Shown here piece after piece: positions 1 to 64,000 of a stretch of DNA of 64,000 nt (positions are counted from its first letter, which is position 1; every line of letters starts with the position of its first letter). The notes beneath the pieces were generated by a model, which saw only the letters and a program-made list of their open reading frames with translations, was not told the origin of the DNA and ran no database searches. Made by a program: the position numbers and the translations under genes. The DNA is from Alphaproteobacteria bacterium. GTDB taxonomy: Bacteria > Pseudomonadota > Alphaproteobacteria > SP197. The stretch covers positions 1,120,001 to 1,184,000 of the forward strand of contig OZ219917.1 of NCBI GenBank assembly GCA_964291415.2, in the 5' to 3' direction.

Positions 1-671
1 ATGTTTCCTTCCTCGATGACAATGTCGGACGCGTGCTCGCCGCCCTCGAGGCGTCAGGCGAGGCCGACGACACCCTCGTGATCTATGTGTCCGATCACGG
101 CGAAATGCTCGGCAACCACGGCATGTGGGCGAAGATGAACATGTACGAGGAGTCGTCGGCAGTCCCCCTCATCGCCGCCGGACCCGGCATGCCGGCGGGA
201 CGGCGCTCCAACTCGCCGGCCTCCCACATCGACCTTCAGCCCACCATCCTGAAGGCCCACGGACTGGAGAGCGCCAATGGCCTCGATGGCGTCGCCCTGC
301 AGGATCTTGCGGCCGGCGGTCACCATGACCGGGCCGTCCTCTCGGAGTACCACGAGCGCGGCGCCGTCACCGGCATGTTCATGATGCGCTGGCGGAACTG
401 GAAGTACATCGCCTACCCGGGGTACCCGCCGCAGCTCTTCGACATGGTCGACGATCCCATCGAATCCGCCGATCTTGGCCGGCATCCTGCCCATGAAGCC
501 ACGCGAGCTGCCTGCGAGGCGCGCCTCCATGCCATCGTGGACTGCGAAGCGGTCAACCGGCGCTGTTTCGCCGACCAGGCGCGCAAGATCGCCGCGCTCG
601 GCGGCCGCGAGGCGGCCATGGCGGACGGCAATCATGCCTATACGCCCATGCCTGACGTAGCCTTGCAATAG
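1..671 (+). CDS. Sulfatase (choline-sulfatase-like), 5'-truncated by window edge
   Basis: SDHGEMLGNHGMWAKMNMYEES and WKYIAY...QLFD motifs of the sulfatase C-terminal half. Confidence 0.85.
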   Translation, partial: VSFLDDNVGRVLAALEASGEADDTLVIYVSDHGEMLGNHGMWAKMNMYEESSAVPLIAAGPGMPAGRRSNSPASHIDLQPTILKAHGLESANGLDGVALQDLAAGGHHDRAVLSEYHERGAVTGMFMMRWRNWKYIAYPGYPPQLFDMVDDPIESADLGRHPAHEATRAACEARLHAIVDCEAVNRRCFADQARKIAALGGREAAMADGNHAYTPMPDVALQ

Positions 672-689
672 AGCGGGGAGACCGACCTG

Positions 690-1583
690 TCAGGGTGGGC
701 CGTCGTCGATCAGGGATCTCAGCAGTGCGATGTGGCGGGGCAGGGTGCCGCAGCAGCCGCCGACGATGCGGGCGCCACCGGCGAGCCACCGGGCGACGTG
801 GTCGCGGTAGGATTCGGGATCGAGGTCATGGCGGTGGCCCACCGACGTGTTGCCGGGTTGTATCGGAGCGAAGGTGTTGGCGTAGCCGCCGGTCGGACGG
901 CCGGTGGCCATCAGTTCGGGCAGGGCCCGCGTCACCGCCTCCGGTGTGCAGCAGTTGGCGATGAAGGCGCTGACCGGCAGGTCGGCGACACTGCGGGAAG
1001 CCTCCGCGACGCTGGTGCCGTCCTTGAGCGAGGCCTCCCGTTCTTCGTGGAGCGACCAGCCAATCCACACGGGCTTGCCGGTGGCCGCCGCCGCTGCCGC
1101 GGCGGCACGGGTCTCGGCCACCGTGGTCAGTGTTTCGCAGATGAAGAGGTCGACGCCGTCGGCAAGGATGCCCGCCTGTTCGGCATAGCGCTCCGCCAGG
1201 ATCTCGTCGGATTCGACCTCATCGGGGAGGTAGCTGTCCGACAGCGGCGGCAGCGAGCCGGCGATCAGGACGTCGCGATTCTCGGCGTCGACGGCCTGCC
1301 GGGCGAGATCGAGAGCCTTGAGATTGAGTTCGCGGAACCGTTCCTCGATTCCGATCTCCGCCATGAAGGACCGCACGACGCCGTAGGTGTTGGTGATGAT
1401 GAGATCGGCGCCGGCCCGGATGAAATCGCGGTGCAGCCCAAGGACGGCATCGGGCGCCTCGATGAGTGCGCGCCCCGACCAGAAGGGTGAGCCGGGCTGG
1501 CGCAATCCCATGCCGGCAAGGGCTTCCCCCATGCCCCCGTCGGTGAGGATCGGGCGATCATCTTCCATGGCGACGGCAGTCAT
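690..1583 (-). CDS. Homocysteine S-methyltransferase family protein
   Basis: TDGGMG, AGADLIITNTY, GSLPP, ANC and C-terminal GGCCG zinc motif. Confidence 0.9.
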   Translation of the reverse strand: MTAVAMEDDRPILTDGGMGEALAGMGLRQPGSPFWSGRALIEAPDAVLGLHRDFIRAGADLIITNTYGVVRSFMAEIGIEERFRELNLKALDLARQAVDAENRDVLIAGSLPPLSDSYLPDEVESDEILAERYAEQAGILADGVDLFICETLTTVAETRAAAAAAAATGKPVWIGWSLHEEREASLKDGTSVAEASRSVADLPVSAFIANCCTPEAVTRALPELMATGRPTGGYANTFAPIQPGNTSVGHRHDLDPESYRDHVARWLAGGARIVGGCCGTLPRHIALLRSLIDDGPP

Positions 1584-1681
1584 GGCGTTCACTCCATTGA
1601 ATTGCCTGAGCATCTTGCGCCACTATGGCCAAAACCGTTCAAGGTTGCGATCCCTCGAAAGGGATCATCGGGAAGGACATC

Positions 1682-2425
1682 ATGAACCGTTCACCGGTCA
1701 CCTATACATTGTGGCTTGCGAGCGCCAATGCGGCCGCCGTCGAAGCGGCCAGGATCCACGGGTGCCATGGCATCACCCTTGACATGGAGCACGGCGTCTT
1801 CGATCGCAGCGATGTCGACCGGCTGATCCTGCTGGCTCGCGAAGCGGGCCTTCAGTCCTTTGTCCGGGTTGCCGAACCGACGCGCATCGCTGTCCAGAAC
1901 CCGCTCGACTCCGGAGCGACCGGCGTCATCATCCCCCACATCGACAACCTCGAACATGCACGCGAGGTAACGGCCTTCACCAAGTTTCCCCCCATGGGCG
2001 ACCGCAGTGTCGGAGGCGGCAGGACCTTCGGCTACGGTGGTGGCAACGAGGCCTTCTATGCTGCCGAGAACGCCCGTGTGCGCTGCTTTCCCATGGTGGA
2101 GACCGTCGGTGCTCTCGAGGGTGTCGATGCCATACTGGCCCTCGACTGCGTGGACGGGATCTTTCTCGGGCCGGCGGATCTCAACATGGCGCGGGGACGC
2201 AAGGGTGTGTTCGGCGCCGACGACGCGCACGACCGCAGCCACGTTGCCGAAGCGTGCCGCAAGGCAGGCAAGGACTTCGGCATGAACGTCTACACGACCG
2301 GAGACATGGAGGCATCGCGGGAGATCGGCCTCACCTTCGCTGCCCTTTGCGACGACGTTGCGGCCCTGCTCGATGGTTACGGCCGCGTCGTGAGAGATGC
2401 GCGCAGGATCATCGAGGGCGCCTGA
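1682..2425 (+). CDS. HpcH/HpaI aldolase family protein
   Basis: LDMEHG, LDSGATGVIIPHI, KFPPMGDR, MVET, FLGPADL motifs. Confidence 0.9.
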   Translation: MNRSPVTYTLWLASANAAAVEAARIHGCHGITLDMEHGVFDRSDVDRLILLAREAGLQSFVRVAEPTRIAVQNPLDSGATGVIIPHIDNLEHAREVTAFTKFPPMGDRSVGGGRTFGYGGGNEAFYAAENARVRCFPMVETVGALEGVDAILALDCVDGIFLGPADLNMARGRKGVFGADDAHDRSHVAEACRKAGKDFGMNVYTTGDMEASREIGLTFAALCDDVAALLDGYGRVVRDARRIIEGA

Positions 2426-2448
2426 CCGCAGGAGAAGGAGATACGGCC

Positions 2449-3285
2449 ATGGTCACGGGGAGCTGTCTGTGCGGTTCAGTGCGCTGGCGTATCGACGGCC
2501 AGCTCACCAGGATGACCCATTGCCACTGCACCATGTGCCGCAAGGTTCACGGGGCGCCGTTTGCCACCTATGCCGCGGTGGATCCGGAGTCCGTGACCTT
2601 CCTTTCCGGCGAGGACCATACCGGCTTCTTTGAGTCGTCTCCCGGGGGCTATCGCGCCTTTTGTTCCCGGTGCGGGTCGGTGGTGCCGGTTCCCGGCGAT
2701 CCGGAGATGCCGGTGGGTGGCCTTGATGGTGATCCCGGCGCCAGACCCGAAGCGCACATCTTCGCCGCCTTTCAGGCGCCGTGGCACATCATCGCCGATG
2801 ATTTGCCGCGTCACGACATCTGGGACGAAGGCACGGACGGCCCGGTCATCGACATGCCGGCGCGGGCGGCGCCGGAGGCGGATGTCCTTCACGGCAGCTG
2901 CCTTTGCAACGCCATCGCCTACGAGGCGCCGTCGCGTTTCACGCGGGTGCACAACTGTCACTGCTCGCGGTGCCGCAAGGCACGGGCCGCGGCCCACACG
3001 ACCAACGGCTTTCTTGACATCGCCGATTTGCGGTTCACGCGTGGCGAAGACCACCTCAGGATCTGGCACCTGCCGGGTGCGCGATACTTTGCCCAGTCTT
3101 TCTGCGCCCGCTGCGGTTCCGTCATGCCCCGCCATGACCAGGGGCGCATGGTTGCGGTGATTCCCTTCGGTTCTCTGGACAGCGACCCGGGGCGCCGGGC
3201 CGATGATCATGTCTACGTTGGTTCAGGGGCGCCCTGGTACGACTTCTCCGATCACCTCGCACGGTACGACGAGATGCCGCCATGA
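2449..3285 (+). CDS. GFA family protein with two tandem GFA domains
   Basis: Two copies of GSCLC...CHCxxCRK...FCxRCGS; RBS GGAGAAGGAG upstream of ATG 2449. Confidence 0.9.
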   Translation: MVTGSCLCGSVRWRIDGQLTRMTHCHCTMCRKVHGAPFATYAAVDPESVTFLSGEDHTGFFESSPGGYRAFCSRCGSVVPVPGDPEMPVGGLDGDPGARPEAHIFAAFQAPWHIIADDLPRHDIWDEGTDGPVIDMPARAAPEADVLHGSCLCNAIAYEAPSRFTRVHNCHCSRCRKARAAAHTTNGFLDIADLRFTRGEDHLRIWHLPGARYFAQSFCARCGSVMPRHDQGRMVAVIPFGSLDSDPGRRADDHVYVGSGAPWYDFSDHLARYDEMPP

Positions 3286-4832
3286 AGACCGCTGCGCAAA
3301 ACAGCTGGGCGCCGGAGATCGAGCTCAAGTTCGCCGTCTCGCCGGAGGCCGCAGGATCGCTTCTCAACCTGCCGCCACTCGAGAGGGCGCGGGATCTCGG
3401 TGAGCGCTGCATCGATTCACGCTATTTCGACACGGCGGGCGGCCGTCTGCAACGGGACGGCATTGCACTGCGCGTGCGGCGTCACGGCGATTCCTTCGTG
3501 CAGACCGCCAAGATGTTCGATCCGGCCGGACACACCGCGTTTCGCCTCGAACGGGAGGATCCGGTCGCCGGGCCGCGACCATGCGCCGCCCTGCTGCGCC
3601 AGGCCGCCGGTTCAGGTTATGCGGACATTGGCGATGGTGATCTCGTCCCGGCGTTCCGCACCATGATCAACCGCCGGGTTTTGATGCTGGAGGATGAGGG
3701 CAGGGGATCGAGAGTCGAGGTGGCGATCGACAACGGCTTTGTGGAAGCGTCGGGAGCCCGGGAGCCACTGAGCGAGATCGAGCTCGAACTCATGGAAGGC
3801 GGAATCGGCGATCTCTACAGCCTGGCGCTCGGGATGCATCGCCAGACGCCCCTGGCCATCGAGGCCTTCACGAAGTCCCAGCGCGGCTATGCCCTCGGCG
3901 GTGGGCTGCCGCCGGCCTGGAGCAAGGTCGGCGCCTTCGCCCTTGATCCCGGAACGAGTCTCGACGACGCCATCGCCCTGACGATGGGACGCTGCTACGG
4001 GCACTGGATGAACAACCAGGCGGCGGCCCTTGACGGCCGCGATATCGAGGGCGTGCACCAGATGCGTGTGGCCCTGCGCCGGCTGAGAGCCGCTTTGGAG
4101 CTGTTCGCGCCCTGGCTCGACGACGGCAGCCGGGCGCGCTTTGTCGCGGAAGTGAAGTGGATTGCCGCCAGCCTTGCTGCCGTGCGCGATCTCGACGTCT
4201 TGAGCCTGGTCACCCTGGCTCCGCTGCGCGAGGCCTTTCCCGGTGACGATGACCTCGCCCGTCTCGAAGAGTGCATAGGACACCGCAGACAGGAGGCCTG
4301 CCGCCGGCTTGCGCTGACCCTTGGTTCGCCACGTTACACGAGCGCTGTCCTGACGCTGGGCCAGTGGATCGTTGAGCGCGGCTGGTGTGCCGGAGTTCCG
4401 GTTCTTGATGACCCGGCAAAGGCCCATGTCAGCGGGGCCTTGAGCCACGTCTATACGCAGGTCCTCTCCGACGGCGAGGGTTTCGATAGCCTGAATGCCG
4501 TCACGCGTCATCAGCTCCGCCTGCGCATCAAGCGCCTGCGCTATGCCATCCAGTTTGTCGGCCCGGTCTTCCAGGGCACGGAGCCCTGGCTCCAGGCGCT
4601 CTCTGCTCTGCAGGATGCGCTGGGCGCGGCCAACGATGCGGTCGTGGCCAACGACCTGATCAGGTGCTGTACCAGGTCGGCTTCCGGCAAGCGCTCCCTT
4701 GCCCGCGCCAGGGGCCTCGTTGCCGGCTGGTGGGCGGCACGGAGCGGACACCTCGAAAGCGATGCGAGGGCCAGATGGCGCGCGTTCACGGAGCTCGAGC
4801 CGTTCTGGAAAACCGTCCCGGATCGCCCTTGA
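3282..4832 (+). CDS. CYTH + CHAD domain protein (triphosphatase-like)
   Basis: EIELKF, YFDT, ALRVR, EIELEL (CYTH); VHQMRVALRRLR, HQLRLRIKRLRY, LQDALG..ND (CHAD). Confidence 0.9.
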   Translation: MKTAAQNSWAPEIELKFAVSPEAAGSLLNLPPLERARDLGERCIDSRYFDTAGGRLQRDGIALRVRRHGDSFVQTAKMFDPAGHTAFRLEREDPVAGPRPCAALLRQAAGSGYADIGDGDLVPAFRTMINRRVLMLEDEGRGSRVEVAIDNGFVEASGAREPLSEIELELMEGGIGDLYSLALGMHRQTPLAIEAFTKSQRGYALGGGLPPAWSKVGAFALDPGTSLDDAIALTMGRCYGHWMNNQAAALDGRDIEGVHQMRVALRRLRAALELFAPWLDDGSRARFVAEVKWIAASLAAVRDLDVLSLVTLAPLREAFPGDDDLARLEECIGHRRQEACRRLALTLGSPRYTSAVLTLGQWIVERGWCAGVPVLDDPAKAHVSGALSHVYTQVLSDGEGFDSLNAVTRHQLRLRIKRLRYAIQFVGPVFQGTEPWLQALSALQDALGAANDAVVANDLIRCCTRSASGKRSLARARGLVAGWWAARSGHLESDARARWRAFTELEPFWKTVPDRP

Positions 4833-6711
4833 GTGCAGGTGCAAATCTCAACGTGCCACGGCGCCACGTGACGCCCGTGTGATCCAGGTATTCCAGCAAG
4901 TCCACCGCATGATTGCGCCCGATACCCAGGGCGTCTCGAAGATCGCCCACGCCGACGCCATCCGGGTTCTCCCGCAGAAGGTCATGCACGGCGGACTCCG
5001 CCTCGGCGACCTGCCGCGGCGTGAGATAACGGTTGCGCGCGATTCTCACCACAAGGCCAAAGGCGGCCATCCGTTCAAGAAACCGGCGCAGGTCGTCCGG
5101 CGTCGTGTCCAGGGTGGCGGCAAGGGGGTGAAGCGATGGCGGCGAGCCCGACGCGACCTCGATGGCCGCCTCGGCCCTGGTCCACAGGGCCCGGTCCCTT
5201 GCTGCCGGTTCCACCTTGCGTCCCGGACGGTGGACCACGACCCCGCGCCGCATCAGGGCGCCGTTGCGGCAGAGGTCGTCGATGACCGCGCCCACGAGAA
5301 CGGAATCGGCGGATCCGGGAACCCGCCCCTGGAGTTCCCGGGCCTCAGGCCCAAGCCGGTCCTGCCGGCGTGCGTGATCACCGTCGACGACGTCGAGCAC
5401 GTGGGTGGCGAGTTCGTTCCAGCGACGCTCGTCGATCACGTGTTCGCGACCGTTCCGGGTGAACCGGCGTACATGTCCGGGAAGCGGGCAGGCACCGGGT
5501 TTCAGATTGCGTGACGAGAAAAAGGCCGCCGGATCGAACCCGGTGGCCGCGACGTCGACAAGGGCGCCCAGCGCTTCTTCGTGATCGTTGCGATCGACTG
5601 CTCTCAGGCGTGCCAGGCGTTCGGGGCGGGCCCGCCCCCTTGCCGGTCCTGCGGCGTCGAGCACCCGCGCTCCGCCGATTGTCCGCCTCGCCGAAATGTC
5701 ACGCAGGAGAAGGCGGTCGTTCCAGGCCGGCACCAGCGGCCCGTCGAGGCGCAGTTGCGCCAGCCCGCTGCCGCCCGGGGCAATCGCGGAATCCTCGAGA
5801 AGGGCGATGCGCCCGGTCACATGACCGGTTCCGTGGTGAACATGCACGGCCTGCCAATGGTTGAACGCACTGCGTTCGCTTTCCAGGATCGTCACCATCG
5901 CGTCGACCCGGTGCGAAGGCGCCAGGATGTCCGGCGTCACGATCCAGTCCCCGCGACGGACATCGTTGCGGCCGAGGCCGGCGAGATTGATGGACGCCCG
6001 TTCGCCGGTGACGGCCTGTTCTGCCGGGCGGGCCTGGCCGTGAAGGGCCCGTGCCCGCGTGCCGAGTCCTGCAGGCAGCACGGTGAGGGAGTCGCCGGTG
6101 TGCACGTCCCCTGCGCAGACAGTTCCGGTCACCACCAGCCCGGCCCCCTTCATGATGAAGGATCTGTCGACAGCGAGCCTGAAACCGCCTTCCGGTGATG
6201 GTTCTGGCACGGCCCGTGCAGCCCGTCCGAGGTGACGGCGCAGTACGGTGAGGCCTCTCTGGTCGGACACGGACGTGGCAATCATGGCCCTGACATCGAT
6301 GCCGTGATCGCGCGCCAGCGCTTCAGCCGCAAGGGCGGTGCGCTCGATCCGTTCATCAGCGGCGCGGTCGGCCTTGGTGATGGCGATCACCATTTGCCGA
6401 ACGCCGAGAAGGGAGAGCACAGCCACATGCTCGACCGTCTGCGGCATGATTCCGTCGTCGGCCGCGACAGCAAGAAGACCGAGGTCCACCCGGGAGAGTC
6501 CGGCCACCATGTTCCGCACGAATCGCTCATGGCCCGGTACGTCGATGAAGCCGACGCGCCGCCCGCACGGCAGATCGAGCCAAGCGTATCCCAGGTCGAT
6601 GGTGAGACCGCGCCGCTTTTCTTCCGCCAGCCGGTCGGTGTCGACGCCGGTCAATGCTGCCACCAGCGACGTCTTGCCGTGGTCCACGTGACCGGCCGTG
6701 GCGATGATCAT
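4786..6711 (-). CDS. selB: Selenocysteine-specific elongation factor
   Basis: [33 protein letters not shown]-terminal winged helix [13 protein letters not shown]. Confidence 0.95.
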
Positions 6712-8087
6712 GGACGTTCCAGATCCCGCAATCCCGCGCGGAACGTGTCCTTGTCGTCGAGGCAGCGCAGGTCAAGGAAGAGGGTGCGGCCCCTGATGGA
6801 TCCGATGACGGGACGCGGCAGTCGGCGCAGGGCGGCCGCAAGCTCACGCAGGTTCCGATCCGAACTGCGCCTGGAGACTGCCGGACGGATGGCCAAGCCG
6901 GCACTGGCGAGGGTGGTGACAGGCTGTGCCCCGCTGCCGATCTGGCTTTCCAGGGGAACCACCTCGGTCGTGAAGTCGGGCGCCAGGGCACTGGCGAGAT
7001 CACTCTCGAGGTCCCTCGCATCGCGCGCGATGTCCGCAGCGGATCGTGTCAGCAGGCTCAAGCCCGGAAGCGTCCGGTGCAGGCTGTCGGGATCCTCGTA
7101 GAGAGCCAGCGTCGCATCGAGTGCCGCCAGCGTCATCTTGTCGGGACGCATCGCCCGCATCATCGGGTTGGCCGCCATGCGGCGGACAAGATCGGCGCGC
7201 CCGACAACGATGCCGGCCTGGGGGCCTCCCAGTAGCTTGTCACCGCTGAATGTCACGAGATCCGCCCCATGTGCCACGACCTCGGCCACCACCGGCTCCC
7301 TCGGCAGACCCCAGCGGCTGAAGTCGACCAGCGCTCCACTGCCCAGGTCGACGGCGAAGGGCACGCCATGGGCCCTGGCGAGGCGCGCGAGCTCGGTTTC
7401 CTCCACTGCCGATGTGAACCCCTTGATGACGTAGTTGCTCGTGTGGACCTTGAGCAACAGGCCGGTCCCCGGGCCGAGCGCTTCCTCGTAGTCGGCAAGG
7501 TGCGTTCGGTTCGTGGCCCCCACCTCGACCAGCCGGGCGCCGGCCCTTGCCATGATGGCCGGCATGCGAAAGGCGCCGCCGATCTCCACCAGCTCGCCCC
7601 GGGAGACGGGAACCTGGCGCCTCAGGGCCAGGGTGTTGAGAAGCAGCATGACGGCGGCTGCATTATTGTTCACGACAAGGGCGCTCTCGGCCCCAGTCAG
7701 GCGTTGAAGACGGAGTCCGACGTCGCCTCCACGGTTTCCCCGGCGGCCGCTTGCGAGATCGTATTCCAGCGCTGAAGCGCCCGAAGCGACACGCATCATC
7801 GCTTCGATGGCCGGGGCCGCCAGAGGTGCGCGTCCGAGATTGGTGTGAAGGACCGTGCCGGTGAGATTGAAGACCCGGCGCGGACCCGATTCCATGCGTG
7901 ACCGGCAGAAGGCCTCGACGAGGGCAGGGCCTTTGCCGGTCGACCAGTCGAGGTCGGCATGGCGGCGGACGATGTCGCGCACGGCGTCCTTCACCAGGCG
8001 CCGCCCGAAGGCATCCTGAACGCCGGCCATGGCCGGCATTCCCAGTATCGTGTCCACACTCGGCGGGCGTCGGGCGGCATCCACCAT
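6708..8087 (-). CDS. selA: L-seryl-tRNA(Sec) selenium transferase
   Basis: VFNLTGTVLHTNLGRAPL, VVNNNAAAV, SRGELVEIGG, FSGDKLLGGPQAG; RBS GAGGAG before ATG 8087. Confidence 0.95.
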   Translation of the reverse strand: MVDAARRPPSVDTILGMPAMAGVQDAFGRRLVKDAVRDIVRRHADLDWSTGKGPALVEAFCRSRMESGPRRVFNLTGTVLHTNLGRAPLAAPAIEAMMRVASGASALEYDLASGRRGNRGGDVGLRLQRLTGAESALVVNNNAAAVMLLLNTLALRRQVPVSRGELVEIGGAFRMPAIMARAGARLVEVGATNRTHLADYEEALGPGTGLLLKVHTSNYVIKGFTSAVEETELARLARAHGVPFAVDLGSGALVDFSRWGLPREPVVAEVVAHGADLVTFSGDKLLGGPQAGIVVGRADLVRRMAANPMMRAMRPDKMTLAALDATLALYEDPDSLHRTLPGLSLLTRSAADIARDARDLESDLASALAPDFTTEVVPLESQIGSGAQPVTTLASAGLAIRPAVSRRSSDRNLRELAAALRRLPRPVIGSIRGRTLFLDLRCLDDKDTFRAGLRDLERP

Positions 8088-8162
8088 CGCCGCTCTCCTC
8101 CGGGGGTTGAACGGCGTCATGCTAACTGGTTTGACCCGACGATGCAGGGTACGTTCGCCGCC

Positions 8163-10259
8163 ATGACGGAACACCGCCTGCGCCCCCTTCTCGAACCGCG
8201 CTCCATCGCCCTGGTGGGCGCCTCGGCGCGTCCTGATTCGTTCGGCTATGCCACGTTGCGCAACCTCGCCAGCCCGCACTACAGGGGCAGGATTCATGCG
8301 GTCAATCCGCGCTACGACAGGATTGACGACATCGACTGCTATCCCTCGCTCGGCGATGTTCCGGGAGGTGTCGAGCATGCCGTTCTCTCGGTCGCGAACG
8401 CCCGCATCGAGGCGGCCCTCGTCGATGCGGTCGAGGCAGGCGTCCGTTCCGTAACCATCTTCGGCAGCGCCTATCTCGAGGGAGACACGGCCGGATCGAA
8501 TCTCAAGGATCGCCTGCAGGGGATCGCGAAAGAGGCGGGACTTCTCGTCATCGGCGCCAACTGCATGGGATACGTGAACTACTCGATCGGAGCCCGGGTC
8601 ACGTGGATGAACGTGCCGGAAGACGGCTGGTTCGATCCGGGTCACATCACCCTCATCAGCCATTCGGGCACCTGCTTTCTCACACTGCAGTTCGTCGATC
8701 CGAGACATCGCCACAACCTGTGTATCTCGGCGGGTCAGGAACTTACGGTGACAGCGGCCGATTACATCGATTACGCGCTCGACAAGGAGAGTACGCGGGT
8801 CATCGCGCTCTTCCTCGAGACGGTGCGCGATCCCGACTCCTTCCGGGCGGCCCTCGACAGGGCGGCCAGGGCGGACGTTCCGGTGGTGGCGATCAAGGTG
8901 GGCCGGACCGACCGCAGCGCCGAACTGGCGCGCAGTCATTCCGGGGCGCTCGCCGGAAACGATGCCGCCTACGAAGCGGTCTTCGACCACTACGGCGTGC
9001 TGCGGGTCGATACCTGGAATGAACTCGCCGCCGCCAGCCGCCTCTTCGCGCACCACAAGGAGATCGCTCCGGGGGGCCTCTCAGGCATCATGGATTCGGG
9101 CGGCGCCCGCGGCATGCTGCTCGATCTTGCCGCAAGGATGGACGTTCCCTTCGCCGAAATCGGCGACGACACGGTGAAGACGCTCTCCGGCCTCCTGGAG
9201 TACGGCCTTGAACCGGTGAATCCGACAGACGTATGGGGCTCGGGCCGGGACTGGCAGGATGTCTACACGGGCTCCATGACGGCGCTCGCCGATGACCCGG
9301 CGTCGGCCATGACGGGAATCTTCGCGGACCTCGGGGGCCTTGAAACCGGCGGTTCCATCTACCTCGAACTCTGCGAGAAGATCGAGCGGGAGACGGCGAA
9401 GCCTGTCTTCTTCTGCCAGCACTGGAGCCGGGCCATGGATCCGGAGATGACGAGGAGGACGGCGGCGAGCCCGGTTCTCGTCATCGACGGCACCGAGACC
9501 TTCCTCGCCGCGGTCCGCCTTGCCATGCAGAGGAGGGACCGGGTGGATGATTCTCCTGGCGACATGGCGCCCCTCCCCGGCGAGCCGGTGATCGAGCGCT
9601 GGCGCCGACGCCTTGCCGGGGCCGAGGCGCTCGATGAAAACGAGGGTCTCGCTCTCCTCGAAAGCTTCGGCATCGACGCGCCGGCGAGGCGGATGGTGGC
9701 ATCGGCTGACGGGTGCGCCGCCGCGGCGGCCGAGATCGGCTGGCCCGTGGTTCTCAAGACGGCCACCGCTGGCGTGCTGCACAAGACCGATGTCTCCGGC
9801 GTCATCCTCGCAATCGACAACGAAGACGATGCCGTCCGGGGTTGGCATGACCTCGCGGGAAGGCTGGGACCGCGGGTGCTGATGGAGGCGATGGCTCCCC
9901 GCGGCGTGGAAATGGCGGCGGGCATCGTCATCGACAACCAGTTCGGGCCCCTGGTCATGATTGCCGCGGGAGGGATCCTGATCGAGACGCACGCGGACCG
10001 CAGGTTCCTTCTTCCTCCCGCAGGGCGGGCGAGCGCGCGCCGCGCCATCGATCAGCTCGCCTGCCGGCCACTCCTCGATGGCACAAGAGGCGGCGAGGCC
10101 GCGGACGTGGACGCCCTCATCGACGCCGTCGCCCGGCTCTCCGTCATCGCCACCACCCTGGGAGACTGCCTTGGCGAACTCGACATCAATCCCCTCATCG
10201 TCCACCCACAGGGTTGCCAGGCGGTCGACGCCCTCGTCATCCCGCGCACCCGTCCCTGA
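8163..10259 (+). CDS. Acetate/acyl-CoA ligase (ADP-forming) family protein
   Basis: PRSIALVGAS, GANCMG, SHSGALAG, HKTDVSGV ATP-grasp, ELDINPL. Confidence 0.9.
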   Translation: MTEHRLRPLLEPRSIALVGASARPDSFGYATLRNLASPHYRGRIHAVNPRYDRIDDIDCYPSLGDVPGGVEHAVLSVANARIEAALVDAVEAGVRSVTIFGSAYLEGDTAGSNLKDRLQGIAKEAGLLVIGANCMGYVNYSIGARVTWMNVPEDGWFDPGHITLISHSGTCFLTLQFVDPRHRHNLCISAGQELTVTAADYIDYALDKESTRVIALFLETVRDPDSFRAALDRAARADVPVVAIKVGRTDRSAELARSHSGALAGNDAAYEAVFDHYGVLRVDTWNELAAASRLFAHHKEIAPGGLSGIMDSGGARGMLLDLAARMDVPFAEIGDDTVKTLSGLLEYGLEPVNPTDVWGSGRDWQDVYTGSMTALADDPASAMTGIFADLGGLETGGSIYLELCEKIERETAKPVFFCQHWSRAMDPEMTRRTAASPVLVIDGTETFLAAVRLAMQRRDRVDDSPGDMAPLPGEPVIERWRRRLAGAEALDENEGLALLESFGIDAPARRMVASADGCAAAAAEIGWPVVLKTATAGVLHKTDVSGVILAIDNEDDAVRGWHDLAGRLGPRVLMEAMAPRGVEMAAGIVIDNQFGPLVMIAAGGILIETHADRRFLLPPAGRASARRAIDQLACRPLLDGTRGGEAADVDALIDAVARLSVIATTLGDCLGELDINPLIVHPQGCQAVDALVIPRTRP

Positions 10260-10380
10260 TCATCGGAACCATTGGGTAGGGCTGGCATCAGACGGGAGAG
10301 ACCATGCAGAGCGCTGCGGTTTGCGCAATCGATCACAGACGACGGCAGTCGCCCCGGACACCAGGCAAGAATGACATCTC

Positions 10381-10409
10381 GACATCATCATTGAGACCAT
10401 CATGATGTC
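10381..10409. promoter_or_regulatory. Inverted repeat upstream of antitoxin, putative TA operator
   Basis: GACATCAT...ATGATGTC just before the antitoxin ATG. Confidence 0.5.
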
Positions 10410-10413
10410 ATCC

Positions 10414-10674
10414 ATGCGAACCACACTGACCGTTGACCCGGATGTCGAGCAGCTCCTGCAACAGGAGATGCGGCGCACGAACAAGAGCATGAATGCTGTC
10501 GTGAACGATGCGTTGCGCATCGGTCTCGGGATGCGGAGCACATCGCCCCGGGTGCCTCCATTCGAGGTGGAGTCCCATGCCTTCGGCTTCAAGCCCGGAT
10601 ACGATTCCGACCGGCTCAATCAGCTGGTTGACGAGATGGAGGCGAACGAGTTCGCGCGAAAGCCGGTTCGATGA
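10414..10674 (+). CDS. VapB-like ribbon-helix-helix antitoxin
   Basis: MRTTLTVDPDV...VVNDALRIGL...LNQLVDEME; ATGA overlap with a PIN toxin remnant. Confidence 0.8.
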   Translation: MRTTLTVDPDVEQLLQQEMRRTNKSMNAVVNDALRIGLGMRSTSPRVPPFEVESHAFGFKPGYDSDRLNQLVDEMEANEFARKPVR

Positions 10675-11020
10675 TCGTTCGCGACGTCACTCTTCTGATG
10701 CATGTCTTCAACTTGTGGTCCCACCAGCACGAAGCGTGGAGAACGCGATAGGAACACTTGGTGATTCGGCGTCGGCACCGTCGACCTTCCCTGAATCGTG
10801 ATCCTGGGGTTCATCCGCTTCTCAACCCATCCCGGGGCACTCGTCAGGCCGCTGCCTGCTCCCGTGTTTCCGGCCCCCGGTTTCCGCCGGACTTCGACCA
10901 GGTGCTACCGCGGTCTGCCGACACGGATCCCCCTGCGCCGCAGGAAGATGGATTGACCGGGATCGGATGCGTTTGCCAGCGCCGGGCGTTGAGACTACTG
11001 TCGACCGTGAACCCGTCGAG
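10671..11020 (+). pseudogene. VapC/PIN toxin remnant
   Basis: MIVRDVTLLMHVFN..HQHE then LP*IVILGFIRFSTHP..RPL; stop at 10792 where Trp is expected, plus frameshifts; end approximate. Confidence 0.7.
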
Positions 11021-11040
11021 GGCGGCACGGGACTCAAACG

Positions 11041-11266
11041 ATGGCCGAGAACGTCACCAACGAACTGATCCTCGAACATCTCAAGGCTATCCAGTCAAGG
11101 CTTTCGACAATCGAAGGCCGTCTGCAGAGTCTTGAGACCGACATGCGCAGCCTGAAGGGTCACATGGTCAGCTTCCTGCAGGCCTGAGGTTGCTCAGGAC
11201 GGCTCGATTGCCGCCATCCATGCACGTCTGGAACGTATCGAGCGCCGCCTCGATCTCTCGGATTGA
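11041..11266 (+). pseudogene. Small coiled-coil protein, one frameshift
   Basis: MAENVTNELILEHLKAIQSRL...FLQA* continues in a shifted frame as EVAQDGSIAAIHARLERIERRLDLSD*. Confidence 0.6.
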
Positions 11267-11379
11267 GGAACCAGTCCCGCGTCTTTTCTGTCACGGTGTT
11301 GGTGGGACATCGAGAAGAAAGCGGCGTGTGCTGGCACAAGACCAGTCCGCCTGTCCGAAGAGAATGGCGGCTCGAACCG

Positions 11380-11470
11380 GAAGACCGGACCATATGGATC
11401 CAGGATAGCCTTCATGATCTGAGGGATCTCAATGACTCGTCCGTCGATCTGATCTATCCGGGCCCGCCAC
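11380..11470 (+). pseudogene. N-terminal fragment of an N4/N6 DNA methyltransferase
   Basis: DRTIWIQDSLHDLRDLNDSSVDLIYPGPP resembles the GDNL..L....SVDLIYLDPP motif. Confidence 0.55.
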
Positions 11471-11732
11471 TGACCCCAAAGCCAGTTATGCGTGTCCGGC
11501 AGGCTCACAGGCGGTTGGCGCAGCCATCCGTGCCTGCAACTCGCGGTTCTCAGCTGCAGCCCTCGCAAGCGAGCGTCTCGGGAAGGATTGACCCGAAGAT
11601 CGCAACCAACCCATACCCGGCACCGGGCTACGCCTTGACCTCGAGCAATGCTCTGACAGCCGTTTCAGGGCTTCCATTCCTGTTGTCGAGGCACGTTGCA
11701 TTGCGAGATCTACTGGTGGTTGCGAAAGGGCG

Positions 11733-12641
11733 TCATGGCCGGAACGTCGGATGTCCGGGATGTCCGACACGCAGGCGCAGGAAGGTCGTTTCCGCGGTGA
11801 CGAAGAGATCGCGCATGTCGTCGCCCCCAAAGCAGAAATTGGCCGGAAACCGGGGAGTCAGGATGACGCCGAGCAGGGTGGCGTTGGCGTCGAAGACATG
11901 AATTCCGCCCGGCCCGCCGCACCAGACATTGCCCATGGCATCGACCTTCATGCCGTCCGGTGAGCCGCTTCCAAGCGTGCCGTCGTCGTCCCGCGTCTCG
12001 GCGAAGACCATGCCGCCGGAGGCGCTGCCCTCGGCGTCGATCTCGTAGACCCTGATGTGCTGGCGTTCGCTGTCGTTGACGTAGAGGCGCGACCTGTCGG
12101 GTGAGAAGCACAAGCCGTTCGGTCCATCGTAGTCTTCGTCGACGAGGTGAAGATCGCCCGAGGGGTCGATCCGGAAGACGCCGCGGAAAGGCAGGTCCGG
12201 CTCGCGCACAACGCCAGTGCCGCTCTCCCGGCCGTAGAGGGGATCGGTGAACCAGATGCCGCCGTGATCGTCGACGACGATGTCATTGGGGCTGTTCAGT
12301 TCGCGGCCCTGCCAGCTGTCCGCCAGCAAGGTCGACTCGCCGTTGTGCTCGAGCCGGCAAACTCGGCTGGAGGCGTGTTCGCACATCAGCAGCCGGCCAC
12401 GGGTGTCGTAGCAGGTGCCGTTGGTCATGTTGCTGGGTTCGCGCAGGACTTCGACCGTACCGGACGAGGCGTGCCAGCGGTGAATGCGGTTCGACGGAAT
12501 GTCGGTGAACGTCACATGACGTTCCGCCGGATGCCATGACGGTCCTTCGGTGAACCTGAACCCCTCGGCCAGCGTTTCGAAGCCGGCGTTCTCGACGACG
12601 AGATCCCGAAAACGGTCATGGACAGTGCGATAGATAGACAT
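11733..12641 (-). CDS. SMP-30/gluconolactonase family protein
   Basis: FTEGPSW, LNSPND, WFTDP, PNGLCFSPD, PDGMKVD, ANFCFGG. Confidence 0.92.
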   Translation of the reverse strand: MSIYRTVHDRFRDLVVENAGFETLAEGFRFTEGPSWHPAERHVTFTDIPSNRIHRWHASSGTVEVLREPSNMTNGTCYDTRGRLLMCEHASSRVCRLEHNGESTLLADSWQGRELNSPNDIVVDDHGGIWFTDPLYGRESGTGVVREPDLPFRGVFRIDPSGDLHLVDEDYDGPNGLCFSPDRSRLYVNDSERQHIRVYEIDAEGSASGGMVFAETRDDDGTLGSGSPDGMKVDAMGNVWCGGPGGIHVFDANATLLGVILTPRFPANFCFGGDDMRDLFVTAETTFLRLRVGHPGHPTFRP

Positions 12642-12915
12642 GACCTACTCCCGCCTCACACCGCCACCCGACCGGCTTGCCGGCGCCGAACAGCCAGCTG
12701 ACGGTCGTGGCCGGCGTCCCGACACCTTCCACGAAGGCTCTGTGCCAGGATTCGAAGTAGCCCGTGAACCCGGTTCCGGAGCCATCGTCGTCGGCATGAT
12801 CGTCACCCCTTCCTGTTTGCGCGTGCCAGTGCGACGAGGCTTACCATCACGCCCGAATTTGCGCCAGACACGTCAGAACGCGCCAACACGTTGAGGTTGC
12901 GGTTCGCGGTCGCGG

Positions 12916-13118
12916 ATGGGTCGCGATGTACCGCTCACGCGTCGCGCGCTTGCCCTCGAGCGGCACTCCCGGTTCGAGGGCGCCATGCGGGCCGGCGAAC
13001 GCCTCGTTCGAGAGTTCGAACTCGCAGAGGTGCCCGCACGACGGCTCGTCGAGGCAATGGAACAGGAACCCGGCATACTGGTACTCATGGTGGACGCACA
13101 TACCGGAATCTCCGGCGC
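12916..13118 (+). pseudogene. Internal fragment of an XRE-ImmA/IrrE-type protein
   Basis: AGERLVREFELAEVPA..L.EAME..GILVLMVDA..GISGA precedes the peptidase domain in this family; no N- or C-terminus present. Confidence 0.5.
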
Positions 13119-13487
13119 GTCGGCGAGCAGTTCGACCACCATGAGCGCGCCGCTTTCGGTGCGAGTCTGCCACCGCCATGAGAGCCTTTGGCCTCTTTCG
13201 TTCGTCGACCGCTCGAACCCCATCGCTCGCAGGTTCTCCTCAAGCGTGCGATAGCCCGCGGTATCGGCCAGGATCTGCAGGTCGATGACAACATCCACGT
13301 CGAGCGTGCCGGCGTGCGCCGGCACATCCGGCGGCCTAGCCGCCACCAGGTATCGGGGAGTCAGTCCACCCACCAGAAACAACGACTCCTTCCACGCGCC
13401 CAGTCCGCGCAGCAGGGTTACGAGGACGCGTTCGCACTCGAGGGTGTATTGATCGCTGTAACCATCGAACGTCGCGGGCTTCACCAT
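13108..13487 (-). pseudogene. Truncated AbiEii-like nucleotidyltransferase toxin
   Basis: LVGGLTPRYL..HAGTLDVDVVID NTase motif; family-like sequence ends at LLADAPEI. Confidence 0.7.
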
Positions 13488-14587
13488 CAGAAACCGATCC
13501 TCTCCTGCCGCAAGTGCTTGGCCATTTCCCTGGCGCGGCCCTCGCTGCGCATCAGGTCGAGATAAACCTGCACGGCGCCTGCCAGCCAGATCCCGTTCAC
13601 GGACTCGCGAAACAGCAACTCACCCGGCGACCTGACCTCGATGACCGCCAGGTTCGCGCCTTGGTCAACGACCCGGGCATCCAGTGCGCCGAGAGCCCGG
13701 TCTGCTCCCGGTCCGTCCAGCAGCCGACAACGCACTTGGGAGATAGTCGACAGGAATGGCGCGTACCGTTGCCCTGCCGCCTCGTGAGTGATCGCGTACT
13801 CCGCCCTGCTCTCGGCGCAGACCTCGGCGAACTTCTCCACCAGCCCTTCCGCGCGCGCCGACGGCACGAAGTAACGCCGCATGGACAATGGCCGCATCAC
13901 CGCCTGCTGGTTCACCCATGCATCCAGCAAGGCGCCCGGCTCTTGCAGATGGCGTTCCTTTCCCGGCCCCTGTCCACGCGACACCACCCAATCGAGTTTT
14001 TCCAGCTCCGTCAGCACCTGCGAGGCGGTCGCGGGCGATACCCGGGCCTGGTTGGCGATGTCCTTCACTCCGAACCACTCGCGATGTCGCAGCAGGACCG
14101 CGTGCAACACTTGTGCACGACGGCCGGAAAACACGGAACGGATGGACCGCGACAGGCTTTTCGGAGGCGGCTTGTCCACATACACGTAGATGTTGACGGC
14201 TGGAAGAAACAGGCTGCCGCCACTGTCGTAGTAGCCAACCCGCTCGTTCCTCAGTAGTTCCTTGGCTCCAGGTGAAATCGATTGGGCAATCAAGACGATC
14301 ACTGCCAGCCGCCCTTCTGCTGGCTCAAGCCATCCACGTGCAGGTTCCCGGAACGTCCATAGCACCTGCCGCACGTCACGGGGATATACCTCCTTCTTCA
14401 CCTGTATCAGCAAGGTGGCCGCCTTCCCGTCCGTTCGGAGGTCAACCTGTGCGTCATGTCCTCGATCGGGGCCATCCGGTTGTTCGATCCCACTGAGCTC
14501 CGCCTGCACCCCGGGCAGCTCCTGCAGGGCCTCCAGGAACCCTTCAAGCAACCGTCCCTCCACTGCGTCCGAGTCGAGCATCACCAT
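13487..14587 (-). CDS. Type IV TA AbiEi-family antitoxin
   Basis: wHTH VSPATASQVL..LE, LLDAW, C-terminal VQVYLDL....RARE.A; coupled to the NTase gene. Confidence 0.8.
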   Translation of the reverse strand: MVMLDSDAVEGRLLEGFLEALQELPGVQAELSGIEQPDGPDRGHDAQVDLRTDGKAATLLIQVKKEVYPRDVRQVLWTFREPARGWLEPAEGRLAVIVLIAQSISPGAKELLRNERVGYYDSGGSLFLPAVNIYVYVDKPPPKSLSRSIRSVFSGRRAQVLHAVLLRHREWFGVKDIANQARVSPATASQVLTELEKLDWVVSRGQGPGKERHLQEPGALLDAWVNQQAVMRPLSMRRYFVPSARAEGLVEKFAEVCAESRAEYAITHEAAGQRYAPFLSTISQVRCRLLDGPGADRALGALDARVVDQGANLAVIEVRSPGELLFRESVNGIWLAGAVQVYLDLMRSEGRAREMAKHLRQERIGF

Positions 14588-14596
14588 TCTTTCTTA

Positions 14597-14671
14597 ATTT
14601 GCTGTACAGCAAATATACGCATTCTAGATGATCTTCAAGAAAATGGGAATATTCGCTGCGTAGCGAATATT
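14597..14671. promoter_or_regulatory. Two related palindromes, putative AbiEi operators
   Basis: ATTTGCTGTACAGCAAAT (14597-14614) and AATATTCGCTGCGTAGCGAATATT (14648-14671). Confidence 0.7.
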
Positions 14672-15179
14672 GCAGATGAGCATGCCAAGGTCCCGTGGCT
14701 CGCTGGCCGGCGAAGGGTAGCCGAGGTGCCTCATACCGCCCGCCTTCGCAATCGCGATCCGAAGTGCCGGAGCGGTCCCGACCCGTTGCGAACGCCGTGC
14801 GATCCCAAGCCTGTTTCCGGGACGACAGGCAGTTCAATGCTCCACACCCGCCGACAGCATGGTTTCGCTACTCCCGTTGGGTTCCTGTTTGGTTTGATAG
14901 GAGTCCGTGGCTTCTTTCACATTGAGTGTGTGGTGGATTGGCCGGGATGGTGGACGGGCCGCGGGAAGGGACGCCGTTGCAGCGCTGGCCCGGGCCCGTA
15001 GCGTTGGTCGTTCCGCAAGGAGGAGGCCCGCGCGGAGATTGTGTCCTCGGCGGGCCTGTGGCCGGTATGCAGCCTCGTTACGCAACGGGGCTACCGACGA
15101 AGAGTGCGTTGGGGCCGAGCGGGAGGCCTTGGATGCGTGGAAAGTACAGAGATGGAGCAACGTGAGAACGCTCCGGGCG

Positions 15180-15370
15180 GACGAGCTCGAAATCATGTCT
15201 GAGCACCAATCCAGCACGATTTGGAACGTCGCGTACTTCTGGAGCTTGAATGTCCGTCTGTGACAATTGAACGGCGATACCTGGTGTTTGCAGACTTCGC
15301 GGTCGGTTCGCACGAGATCGACCTGGCGGGCCTTGTGCTGGCAGTCGAGGCCAAGTCGGGAACCGGTGCC
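15180..15370 (+). pseudogene. NERD-like nuclease domain remnant
   Basis: APIQHDLERRVL...VFADFAVGSHEIDL...LAVEAK. Confidence 0.45.
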
Positions 15371-15451
15371 GGGGGCGGGTCATGGGCTACCTTTGACACG
15401 TCTGCGGCAGGACGTACAGGATGGGAATGGTGCTTGACGGGAGAGTCCTTC

Positions 15452-16384
15452 GTGAGCGGTTTTCCCTATTCCCGCGTGGCGGTCACGGGCGGCAGCGGCC
15501 GCCTTGGTCGCTACGTGGTGAGGCATCTCGCACCGGTCTGCGACGTCGCCGTCATCGACATCGAAGCCGGTGACGGCGAGGCGTGCTTGTGTGACGTGCG
15601 CGACATCGATGCTGTGCGGGGAGCGTTGCGGGGGTGCCAGGCGGTGGTTCACCTTGCGGCTCTCGATGATGGCGTCGTCGAGGAGGAAGAAGCTTACGTG
15701 GACGTCAACCTGCGCGGCACGTGGAACGTTCTGCAGGCATCCGAAGAACTTGGCATCTCGCGCGTGGTCCTGGCCTCGAGCGTGGCCGCCCTGGGAATTG
15801 GCGCCGACAATCCGCCTGGCGTGCTGCCGTTGCCGGTAGACACCGAACTCCTGCCCCGCCAGGCCTACGGCATGACGAAGAAGGTGGCGGAGGAATTCGC
15901 CCGGGCCTTCGTTGGCCGCGGACACCTCGAGGTCCTCGCGCTGAGACCGAGCCTTGTTGCCCAGCCCGACATCACGTGGTCCATGGCGCAGACGGCCAGC
16001 GAGGCCGATGGCACCGAGCCGCCGCCCGCCGCCAGCGGAGCAGGATGGCGGATCCTGCGCGAACCGCTGGCCATCACCAGGGCCTTCGTGTCACCCGACG
16101 ATGCGGCCCGGGCCTTCCGCGCGGCCCTTGAAGTGCGCGGCATCCGGAGCGGCAGCTTCTATGTCACAGGCCCGGATACCTGCTCGGCCCTGAAGACCGC
16201 CGACGCCATCGAGCGGACATGCGGTCGCCGGCCGGCGATCGGTGATGCGGATCTCTACCGGCGCCATCCGCGCGCCAGCGCCTTCGACCTGCGGCCGTCT
16301 AGGGAGGTCCTGGGGTGGCAGCCCGAGGATTGCTGGGCCGATCATCTGGCCCGTGTCATTGCTTCCGCCGGAACGTCCTCATGA
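15452..16384 (+). CDS. NAD-dependent epimerase/dehydratase
   Basis: VAVTGGSGRLG, VVHLAA, YGMTK (YxxxK); GTG start after GGAGAG. Confidence 0.88.
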   Translation: MSGFPYSRVAVTGGSGRLGRYVVRHLAPVCDVAVIDIEAGDGEACLCDVRDIDAVRGALRGCQAVVHLAALDDGVVEEEEAYVDVNLRGTWNVLQASEELGISRVVLASSVAALGIGADNPPGVLPLPVDTELLPRQAYGMTKKVAEEFARAFVGRGHLEVLALRPSLVAQPDITWSMAQTASEADGTEPPPAASGAGWRILREPLAITRAFVSPDDAARAFRAALEVRGIRSGSFYVTGPDTCSALKTADAIERTCGRRPAIGDADLYRRHPRASAFDLRPSREVLGWQPEDCWADHLARVIASAGTSS

Positions 16385-17889
16385 CCGTGATCCTGAGAGG
16401 TGCGCGCATCCTCGATGCCGATAACCGGGATGCGCCGTTTCGTGACATATACGTCGATGACGGCACCGTCCGTGACGTGATGCCGTCAGGAACCGCCGGT
16501 CCCGACGGCGTGCCGGTGAGGGATGTGTCCGGCCATCTGGTCATTCCCGGACTCGTCAACGGTCACACCCACGGTCATGGCAGCCTCGGCAAGGGCCGAG
16601 GTGATCGATGGTCGCTGGAACTGTTGCTCAATGCCGGTGTGTGGATCAGCGGGCAACGCACCGCCGAGGACATGTACCTCGCCACGCTGCTCAATGCCGC
16701 GGAGATGATCCGTCGGGGGTGCACGGCCACCTATGACCTGACACTTGAACTGCCGCACCCCAGTCCTGACGGCATCCGCGAGGTGGCCAGGGCCTACGAG
16801 GATGCCGGCATGCGCGCCGTGGTCGCGCCCATGGTGGCGGACATCGGTTTCCACGACCTTGTGCCGGGTCTTGGCGAGGCTCTCGAGCCCGGGCTGCGGG
16901 ATACCGTGAAAGCCTGGACTCCCGAACCCTGGCAGGTGTCGATCGACGCCTGCCGCGACATCGTCCGGGACTGGTCCCCTGCCGGCGACATGGTGCGCCC
17001 GGGCCTCGCCCCGACGATACCGATGCATTGCACGGATGAGTTTCTCGAGGCCTGCCGTGATCTCGTCAGGGAGTACTCCCTGCCCGTTCACATGCACATG
17101 GCCGAGTCGAAGTTCCAGTCGGTTCTCGGTCATGAGACCTATGGCATGTCGCTCACCCGCCACGTCGACAGGATCGGACTGGTGAACGAGCGGTTCACCG
17201 CGGCACACGGTGTCTGGCTCGATGACGACGAGATGCGTCTCCTCGCCGATCGCGGCGCCTCCGTGGTCCACAACCCGGGCAGCAATCTGCGGCTGGGGTC
17301 GGGTCTTGCCGCGGTGCGCCGCATGCTTCAAGCCGGACTCAACGTTGCCGTGGGTTCGGACGGCTCCAACTCTTCGGACAACCAGAACATGTTCGAGGCG
17401 ATGCGCCTTGCCACCTTCGTGTCACGGGTCATGACACACGATCTCTCCCGATGGGTGTCGGCCGAAGAAGCCTTCCGCATGACCACCCTGGGTGGCGCCC
17501 GCGCCATGGGCCTCGACGGCCGCACAGGACGGATCGCGCCTGGATACCTGGCGGATCTCGCCTTCATCGACCTGGGAGATCTCGCCTGGCTTCCGCTCAA
17601 CGATCCGCTCAACCAGCTGGTCTATGCCGACGACGGCGGATCGGTCGACCACGTGATGATCAACGGACGCATGGTCTACGAGAACCGGCGGTTCACGACC
17701 ATCGACATCGACGCCCTCGCAGCACGGATCAACCGCGCCATGGAACGCCTCAATGCGGCAACGGGCGAACGGCGCAAGGCCGTGAAGGCCCTCGAGCCCG
17801 TCGTGGCCGACCTCTGCGTCTGCTTCATGTCACGGCCGTGGCACGTCCATCGCATGTGCGACGAAGCGGCGGAGAGCGGGGACCGATGA
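16381..17889 (+). CDS. Amidohydrolase (deaminase/chlorohydrolase-like)
   Basis: PGLVNGHTH, HMHMAES, AHGVW, HNPGSNLRLGSG, GSDG. Confidence 0.9.
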   Translation: MTVILRGARILDADNRDAPFRDIYVDDGTVRDVMPSGTAGPDGVPVRDVSGHLVIPGLVNGHTHGHGSLGKGRGDRWSLELLLNAGVWISGQRTAEDMYLATLLNAAEMIRRGCTATYDLTLELPHPSPDGIREVARAYEDAGMRAVVAPMVADIGFHDLVPGLGEALEPGLRDTVKAWTPEPWQVSIDACRDIVRDWSPAGDMVRPGLAPTIPMHCTDEFLEACRDLVREYSLPVHMHMAESKFQSVLGHETYGMSLTRHVDRIGLVNERFTAAHGVWLDDDEMRLLADRGASVVHNPGSNLRLGSGLAAVRRMLQAGLNVAVGSDGSNSSDNQNMFEAMRLATFVSRVMTHDLSRWVSAEEAFRMTTLGGARAMGLDGRTGRIAPGYLADLAFIDLGDLAWLPLNDPLNQLVYADDGGSVDHVMINGRMVYENRRFTTIDIDALAARINRAMERLNAATGERRKAVKALEPVVADLCVCFMSRPWHVHRMCDEAAESGDR

Positions 17890-19229
17890 CGATGGAACTC
17901 GTCATCAGGGGCGATCTCGTGACGCCAGCGGGCGTGGTGGACAGCGGCTGGGCCGGTGTGGTCGACGGTGTCATCGCCGCGACCGGTTCGAACGAGCCCC
18001 CTGCTGCCCGGCAGACGGTCGATCACAGGGGAAAGCTGGTGTTTCCCGGGGTCGTGGACGGTCAGACCCATGCCGGCTCGATCGCCGGGTTCGACGGCCT
18101 CGAGGATCTGACCAGGAGCGCCGCCGCGGGTGGCGTGACGACCATTGTCGACATGCCCTTCGACGAGCCCGATCCGGTGTGGAGCCGCGATCTGCTCGAC
18201 GCCAAGATTGCCACCGCCAACCGTGTGGCCCACGTCGATGTGGCGCTCTACGGATCCGTGAAGAAGGTGGTCGAGACCGACGAGATCGCCCGCCTTGCCG
18301 ACGGCGGCGTGTGCGCATTCAAGATGTCGACCTATGAATCCAATCCTCACCGGTTTCCGCGGATTCCCCATGACCAGATGGCGCGGGCCTTTGCGGCCAT
18401 TGCCGACACCGGCCTCACGGTGGCGGTTCACAACGAAGACCAGGAAGTGGTCGATCACGCCATCGGCGCATTCAGGGACGAAGGGCGCCGGGACGCCGGT
18501 TGCCATCATCCGAGCCGGCCGCCGCTCGCGGAACTCCTCGCCAACGCCGTCATTCTGGAACTCGGGGCCGCGACAGGCGCCCGGGCCCACATCGTCCATT
18601 CCTCGCTGGCCCGCGGATTCGACATGGCGCGCCAGTACCGGGATCAGGGCTACCAGGTGACGGCGGAGACCTGCATCCACTATCTGACGTTCGACGAGGC
18701 GGACGTGCTGGCCATGGGTGCGAGGGGCAAGGTCAACCCGCCCATCAGGCCCGACGAGAAGGAGGCAATCTGGCTGCGCGTGGCAGCGGGAGACGCGGCA
18801 TTCGTCTCCTCCGATCACTGTTCATGGCCTCTCGAACGCAAGTCCGATGACGATATCTTCGCGGCGGCGCCGGGTGCCCCCGGGGTCGAGTGCCTCCTCG
18901 CCGTCATGTTGAGCGAGGCGGAAAAGCGCGGCCATGATCCCGGTCTTGTCGCCTCCATGCTGTGCGAGGGCCCGGCCCGGCACTTCGGCCTGTGGCCGGC
19001 GAAAGGCGCCATCCGTGAAGGGGCCGACGCCGATTTCGCTGTCATCGAGCGCGGTGACTGCCGCCACGACGATGCCTCACTTCACTGCCGGTTGGCACCC
19101 TGGACGCCCTATCACGGCAGGGAGCTTTCGGGACGGGTCTGCGAGACCTGGTTGCGCGGTCACAGGATTTTCGATGGACGGAATGTCCTTTCCCGTCCCG
19201 GGGACGGCAGGTTCGTCAGGCCCGTCTGA
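17886..19229 (+). CDS. Cyclic amidohydrolase (allantoinase/hydantoinase family)
   Basis: AAAGGVTTIVDMP, VHNED, AETCIHYL, KVNPPIR, SSDH. Confidence 0.88.
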   Translation: MTMELVIRGDLVTPAGVVDSGWAGVVDGVIAATGSNEPPAARQTVDHRGKLVFPGVVDGQTHAGSIAGFDGLEDLTRSAAAGGVTTIVDMPFDEPDPVWSRDLLDAKIATANRVAHVDVALYGSVKKVVETDEIARLADGGVCAFKMSTYESNPHRFPRIPHDQMARAFAAIADTGLTVAVHNEDQEVVDHAIGAFRDEGRRDAGCHHPSRPPLAELLANAVILELGAATGARAHIVHSSLARGFDMARQYRDQGYQVTAETCIHYLTFDEADVLAMGARGKVNPPIRPDEKEAIWLRVAAGDAAFVSSDHCSWPLERKSDDDIFAAAPGAPGVECLLAVMLSEAEKRGHDPGLVASMLCEGPARHFGLWPAKGAIREGADADFAVIERGDCRHDDASLHCRLAPWTPYHGRELSGRVCETWLRGHRIFDGRNVLSRPGDGRFVRPV

Positions 19230-19232
19230 GCC

Positions 19233-19913
19233 ATGGCACGGCGCATTCTCGTCATCAATCCCAACAGCAGCCGCGACGTCACCGCGGCGATGTCACAGGC
19301 TCTCGAGATCTTCCGTTTCGCCGGTGGGCCCGTCATCGACTGCATCACCCTCGACGACGGCCCGCCCGGTGTCGAGACCGACCGCCACATCGCCGAGGTC
19401 TCGGGACTCGTCGTCCGCGCGATCGAAGAGGAAGAGGCTGACGCCTATGTCATTGCCTGCTTCAGCGATCCGGGCCTCCACGCCGCCCGGGAGGTGCGCA
19501 GCCGGCCGGTCTTCGGCATCGGTGGCTCGGCCTACGCGGCGGCCATGGCAACAGGTGAGCGCTTCGGCATCATCTCGATCCTGCCGGTGGCTCTTCCCCG
19601 GCACCGGCGCCATGTCGCTTCCCTGGGGCTTTCCGATCATCTGGCCGGTGACATGGCCATCGACCTTGCCGTGACGGAGCTCTCGGCAGAGGACCTGGTT
19701 CTCGAACGCATGACCCGGGCCGGCATGTCACTGAGGGACGATCACGGCGCCGGCGTGATCATCATGGGCTGTGCCGGCATGGCACGCTACCACGCCCGCC
19801 TCGAGGCAAGGCTTGAGCTGCCGGTCATCGAGCCAACGCGGGCGGCAACGGCGCTGGCGCTCAATGCCCTGGCAACATCCCAGACCCGGCAGGAAGGAGG
19901 ATCTCCCCCTTGA
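19233..19913 (+). CDS. Asp/Glu/hydantoin racemase
   Basis: ILVINPNS, IACFSDPG, MGCAGM catalytic Cys pair. Confidence 0.9.
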   Translation: MARRILVINPNSSRDVTAAMSQALEIFRFAGGPVIDCITLDDGPPGVETDRHIAEVSGLVVRAIEEEEADAYVIACFSDPGLHAAREVRSRPVFGIGGSAYAAAMATGERFGIISILPVALPRHRRHVASLGLSDHLAGDMAIDLAVTELSAEDLVLERMTRAGMSLRDDHGAGVIIMGCAGMARYHARLEARLELPVIEPTRAATALALNALATSQTRQEGGSPP

Positions 19914-20842
19914 GCAGGCGAATCATGACAGTGGGCGGCGCCCAGATGGGACCGGTTCCGCGCTCGGATCCGCGGTCGAGGACCGTGGCCCGCATGGTGG
20001 ATCTCATGCGTCAGGCCCATGCGAGAGGGTGCCGGCTGGTGGTCTTTCCGGAACTGGCGCTGACGACGTTCTTTCCGCGCTGGCTGATCGAGGACGAGGA
20101 GGAACTGGCGGGCTTCTACGAGACGTCCATGCCGGGGCCCGAGACCCTGCCGCTCTTCGAGACGGCGCGCGAACTCGGTATCGGCTTTCACCTGGGCTAT
20201 GCCGAAATCGCCGAGGATGGCCGGTTCAACACGGCGATCCTGGTGAACCCGGACGGCAGGATTGTCGCCAGGTACCGCAAGATCCACCTTCCAGGCCATG
20301 CGGAGAACGATCCCGATCGCCAGTTCCAGCATCTCGAGAAGCGCTACTTTGACGTCGGCAACCTCGGGTTCAGGGTATGGGACACCATGGGCGGGCGGAT
20401 CGGCATGCTGATCTGCAACGACCGGCGCTGGCCCGAGGCCTTCCGCGTCCTGGGCCTTCAGGGAGTCGAGCTGGTCCTCATCGGCTACAACACGCCGACA
20501 CTCAATGGCCAGGCCTTCGAGCCGCCGCACCTGCGCATCCATCACAATCTGCTGACCATGCAGGCCGGCGCCTACCAGAACGGAACATGGGTGGTCGGCG
20601 TGGCGAAGGCAGGCCTCGAGGATGGAGTCCACATGATGGGTTCCAGCGCCATCGTCACCCCCAATGGTGAAATCGCGGCGCAGGCCAGCAGTCTCGATGA
20701 CGAATTGATCGTGGCCGACTGTGACCTCGATGCGGGCGCATACATCAAGGCCAATGTCTTCAACTTTGCCGCCCACCGGCGCACCGAGCACTATCGCCTG
20801 ATTGTCGAGACCACAGGTGTGGTGCCGCCTCTGGGCACATGA
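19910..20842 (+). CDS. N-carbamoyl-D-amino-acid hydrolase
   Basis: VFPELALTTFFPRW, YRKIHLPGH, QHLEKRYF, ICNDRRWPE. Confidence 0.92.
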   Translation: MSRRIMTVGGAQMGPVPRSDPRSRTVARMVDLMRQAHARGCRLVVFPELALTTFFPRWLIEDEEELAGFYETSMPGPETLPLFETARELGIGFHLGYAEIAEDGRFNTAILVNPDGRIVARYRKIHLPGHAENDPDRQFQHLEKRYFDVGNLGFRVWDTMGGRIGMLICNDRRWPEAFRVLGLQGVELVLIGYNTPTLNGQAFEPPHLRIHHNLLTMQAGAYQNGTWVVGVAKAGLEDGVHMMGSSAIVTPNGEIAAQASSLDDELIVADCDLDAGAYIKANVFNFAAHRRTEHYRLIVETTGVVPPLGT

Positions 20843-21693
20843 GGGCAGCCGTTCTCGCTTTCCCGGTCGTCCTTTCTCTTCTTGCCTGCGGAGCCGCGGC
20901 GGCCGGCGAGTCGGCCACGAAGGCCGCGGCCGATTCGCTGGCACGTCTCCATGGCTGGGCCGGTTCCTGGCTGGAAGCGGGCCGATTCAGCCTCCTGACG
21001 TACAGACCCTTCGTGTGGCGCGGCACGGGTGATCTGACGGTCTACATCGAGGGAGACGGCCGGTCCTGGATCTCGCGCACGGAACTGGCAGCCGATCCCA
21101 CGCCCCGCACCGGGCGTGTTCTCAAACTGGCGGTGAGGGATCCCGGCGATGCGGCCTATCTGGCGCGGCCCTGCCACTACCTCGACGCCGCACAAATCGC
21201 GGGTTGCCATCAACGCTACTGGTCCCTGGCGCGCTACGGGGAGGATGTCGTCGAAGCCATCGATGCTGCCCTCGATACCCTCAAGCGCCGGGCCGGCGCC
21301 GACAGGCTTCGCCTGGTCGGGTACTCGGGAGGCGCCCAGCTGGCCATTCTTGTCGCGGCCCGACGAAACGACGTCACCGGCATCATCACCATTGGCGGCA
21401 ATCTCGATCACAGGCGATGGACGGTCTCGCAGGGCGTGTCCGCACTCACCGGTTCCCTCAACGCGGCCGACGTGGCGGACGTGGTCCGGGACATTCCCCA
21501 GGTTCACTTTCTCGGAGAGCTCGACACGACCGTGGGGCGGGAGGTCATCGACAGCTACCTTGCCCGCATGCCGGTGATGTCGCAAAGCCGGGTTATCGTC
21601 GTGCCCGGCTACGATCACGGGTGCTGCTGGGCCGACAACTGGCCGGGCCTCCTTGCCGTCGCCACGAAGCTGCTGGGCGCCCCGGGGAAATGA
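20839..21693 (+). CDS. Exported alpha/beta hydrolase
   Basis: Signal peptide, VYIEGDG, YLARPC, GYSGG nucleophile elbow. Confidence 0.8.
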   Translation: MRAAVLAFPVVLSLLACGAAAAGESATKAAADSLARLHGWAGSWLEAGRFSLLTYRPFVWRGTGDLTVYIEGDGRSWISRTELAADPTPRTGRVLKLAVRDPGDAAYLARPCHYLDAAQIAGCHQRYWSLARYGEDVVEAIDAALDTLKRRAGADRLRLVGYSGGAQLAILVAARRNDVTGIITIGGNLDHRRWTVSQGVSALTGSLNAADVADVVRDIPQVHFLGELDTTVGREVIDSYLARMPVMSQSRVIVVPGYDHGCCWADNWPGLLAVATKLLGAPGK

Positions 21694-21713
21694 CGCGTCT
21701 CCGGAACTCCGCT

Positions 21714-22493
21714 TCAGTTCGGCCGGGGTTCCCGGATGAAGACGAAGGTCGACGCAGTCGATGAACCGGGATCGAAGCGGTAGCCGTCGGCATCGAAGGA
21801 CTTGAGATCCTCGATGCTGTCGATCCGGTTGCGGATGACGTGGCGCGCTATCATGCCTCGCGCCACCTTGGCGGTGAATCCCAGGGTCCGCGCCACGCCC
21901 TTTCTCATCTCCTTGAACACCGGCGTGATGACGGGAGCCTTCAACCGGTCCGCAGGGATGGCGCCGAAGTACTCCTTCGACGCCGCATTGAGGACAACGG
22001 GCGACTCCATGTGCTTGAGATCCCGATTGAGGGCGCGGGCAATCCTGTCGCCCCAGAAATCGTAGAGACTGTGACCCCGGGGCGTGTTGAGCCGTGTTCC
22101 CATTTCCAGGCGATAGGGCTGGATGAGATCCAGCGGCCGCAGCAAGCCGTAGAGGCCGGAAATGATGCGCAGATGCGTCTGCGCGTGGTCGAGATCGTCG
22201 GCTGACAGGCTGGTGGCGTCGAGTCCGCGGTAGGTGTCGCCGGCGAAGGCGAGGACAGCCTGTTTCGCATTATCCGGCGTGTGTTCGAGGCGGAACGCGC
22301 GAAAGCGGTCACGGTTGAGATCGGCGAGTTTCTCCGAGAGTCCCATGAGGCCCGCAAGATCGACGGCACTGAGTGTGCGCGCGGTCTTCATCAGTTCGCG
22401 GGTCTGGGCCATCAGCAGCGGCCTGGTCCAGGCGATCCCGGGATCAGGGTCTTCGAAGTTGAGGGCCTTGGCAGGCGACACGACGACGAGCAT
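21714..22493 (-). CDS. yaaA: Peroxide stress protein YaaA
   Basis: SPAK, F.GDTY.GL, SGLYGLLRPLD.IQPYRLEMG, AK.ARG. Confidence 0.93.
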   Translation of the reverse strand: MLVVVSPAKALNFEDPDPGIAWTRPLLMAQTRELMKTARTLSAVDLAGLMGLSEKLADLNRDRFRAFRLEHTPDNAKQAVLAFAGDTYRGLDATSLSADDLDHAQTHLRIISGLYGLLRPLDLIQPYRLEMGTRLNTPRGHSLYDFWGDRIARALNRDLKHMESPVVLNAASKEYFGAIPADRLKAPVITPVFKEMRKGVARTLGFTAKVARGMIARHVIRNRIDSIEDLKSFDADGYRFDPGSSTASTFVFIREPRPN

Positions 22494-22556
22494 CTTCTTC
22501 CTCCCTTGAACCTTGTCCTTGTTTAGTCCGGCTCGAGGCTGGCGGCAAATGCCGCT

Positions 22557-23339
22557 TCAGCGACCCTTCCACACGGGCGGACGCTTTTCGATGAAGGCAC
22601 GGGCTCCTTCCTTGGCATCCTCTGATTCCAGAACCCGGGAAATCATGGTGAAACGGCCCTCAGAGTCGAGTCGCGCCGCTTCCCGGGGCGGCAGATCGCC
22701 GGCCATGTTGACCATCTGCTTTTCCGCGCGCACCGACAGCGGAGCAGCGGCGGCGATGTCCCGGGCGATGTCCCTGGCCGCATCCATGACCTCGCCCTCC
22801 GGGGTCAGCCGGCTCACCAGGCGCAGGTCGAAGGCTTCCTGGGCGTCCATCCGCCGGCCGGTGTAGAGCATCTCGAGGGCGACGCTGCGCGGCAGCCTGG
22901 AGAGCAGGCGCGGCACACTCGCCGCGCCGGTGGTCAGCCCGACATTGACCTCCGAGAGGAAGAAGACGGCATTCCGGGACGCCACGAGAATGTCACCGGC
23001 CAGGGCAAGTTCGAATCCGCCGGCCACGCAGTAGCCGTTGACGGCCATGATGACGGGCTTCTCGAGATCGAAATTGCGTGACAGCCCTCCGAAACCCCAG
23101 CGCCCGTAACTCCGGTCGGGCTCGTCCTCGGCGCCCTCGTTGAGGTCCCAGCCGGTGCAGAAGAACCGGTCACCCGCACCGGTCAGGATGGCGACGCGCA
23201 GGCCCGGGTCCTCGTGGAACCGCTCGAAGGCATCGTTCATGTCGCGGCTGGTCGCCGCCCCGATGGCGTTGGCCTTCGGGTTGTCGAGGGTGATCTCCAG
23301 GATGTGACCGTCGGTCCGCGTGCGAACGCTCCTTGTCAT
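22557..23339 (-). CDS. Enoyl-CoA hydratase/crotonase (carnitinyl-CoA dehydratase-like)
   Basis: PKANAI, FFCTGWDL, KPVIMAVNG...GGFELAL, EGARAFIEKRPPVWKGR. Confidence 0.88.
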   Translation of the reverse strand: MTRSVRTRTDGHILEITLDNPKANAIGAATSRDMNDAFERFHEDPGLRVAILTGAGDRFFCTGWDLNEGAEDEPDRSYGRWGFGGLSRNFDLEKPVIMAVNGYCVAGGFELALAGDILVASRNAVFFLSEVNVGLTTGAASVPRLLSRLPRSVALEMLYTGRRMDAQEAFDLRLVSRLTPEGEVMDAARDIARDIAAAAPLSVRAEKQMVNMAGDLPPREAARLDSEGRFTMISRVLESEDAKEGARAFIEKRPPVWKGR

Positions 23340-24331
23340 GATGCCCTCCCATCTTGCCGGTCCGCAGAACCTAGTCCTTTGGCGGAGTTGACGACAGGCC
23401 CTCGTTTCTGGACCTGGGCCTCGCGCCACAACACGTAGAGGCCGCTCATGACCAGGACGGCGGCGCCGATGACCACGGTCCAGTCGGGCAGATCGCCCCA
23501 GATGAGATAGCCGAACACGACGGCCCAGATCATGGCCGTGTAGTCGAAGGGCGCCAGGACCTGGGGTGGAGCCAGGGCACAGGCCCGGACCGCTGTAAGC
23601 TGGGCGATCATGACCGTGACCCCGCACGCGACCATCAGGAAAAGGGCCTCGCCCGAGGGCACGATCCACTCGAATGGAGCGAACACGGGCATGGAAAGCA
23701 CATAGATGCCGTTCAGCAGGAAGACCGTGGTGGTCGCATCTTCGGTCCGGCTCACGATCCTCGTGACGATGATGGCAAGGGCATAGGCGAGGGCCGAGCA
23801 GAGCGCCCACAGCGCCGCGATCTGGAAAATGCCCGTGGACGGATTGACGATGACGAGGACTCCGCACAGTCCGATGCCGACCGCGGCCCAGCGGCGCGGG
23901 CCGACCCGCTCTCCGAGGAGCGGCACGCTGAGTGCCGTCATCAGCAGGGGCGAGGCAAAGGCGACCGCCGTGGCGTCGGGAAGCGAGATGTGGCGTACCG
24001 CCTCGATGAAGCAGCTGAGCGCGGCGAAGAAGCAGAGGAATCTCAGGACATGCATGCGCCAGCGCCGGGTCCTGAACGGAGTGCCGAGGCCCGGACCGCG
24101 CAACAGCAGGAGCGTGGTGCCGGCCACCACGACCACCGAGCGCATGAACAGGATCTGCGAGAAATGGTAGTCCGTGGAGAGCCACTTCAGGGCAGCCATC
24201 TGCCCCATGAAGAGGATGGTGGCGAACAGCCACAGACCGATCGCGGTGACGGGCGCGTTCCGGTAACCGCCGCCCGGGTCTGTCGTTCCGTCGCCGGGGG
24301 AACGGTGCCTCATGTGTCTGGATGACCCCAT
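23336..24331 (-). CDS. DMT/EamA family transporter
   Basis: About ten hydrophobic segments, LGERVG..RW, LAPFDY. Confidence 0.88.
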   Translation of the reverse strand: MGSSRHMRHRSPGDGTTDPGGGYRNAPVTAIGLWLFATILFMGQMAALKWLSTDYHFSQILFMRSVVVVAGTTLLLLRGPGLGTPFRTRRWRMHVLRFLCFFAALSCFIEAVRHISLPDATAVAFASPLLMTALSVPLLGERVGPRRWAAVGIGLCGVLVIVNPSTGIFQIAALWALCSALAYALAIIVTRIVSRTEDATTTVFLLNGIYVLSMPVFAPFEWIVPSGEALFLMVACGVTVMIAQLTAVRACALAPPQVLAPFDYTAMIWAVVFGYLIWGDLPDWTVVIGAAVLVMSGLYVLWREAQVQKRGPVVNSAKGLGSADRQDGRAS

Positions 24332-24408
24332 GGCCCGAGGTTGAGAATACGGATGTTGTCATGCCGCCGGCAAGCGTTGCCGGAATCGCGCGGAATCCCG
24401 TGATTCAG

Positions 24409-26118
24409 TCAGGCGAGCGGACCTTCTCCGAAGGCAGTGATGGGCGGGAAGGCCTCGGGTTCGGTGAGAACATCGATCACTGTGGTCACCCGGTCTGTCA
24501 GGGCGAAGGCTTCGGCCAGGGCCGGTGCGTAGTCCGCAGGGTCGGTGATGCGCACGCCCCGGCAACCGGTGGCGTCGGCAATGGCCGCGTGATCGACGCT
24601 GGTGAAGGCGACGGCGTCGGTGTGGGCGTTGTAGCGATGAAGCTCGGCGTGCTTCTGGTAGCCGAGGGTTTCGTTGTTGAGCACGGTGACGACGACATGG
24701 GCGCCAAGCCGTCTCGCCGTTTCGAGTTCGGCCCAGACGTGGGCGAAACCGCCGTCGCCAACGAGGGCGAACACCGGTGCCGAGGGCCTGGCCAGCCTGG
24801 CGCCGATCGCCATGGGCAGGCCCCAGCCCAGCCCGGCCATGCCCCGCGGCGTGAGGAAGCGCTGGCCGGGCCGCCGGCTGGCAAGGTTGTTGCACAGCCA
24901 GATCGAGGCGTAGCTCGCATCCGCCACCAGGATGTGGTCCTCCGACAACTGCCGGTCGAGTTCGGCCATCAGGCGTTCGGGCCTCACTGGCCGTGCCGCC
25001 GAGGCGGCAAGAGGAGTGGTCTCCTCGCGATGACTGTGTCGCGCTTCGGCGATTCGGGCTTCAAGGGCAGGCCGGCAGCGGGCCCTCGGGGCGAGATCGC
25101 CGGCGAGCAGGTCAGCTGAGAGGGCGGCGAGCGTCTCGCGGGCATCGCCGACGAGACGCACCGCCTCATAGGTGCGGCCGATTTCCTGGGGATCGATGTC
25201 GATGTGAATGAGCGTCGTGTCCGGCGACAGCAGCTGCCAGGAATCCGTGCCGTTCTGGTTGGTGCGGTTGCCGACGGCCACGACGACATCCGCCTCGCTG
25301 ATCAGCGGGGCGAGCCGATGTGTGGCGGAACCCTTGCCCATGTAGTACCCGACCACACCGATCGTGAGGGGGTGCGCGTCATCCACCGCCCCCTTTCCCA
25401 TGGTCGTGGTGGCCACCGGAAGATGGGCCTTCTCCTGAAGCGTGGCGAGGATGTCGGCGGCGCCGGAAAGATGCACGCCGCCCCCGGCCCAGACGACCGG
25501 CCTCTCGGCGCCGGCGATCAGACGCGCCGCCCGGGCGATTGCGTCCCGGTTGGCGACGGGCCTGTCGAGGGGTACCTGGCCCAGAGATTGCCGGCGACCG
25601 GAACTTGCCGCCTTGGGCGCTTCCATGACATTGACCGGCGCCAGGAGAACGGCCGGGCCGGGACGTCCGCCGGCAGCCTGCCGGAAGGCCATGTCGACGT
25701 AGTCGTCGATGCGCCGGGTGTCCTCGATCCTGCGCACCCACTTGGCGCAGCCCTTGAACAGTTCGGGATGATCGAGTTCCTGGAAGGCATTGCGGTCCCG
25801 CCACAAGGGGGGAGTGTCCTGGACCAGGGCCACCACCGGAGAGGATGCCGTCAATGCCTCGGCCAGCCCGGCCACCAGCAGTGTCGCCGCCGGTCCGTTC
25901 TGAGCGGCGACGACACCGACCTTGCGGGAAATCCGGGCGTAGGCATCGGCCATCACGGCACCGGCGTTCTCGGTGCGATAGGTCATCTGGCGGATGCCGA
26001 ACTCCGGGGTCGCCAGGAAGAATGCCGAGGGAATCGACTGGCCGAAGATGGTGTCGACCCCGTGGCGGGCGAAGGCGGCGGCGAAGACCCTGGAAGCGGA
26101 GAGATTGCTGTCGGTCAT
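24409..26118 (-). CDS. ThDP-dependent enzyme, acetolactate synthase-like
   Basis: FGQS, YRTENAG, QNGPAAT, GDGG...NN ThDP-binding motif. Confidence 0.9.
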   Translation of the reverse strand: MTDSNLSASRVFAAAFARHGVDTIFGQSIPSAFFLATPEFGIRQMTYRTENAGAVMADAYARISRKVGVVAAQNGPAATLLVAGLAEALTASSPVVALVQDTPPLWRDRNAFQELDHPELFKGCAKWVRRIEDTRRIDDYVDMAFRQAAGGRPGPAVLLAPVNVMEAPKAASSGRRQSLGQVPLDRPVANRDAIARAARLIAGAERPVVWAGGGVHLSGAADILATLQEKAHLPVATTTMGKGAVDDAHPLTIGVVGYYMGKGSATHRLAPLISEADVVVAVGNRTNQNGTDSWQLLSPDTTLIHIDIDPQEIGRTYEAVRLVGDARETLAALSADLLAGDLAPRARCRPALEARIAEARHSHREETTPLAASAARPVRPERLMAELDRQLSEDHILVADASYASIWLCNNLASRRPGQRFLTPRGMAGLGWGLPMAIGARLARPSAPVFALVGDGGFAHVWAELETARRLGAHVVVTVLNNETLGYQKHAELHRYNAHTDAVAFTSVDHAAIADATGCRGVRITDPADYAPALAEAFALTDRVTTVIDVLTEPEAFPPITAFGEGPLA

Positions 26119-27020
26119 GGCGGCAGATGGAGCACACCCTCGACGGTCCTGGTGGCCACGCCACCGACCTCAAGACGTGTGACGGCATCGTCCTCGATGA
26201 CGGCGCGCGAGACAATCCTGCTTGTCCGGCCGATCTCGACACCCTGTTCGGCCCTGACATCAACACGGGCGCTCGAGTCCGGCGATACGATGCGGTGGCG
26301 TACCAGGTAGCTGGCAAGGGCGGCGTTGGTGGTTCCCGCGGCAGCGGACTCGGCGACCCCGACGGCGGGGCAGAAGTCGCGGACGTGGAGCGTCGACGCC
26401 GGATCCAGGGTTTCAGTCGTGAAGAGTGCCACGGTCTCGATTCCGTGGTCGTGGCACAGGGCCACGAGTCCCGGAAAATCGGGACGGACACGCTCCATGG
26501 CATCGAGACCGGGAAGCGGCACGACGAGATGCACGAAGTCGCCGCACACGGTTTCCAGGGGATGGTCCGGGGCGATGATGTCCGGCTCGAGACCAAGGAG
26601 ACCGGCGAGGCGATCCCGGTCGATATCGTCTTGGCGAAACGATGGCGGAGAGACCTCCAGCATGATCAGCGGCCTGCCGTCCGAAGCGGACGAGACGGTG
26701 ACGCGCGCCCGGGAGCGGGGAAGAAGCAGGTCCACCCTGGAGGGCACGGTGACGATTTCCTGTTCGACCAGGCGCGTCATGAGGGCGATGGTGCCATGAC
26801 CGCACATCGGGAGCTCCATGACGGTCGAGCGGAATCGCGCCTCGACGCGCTCCCTGCTTGCGGCAGCAACGAAACACACGGCGGGGTACCCGAGTTCGCC
26901 GGCGACACGTGCCATGGTGGCCTCGTCCAGGACACCGGCGCCGGAGACGACGGCCGCCTGGCTTCCCCCGAAGCAGGTGTCGCTGAAGGCGTCGTAAAGG
27001 GCAAGGGGAAGGGACGTCAT
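26115..27020 (-). CDS. PhzF family isomerase
   Basis: YDAF....GG, ELPMCGHGT, ESAAAGTTN, EQG.EIGR. Confidence 0.88.
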   Translation of the reverse strand: MTSLPLALYDAFSDTCFGGSQAAVVSGAGVLDEATMARVAGELGYPAVCFVAAASRERVEARFRSTVMELPMCGHGTIALMTRLVEQEIVTVPSRVDLLLPRSRARVTVSSASDGRPLIMLEVSPPSFRQDDIDRDRLAGLLGLEPDIIAPDHPLETVCGDFVHLVVPLPGLDAMERVRPDFPGLVALCHDHGIETVALFTTETLDPASTLHVRDFCPAVGVAESAAAGTTNAALASYLVRHRIVSPDSSARVDVRAEQGVEIGRTSRIVSRAVIEDDAVTRLEVGGVATRTVEGVLHLPP

Positions 27021-27042
27021 CGAGGGCTGCGGAATCGGGTTT

Positions 27043-27056
27043 CCTCTTGTGTAGCA
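27043..27056 (+). repeat. Left att core CCTCTTGTGTAGCA
   Basis: Exact match to 61532-61545. Confidence 0.75.
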
Positions 27057-27459
27057 AACCGAAATGACCTATTTTGCCTAGGACATTCACTCAACGGCAT
27101 TGCATGGTCTCTCTTTTCATCGTTATCTAACAACTAGTTGTGCGCTTGTCAAACCATGCAAACGTTGGAAGAACGTCCATGCAACAGCCATATTGGCACG
27201 ACGGATTGTGGCATCCGGGGATTTGGTCGCCTCAGCGATGGAAAAAGGGAATGGCATGACAAGGAATTTTTGGCTCTAGCCGGTAGCATACAGGGCACGA
27301 GTGAACTGTCAAGGAGCTTGTGGAAAGTCGCCCTGCCCGGCCTGGTCTCATTGGTGATTCATATGGGTTTATCCCTCTCATTTTTCCGATTTTCGGCCCG
27401 TTGCATGGACTCTGAGGGGTTGTTTCGCACTCCATGCACTCACGATACGGGAGGTTCCC

Positions 27460-27789
27460 ATGGCTGGAAGATCGACAGGCGAGAAGCGCAGGGCTCGTTG
27501 CGTGATGGCAACCGACAGCGAATGGCAACGCATCCGGGAGGCCGCCGCCGCAGCCGGCCTGTCGATCTCGGACTATGTCTTGTGGGTTCTCCTGACCGTG
27601 CCATCTCGTCCGCCGGACGATACCGGTACGGCCCTGCCGACCCGGGTACAGCGGAGGGTGGCGCGCGCCGTGCTGGTCCTGGAGTGCATCGAGAGGCTGC
27701 GTCTCGACAAGGCCGACATGGGCGCGGCATGGCAAGAGATCGTCAGCGAGGTCGATGAGTGGCTCGAAGGCGAGACGGTGCTGGGTTGA
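27460..27789 (+). CDS. RHH/MobC-like small protein 1
   Basis: CVMATDSEWQRIREAAAAAGLSISDYV; RBS GGAGG. Confidence 0.65.
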   Translation: MAGRSTGEKRRARCVMATDSEWQRIREAAAAAGLSISDYVLWVLLTVPSRPPDDTGTALPTRVQRRVARAVLVLECIERLRLDKADMGAAWQEIVSEVDEWLEGETVLG

Positions 27790-27802
27790 CCGGGATGACG
27801 CC

Positions 27803-28135
27803 ATGAAGCGCGCGCGTCGACATTGCATCTACTGCGCGCCCGAGAAATGGCGGACGATCGGCAGACGAGCTCGCAAGGCGAACATGCCGGTCTCGCGTTT
27901 CGGCGTGCTGTGCTGCCTCAAGGCCGACGAGGAAGGAACGCCCGAGCCGGTTCAGCCGCCCGGCCATGCGCTGGCCATACCGCCCGACCAACAGCGCCGG
28001 CTCTACGCCGACATCGAGATCATCTGGCGCGCCGGACACATCATGCTGGACGAGTCGAAGACTGCCGGGATCGGCGTGTTGATGAGCGACGTTGTGCGCT
28101 TCCTGCGACTGACCGAACCGGAGGAAGCGGAATGA
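27803..28135 (+). CDS. RHH/MobC-like small protein 2
   Basis: HCIYCAPEKWRTIGRRARKANMPVSRF. Confidence 0.55.
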   Translation: MKRARRHCIYCAPEKWRTIGRRARKANMPVSRFGVLCCLKADEEGTPEPVQPPGHALAIPPDQQRRLYADIEIIWRAGHIMLDESKTAGIGVLMSDVVRFLRLTEPEEAE

Positions 28136-28569
28136 GGAAACCGCGCCGGCAACAGAAGGGCATGTCGCATTCGATCTCCTGCACGGACGACGAATGGGCG
28201 ATGATCGCCAGGGGCGCCGAACGGTCCGGCATGAGCCCTTCGGCATGGTTCACGCACTGCGCGCTGAACGTGAACCCGCTGTCGGAGAGAACGATTCCGC
28301 TGGTCCTTGACGAAAGGGAGCAGCGCAACGTGGCCAAGGCGGTCGAGCGCCTTGCCCGGGCGATTTCACGCAGTCCGCAGACGCTGTCCGGAATCGAGGA
28401 CGATGTCCGGCATCTCCTGCGGGAACGCGTTCGGGCGATGACGCGACAGGGCCGTTCCGCCGAAGCGCGTGCCAGGCTTCGGGAGATGTTTGGCGAAAAG
28501 CGCGCCAGGTGGATCGAGGACTGGGCGCGGAGGCCGGGCCGCGCCGAACAGGATCACATGGACCAGTGA
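28132..28569 (+). CDS. RHH/MobC-like small protein 3
   Basis: HSISCTDDEWAMIARGAERSGMSPSAWF; ATGA overlap with previous gene. Confidence 0.6.
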   Translation: MRKPRRQQKGMSHSISCTDDEWAMIARGAERSGMSPSAWFTHCALNVNPLSERTIPLVLDEREQRNVAKAVERLARAISRSPQTLSGIEDDVRHLLRERVRAMTRQGRSAEARARLREMFGEKRARWIEDWARRPGRAEQDHMDQ

Positions 28570-31500
28570 GGTCCCCGGCGGTTCAGGATGCACCGCCGTT
28601 CCCTGAGTTCGTCGGTCTGCTCGCGCATCGTGCGGGAGCGCTCGTTCTCGTCGGTCCAAAGCGCCCGATAGCAGCCGCGCCCGGAGAGTTGACGGCGCTC
28701 CATCTCCACCTCATGGACCTTCTCCCGTCCGTTGACGCGCCGCACCTCCAGGATGCAGAGATCCTCGGCGCGGGTCTTGCCCGCGACGATCCGGACAAGG
28801 ACGCCTTCACAGTGTCGTGGTCCGACGGGAACACCGGGATCGATGTCATCGTGGCCGGGAGTCCCGGTGGAAGGATCGGGCATCATGGTCCAGCGGAGCT
28901 GGTCGCCGGCAACGACATTCTGGTTGCAGGCGATGCGATGCGCGGCGTCAGGCACGGACCGCTCGCGCGCCGCCGCGGCATCGCGCAGCCTCTCGTCGCT
29001 CCAGGTGGCGCGGTGCACCTGATCGCGTGTCAGATCCCGGCATTCCACGCGTTCGACCCGTCCCTTCCGTGAGCCGTCGACATCCCGCTCCGTGCCGACG
29101 CGCTGGACGAGGAGTGTGTCCGTTGACCGTTGTCCGCCGCTGTCGCCCGGCCACACCACCACCAGTTCCCGCACGGACCCGTCTTGGGCCAGTCGGCGTC
29201 GGAGCCGGTCGCCGGTGACCAGCTGATCCTGTCCGCGCCAGGCGATCGCGAACGCACCGCCGGGCGGGCGGGCGTAGAGCCGGGCGGCTTCTTCGCGCAC
29301 CATGGCCGTGATGCGGTTCCGGTCATGGCCAGGGGCGGCGAGCCTCTCTGCCACGTCCGCGAGTCCGGTCTCGACACGCTCCCGCGAGGCGGGCTGAGAA
29401 AGGAGGTGCCGCGCGAAACGATCCAGGTCCAGCAGGTCCTGCGCCTTGCCATGCCACGTCGCGGCCTTCTTCTGCCATCGCGGCCAGTCGTCCAGCAGGG
29501 TGATCGGCACGTTGTCCTGACGGGCCCTCTCCGCGAGGGAGCGATGCTCGCGGTCAAGGACGTCCATCTCCCGCACCCGCTCCTCTATCCGGGCGCATTC
29601 GTGCGTGCACCTGGCGTGCTCCTCGAGGACCGACTTCAGCCGGCGTCGCGCCCCGGCGGGAAGCTCGCGGTCGCCGGCCAGCTCGCGCACGTCGTCAATG
29701 ACCGCGCCATAACCCTCCGCATGAAAGGTCAGGACGCCATCGCGCCGCGCCCGCCGGCGAAGTGCCTTCAGGTCCCTGTTCAATTCGAGGAACCGGTCGA
29801 ACGGCCTCATTCGTTCCAGTCGTTCCAGCGCCCGCGTTATTCGTCTGACGGCAGCGGGGTCATGATCGAGATGAGGACCGTAACGTTCGCTATCGAGCAG
29901 GGCGCGGCCCGTTGCGGCGAGTTCGCGCCCGTCGACGGCGAGCGGGCGGTAGCCGTCGAGGTCGGTGATGACGGTATCGCGGCCCCTGCGGGAGCGCTCC
30001 CGCGCTTCGGCGTCAAGGACGCGCCAGCGCCGGGCGTGTTCCCGCGCATCATCGAGGAACCGGTCGATGGCGTCGCGGCACGCCTGGCCTTGCGCATCGC
30101 TTGCCAGAACGCTGCGCGCCAGAAGGGCGGCGGCGTCGGGAAGGTCGTCGCGCAGCACAAGAACCCTCGCCTGCGTGACAAGGCCGTGCCAGCCCGCCAT
30201 GCCGAAGGGACTCCGCTCTTCGGCCCGCGCCCGCGCCTCGACCCTGCGGTGAGCCGCCACGAACCGTGCCCAGGCGGCATCGGTCGCGGCAAGCCGTTCG
30301 CAGCGCGCGAGGCGCTCGTTCACCTCGCCCGCGTTCCGGTCGAGATGGGGTTGCCACAGGTCGGGCCTGCGCAGCATCGCCCGCCATTGCCGGCGGGCCT
30401 TCAGCCAGCGGTCCCGCCATGCCGGATAGCCGCCCAGCTCCGCTGCCGGCCGCTCCGTGTCCTGAGCCGCTAGGTGGCGGTGGCCGTCGAGCAGCCTGAC
30501 GGCCTCCGCGGCCAGTGCCAGAACCCTGTCCTGGCGAGCCCGGGCTTCCGCGTCGCGGGCGATGACCTCGCGCGCGGAGGCGCGCGTGTGCGCGGGTACA
30601 TTCTTCAATGCCGCCAGCAAGCGTGCCTGCCGGACGAGTTCGTCATGACCGTCGACGTGGAACGCGATCGTGTTCCGGGCGGCGGCGCGTTCGTGGACTG
30701 CCCGGCGCAGCGCCTCGAACCGGGATGAGGCATCGTCACACTCCCGAGCCACCCGGAATGTCCCGAGACATGTCGTGATCACCCCGGAACTCGTCGACCG
30801 GGCGGCAAGGAAGGTCCGGGCGTCACGGTTGTCGTTCATGTCCTGCCAGGCGGCCTCGAGGCCTGAGACGGCCGCGATCCAGTCCGCGTAGCCGGCCGTC
30901 TCCACCACGGGGCAGGTCTCGCGGGCAGCCCGTTCGATCAGGGAACGGCGCACATGAAGAAGCCTGTTGGCCTCGCGGTGCAGAGCGTCGATGCGCCCGT
31001 CCATTCGGCGCCAGGCGCTGTCGGCGTCCACCAGGGCCGTCGCGCGTTGCCGGACTGCGGCAGGCAGCGCCGGATCCTTCAAGAGGGCCCGGGCGCTCTT
31101 CAGCAGCCGATCGTAGCCGGGAACATCGGGACGCGGCCGTTCGCCCGGGGCGTCCTCCACCGAGCGCCAGGAGGCATTGAAGGCGGCGATCGCGGCATCG
31201 CGCCGGCCAGCCGTCTCGATGTCGTGAAGACGGTTCCGGGCCGCCCCGTCTTCCCCGCCGTCCCGGCCGCCTGTCTCCTTCGGCGGCGGCCGGCCGTCGC
31301 CCGGGAGCGCGCCAGCGTTGTCGTCGTCTCGTCTCGCCGCCGACGCCGTCTCTGCTTGCGGGCGCCGCCGCATCGGCTTTTCCGGGAGAGAAACCCGGAG
31401 CGCATCGGGCGCGACGCCGATCGCCTCCAGCGCCGTTGCCCTCTCCCCGGTGTTCGCTTCCAGCGTCTCGATCAACTGTTCGCCGTTGTCGGTCAGCACC

Positions 31501-41696: not shown

Positions 41697-42696
41697 CGAC
41701 CGGGTGAATCACGACATCCTGATGGGACTGGTGGCCAAGTGCGTGGCCGACAGATGCCTGCTCAGGCTCATCTGCGGCTTCCTGACCGCGGGGGTTCTGG
41801 AAGGCGGTGGTCGGTCCAAGCACCAAGAAGACGCCGCAGGGTGGTCCATTCTCGCCCTTGCTGTCGAATTGGATGCTCGACGTTCTGGACAAGGAACCGG
41901 AGAAGCGTGGCCACGCTTCGTGTGCTACGCCGACAGCTGCAGCATCTACGTGGGGTCCCGGCCGGCGTGCGAGCGGGTCATGGCAAGCGTGACGAGGTTC
42001 CTCGCCCGGCGGCTGAAGCTGAAGGTCAATGCAGATAAGAGCGTGGTAGATTGCCCGTCGGCGCGGGCCTTCCTGGGCTTCAGCTTTACCGCTGCGCGGG
42101 CAACGAAGCGGCGGATCGCGCCGCAGGCGCTCGCCCGGGTCAAGACACGGGTCCGGGAGATGACGCGCTGCACCAAGAGTGCCAGCCCTGTTCGTCTTGT
42201 CGCGGAACTCTCCCGCTACCTCATCGGGTGGCGGGGCTACTTCGGCTTCTGCGAGACTCCCTCGGTGCTGCGCCGCCTCGACCAATGGGTCCGACGGAGG
42301 CTCCGCGCCATCATCTGCGACTGTGGAAGCGCGGACGCACCCGCTATGCGGCGCTGCGCCGCCATGGGCCGTGGGCACTGCCGGCGGTTTGAGCCGCCAG
42401 GTCCTTGCCCACGGCCCATGGCGAATCAGCGCCAGCCCTGCGCGCTGCTACGCGCTGCCCCACGCCTCTTTCACCAAGCTTGGCCTCGCGACCCTTGCGA
42501 GCCATGCTACCGCGCAAATCCATCGAACCGCCGTGTACGGACCCGTACGCACGGTGGTGTGGGAGGGGCGGAGCCGCGAGGCTCTCCCCTATCCCGATTT
42601 GCATCGTCCCTCGGACCGGCCGCCGAGCATTGTTCCAGCCGCGATCTACAGTCATCCTCCCGCTTTGCTGCGCTCCCTACGATTGAGGCCCGCACG

Positions 42697-44061
42697 ATGC
42701 TTCTCCCTCCGTTTCTCCGCGTCCTCGCGGCATCCTGCGTCCTGCTTCTGATCGCTCCAATCTGGAGTGTGGCCGACGACGTCCTTCCATCCCCCGCCGT
42801 CATCGAGGCCGATGCGCGGGCGCTTGCAGAGGCGGGTCGCTTCGAGGAGGCGTTAGGCCTCTTGCGGACCTTGGTTGGAGGCGGGACGGTGGAGGCTGGG
42901 ACGCTGTTTCTCTACGGCATGGCGGCGACCGGTGCCGCGCAGCGGCCCGGTCTCGCCGAGGCGGACCGCGATGCCCTGCTGGACGAGGCCATCGCCGCCT
43001 TCCACACGTTGCTGGTGGGACGGCCGGGCCTCGTGCGTGTGCGCCTGGAGCTGGCCCGCGCCTTCTTCCTGAAACGTGAGGACGGGCTGGCCCGACGGCA
43101 CTTTGAGCACGTACTGGCAGGCGACGTGCCCGAGGCGGTCAAGGAGAACGTGGGCCTTTTTCTCGCCGAAATCCGCGCGCGCGATCGCTGGAGCTTCAAT
43201 TTGGGTGTCGCGGTGGCACCCGACAGCAATATCAGCGGCGGTTCGGACGAACGCATCATCTACATCTACGGCTTGCCCTTCGAGCGGGATACCGAGGAGC
43301 TGACCACGTCCGGCATTGGCCTTTCCTTCTGGGGCGGCGCGGAGTACCAAGTGCCGGTCTCCGACCGGATTCGCGTCCGTGCCGGCGCGCAGGCCTCGCG
43401 GCGGGAGTACGAGCGTTCCGTCTTCGACCAGCACTTCGTCGCTCTCCATCTCGGCCCGCGCTGGCTTCTCGGCGAGGCGACGGACGCGAGCCTGCTGGCG
43501 AGCGGCCGGCAGAACTGGTCCGGCACCGCGCCCAACTACCGCGAGCTGGGCGCTCGCCTGGAAGTGACCCACCGGTTGAGTCCTCGCCTGACCACTTCTG
43601 CCCGGGCATCCTGGCACGACCGACGCTACCGCACCCGGACCCACCTGGATGGCCCGGTCTGGGATGCAACCCTGCGCGGTGCGTGGGTTGTCACGCCGAC
43701 GGTGCGGGCCGAGTTGTCCGGCGGCTATGCGCAGCAGCGGCCGAAGTTCCGGCGCGAGCGCCACCGCGGCCGGTGGCTCGGCACAGGCGTCAGCGTGGCC
43801 CTGCCGCTGGGCTTCACGGTCGGCGGCAGTGCGGAGGTGCGCTGGACCGACTACGAGCCGGGCTGGTTCCCCTTCGTCGCCGATGGTGGCCCGCGTGAGG
43901 ACCGTACCCGGTCCTACAGGCTCAGCACCCACAATCGGGCCTTCACGCTCATCGGCTTCAGCCCGGAGTTGGCACTTGTCCACGAGACCCGCGACAGCAA
44001 CGCCCAGCTCCACGACTACCGCCGCACGTCGGGCGAACTGCGCTTCGTCCAGCAGTTCTGA
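42697..44061 (+). CDS. Slam/DUF560 outer-membrane protein (type XI secretion)
   Basis: Signal peptide, TPR VRVRLELARAFF, APDSNI barrel start, GFSP, SN...Y.R and terminal F. Confidence 0.82.
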   Translation: MLLPPFLRVLAASCVLLLIAPIWSVADDVLPSPAVIEADARALAEAGRFEEALGLLRTLVGGGTVEAGTLFLYGMAATGAAQRPGLAEADRDALLDEAIAAFHTLLVGRPGLVRVRLELARAFFLKREDGLARRHFEHVLAGDVPEAVKENVGLFLAEIRARDRWSFNLGVAVAPDSNISGGSDERIIYIYGLPFERDTEELTTSGIGLSFWGGAEYQVPVSDRIRVRAGAQASRREYERSVFDQHFVALHLGPRWLLGEATDASLLASGRQNWSGTAPNYRELGARLEVTHRLSPRLTTSARASWHDRRYRTRTHLDGPVWDATLRGAWVVTPTVRAELSGGYAQQRPKFRRERHRGRWLGTGVSVALPLGFTVGGSAEVRWTDYEPGWFPFVADGGPREDRTRSYRLSTHNRAFTLIGFSPELALVHETRDSNAQLHDYRRTSGELRFVQQF

Positions 44062-44452
44062 ACGAACGGACCTCCGCCTCTTCCGCCGTTCTTGGTGCGA
44101 CCTGCCGGGACCGAGAGCCGGGCATCGCCCTCTTCCACCCGCAGAGGCTGGGCGAGCGTCACCGCAGCATTCCCTTTGCGCCGGGGCCGGTCGGGTGGAG
44201 TGCATGGCTGGTCCCAAGCGGCGACACGCCGGCGATGATGCCGTCCTCTGCGCAGGTGTGGACGACGCCGACTGCCGCCCAGCCGAGCGTGCCGTCGCGT
44301 AGAGCATTGGAGAGGCCCAGAGCCCAGTGTGCCGGTTGACGCACGGCCGACTTGGTCACCAGCAGGCGAACGCCTGGCCCACCCCTTGACATTCACATGG
44401 CGAAAATCCGAAGTATCCGTGGAACCCAAACCAAGGGTGTGAAGGAATTCAA

Positions 44453-45646
44453 ATGCCGCGGCGGCTGGATCTTGCAGCGCTTCTTTCGGGATGTGCCGAC
44501 GACTCGTTCGACGACGGCATTCGCATCGACAGCGATCTCGAACCTCTCGCCGGTCCCGGCGGCGCGATCAAGCCGGCGGTTTACGAATACGGAGCCTATC
44601 AGTTCGACCGGCGGTGGGCCTCTCCCGACGACGGCGAGCCGACACAGGTCATCGTCATCGACAACGTGCCGTCGCAGGCGAACAGGCTCGAGGAAGCCCT
44701 GAGACGGAGCCGCGAGTCGACGTCGATTCCGGAGTTCGTTCTCGACCTCTCGACGCTGCCCCGTCTTCCCGTGCACCTGCCCCGGTCCCTGTCGAGTCTC
44801 CAGTTCCCGCACCGCAATGCGGACGCCTATCTTCGCGACTCGCAACTGGAAGGAGAGGATTTTCTCAAGACCGAGGTCGGCCGGGCGATCTTCGGCGCAA
44901 CGGCCGAGACCTGCGGGCCCTTGATGTCATGGTTCCCGCAGGCGCTGCTCTATGGGTTCTGGCAGTCCCACCTCGGCAAGAAGCGGCAAAACACCAGGCA
45001 CGCACGCGCGTGGGTGTCCGAGATTGTCGGCTGGCGGCCCGCCGCGACCCAGACAAGGATGCTCGGGCTGAAGGGAGACGCTCTCAATCTCAACACCAAC
45101 GACGTCGTGACCTCCAATCCTGACGATCGCACGGCATGGGAGGTCGGCAAGGGCGCGAGAATTGCGGGTGCGAAGAGTGAGAGGCTCTCCGAGATCGGTC
45201 ACGGGCAGGTGGCCGTCTCGGGAGCCGACGCCCGACCGGCGGCGGTCTCCTTCGCGCGCGTGACGCAGCGCGCGACGGTGTCCTTTGCCCAGCTCCGGCG
45301 CGTCAGTCTGGGGGGCGAGTCCGGCGGGGCGGACGCGGCCGCTCGGGCTTTGCTGGTGGCGCTCGGGCTGCACGCCCACCAGCTCGCTTTCGGCAGGGGA
45401 TTCGCCCTGCGTTCCGGCGCCGAGCTTCGACCCCGGTCGACCACCGCGACGTGGCTTGGTGCTACGGGCGACGAGACGATCGATCTCGGTGGGGCCGAGA
45501 CGACGCTGGCACTTCTCGAAGCGGCCAGGGAACATGCCGCATCCCGGGAGGTGCCGCTCGACGGTTGGGGATTTCCCGCGACAGTGCTGACTCCGAAGAA
45601 GAACCTCAGCGCGGCGATTCGCTCGACCTGGCCCGAACTCGACTGA
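44453..45646 (+). CDS. csb1: Type I-G Cas7 (Csb1)
   Basis: IKPAVY, IDNVPSQANRLE, PHRNADAY, LLYGFWQS, GHGQV, LRSGAEL. Confidence 0.9.
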   Translation: MPRRLDLAALLSGCADDSFDDGIRIDSDLEPLAGPGGAIKPAVYEYGAYQFDRRWASPDDGEPTQVIVIDNVPSQANRLEEALRRSRESTSIPEFVLDLSTLPRLPVHLPRSLSSLQFPHRNADAYLRDSQLEGEDFLKTEVGRAIFGATAETCGPLMSWFPQALLYGFWQSHLGKKRQNTRHARAWVSEIVGWRPAATQTRMLGLKGDALNLNTNDVVTSNPDDRTAWEVGKGARIAGAKSERLSEIGHGQVAVSGADARPAAVSFARVTQRATVSFAQLRRVSLGGESGGADAAARALLVALGLHAHQLAFGRGFALRSGAELRPRSTTATWLGATGDETIDLGGAETTLALLEAAREHAASREVPLDGWGFPATVLTPKKNLSAAIRSTWPELD

Positions 45647-47046
45647 TGCTGGCGATCAGCGTCGAGTTCCTGCACGGGACCTTCCGCGGCGACCCGGACG
45701 GCACCGCGCTCACCGGAGGGCTGACCCGGGGAGAGTGGCCACCGTCGCCGGCACGGCTCTTCGCCGCCCTGGTGGCGGCCGACGGGACCCGGCAGGCGTC
45801 ACGGATGACGGACGGTCACGAACTGATCTGGCTCGAAGAACTTCCCGCACCGGCGATTCACGCCCAGCGCGAACCCTGCCATCAGAAGCTCCGTCCGCGC
45901 TTTGTCGCAGCGCAGCGCAGTCGTCCCGCCAAGGCCGCGTACCAGGAGTATCCCGCACGAGAGGCAGCCCTCCAGCGACCGGGCGTGCGGGTCGCCCTGC
46001 GCAACCCTCTCGTGGTGTACCGGTGGAATGTGGAACCGCCGGACGAAAGGACCTTCAAGTCGCTGATCCATCGCGCCGCGCGCGTGGGATACCTGGGCAC
46101 ATCCGACTCCCCCGTCCGCATCCGCGTGGCGACCGAGATGCCGCGCGATGCCGAGAGCGAGGTCTGCGTTCCGGATCCTGAAGGCAACCTGCGCATCCGC
46201 GTCCCTCGGCCGGGCGATGTCGCCGTGCTGGACCGCATGTTCGACGTCTGGCAGGAGCGGGGGGCATCGGTGACCCGCTCCCAGTTCCCTCAACTTCTCC
46301 ATTGGCAGACGTACCGGTCGCCTGGCGGTTGCGATGCTGTGGAGAGCGGAGACGTGGTGGCCTGGCTGCGCCTGAGCCCGGCCCTCACCGGCAGGCGGAT
46401 TTCCTCGTTGACCGCGCTCTTCAAGGCCGCCCTTCTCGACCGTCATCAGCGCATGTACGGCGATCCGCCCGCCGTGCTGCACGGTCATGGATTCAAGGAA
46501 AGGGGATACGATCTCGCCCGCTACCTGGCGCTGCCGGACATCGGCATGCCGCGCTCGCGCGGCCGCATTCATGGTCTCGCCCTGTGGCTGCCGCCGGGAG
46601 TCGACCGCGAACAGCAACGCAAGGCCCGCGATGCGGCGTTTGCCATCGACGTGCTCGTCGGTCGAGGCATCGAAGTATCCGTGGAACCGCGCGGGGATGA
46701 AGAACGCCTCTGGGCCGCCAATCCGCAGCGCTGGCGTGGACCGTCGTCGACCTGGGTCACGGCGTTCCCCGTGATCCACGAAAGGAGGGGCGTTCCCGGC
46801 CTCCCGGAAGCGGCCCGATGGTGCCGTCACGCCGGCCTGCCCGATCCGGTTGCCTTCCAGTCGTCGCGCGCGCCGCTTCTTCCCGGCGCGATCGATCTTG
46901 CGCCGTCGGAAGTCAACCGGCCCGAGCGGCCCGCGCTCCCGTATTCTCACGCCGAGTTCCGCTTCGCGGAGCCCGTGAGCGGGCCAGTCGTTGTCGGCGC
47001 CGGGCGGCAGCGCGGTTTCGGCCTCTGCGTGCCGATTGATGGCTGA
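45646..47046 (+). CDS. csb2: Type I-G Cas5/6 fusion (Csb2)
   Basis: EWPPSPARLFAALVA, YLGTSDS, GPVVVGAGRQRGFGLC glycine-rich loop. Confidence 0.9.
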   Translation: MLAISVEFLHGTFRGDPDGTALTGGLTRGEWPPSPARLFAALVAADGTRQASRMTDGHELIWLEELPAPAIHAQREPCHQKLRPRFVAAQRSRPAKAAYQEYPAREAALQRPGVRVALRNPLVVYRWNVEPPDERTFKSLIHRAARVGYLGTSDSPVRIRVATEMPRDAESEVCVPDPEGNLRIRVPRPGDVAVLDRMFDVWQERGASVTRSQFPQLLHWQTYRSPGGCDAVESGDVVAWLRLSPALTGRRISSLTALFKAALLDRHQRMYGDPPAVLHGHGFKERGYDLARYLALPDIGMPRSRGRIHGLALWLPPGVDREQQRKARDAAFAIDVLVGRGIEVSVEPRGDEERLWAANPQRWRGPSSTWVTAFPVIHERRGVPGLPEAARWCRHAGLPDPVAFQSSRAPLLPGAIDLAPSEVNRPERPALPYSHAEFRFAEPVSGPVVVGAGRQRGFGLCVPIDG

Positions 47047-49866
47047 CACAACGCCCACATCCGGCAGCGGAGTACGGTCGGTCACCGCGCAGCGGATTCC
47101 TCCGTCGCCCACATTCACCGAATTCTACCGAGCCATCAACGGGCGCGATCCGTTCCCCTGGCAGGCGCGCCTTGCCGACTGCGTCGTGGAGAGCGAGCGG
47201 TGGCCGCCGGTGATCGGCATACCGACCGGTCTCGGCAAGACGGCCTGCCTCGATATCGCGGTGTGGTGGCTGTCGACCCAGGCGGACCGCGTGCCGGCGC
47301 GTCGCAGTGCGCCAACGCGAGTCTGGTGGGTCGTTAACCGGCACCTCCTCGTGGACTCGACGGCCGGGCACGCGAGAGACATGGCACGCGCGCTCCACGA
47401 TCCTGTCGGCGCGGGGATGGATGCCGCCGGGTGCGATGTTGCCAGGCGCGTCGCTGAACGGCTTCGTTCACTGTGGGTCGATCCCGCCGCGCCCCGCTGG
47501 ACGTGATCAGCCTTCGGGGCGGCATCGCCTCGCGCGCTCCCACGGACCCGGCGCGGCCGACCGTCATCCTGTGCACGCTGGCAACGTACGGCTCTCGCCT
47601 TCTGTTCCGGGGTTACGGGTCCAGTCGGCCGTCCGTCGACGCCGCGATGGCCGGTACCGACAGCCTGGTGCTGCTGGACGAGGCGCATCCCGGGGTACAC
47701 CTGAGAACACTGATCCCTGCCCTTGCCGCCTGCAGTCCCGCAGCGCGGGACCTGCTCGGTGCGAACCGGGCCCGGCCAACGGTTGTTGCGTTGACGGCCA
47801 CCGGGGATGTCGCGCAAGACGACAGGTTCGAACTGGATGGCGAAGACGAGACGCACCCGGAGGTCCGCCGACGACTGGACGCTGTGAAACCGCTCGACGT
47901 GGATGTGGTTGACGGAAGGACGGCAAAACGCCTTGCCGGGGCGGCTGTAGCGCTCGTGCAGCGGGCGCCCGCGCTGGCTGCAAGTCTCGTGTTCGCCAAC
48001 ACCCCGACGACGGCGCGCGAGACGCTCGATCGCTTGCGCCATGCGCTTCCGGATGCGGAGATCCTGCTTCTCACGGGACTCGCGCGCGAACGCGAGGCAG
48101 CGCGGCTTCGTGCCCGCGTGCTTGATCCGGAACACGGGATGGCCACGGCGCGTCCCGCCGACGCACCGCGCCGGCATCACCTGATCGTCGTGGCGACGCA
48201 GACCCTGGAAGCGGGAGCCGACATCGACGCTGAATACCTCGTCACGGAGGGGTGCAGCGTGCGTGCGCTCACGCAACGGCTGGGCCGCCTGAATCGACTC
48301 GGGCGGTTCCCGCATGCGCGTGCAACCTACGTTCATGTCCTGCCATCCGGGTCTCGCAGGGCAAGCGCATCCGACACGGACTTCGACGACTGGCCGGCGT
48401 ACGGACGGGAGCCAGCCATTGTGCTCGAGCGGTTGCAGAAGTCGCATGCCGGCGGCGGAGCCGGAACCATCGGACTCTCTCCACGGTCCATGGCCTCGGT
48501 ACTGGGACCACCGCTCGACCATCCAGGCCGTGCGCCGGAGGTCCTTCCCGGCCTGTTGTGGGAATGGACGAAAACGACAGAGCCTCCCGAGGACGAGGCA
48601 CCGGTGGAACCCTATTTCGTCGGCATCGCCAGCCCGCGGCTTTCGGTGACCGTGTTCTGGCGTGCGCATGTCCCGGATTCCGGCAGGCGGTTGTGGCCGC
48701 GAGCCACGGACCGCGAAACCATCGAGGTGTCATTCACAAGAGCGCGCGAAGCGCTGAGCGAAGGAGTGATCCGCCGGCTGGCCTCGGACGGCGTCACGGT
48801 AGAGGCAGTGTCCGCAGGCGACCTGCGTCCCGGGGACCGGATCGTCATCGCCAGTGACGCGGGACACATGGACCGGTTCGGGTGGAATCCGGGAGCCTGC
48901 GGCCCCGTCGTTGATGCCTCGCTCGCTGGCTTGGGTCTGCCGCTTGATGCCGTCGCCATCCGGCGCCTGTGCGGCGTGGATATCGGTGGACTCGTAGACA
49001 CCGCCCTGGGGATCACCGCCGACGGTCGCGAAATCGACGAGACGGAACGGTCGGAAGCGATCACGGACATCCTTGCCGCACTCAGGAACGCGCCGGTGCC
49101 GGAGGGATGGCAGGAGGCAGAGTGGACCGGGTTTGTCGGCAGCCTTCGCCCGCAGGTTCTCAGACCTTGCGACGAAGTACCTCGCCTGATGGTCGAACAG
49201 CCGCGTGACGAGACATTGAACGATGAGTTTGACGAACGTTCTTTGTGTCATGTCGCGATCGAACTGGATCAGCATGGTCACACTGTCGGGGCTCGCGCAA
49301 GCAGGGTGGCCGAACGGATTGGCCTGCCCGATAGTTTACGGGAAGTGGTCGAGCATGCCGCGAAACTGCACGACATCGGCAAGGCCGATGCGCGATTTCA
49401 GCGGTGGCTCGACCCGCGGCGCGAGAATGGTCCGCCGCTCGCGAAATCGGACGTTCCAAGTCACCGCTGGGAAAGGATGCGGCTTTCGTCCGGCTGGCCC
49501 ATAGGAGGACGTCACGAGGAGCTCTCCGCTCGGCTGGTGCGTGCATGGTTGGCGTCGACACCCGAGTGGGGCACCCCGCTTCAACGCGACCTGCTGGTGC
49601 ATCTGGTGATCAGCCATCACGGAAAGGGCCGCCCGCTGGTGCCGCCGGCGACCGATGGTACGGCCTGCACCGTGAGCGCCGTCGTGTCAGGAGTATCGGT
49701 GACGGCAAGCGCGGATCTCGCGATGATCGACTGGGAGCAGCCTGGCCGCTTCCGGAAGCTGCAGGCGCAATTTGGGCCGTGGGGACTGTCACTCCTGGAA
49801 GCCATCGTCATCCGGGCCGATCACGCCGTCTTGGCCGGAGTGGATGGAACACCGAAGGACTCCTGA
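47039..49866 (+). pseudogene. cas3: Type I-G Cas3 (helicase + C-terminal HD), one frameshift near 47492-47495
   Basis: PFPWQ, PTGLGKT, DEAH, ATQTLEAGADID, QRLGRLNR, HDIGK..RHE..SHHG. Confidence 0.88.
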
Positions 49867-50762
49867 TGCACACGTTCAACTGCCCAGGGCTTCCCGCATC
49901 TTGGGTCAATGGCTGGCTCGCAGGAATCGGCGCTACGGTGCTCGATCGCCGCATCCGGCTGCATTGGACCGCAGAGGATGCGCCCGTGGCGGTGCTCTCG
50001 TCAGCCGAACTCAACCCAGTCGACGCACTGGTCGAATCCTGGCCTGACGAAGCGTTTCTGTACGACCTGCCGATCGCCAAGGAGTGGGGTGACGCGGGCG
50101 AACTGGGGCGAAACGTGCCGGTTGAACAGTTTGTTGAACGTGCGTGCGCGGCGCGCGGCCACCCGCATGCCTGGACGCTCTCCTCGACCATGACTGACTT
50201 GAGCATCGATCGGAACGGTGAGGTCGCCCATGCCCCGTTCGACCCTCCTGTCCCCAGGGGATTCTCGATTCATGAACGACTGCTCAAGGTGCACAACGAA
50301 GCAACGCCAGTGTCGAGAGGGCTCCTGCAAGACTCCCTTTTGGGTCTGGGAGAACGCGTCAGGGGAAACGGTCTGGGATTCGACTGCACACGGGTGGGTT
50401 CGCTCGCCGACATGTCGGACAAGTGGATCGAACCCGTCGTCGAGTTGCTGGCGTTCTTCGGCCTGGCGGAGTTTCCGCTCCGAGGCTGGGGAGTGGACCG
50501 TCGGCCCAATCACCACCTCAACCCTGACGAGCGGCAGCGCGGGTGGCGGAAGGTCATGGATAGCGAAGAGCGACGATTTGTCTGGCCTGCTTGGCGACAA
50601 CCTCTGGATGCCGCAGGTATCGACGCGCTGCTCGACGTCTGGAAACCCTGGCGCAAAGAATCCTGGCCGCCCCTTGGTGTCCACGTCGCGTGGCAGAGCG
50701 TGCGATACCAGCGCAGGGGTTCGGCGGATCCCACCAGAGCTATCGGAGCGGCGTCGCTTTGA
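49866..50762 (+). CDS. Type I-G large subunit (Csb3/Cas8g-like)
   Basis: GWLAGIG, LGFD, ELLAFFGL, FVWPAW.QPL; translationally coupled to cas3. Confidence 0.75.
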   Translation: MHTFNCPGLPASWVNGWLAGIGATVLDRRIRLHWTAEDAPVAVLSSAELNPVDALVESWPDEAFLYDLPIAKEWGDAGELGRNVPVEQFVERACAARGHPHAWTLSSTMTDLSIDRNGEVAHAPFDPPVPRGFSIHERLLKVHNEATPVSRGLLQDSLLGLGERVRGNGLGFDCTRVGSLADMSDKWIEPVVELLAFFGLAEFPLRGWGVDRRPNHHLNPDERQRGWRKVMDSEERRFVWPAWRQPLDAAGIDALLDVWKPWRKESWPPLGVHVAWQSVRYQRRGSADPTRAIGAASL

Positions 50763-50975
50763 CGCACCAACCCGTCATTCCAGTCTTCGTGAGCGAGCAC
50801 GTCGTCTACTGTCCACGACACAGTGTACGCTGATCCACCGACAATGGCGTCTGGACCGACAACGCTCACACTGCTACAAGGCCAGCATGAGGCATTATGG
50901 TAACCTTCTCGTCATTCCGATGACTGAAGTGGGACGCGGTTGCCCCTAACTGACCGCAATTCGCCGTGAGTGGCA

Positions 50976-51304
50976 GTGTCGCCGGGGTGTCAATCCTGGC
51001 CTTCGTTGAGCGCCTATCAGCAGCTTGAACTGTGATGAGTACGTTCGTTTGTGTCGCTAGGGCTTCGACCCTGGCCTTTATTGAGCGCCGCGGTTGGGCA
51101 GCATGACATGGAGGCACTGCTGAGTGTCGCCGAAGATCGGACTTTGGTCGGGCCAAGCCATACAGCCGCCAGCTTTTGTCGAGCTCCAGCACCGACCTGT
51201 GTCGGGCGGAGTTCAGCCGTGCCACTCCAAGCCAGCGTCGCCTTTGCTGTTGCAAGTTCCCCGGCTGCAAGCGTGTCATCGCCGTACGGCTCGATCACAG
51301 AGCG
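50976..51304 (+). CRISPR. Degenerate type I-G mini-array (2 clear + 3 decayed repeats)
   Basis: 37-bp GTGTCGCCGGGGTGTCAATCCTGGCCTTCGTTGAGCG and GTGTCGCTAGGGCTTCGACCCTGGCCTTTATTGAGCG; GTGTC recurs at 50976, 51051, 51124, 51199, 51273. Confidence 0.78.
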
Positions 51305-51639
51305 CCATCATCGCCACTTCACAAGATGGCTCGTCATGGAGGCCAGCAACATGCGACAGAGCGCCGGGCGCTTCACCTTGATCAGCTTGATCCACTTCAC
51401 GTCCGCGTCCGACAGCGTCCAGGTGTCCTTGAAGGCAGCGCCCACCAATTATGAGCTGATCGGAACAGCGTAGTTGGCCTTGGAATTGAAGAGCGGGACT
51501 TAGTGGATCATGTTGACCGCCGTGCTCCTGTGCCTGATTCTCACCAACAAACTGAATCATAACACAAAAACGGATACGGCGGCACACTCTTCATGCAAGA
51601 TCCGGGCTAGTCGGCTAGAGGCAAGGCTACACTAGCCCT

Positions 51640-53087
51640 GGTTGTGTCCCACCGCGTGGTGTAGGAGTTCTGGCTCCGCTGGAAGTTGTGGGTAACTGGC
51701 CCGCCGCAGCGACCACCACGAGTCAGGCGGCGGGGGGCCAGTTATCCACAACGGCGGCCATCGCGGTTCCGGTTAAGGTTGGGTTTGCACAATCCACCTG
51801 ACCGGAGGAGTACCACGATGACCACCAACGACATGATGACCCTGCAGGCCCTGTTGGAGAAGAGCTCTGACAGCGATCTTCTGCGCGAGATGATCGAGTT
51901 CGCGGCCGGGCGCCTGATGGCCCTGGAAGTGGAGGGTCTGACGGGCGCCGCGCATGGCGAGCGCACACCGGAGCGGATCAACCAGAGAAACGGCTACCGC
52001 GACCGGTTGTGGGAGACCCGCGCGGGCACAGTGGAGCTGAAGATCCCGAAGTTGAGAAAGGGGAGCTACTTCCCCGGCTTCCTGGAGCCGCGGCGGACGG
52101 CGGAGAAGGCTCTGACGGCGGTGATCCAGGAGGCCTACATCCAGGGCGTGTCGACGCGATCGGTTGATGACCTGGTGCAGGCCATGGGCATGAGCGGCAT
52201 CTCCAAGAGCCAGGTCTCCCGGCTGTGCGGCGAGATCGACGACAAGATCGGCGGCTTCCTTGAGCGGCCCCTGGAGGGCGACTGGCCCTACCTGTGGCTG
52301 GATGCCACCTATGTGAAGGTCCGCGAGGCCGGGCGCATCGTCTCGGTCGCGGTGACCATCGCCGTGGCGGTCAACGACCAGGGCCGCCGCGAGGTCCTGG
52401 GCATGGCGGTCGGCGCCTCGGAGGCCGAGACCTTCTGGACCGACTTCCTGCGTTCCTTGGCGCGCCGCGGGCTCCGGGGTGTCAAGCTGGTGATCTCCGA
52501 CGACCACAAGGGTCTCAAGGCCGCGGTCACCCGCATCCTCGGCGCCACCTGGCAACGATGCCGCGTGCACTTCACCCGCAACCTCTTGGCCCATGCCGGC
52601 AAGCAGGGCCGGGGCGTCGTCTCGGCCTTCATCGCCACCGCCTTCGCCCAGAACAACGCCGCGGACGCCAAGTCCCAGTGGCGCCTCATCGCCGACCAGC
52701 TCCGGCCCAAGGTGCCGAAGCTCGCCGCGCTCATGGACGAGGCCGAAGAGGATGTGCTGGCCTACATGACCTTCCCCAGGGAGCACCGTCAGAAGTTGCA
52801 CTCCACGAATCCCCTCGAACGTCTCAACGCCGAGATCAAGCGCCGCACCAACGTCGTCGGCATCTTCCCCAACGAGAACGCCATCACCCGCCTGGTCGGC
52901 GCGATCCTTCTCGAGCAGAACGACGAATGGAGTGTCGGACGCCGATACATGACGCTGGAATCGATCGCTCCCGTGAGCGACAATATCAATCTCATGCTGC
53001 CCGCCGTGGCAGCCTGAGCATCCCGGCCCAACACGCCGGATACCGAGCTGGACGCCAGGCTCTTACACCACCCGGCGGGACACGATC
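51640..53087 (+). mobile_element. IS256-family insertion sequence
   Basis: Imperfect terminal IRs (GGTTGTGTCCCACCGCGTGGTGTAGGAG / rc GATCGTGTCCCGCCGGGTGGTGTAAGAG); 8-bp TSD CTAGCCCT at 51632 and 53088. Confidence 0.95.
51818..53017 (+). CDS. IS256 transposase
   Basis: [41 protein letters not shown]. Confidence 0.95.
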
Positions 53088-53373
53088 CTAGCCCTAGAAA
53101 GATAAAGCAGATACCATTGACCTAACGTATGGGACTACAGCGTTGTCGAAGGCGGGTCGAGAGGGGAATGACAGCAATCACTCGCAGAGACGTGGAATCG
53201 CAAGCAGCCACTGATGTTGGACAGGCTGAACTGGGCGCATCGAGCACGTTGAAGCTTCGTTGTAACGCTGTTACGAACGCTTCGCCGCTCCGCAAAGCAG
53301 GATCGCCAACAAAGTTGTAGCGATCTCGCCCGACGATGCACGCTGCAGCCCAATCGCACGAAAGAAACTCCCA

Positions 53374-54021
53374 ATGTCCGAAATCGCCTCAGCCTTCGAT
53401 CTTTCAAGAAGCATTTTGGATAAGCTACGATCCGGGTTGGCAATTGTCGCCAGACTTGAAGAGCAAGAGCACCATAGGCTCTTGGACTGGGCTCGTGCTC
53501 CCCGAGCAATGGGGTTGTACGGAGATGCACGCAGCCTGGTGTCAGAAACGGGTGTAGCCGAAGAATACGCCGATCAAGTGCGAATGGCTGTTGTAATGAT
53601 GGTAGGCTCAATTGGTGGCTCATCGATCGCATCCCAAGACTTCATAGATGCTGGCCTCAAGAGTAGTGCGTTAACCGAGAAGGAGGTTCGCGGCATCAAG
53701 AAGTTTGCGGACCTGATCATCGAATGCCGTTCGGAGATCAAGAAAGAAAAGGACATAGCGCAACTACAAAATAGCGCACTACCGACGTTGATCGAATTTG
53801 AACTTACATTGGATGCGCGAGTACAAGTTTCCGACGGAACCATACTGTATGCCGTTCCGGTGGTCGTCGCATATGTCGATACCGACTCTGAGAATCAAGT
53901 GTTGTGGTTTCAGATGAACGAAGAGCGAGCTCGCGAAGTTAGAGACAAACTAAGTGCTACTCTTGATCATTTGGATATAGTGAAAAAATGGTTGCATACG
54001 TCCAAGAGTCAAGGCTTCTAG
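53374..54021 (+). CDS. Hypothetical protein with COMM-domain-like C-terminus
   Basis: Helical N-terminus; LPTL.....LD.R...VPVVV...D...WFQM..helix pattern; low-GC ORF. Confidence 0.55.
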   Translation: MSEIASAFDLSRSILDKLRSGLAIVARLEEQEHHRLLDWARAPRAMGLYGDARSLVSETGVAEEYADQVRMAVVMMVGSIGGSSIASQDFIDAGLKSSALTEKEVRGIKKFADLIIECRSEIKKEKDIAQLQNSALPTLIEFELTLDARVQVSDGTILYAVPVVVAYVDTDSENQVLWFQMNEERAREVRDKLSATLDHLDIVKKWLHTSKSQGF

Positions 54022-54320
54022 TGGAGCCCAACATGTTCGAGATGCCATCATTCGACGTGTGGGCAATTGCGTACACGGCACTGGGCGCTGTCATATTATG
54101 GACCCGATTGGGGCGAAAGAGGATAAGGGTGTTTGCCCTTTCTCGGTTGCTCGAGGGAATTGGCCTTAGGGACAAGGGTCAGATGTTGGCTGAGTTTCTT
54201 GTTTTTGTTGGTTTGGGAATTGTGGTGGGTGTCTCGATTGTACAACCCACTAACCCAGAACAAGCCCTCGCGGCCGGAATGGGTTGGACCGGGCTTGTGG
54301 CTCAACCTACGTCACGATAG
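54021..54320 (+). CDS. Small membrane protein (about 3 TM)
   Basis: Hydrophobic segments, PTNPEQALAAGMGW; GTG overlaps upstream stop. Confidence 0.65.
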   Translation: MEPNMFEMPSFDVWAIAYTALGAVILWTRLGRKRIRVFALSRLLEGIGLRDKGQMLAEFLVFVGLGIVVGVSIVQPTNPEQALAAGMGWTGLVAQPTSR

Positions 54321-54372
54321 GTTGGTTGGAAGGAAGAAGACTACAACACGACTATAAGGATGTGGTGAATTA

Positions 54373-55062
54373 ATGCAAGAGAAGATGTACAATCGGATTG
54401 CGACAGGTTGCTTGATTGTGGGTGTGGGTGTGGTGTTGGTGTCTGAAGCGAATGAAGTGTATTCGTGGATGACGGTGGGATTGGCGATAGCCATTACTAT
54501 TGTAGCCGCTGCGGCATATTTTGCATTTCATATGACGGCGGGGCGCAAAGAAGAAACGCCGAATCGAATTGAAGGCGATGCCGAGCCAGTTGAGGTGGCA
54601 GTCACATCAGCAGATGTGGAAAAATACAGAGAAGTGGAATACACTGCCCCTCCAGCCCGTGTCGATACACAGCCTGAATTCACAATACTAGTGGAGAAGT
54701 TGAGAGAGGTCGAGTATCCATTTGCACCTACAGTGTCGGGAGCGTTGCATTGGGCAAAACTGGGTGAATTGGAAGAAACAAGTCAGCTCCTGGGTGTATG
54801 GACTGGCAATCTTGAAGAAATGCCCAAGCAAATCCAAAAGCACAAGTTAATGGATGAAGCGGCGAGGGCAATAGGGGCACAAGGGATTGTAGTGCTGGGA
54901 GACGGCTCGTACTACAGCATCGCAGGCATTGCGGGAATGCGGACTTCGTGGGAAAAGTGGCATCGCCATAAGCGCGGCGTGGCGAAGAGGGCAGGTTGGT
55001 TAGAAGTATTGACTGGAGAGGGACTGTCCGAAGAAGGACAGCGTATGAAAACGTTGCAGTAG
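54373..55062 (+). CDS. Hypothetical protein with two N-terminal TM helices
   Basis: 229-aa low-GC ORF with hydrophobic N-terminus. Confidence 0.55.
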   Translation: MQEKMYNRIATGCLIVGVGVVLVSEANEVYSWMTVGLAIAITIVAAAAYFAFHMTAGRKEETPNRIEGDAEPVEVAVTSADVEKYREVEYTAPPARVDTQPEFTILVEKLREVEYPFAPTVSGALHWAKLGELEETSQLLGVWTGNLEEMPKQIQKHKLMDEAARAIGAQGIVVLGDGSYYSIAGIAGMRTSWEKWHRHKRGVAKRAGWLEVLTGEGLSEEGQRMKTLQ

Positions 55063-55702
55063 CATTCGCGGACGACCAGCAACTGCTGGAAGTTGGTATT
55101 GGAAGTGAGGCTGCGGAGCGATTGACTTTCTGCGTACGGTTATGATTGCGCTTGGTCTTGCGTCCAAATGAAGTCGTCTGTGCTGGCGTGGAACGCCACC
55201 TCATGTATGCACAGGTCAGCCGCTAAGTGCAAACGGTCTACGGCGCAAGATAAGACGGACGTGTGGCAACGTTCTTGACGTCGAGTGTCAGCGGAACAGC
55301 CGGTTGCGGCGTTCTAGCGCGACTAGCCTGACGCACCTTTCGAGAGGCGTTTTTTATGACGGACACGACGGGATCCTGGAGGCAGACCTCGAAGCCGCTT
55401 CTGTGGTTGCCAAGAAGAACCTACATTGGTTCACTCAACTCTAACAAGACATGCCAGTGACTTTACTCAGTGGAAGTTCCTGTTCGAGAATCTGGTTGCC
55501 GGTGACACGTTCACACATCCGGATCCTTCCATGATGCGCACCGCCGAGCTTCTTATCAACAAATACTGGGAAACAGTGGCCGGACAAGAGGGCAGAACGC
55601 ATTGCATTGCACGCGGGAGCTATTGGCTCTGCGTGCCAATGTTACCCATGTGTGCAATCGCCACGAGTAACTTATTCCTGGTGTACGGTCGATTCACATA
55701 GT

Positions 55703-55877
55703 CTACTGAGCACATAGCTGGGCAATGGCCGTGCCAGTCCGTTCGGCAGCAGCTGCCACTTCTCTGTCCAGAACATGCGCATAGCGAAGCGTCATGGATA
55801 AACGGCTGTGACCCAGGAGTTTCGCTACGATCGGCAGCGGAACGCCACTCATGACTGCCTGGGAGGCAAATGTGTGC
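55703..55877 (-). pseudogene. C-terminal piece of the interrupted tyrosine integrase
   Basis: HTFASQAVMSGVPLPIVAKLLGHSRLSMTLRYAH continues the HDLR motif at 59314. Confidence 0.9.
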
Positions 55878-56062
55878 CTCTTACTCCGGAACCGGAATAA
55901 GCGTCATTATTGCCGGATCCGTCTTATTCCGGCTCGTCTGGCATGAACATCTGAGATTGGTGTGACTTCAGTATGTTGTGCAGGGTCATGATGGTTGAAG
56001 TTCCGGAGTAATCCGGTGGTCTTCTCGTGCTGGCAATGTCGTCAGCGCAATGGAGAAGGCCG

Positions 56063-57304
56063 ATGTCGACAGAGTTTTACTTTCCCAGCCGAACCAGCCA
56101 GCGGTGGTTGCGTGTCGGTCCACTGGCCGGCGATCTCGAGCGGTTCGCCACCCGGCTCAAGGCCCAGGGCTACGCTCGGCCGACGGCGGTGAGCAAGCTG
56201 CGGCTGGTGCGCAATCTCAGCCGCTGGCTCGAGCACCGGGGCCTGGGGGTCGAAGCGCTCGATGAGCTGCGCATCGAAGCGTTCCTTGTGACCCGCGGAC
56301 CGCGATGCGTGCAACGCGGCGAGGCTGTGACCACCCGGCAGTTGCTGAGCCATCTGCGCACGGATGGGCGGATTCCTTTCGCTGCGCCATCCCCGCAGGT
56401 CTCGAACCCGTTCGCGTCGGTCGAACGCCGCTACGAGCGCTTCCTCGTCAACGAGCGGGGCGTGAGCCGGGCGACGGTGGAGACCTACCTGCCCATCGTC
56501 CACGCCTTCCTTGCCGAACGCTTTGCCACGCGGGCCGTGGCGCTTGAGACGCTCACCGTACGCGACGTCAACCGGTTCATCGTGCGCCAGTCCCGGCGCT
56601 TGTCCCGATCGCGCGTCAAGCTCGTCGTCACCGCGCTGCGCAGCTTCCTGCGCCACCTCCATCAGCGTGGGGACATTCCCGTCGATCTCGCCGGCGCGCT
56701 CCTTGCCGTGGCGAGCTGGCGGCTCTCAGGCGTGCCGAAGTCGCTCGCGCCCGAGCAGGTGGAGGCGGTCATCCGCAGCTGCGATGCGCGCACCGCCGCC
56801 GGACGGCGCGACCGTGCCATCGTGCTGCTCCTTGCGCGGCTGGGGTTGCGCGCCGGTGAAGTGGCCGCGATGACGCTCGGCGATCTCGATTGGGACACAG
56901 GCGTCGTGAGCGTGACCGGCAAGGGCCCGCGGCGCGAGGCGCTGCCGCTGCCCCGTGAGGTCGGCGAGGCCCTGGTCGCCTGGCTGCGCGACGGGCGCCC
57001 GCAGTGCCCCACCCGGCACGTGTTCGTGCGCCTTCACGCACCGCATGTGGGGTTCGCCGGAGCGGTCGCGGTCATCAATGTCGTGCAGCGGGCGTTGGCC
57101 CGGGCCGGCATCGATCCGCCGTTCAAGGGCGCGCATCTGCTGCGTCATTCCCTGGCTACCACGATGCTGCGCCACGGCGCCTCGCTGGAAGAGATTGGGC
57201 AGGTCCTGCGCCATACCTCACCCGACACCACGTGGATCTACGCCAAGGTGGACCTTGAAGCGCTCCGCACGCTCGCGCCGGCGTGGCCTGGAGGTGCATC
57301 ATGA
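56063..57304 (+). CDS. RIT tyrosine recombinase A
   Basis: LGLRAGEV, HLLRHS, VLRH....T.IYAKVD. Confidence 0.9.
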   Translation: MSTEFYFPSRTSQRWLRVGPLAGDLERFATRLKAQGYARPTAVSKLRLVRNLSRWLEHRGLGVEALDELRIEAFLVTRGPRCVQRGEAVTTRQLLSHLRTDGRIPFAAPSPQVSNPFASVERRYERFLVNERGVSRATVETYLPIVHAFLAERFATRAVALETLTVRDVNRFIVRQSRRLSRSRVKLVVTALRSFLRHLHQRGDIPVDLAGALLAVASWRLSGVPKSLAPEQVEAVIRSCDARTAAGRRDRAIVLLLARLGLRAGEVAAMTLGDLDWDTGVVSVTGKGPRREALPLPREVGEALVAWLRDGRPQCPTRHVFVRLHAPHVGFAGAVAVINVVQRALARAGIDPPFKGAHLLRHSLATTMLRHGASLEEIGQVLRHTSPDTTWIYAKVDLEALRTLAPAWPGGAS

Positions 57305-58233
57305 ATGACCTCGCACTGCTGCTCGAGGAGTACCTCGCAACGCGCCGTGCGCTCGGCAACCGGCTGGTGCTGCCCGGCCGGCTGTTGAAGCGCTTCGTCG
57401 CGTTCACCGTGCAAGACGAGATCCCCTTCATCACCACCGAGTGCGCGCTGCAATGGGCCACCGAGCCGCGCGATGCACGGCCCGCCCAGTGGGCGGGCCG
57501 TCTGAGCATGGTGCGCGGCTTCGCCCGCTACGCCCACGGTGTTGACCCACGTCACGAGGTCCCGCCGCAGGGGCTGTTGTCTGGGCAGTATCGCCGCCGC
57601 ACCCCCTATCTGTACCGCGACGCAGAAGTCGCCGCGCTCATCGCCGCGGCGCGAGCGCTCTCCGGCATCACCGGACTGAGGCCCCTGACCTATGCCACGA
57701 TGCTGGCGCTGTTGTCCGTCACCGGGATGCGGGTGAGCGAGGTGGTGAACCTCGACCGTGACGATGTCGACCTCACCGACGGGGTGCTGAGTGTGCGTGA
57801 CAGCAAGTTCGGCAAGTCGCGCTATCTGCCGATGCATGCCTCGACCGCACGGGCGCTGCGCCGCTATGCACGACATCGCGACCGCCTCTGTCTTCGTCCT
57901 CTCGTCCCGGCCTTCTTCCTTGCCGAACGCGGCACCCGGATCACCGAGTGGGCGTTGCGCTGGACCTTCGCAAAGCTGTCGAAGCAGGTCGGTCTGCGTG
58001 CTCCCTCGTCGTCGCACGGCACCGGTCCGCGCCTGCATGACCTGCGCCACCGGTTCGCCGTGAACACGCTGCTTGGGTGGTATCGCAACGAAGTCGATGT
58101 CGAACGTCACATCCCGCAACTCGCGACCTGGCTCGGCCATGCCCATGTGAGCGATACCTACTGGTATCTCACCGCCACGCCGGAGTTGCTGCATCTGGCC
58201 GCCCGACGTCTCGACCGCAGGGCGCCGTCATGA
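57301..58233 (+). CDS. RIT tyrosine recombinase B
   Basis: TGMRVSE, SKFGKSR, RLHDLRHRFAV, LGH...TYWYL. Confidence 0.9.
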   Translation: MNDLALLLEEYLATRRALGNRLVLPGRLLKRFVAFTVQDEIPFITTECALQWATEPRDARPAQWAGRLSMVRGFARYAHGVDPRHEVPPQGLLSGQYRRRTPYLYRDAEVAALIAAARALSGITGLRPLTYATMLALLSVTGMRVSEVVNLDRDDVDLTDGVLSVRDSKFGKSRYLPMHASTARALRRYARHRDRLCLRPLVPAFFLAERGTRITEWALRWTFAKLSKQVGLRAPSSSHGTGPRLHDLRHRFAVNTLLGWYRNEVDVERHIPQLATWLGHAHVSDTYWYLTATPELLHLAARRLDRRAPS

Positions 58234-59228
58234 GCGATGCGGCAGACTTCCCGCGGCTGCTCGCGCTGTTCTTCACCGAGCGTCTCATGCGACAGCGCCA
58301 GGCCAGCCCGCACACCATCGCCAGCTACCGTTCGACGTTCCGCCTCCTGGTGCTCTACGCCCAGCGCGTGTTGAACACACCGCCCTCGGCGATGGCGCTC
58401 GCCGACTTCGACACCGAGCTGCTCGGCGACTTCCTCGGCCATCTCGAGACCGAACGCGGCAACGATGCGCGGACCCGCAACACCCGCCTTGCCGCCATCC
58501 GTTCGTTCTTCCGCTTCGTCGCCTTGCAGGAACCCCGCCACGCCGCCCTGGCCCAGAGGGTCCTGGCCATCCCGGACAAGCGCTACACCCGCCGCCCCGT
58601 GACCTGGCTCGAGCGCCCCGAAGTCGAGGCGCTCCTCGCGGCGCCGGACCCGCGATCCCGCAGCGGACGCCGCGACCGCGCCTTGCTGCTCGTGGCAGTC
58701 CAGACCGGACTGCGCGCCTCGGAGCTCACCGGACTGCGATGCGAGGATGTTCAGCTCGGCGCCGGCGCCCACGTGCGGTGTCACGGCAAGGGACGAAAGG
58801 AGCGGTGCACGCCGCTGCGCAAGGATGCGGCGAAGGCACTCCGGGCGTGGCTGGCCGAACGCCGCGGCGAGCCGCGCGACCCCGTGTTCCCCAATCAGCG
58901 CGGCGGCCCGCTGAGCCATGACAGCCTCGCCTACCTCCTGGGCAAGCACGTGACGACCGCGCGGGCTCGATGTCCCTCGCTCGCCAGGAAACGTGTCAGC
59001 GCCCATTCATTGCGCCATTCGTGCGCCATGGAACTCCTTCACAGCGGTGTCGACCGCGCGGTCATTGCATTGTGGCTCGGTCATGAATCCGTCGAGACCA
59101 CGTACGTCTATCTGCACGCCGACCTGAAACTGAAGGAAAAGGCCATGGCGCACACTCAACCTTCACATGTGCCGCACACGCGTTACCGGCCCGACGATGA
59201 CGTGTTGGCATTCCTGAACAGCCTGTGA
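58230..59228 (+). CDS. RIT tyrosine recombinase C
   Basis: SPHTIASY, TGLRASE, GKGRKER, HSLRHS, WLGHES..TT..Y. Confidence 0.9.
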   Translation: MSDAADFPRLLALFFTERLMRQRQASPHTIASYRSTFRLLVLYAQRVLNTPPSAMALADFDTELLGDFLGHLETERGNDARTRNTRLAAIRSFFRFVALQEPRHAALAQRVLAIPDKRYTRRPVTWLERPEVEALLAAPDPRSRSGRRDRALLLVAVQTGLRASELTGLRCEDVQLGAGAHVRCHGKGRKERCTPLRKDAAKALRAWLAERRGEPRDPVFPNQRGGPLSHDSLAYLLGKHVTTARARCPSLARKRVSAHSLRHSCAMELLHSGVDRAVIALWLGHESVETTYVYLHADLKLKEKAMAHTQPSHVPHTRYRPDDDVLAFLNSL

Positions 59229-59314
59229 TTATCCCGGAATCAAGGTCCCTTCGAGCACGCTCCCCGCCCGTCTCCGCCGTCGATTCCGGAGTAAGACGGA
59301 TCCGGCAATAATGT

Positions 59315-60291
59315 CGCAGATCGTGGAGACGAACATCCTCGATCCCGGCCTCGTTGCGGGCCCTGTACCAGAGCCCGATCTCGCATGAGCGTGGCCGCGC
59401 AGGATCGCGCGGCGAGGGAAAGACCCAGACGCTGCTCGCCCTTGGCTGACGCTCGACAATCTCCTGGGCGGCGGCCGATAGCCAGACTTCGCGGGGCCCG
59501 GTCTTTGCATCGATCAGCCTGAGTGAGGCGCCGTGGACCTCGCGCCACCGCAGTCTGGTGATCTCGCCGCGTCGGCATCCGGTCAGCAGGAGCAGGCGGA
59601 TCATGTCGGCCTGAGGTTGGTACGTGGGACGCGTCGCGACCATTCTGTCCAGTGTCTGGTAGAGGCAGGCGATTTCCTGCCTCGACAGGAACCGCGTCAG
59701 CGGCGGGCGCCTGTTTCGCTTCACGCTTCGCGTCGGGTCGCTGCTGATGTGGCCGCTCGCAACGGCGAACTTCATGATGCGGCGCAACGTTTGCAGCACC
59801 ATGTTGGCGCCGCCCGGTGCAACCTTGCTGTAGGCATCGAACCACTTCTCAACATGTCGCGGTCCGATGTGATCGAGCCGCAGGGAACCGAATGACGGCA
59901 GCAACTGCCTCTTCAGTTCCCGGGCAAGGTATGCACGCCGTTGAGGTGTGCAGTGGTCGAGGACCGCTTCCTTCCATGGCCCTGTGGCGAAGGCGGAAAA
60001 GAGCGGGACAACCCTGTCGGGCTTGCGATCGCCGGATCGTTCCTGGAGCATGAGGGTCAGGCAGTCTCGACGCGCCTCATCGATGGACTTTAGTGCCGCG
60101 GATCCGATGGTTGTTCGCGCCGGGCGTCCGTTCCTGAATTCCTGCCAGACATAGCTGCGATGGCCCGAGGACCGGACCCGCACACCAAAGCCGGCGAGAG
60201 AGGTGTCCCAGACGGTGTACTCGACCTCACGGGGACGGAGTCTTTCGACAACAGCCTCCGTCAACCTGACCTTTCTCGCCCTGGTTCTCAT
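59315..60291 (-). pseudogene. Tyrosine integrase 2 (arm-binding + catalytic), N-terminal piece, interrupted by RIT
   Basis: WDTSLAGFGVRV, TGCRRGEI, KTGPR, RLHDLR. Confidence 0.9.
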
Positions 60292-61409
60292 GCCAGACCC
60301 TCCGACAGAACCGGCGCGAAGAGATTGATGGCCTGTCGAATCGTTTCGTCGGTGAGATGCGTGTAGCGCAGGGTCGAGGACGCCCTGGCGTGGCCAAGGA
60401 GTTTGCCGATCGCAAGAATGGTCTCGCCATTCTGGAGCGCGACGCTGGCATAGGAGTGGCGCAGATCGTGCAGGCGGACGCCGTTCAATCCGGCTTCCGC
60501 ACGGATTTGCCGCCAGAATTCGTCGAGATGATGCCGTTTCGGCTTTGTTGCCGAAAAGACCCATGTGGACTTCCGCGGCAGGTTGTCGAGGACATCGCGC
60601 GCGGCTTGCGCCAGCCAGACCGTGCGCGGGCCGGTCTTGCTGTCCGGCAGGAACAATCGGCCTTCACGGTAATCCCTCCACCTGAGCATGATGATCTCAC
60701 CCTTGCGGCAGCCGGTCAGGAGAAGCATCTGCACGGCGGCGGTATGCAACGGACGTCTTGATTGGTGGCGTGCCAGAACGGCGGCAAGACTGCGGTACTC
60801 CTCCGGCCGGAGAAACCGTTCGCGTAAGGTCTCGCGGTAGCGGCGGATACCGACGCAGGGGTTGCTGTTCTCCGGCCTGTAGTCCCAGATTTCGGCCTTC
60901 TGCATGATGACGGACAGGATCGGTAGGGAGCGGTTGGCCGCCGCTGGCGTTGCATGCAGCGACCGGAACCAGGTTGCGACGTCCTGCTGGGTGATGTCGC
61001 TGATGATGCGGTCGGCGAAGAAGGGCAGGATCTGCCTCTTGAGATAGATCCGGTTGGCCGTGAGGGTGCCGGGCTTCCAGCGCCGCTTGTAGTGGTCAAG
61101 GACTTCCTCGGCGACAGTCTCGAAGAGTGCGTCCTTATCTGTCCAGGGATCCGCAGAGTCGCCGTTCCGGTACGCAGCCAGCATCGCGCGTGCCCGTTCA
61201 CGAGCCTGCGCCATGGTCACGGCTCCGGCATCGTCGAGGGTCTTCCAGATTCTCCGGCCCTCGTGCTGAGACTGAATGAAGTAGCGTCTGGCGCCCGAGG
61301 GCATGATGCGCAGGCCAAATCCCTTCAGTTCGGTGTCCCTCACGTCCAGGATGACTTTCTTTGGCTTGAGCGTATCGACGCGGTGCTGGGTGAGGTGTAG
61401 CGTGGCCAT
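60288..61409 (-). CDS. Tyrosine integrase 1 (arm-binding + catalytic)
   Basis: DTELKGFGLRI, TGCRKGEI, KTGPR, HDLRHSYAS, LLGH...T.RY. Confidence 0.92.
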   Translation of the reverse strand: MATLHLTQHRVDTLKPKKVILDVRDTELKGFGLRIMPSGARRYFIQSQHEGRRIWKTLDDAGAVTMAQARERARAMLAAYRNGDSADPWTDKDALFETVAEEVLDHYKRRWKPGTLTANRIYLKRQILPFFADRIISDITQQDVATWFRSLHATPAAANRSLPILSVIMQKAEIWDYRPENSNPCVGIRRYRETLRERFLRPEEYRSLAAVLARHQSRRPLHTAAVQMLLLTGCRKGEIIMLRWRDYREGRLFLPDSKTGPRTVWLAQAARDVLDNLPRKSTWVFSATKPKRHHLDEFWRQIRAEAGLNGVRLHDLRHSYASVALQNGETILAIGKLLGHARASSTLRYTHLTDETIRQAINLFAPVLSEGLA

Positions 61410-61531
61410 GGTTGTTTCCTCCGGTGTTCTGTGGCACTGGGGGAAGAATGGGGCCGCCTTTTCGCCCAAGTGTTGCACAAAACGAAAGAAAATACGTGTG
61501 TATTTTCCGTGGGTTAGCACTCAAAAGTGCG

Positions 61532-61545
61532 CCTCTTGTGTAGCA
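61532..61545 (+). repeat. Right att core CCTCTTGTGTAGCA
   Basis: Exact match to 27043-27056; about 120 bp upstream of the integrase start. Confidence 0.75.
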
Positions 61546-61598
61546 CGGAATGGCGGATATCGTGCGCCCTGAAGTTCGACACGATCGCGGTGGCAGGC

Positions 61599-64000: not shown

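Follow-up and report, generated by a model that had tools for sequence, protein, structure and literature searches.

In the type I-G system of Thioalkalivibrio sulfidiphilus, Csb2 processes crRNA; by analogy, Csb2 is predicted to bind a 7-bp repeat hairpin and cut 4 nt past it, giving an 8-nt 5' handle. CRISPR-associated transposons (CASTs) combine an effector without acquisition genes with a few hard-wired guides and divergent repeats. CASTs are mentioned in PMC10120712; PMC6737040, PMC7145637, and PMC4869251 describe degenerate repeats and cas clusters of atypical content as frequent, and PMC9638904 reports a TTN PAM for other I-G systems.

Here, we analyzed a 64-kb stretch of alphaproteobacterial DNA (the window), in which a sequence-only reading had proposed a cryptic type I-G array of five differing repeats. 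Two interpretations had been offered: fixed guides kept under structural selection, or an old decaying array. On balance, the array is probably an old decaying type I-G CRISPR stub, drifting at about the neutral rate, and not a new system. Features of the locus are listed in Table 1.

Table 1. Coordinates and properties of the effector genes, array stub, and neighboring DNA in the window
Feature	Coordinates	Strand	Description
csb1 / cas7g	44453..45646	+	397 aa, intact; TIGR02570 60.9 bits (cut-off 38)
csb2 (Cas5-Cas6 fusion)	45646..47046	+	466 aa, intact; TIGR02165 202 bits (cut-off 45)
cas3g helicase-nuclease	47473..49866	+	797 aa, intact; TIGR02621 419.8 bits (cut-off 400)
"Cas3-extension family" protein	49869..50762	+	297 aa, intact; NF049934 60.6 bits (cut-off 65, just missed)
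Broken cas4 stub	50759..50880	+	First ~37 codons; frame-breaking indels, in-frame stop
Leader remnant	50900..50975	+	Repeat-proximal ~75 nt; aligns with the leader of L009 and with the final 22 nt of that of G002
Repeat R1	50976..51012	+	Close to consensus; hairpin of 7 bp; canonical tail CTTC-GTTGAGCG (hyphen, predicted cut); MFE -13.4 kcal/mol
Spacer S1	51013..51050	+	38 nt; no match beyond chance
Repeat R2	51051..51087	+	7-bp hairpin retained; altered tail CTTT-ATTGAGCG
Spacer S2	51088..51123	+	36 nt
Repeat R3	51124..51160	+	GTGTC and 7-bp hairpin retained; 3' tail gone
Spacer S3	51161..51198	+	38 nt
Repeat R4	51199..51235	+	Only 5' half recognizable, one inserted base; no canonical hairpin; CCAAGCCA as in R3
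IS110-family transposase gene 3'-part-like fragment	51250..51348	+	Contains unit 5
Non-coding stretch	51349..51530		Conserved with G019 about as well as the remnant
IS256-family insertion sequence	51640..53087	+	Transposase NF033543 344 bits; flanked by 8-bp duplication CTAGCCCT

Effector genes are intact

Neither frameshifts nor stops interrupt the ~6.3 kb of the four effector genes, and the same four genes are found in relatives with active-looking arrays. The csb1 product also matches Pfam PF09617 (E 4e-35) and aligns with its counterparts full-length and collinearly at 66-83% amino acid identity, while the cas3g product has HD and helicase domain matches and the Cas3-extension gene occupies the same place in every related locus that extends that far. 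Among the scanned open reading frames (ORFs), NCBIfam and Pfam family models gave no match to a Cas8g/Csx17 large subunit. Csb2 is predicted to be the repeat-hairpin binder and pre-crRNA nuclease, a role taken from PMC9638904; its alignment-invariant histidines (279, 281, 378, 395, and 435) and C-terminal glycine-rich loop are retained, and the histidines count in favor of fixed guides.

Substitutions on the terminal branch leading to the window were counted at codons on which the other six crown loci all agree, giving 16 nonsynonymous and 47 synonymous changes versus 44 and 222 in relatives (p = 0.11, not significant). Random changes are expected at a nonsynonymous-to-synonymous ratio of roughly 3:1. 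As the observed 16:47 is far from this ratio, the effector still appears to be under selection, and an intact operon under purifying selection, in a genome with no other matching repeat, again favors fixed guides. Against them, residues unique to the window on otherwise invariant columns number 26 of 148, compared with 31 of 499 in relatives (p = 9e-5), an excess in the alignments that hints at relaxed constraint.

Four repeats derive from a canonical type I-G array

GTGTC starts at positions 50976, 51051, 51124, 51199, and 51273, and re-reading all five starts in the sequence reproduced the reported periods of 75, 73, 75, and 74. The plus strand of the window holds 81 copies of the motif, or roughly one every 790 nt, and chance would be very unlikely to space them so regularly. 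Behind the same operon, related loci have canonical arrays with between 4 and 47 copies of a 37-nt repeat, whose family consensus is GTGTCGCCGG(G/A)G-6 nt-C(T/C)CCGGCCTTCGTTGAGCG, including 12 nt after the stem. Periods in these arrays are 71-78, against 75, 73, and 75 across R1 to R4, and the spacers, which re-measured at the 38, 36, and 38 nt first read, are of family-typical length. Judged by alignment, the window's repeats share their ancestry with the 37-nt repeat found behind the csb1-csb2-cas3g-cas3ext-cas4-cas1-cas2 operon of the relatives; the CRISPR identity and type I-G (Csb2) context had thus been recognized correctly, as the canonical arrays of the relatives have the same repeat.

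The whole 4.44-Mb genome was scored without gaps against the family consensus at its 31 non-loop positions. R1 (28/31) gave the top score in the genome and R2 (25/31) the second, and only these two reached 25 or more among 8.88 million genome positions; outside the stub, the genome holds no matching repeat. In this ungapped scoring, the significance of R3 (16/31, genome-wide tail 0.006) was only weak, as was that of R4 (15/31, tail 0.016). Compared with the inferred repeat of the lineage, R1 differs at 1 of the 31 non-loop positions and R2 at 4.

The three stems given in the sequence-only reading (GCCGGGG/TCCTGGC, GCTAGGG/CCCTGGC, and GCCGAAG/CTTTGGT) proved correct, each being 7 bp long with a 6-nt loop that differs from the others. 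In the family hairpin alignment, 145 of 147 cells are paired, 4 of the 7 pairs have changed on both sides, and the covariation score exceeded that of 500/500 shuffles. The hairpin of R2 with its T-rich tail is also terminator-like.

All 7 pairs of the R3 stem are standard. Agreement of this repeat with the consensus is 14/19 in the head versus 2/12 in the tail (Fisher p = 0.003), and by its sequence R3 looks like a terminal repeat. Its break falls at the hairpin base, near the Csb2 cut site reported in PMC9638904. Read by eye and allowing for one inserted base, the 5' half of R4 agrees with the repeats of relatives at 16 of 17 positions. The alignment of units 3 and 4 reached z = 3.55, a level attained by 0 of 300 shuffles, and the common end claimed for them, CCAAGCCA, is present in both. 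R3 and R4 were counted as repeats on the basis of register, the R3 hairpin, and the R4 5' half. Pairwise alignment found no significant similarity between S1, S2, and S3; S3, S4, and the sequence that follows unit 5 were also considered as diverged duplicates of one another, an idea rejected because the spacers alone lack similarity. As aligned here, the stub comprises four repeats (R1 to R4), three complete spacers, and the beginning of another.

The expectation that standard finders would miss the array was borne out: TRF and a k-mer chain finder reported nothing, and a pairwise repeat search recovered only R1-R2. A look-up of RNA runs containing the array stretch returned none, and contigs not recorded as RNA confirm the assembly across it.

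Unit 5 lies inside an IS110-like fragment

The proposed count of five repeats holds for R1 to R4 and fails for unit 5 (51273-51309), which was rejected as a CRISPR repeat, since it scores below 14/31 against the consensus and sits inside an IS110-like fragment. GAGCG, described as the end of repeats 1, 2, and 5, is present in all three, but the copy in unit 5 is 5 nt off register. Window positions 51250-51334 match an ORF of a same-genus genome, G006, at 76% nucleotide identity (E 1e-8 per genome); this ORF carries the Pfam domains DEDD_Tnp_IS110 and Transposase_20. The protein alignment gave z = 9.3 against 200 shuffles, and positions 51278-51348 also match G010. No Pfam or NCBIfam match to the DEDD transposase domains (PF01548 and PF02371) was found in window ORFs across 51250-51348, and as similarity occurs only downstream of these domains, the sequence is a fragment and not an IS110 element. 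Whether the IS110 similarity reaches upstream into R4 was also considered; since it is weak there in protein alignment and absent in nucleotide alignment, R4 was retained as a repeat.

Beyond the fragment, consecutive bins of ~50 nt in the non-coding stretch are 82%, 75%, 71%, and 58% identical to the congeneric genome G019, with mismatches lacking 3-periodicity. The ORF at 51276-51587 on the minus strand was rejected as a gene, as it has no family match, no homolog, and no coding GC3 pattern. The IS256-family element, whose ends were set from other genomic copies, does not adjoin the array.

Acquisition genes have been lost

Models for Cas1 (PF01867) and Cas2 (PF09827) gave 0 matches in the whole genome, which is rated 100% complete, in agreement with the claimed absence of acquisition genes. 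In 11 of 14 distinct related loci, full cas4 and cas1 genes lie between cas3ext and the leader. The window's cas4 stub aligns by tblastn with residues 1-37 of G002 Cas4 at 50% identity, versus 68-82% in 11 intact relatives, and the 115-nt alignment contains insertions of 2 nt and 1 nt plus a stop. Calibrated against the operon, its excess divergence is estimated at ~2%, with an error of ~4% for 115 nt; an excess this small means that the deletion may be recent and the acquisition-free time short. The leader remnant lies immediately 5' of R1, and the operon is collinear with those of relatives. No sigma-70-like promoter was found in 50600-51700.

Two related loci have also been altered in this region. 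L011 fuses Cas4 residues 1-90 to Cas1 residues 271-338, and its effector genes are full-length as far as its sequence extends, so that adaptation loss beside a full-length effector recurs there, a further point for fixed guides. L014 has Cas4 pieces only, no leader, and 5 repeats with all loops different; its sequence covers only most of cas3ext. L011 and L014 show the same process as the window.

A congener without cas genes retains an orthologous remnant

G019, a genome of the same genus in which neither the Csb2 protein nor the family models for Csb2 and Csb1 found a match, carries a syntenic orthologous remnant from R2 to approximately window position 51530 at ~73% identity. Window and G019 agree at 27/37, 26/37, and 27/37 positions in R2, R3, and R4; at 30/36, 22/38, and 24/31 in S2, S3, and S4; at 30/37 in unit 5; and at 29/40, 41/50, 33/44, and 35/49 in bins from 51310 to 51500. 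Identity in the repeats (70-73%) is therefore no higher than in the spacers (58-83%) or the downstream junk (71-82%), which argues against fixed guides. Third codon positions in flanking blocks are 64% and 72% identical, and the S2 ortholog of G019 contains an extra 24-nt duplication.

The R2 ortholog also scores 25/31 against the consensus. Each lineage has 4 non-loop changes of its own in R2, which has thus changed equally fast in the window and in the cas-less genome, and two of the window-specific changes flank the predicted cut site to give CTTT-ATTG; both observations weigh against fixed guides. In their favor, standard stem pairs number 21/21 in R1 to R3 of the window versus 12/14 in G019, where the only 2 unpaired cells of the family's 147 are found, but this difference is not significant (Fisher p = 0.15). 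If the 9 stem changes are placed at random, all pairs survive with p = 0.0013 (transition share 2/3; measured 0.69). Retention of pairing is thus non-random (p ~0.001), but most of the changes are common to the cas-less ortholog and so date from a period in which the array was perhaps still in use. Overall, the claim of fixed guides under structural selection was left unsupported, given repeat identity no higher than that of junk, 4 versus 4 changes in R2, and a pairing difference at p = 0.15; the old decaying array is the better supported of the two interpretations, as the repeats are no better conserved with G019 than the spacers or junk.

Spacers match no target beyond chance

The reading by eye had seen no spacer match in the window, and full-length ungapped matches in 36000-56000 were not above those of shuffles. 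Searches of the spacers against the host genome, plasmids, and phages revealed no target beyond chance. The best matches in the host's own genome were exact 12-15-mers (E >= 0.085), and those in phage and plasmid collections all had E >= 0.4; S1 had 0 exact 24-mer matches in IMG/VR. No target was found in 33 family genomes, where the real matches were only the G019 ortholog, G002 repeats, and IS110-related stretches. Among 401 class genomes, 30 besides G000 gave matches at E <= 0.05 (best, 4.5e-4 per genome), which is about chance. The window and L014 have no spacers in common.

Seed-anchored matches were sought with five spacer-length stretches (S1 to S4 and 51310-51347). Across the three stretches between genes of the locus, the longest measured 8 nt, and over 20 kb on both strands it measured 10 nt (in cas3g); since both are at chance level, they provide no support for pairing with a promoter.

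Discussion

The comparisons give the stub the following history. The distal end of the array was first truncated beside an IS110-like element, leaving the fragment taken for a fifth repeat, and R3 and R4 were already degenerate in the common ancestor with the G019 species, which later lost its cas operon, leader, R1, and S1. In the lineage of the window, a deletion of ~1.9 kb took cas1, cas2, and the greater part of cas4, and with these genes gone, no new unit can be added. After the split, the remnant appears to have drifted at an approximately neutral rate in both lineages, and the retained hairpins would mostly be inherited from the array's period of use. On the T. sulfidiphilus model, only R1-S1-R2 and, less well, R2-S2-R3 would retain the parts for making crRNA. 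These leader-proximal units could still provide a residual one- or two-guide function for the intact effector; the sequence itself calls for no such function.

A possible, though less favored, explanation is a fixed-guide system, in which the intact I-G effector uses hard-wired S1 and perhaps S2 crRNAs cut by Csb2 from R1-R2-R3. Selection would then act on the R1 and R2 hairpins and handles, with a host site or a repeatedly encountered mobile element as target. Exactly the parts for two crRNAs survive (R1 whole, R2 with hairpin and near-canonical handle, and R3 with GTGTC and hairpin), but the spacer searches returned no target. Extending this to the clade, we would only tentatively suggest that these I-G loci repeatedly and independently lose acquisition (the window, L011, and L014), with effector genes full-length in the window and L011, and that the window effector has been domesticated as a nuclease or repressor with one or two hard-wired guides; R1-S1-R2-S2-R3 would be its feed, and selection would act only on those hairpins and handles.

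A regulatory CreR/CreA-like mini-array, in which a spacer pairs partially with a promoter of the locus so that cas genes or a toxin come under repression by the effector, is improbable. Degenerate repeats beside cas genes, where acquisition is impossible, fit such elements as described in PMC10120712, 10.1101/2023.03.10.532045, and PMC8501985. However, the longest intergenic seed match falls short of the at least 10 bp in promoters asked for in the survey of PMC10120712, and the element occupies the site of the relatives' true arrays, behind the leader and not among the cas genes. Least credible of all is an artefact, either chance GTGTC periodicity in GC-rich DNA or a piece of a protein-coding gene: unit 5 is indeed an IS110-like fragment, long ORFs overlap the region, and a sixth GTGTC lies two periods on at 51424 (missing in the G019 ortholog), but R1 and R2 match a canonical-array repeat as no other site in the genome does, which refutes this idea for R1 to R3, and the overlapping ORFs lack family matches, a coding GC3 pattern, and homologs.

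The stub is probably a fairly ordinary CRISPR relic beside intact effector genes. It illustrates that an array can decay until all of its repeats differ, and so escape finders, yet look as if kept by structural selection, since transition-biased mutation wears hairpins down only slowly, and that an adjoining IS fragment can mimic an extra repeat. The ortholog in a cas-less relative is a rare internal neutral control for claims of selection on repeats. Should the minority reading of fixed guides be true, type I-G would join the CRISPR systems that persist without adaptation, and R1 to R4 would be a small natural variant set for Csb2 recognition.

Comparison with known systems

Unlike CASTs, the window has Cas3g with an HD nuclease domain, and no Tn7-like genes were noticed in a general family scan of its ORFs. 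The locus resembles CreA/CreR, as described in PMC10120712, in having divergent repeats around fixed spacers beside cas genes, but differs in lacking a seed-anchored promoter match in the locus and in that the element is the array itself behind its leader.

As in degenerate or orphan arrays, repeat identity drops away from the leader, with R3 short of its 3' part only, and as in decaying arrays, the adaptation genes are gone while other cas genes are present. Unusually for such arrays, decay is so advanced that all repeats differ and finders fail, yet the effector genes remain whole, and an ortholog of the stub persists in a congeneric genome without cas genes.

The locus differs from T. sulfidiphilus I-G in its gene order, csb1-csb2-cas3g-cas3ext, in having a "Cas3-extension" protein in place of a Cas8g/Csx17 match among the scanned ORFs, and in that Cas4 and Cas1 of the relatives are separate genes. 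As in that system, according to PMC9638904, it has Csb1, Csb2, and Cas3g and a repeat of ~36-37 nt with a 7-bp stem, and the 12 nt after the stem in the family consensus fit the cut reported there (stem plus 4 nt, then an 8-nt 5' handle).

Periodic units and their repeat family

The + strand of the 64-kb window has 81 occurrences of GTGTC, five of which fall within 50976-51310, at periods of 75, 73, 75, and 74 nt. Given the overall count, four successive intervals that deviate from 74 nt by no more than 1 to 2 nt are far more than chance would give. The sequence-only reading had described these units as an array of five diverged repeats that standard finders would likely miss; direct counting bore out its periods, and its stems, loops, and spacer lengths were all correct on recheck. 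Tandem Repeats Finder gave no report at the units, a whole-genome k-mer chain search returned only protein-coding tandem repeats, all located elsewhere, and a repeat-pair search recovered units 1 and 2 as the sole pair (79% identity across 39 nt), as that reading had expected of finders. A look for RNA runs covering the stretch turned up none; contigs of the one sequencing run that does cover it agree with the assembly over 51065-51668.

A genome of the same genus (G002) carries an operon with 74% nucleotide identity to that of the window, followed by cas4, cas1, cas2, a leader, and a canonical 38-repeat array. A search of genome and metagenome contigs with Csb2, the predicted repeat-hairpin binder and pre-crRNA nuclease, and with the Cas3-extension protein yielded 18 further loci, of which one (L010) is the G002 locus again. 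Arrays of the related loci have 4 to 47 repeats with a common consensus, which consists of GTGTC, the 7-bp stem GCCGG(G/A)G, a loop of 6 nt that varies, C(T/C)CCGGC, and then CTTCGTTGAGCG. All genome positions on both strands (8.88 million) were scored against this consensus at its 31 non-loop positions, and the scores of the units are listed in the table.

Features of the window, with consensus scores of the repeats and identity to the ortholog in G019, another species of the same genus
Feature	Position	Strand	Consensus score	Identical to G019	Remark
Group II intron domains 1-4	38100-38387	+			
Large serine-recombinase-like ORF	39015-41225	-			excisionase and IS607-like N-terminal matches; between intron pieces
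Maturase fragment	41704-42316	+			TIGR04416 profile positions 138-349; just ahead of domain 5
Group II intron domains 5-6	42526-42598	+			4.1 kb from domains 1-4
csb1/cas7g	44453-45646	as array			upstream of array
csb2	45646-47046	as array			upstream of array
cas3g	47473-49866	as array			upstream of array
'Cas3-extension family' gene	49869-50762	as array			60.6 bits, slightly below 65-bit cut-off
R1	from 50976		28/31		
R2	from 51051		25/31	27/37	
S2				30/36	
R3	51124-51160		16/31	26/37	genome-wide tail 0.006
S3				22/38	
R4	from 51199		15/31	27/37	genome-wide tail 0.016
S4				24/31	
Unit 5	51273-51309		<14/31	30/37	score not significant
Following segment	51310-51350			29/40	
Following segment	51351-51400			41/50	
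Following segment	51401-51450			33/44	
Following segment	51451-51500			35/49	
IS256-family element	51640-53087				

In an alignment of 21 repeat variants from the family, standard pairs fill 145 of 147 stem cells, 4 of the 7 pairs have changed on both sides, and the covariation score exceeds that of all 500 shuffles, so the hairpin is real and conserved in the family. For the type I-G system of T. sulfidiphilus, PMC9638904 describes a 7-bp hairpin that is bound by Csb2 and cut 4 nt past the hairpin, leaving an 8-nt 5' handle. By analogy, the 12 nt after the stem would match this layout, with a predicted cut (slash) at CTTC/GTTGAGCG.

R3 agrees with the consensus at 14 of 19 head positions and 2 of 12 tail positions (p = 0.003), with the break at the hairpin base, and has the look of a classic terminal repeat. 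R4 was kept as a repeat because its 5' half, loop included, is as in the repeats of relatives at 16 of 17 positions with one base inserted (printed sequences read by eye), and because similarity to IS110 stops short of it at the nucleotide level. The loop of R3, ATCGGA, is identical to that of the first repeat of the related locus L014 (1060-1096), the spacers being unrelated; this could be chance or convergence. A contig from another sample of the same study (run X2) aligns at 50975-51013 and carries a near-identical R1-like repeat with different flanks, so other community members have arrays of this repeat family.

The fifth unit lies in an IS110-like gene fragment

Unit 5, counted as a repeat by the sequence-only reading, was rejected on its score and on a coding match. 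In a DNA search of 33 family genomes, window 51250-51333 matched G006 (76% identity, E 1e-8) within an ORF that carries the Pfam domains DEDD_Tnp_IS110 and Transposase_20, and G010 matched an overlapping stretch. Just past those domains, the window frame aligns to the G006 transposase at a score of 79, where shuffles reach 30 ± 5 (z = 9.3), so that 51250-51348 is a fragment of an IS110-like gene and the register of unit 5 a coincidence. The GTGTC of unit 5 is an Arg-Val codon pair in this frame and reads GTGCC in the ortholog. Since family models found no match in window ORFs across 51250-51348, we refer to a fragment and not to an IS110 element.

The terminal inverted repeats of the IS256-family element match each other, and its target duplication is 8 bp long (CTAGCCCT); it starts about 330 nt beyond the last unit and thus is not what truncates the array. 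A copy with 93% identity is located at C2:805861-807208, and the end of contig C5 lies within another. Right after the element, 53100-55100 has lower GC and ORFs without a Pfam match, and looks like foreign DNA. The group II intron upstream of the operon looks disrupted by another mobile element.

Loss of the acquisition genes

Cas1 and Cas2 family models gave zero matches in the genome (4.44 Mb in 5 contigs, 100% complete, 9% contamination). In 11 of 14 distinct related loci, full-length cas4 and cas1 follow the Cas3-extension gene, with cas2 next wherever the contig extends that far. Homology between the window and its relatives continues about 110 nt beyond the Cas3-extension stop and takes in cas4 codons 1 to 37; the stub protein shows 50% identity, against 68 to 82% in intact relatives, and its lesions are a 2-nt insertion, a 1-nt insertion, and an in-frame stop. 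The approximately 75 nt that follow align to the repeat-proximal end of relatives' leaders, best to that of L009. It follows from this junction of cas4 stub and leader end that a single deletion of about 1.9 kb took out the bulk of cas4, cas1 and cas2 in full, and the distal part of the leader. Calibrated against the operon, the excess divergence of the stub is about 2%, with an error of about 4% estimated for 115 nt, so the time without acquisition may be short.

Two related loci lost the adaptation module by other routes. L011 (15121-15885) joins Cas4 residues 1-90 to Cas1 residues 271-338 and retains an intact cas2 and 19 repeats, and L014 lacks a leader and retains of cas4 just the N- and C-terminal pieces; its array (1060-1400) holds five repeats with loops all different and stems and tails uniform, and one spacer in three copies (two identical, one with 2 differences). 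L009 represents a further stage of adaptation loss, with a 2.7-kb insert (15744-18495) separating cas4 from cas1. L023-25 has a 47-repeat array 230 nt past the Cas3-extension gene and no adaptation genes within the 12.7 kb of sequence available; its leader-end repeats are uniform, so these genes may lie elsewhere.

The effector operon

The four effector genes are full-length, in the order of relatives, and without stops, whereas the adjoining 115-nt cas4 stub has two frame-breaking indels and a stop. At codons identical in six other crown loci, the window carries 16 nonsynonymous and 47 synonymous changes, compared to 44 and 222 for those loci pooled (p = 0.11). In a concatenated protein tree, the branch of the window is no longer or shorter than those of relatives, and Csb2 retains the invariant histidines and glycine-rich loop. 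As an average over the terminal branch of the window, the effector is clearly under selection; an excess of window-unique residues on columns invariant in the other 11 loci (26 of 148, versus 31 of 499 in the six closest loci; p = 9e-5) hints at relaxed constraint.

No match to a Cas8g/Csx17-type large subunit was seen in scanned ORFs of window 44453-50762 and of the related loci, in every one of which an approximately 300-aa 'Cas3-extension' protein directly follows cas3g. Csb1 has about 397 aa, and the Cas7 model matches only the first 190 or so residues. Genomes labelled Alphaproteobacteria and Gammaproteobacteria encode Csb2 proteins 74 to 75% identical to that of the window, and a genome labelled Rhodothermales encodes one at 57% (L009-L013); no flanking DNA is common to the G002 locus and the window. 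This spread and the unshared flanks indicate that the operon moves horizontally.

Comparison with a cas-less relative

The same 33-genome search matched window 51081-51350 to G019 (71% identity, E 5e-33), a 98% complete genome in which neither the Csb2 protein nor the family models of Csb2 and Csb1 found a match. The G019 contig is syntenic with the window, matching in the SlipAM gene upstream and in two blocks downstream; at the site of the cas operon, leader, R1, and S1 are 7.5 kb of ORFs without family matches and an HNH endonuclease. This stretch (L038, 2483-9920, on contig C38) holds ORFs of 387, 150, 463, and 174 aa without a Pfam match, plus the HNH-endonuclease ORF, and could represent another defence cassette, exchanged within the same island.

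The alignment runs from R2 to about 51530 with few gaps. G019 has one good repeat (the R2 ortholog, 25/31), followed by orthologs of R3, R4, and the IS110 fragment, so the tail loss of R3, the decay of R4, and the fragment were already present in the common ancestor. Part by part, repeats are kept no better than spacers or junk, and third-codon-position identity of the flanking blocks is 64% (SlipAM) and 72%; the remnant thus evolves at about the neutral rate. R2 differs from the consensus by 6 non-loop changes in each genome, of which 2 are shared, 4 window-specific, and 4 G019-specific, and two of the window-specific changes flank the predicted cut site, giving CTTT/ATTG. The sequence-only reading had proposed a check of spacer conservation in homologous loci; an ortholog was found, but its repeats are not better kept than its spacers.

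That reading had also placed the hairpin under structural selection in one of its two alternatives. In window R1-R3, each of the 21 stem pairs is standard, and the sole two unpaired cells of the family alignment are those of G019. When 9 substitutions were placed at random on a small tree of the three repeats, the probability that all pairs survive was 5e-5 if all rates are equal and 0.0013 if transitions make up 2/3 of the changes, rising to 0.035 if transitions are the sole kind of change; outside the repeats, the alignment of the window with G019 has a measured transition share of 0.69. Most stem changes (the CCCTGGC arm and the A-T pairs of R3) are common to both genomes and hence older than the split, from a period in which the array was possibly still active. 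After the split, just two stem changes are assignable to the window, with pairing kept in both, and G019 has acquired two pair-breaking changes and one double change (21/21 versus 12/14 pairs, p = 0.15). Intrastrand template switching in quasi-palindromes could also yield paired changes. The pairing is thus non-random and the covariation real, and it is evidence of past selection, with selection at present not demonstrable from these counts.

Origin and possible use of the array

We consider the object to be, probably, a type I-G array stub that is drifting at about the neutral rate. Its distal end would have been truncated beside an IS110-like element before the loss of cas4-cas1-cas2 froze the array. 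Of the two interpretations offered by the sequence-only reading, a decaying array is therefore preferred to fixed guides. Continued use by the intact effector of one or two hard-wired guides, drawn from R1-S1-R2-S2-R3, is allowed by the sequence and made plausible by effector integrity, but draws no support from the G019 ortholog, and we hold it to be a possible, though distinctly less probable, account.

Spacers gave no match beyond chance in their own genome, the locus, phage and plasmid collections, 33 family genomes, or 401 class genomes, so the targets sought by the sequence-only reading in host, plasmids, and phages did not emerge; in IMG/VR, where the query was a 24-mer of S1 alone and an exact match was required, there was no match either. 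A CreR/CreA-like regulator is improbable, as the longest seed-anchored spacer match in intergenic stretches of the locus is 8 nt, below the at least 10 bp at which regulatory mini-arrays are called in PMC10120712. A chance artefact is least credible of all, since R1 and R2 are the only positions in the genome to score 25 or more. Degenerate or orphan arrays are well described, as are cas clusters that lack adaptation genes (PMC6737040, PMC7145637, PMC4869251), and the stub is a genuine but ordinary object.
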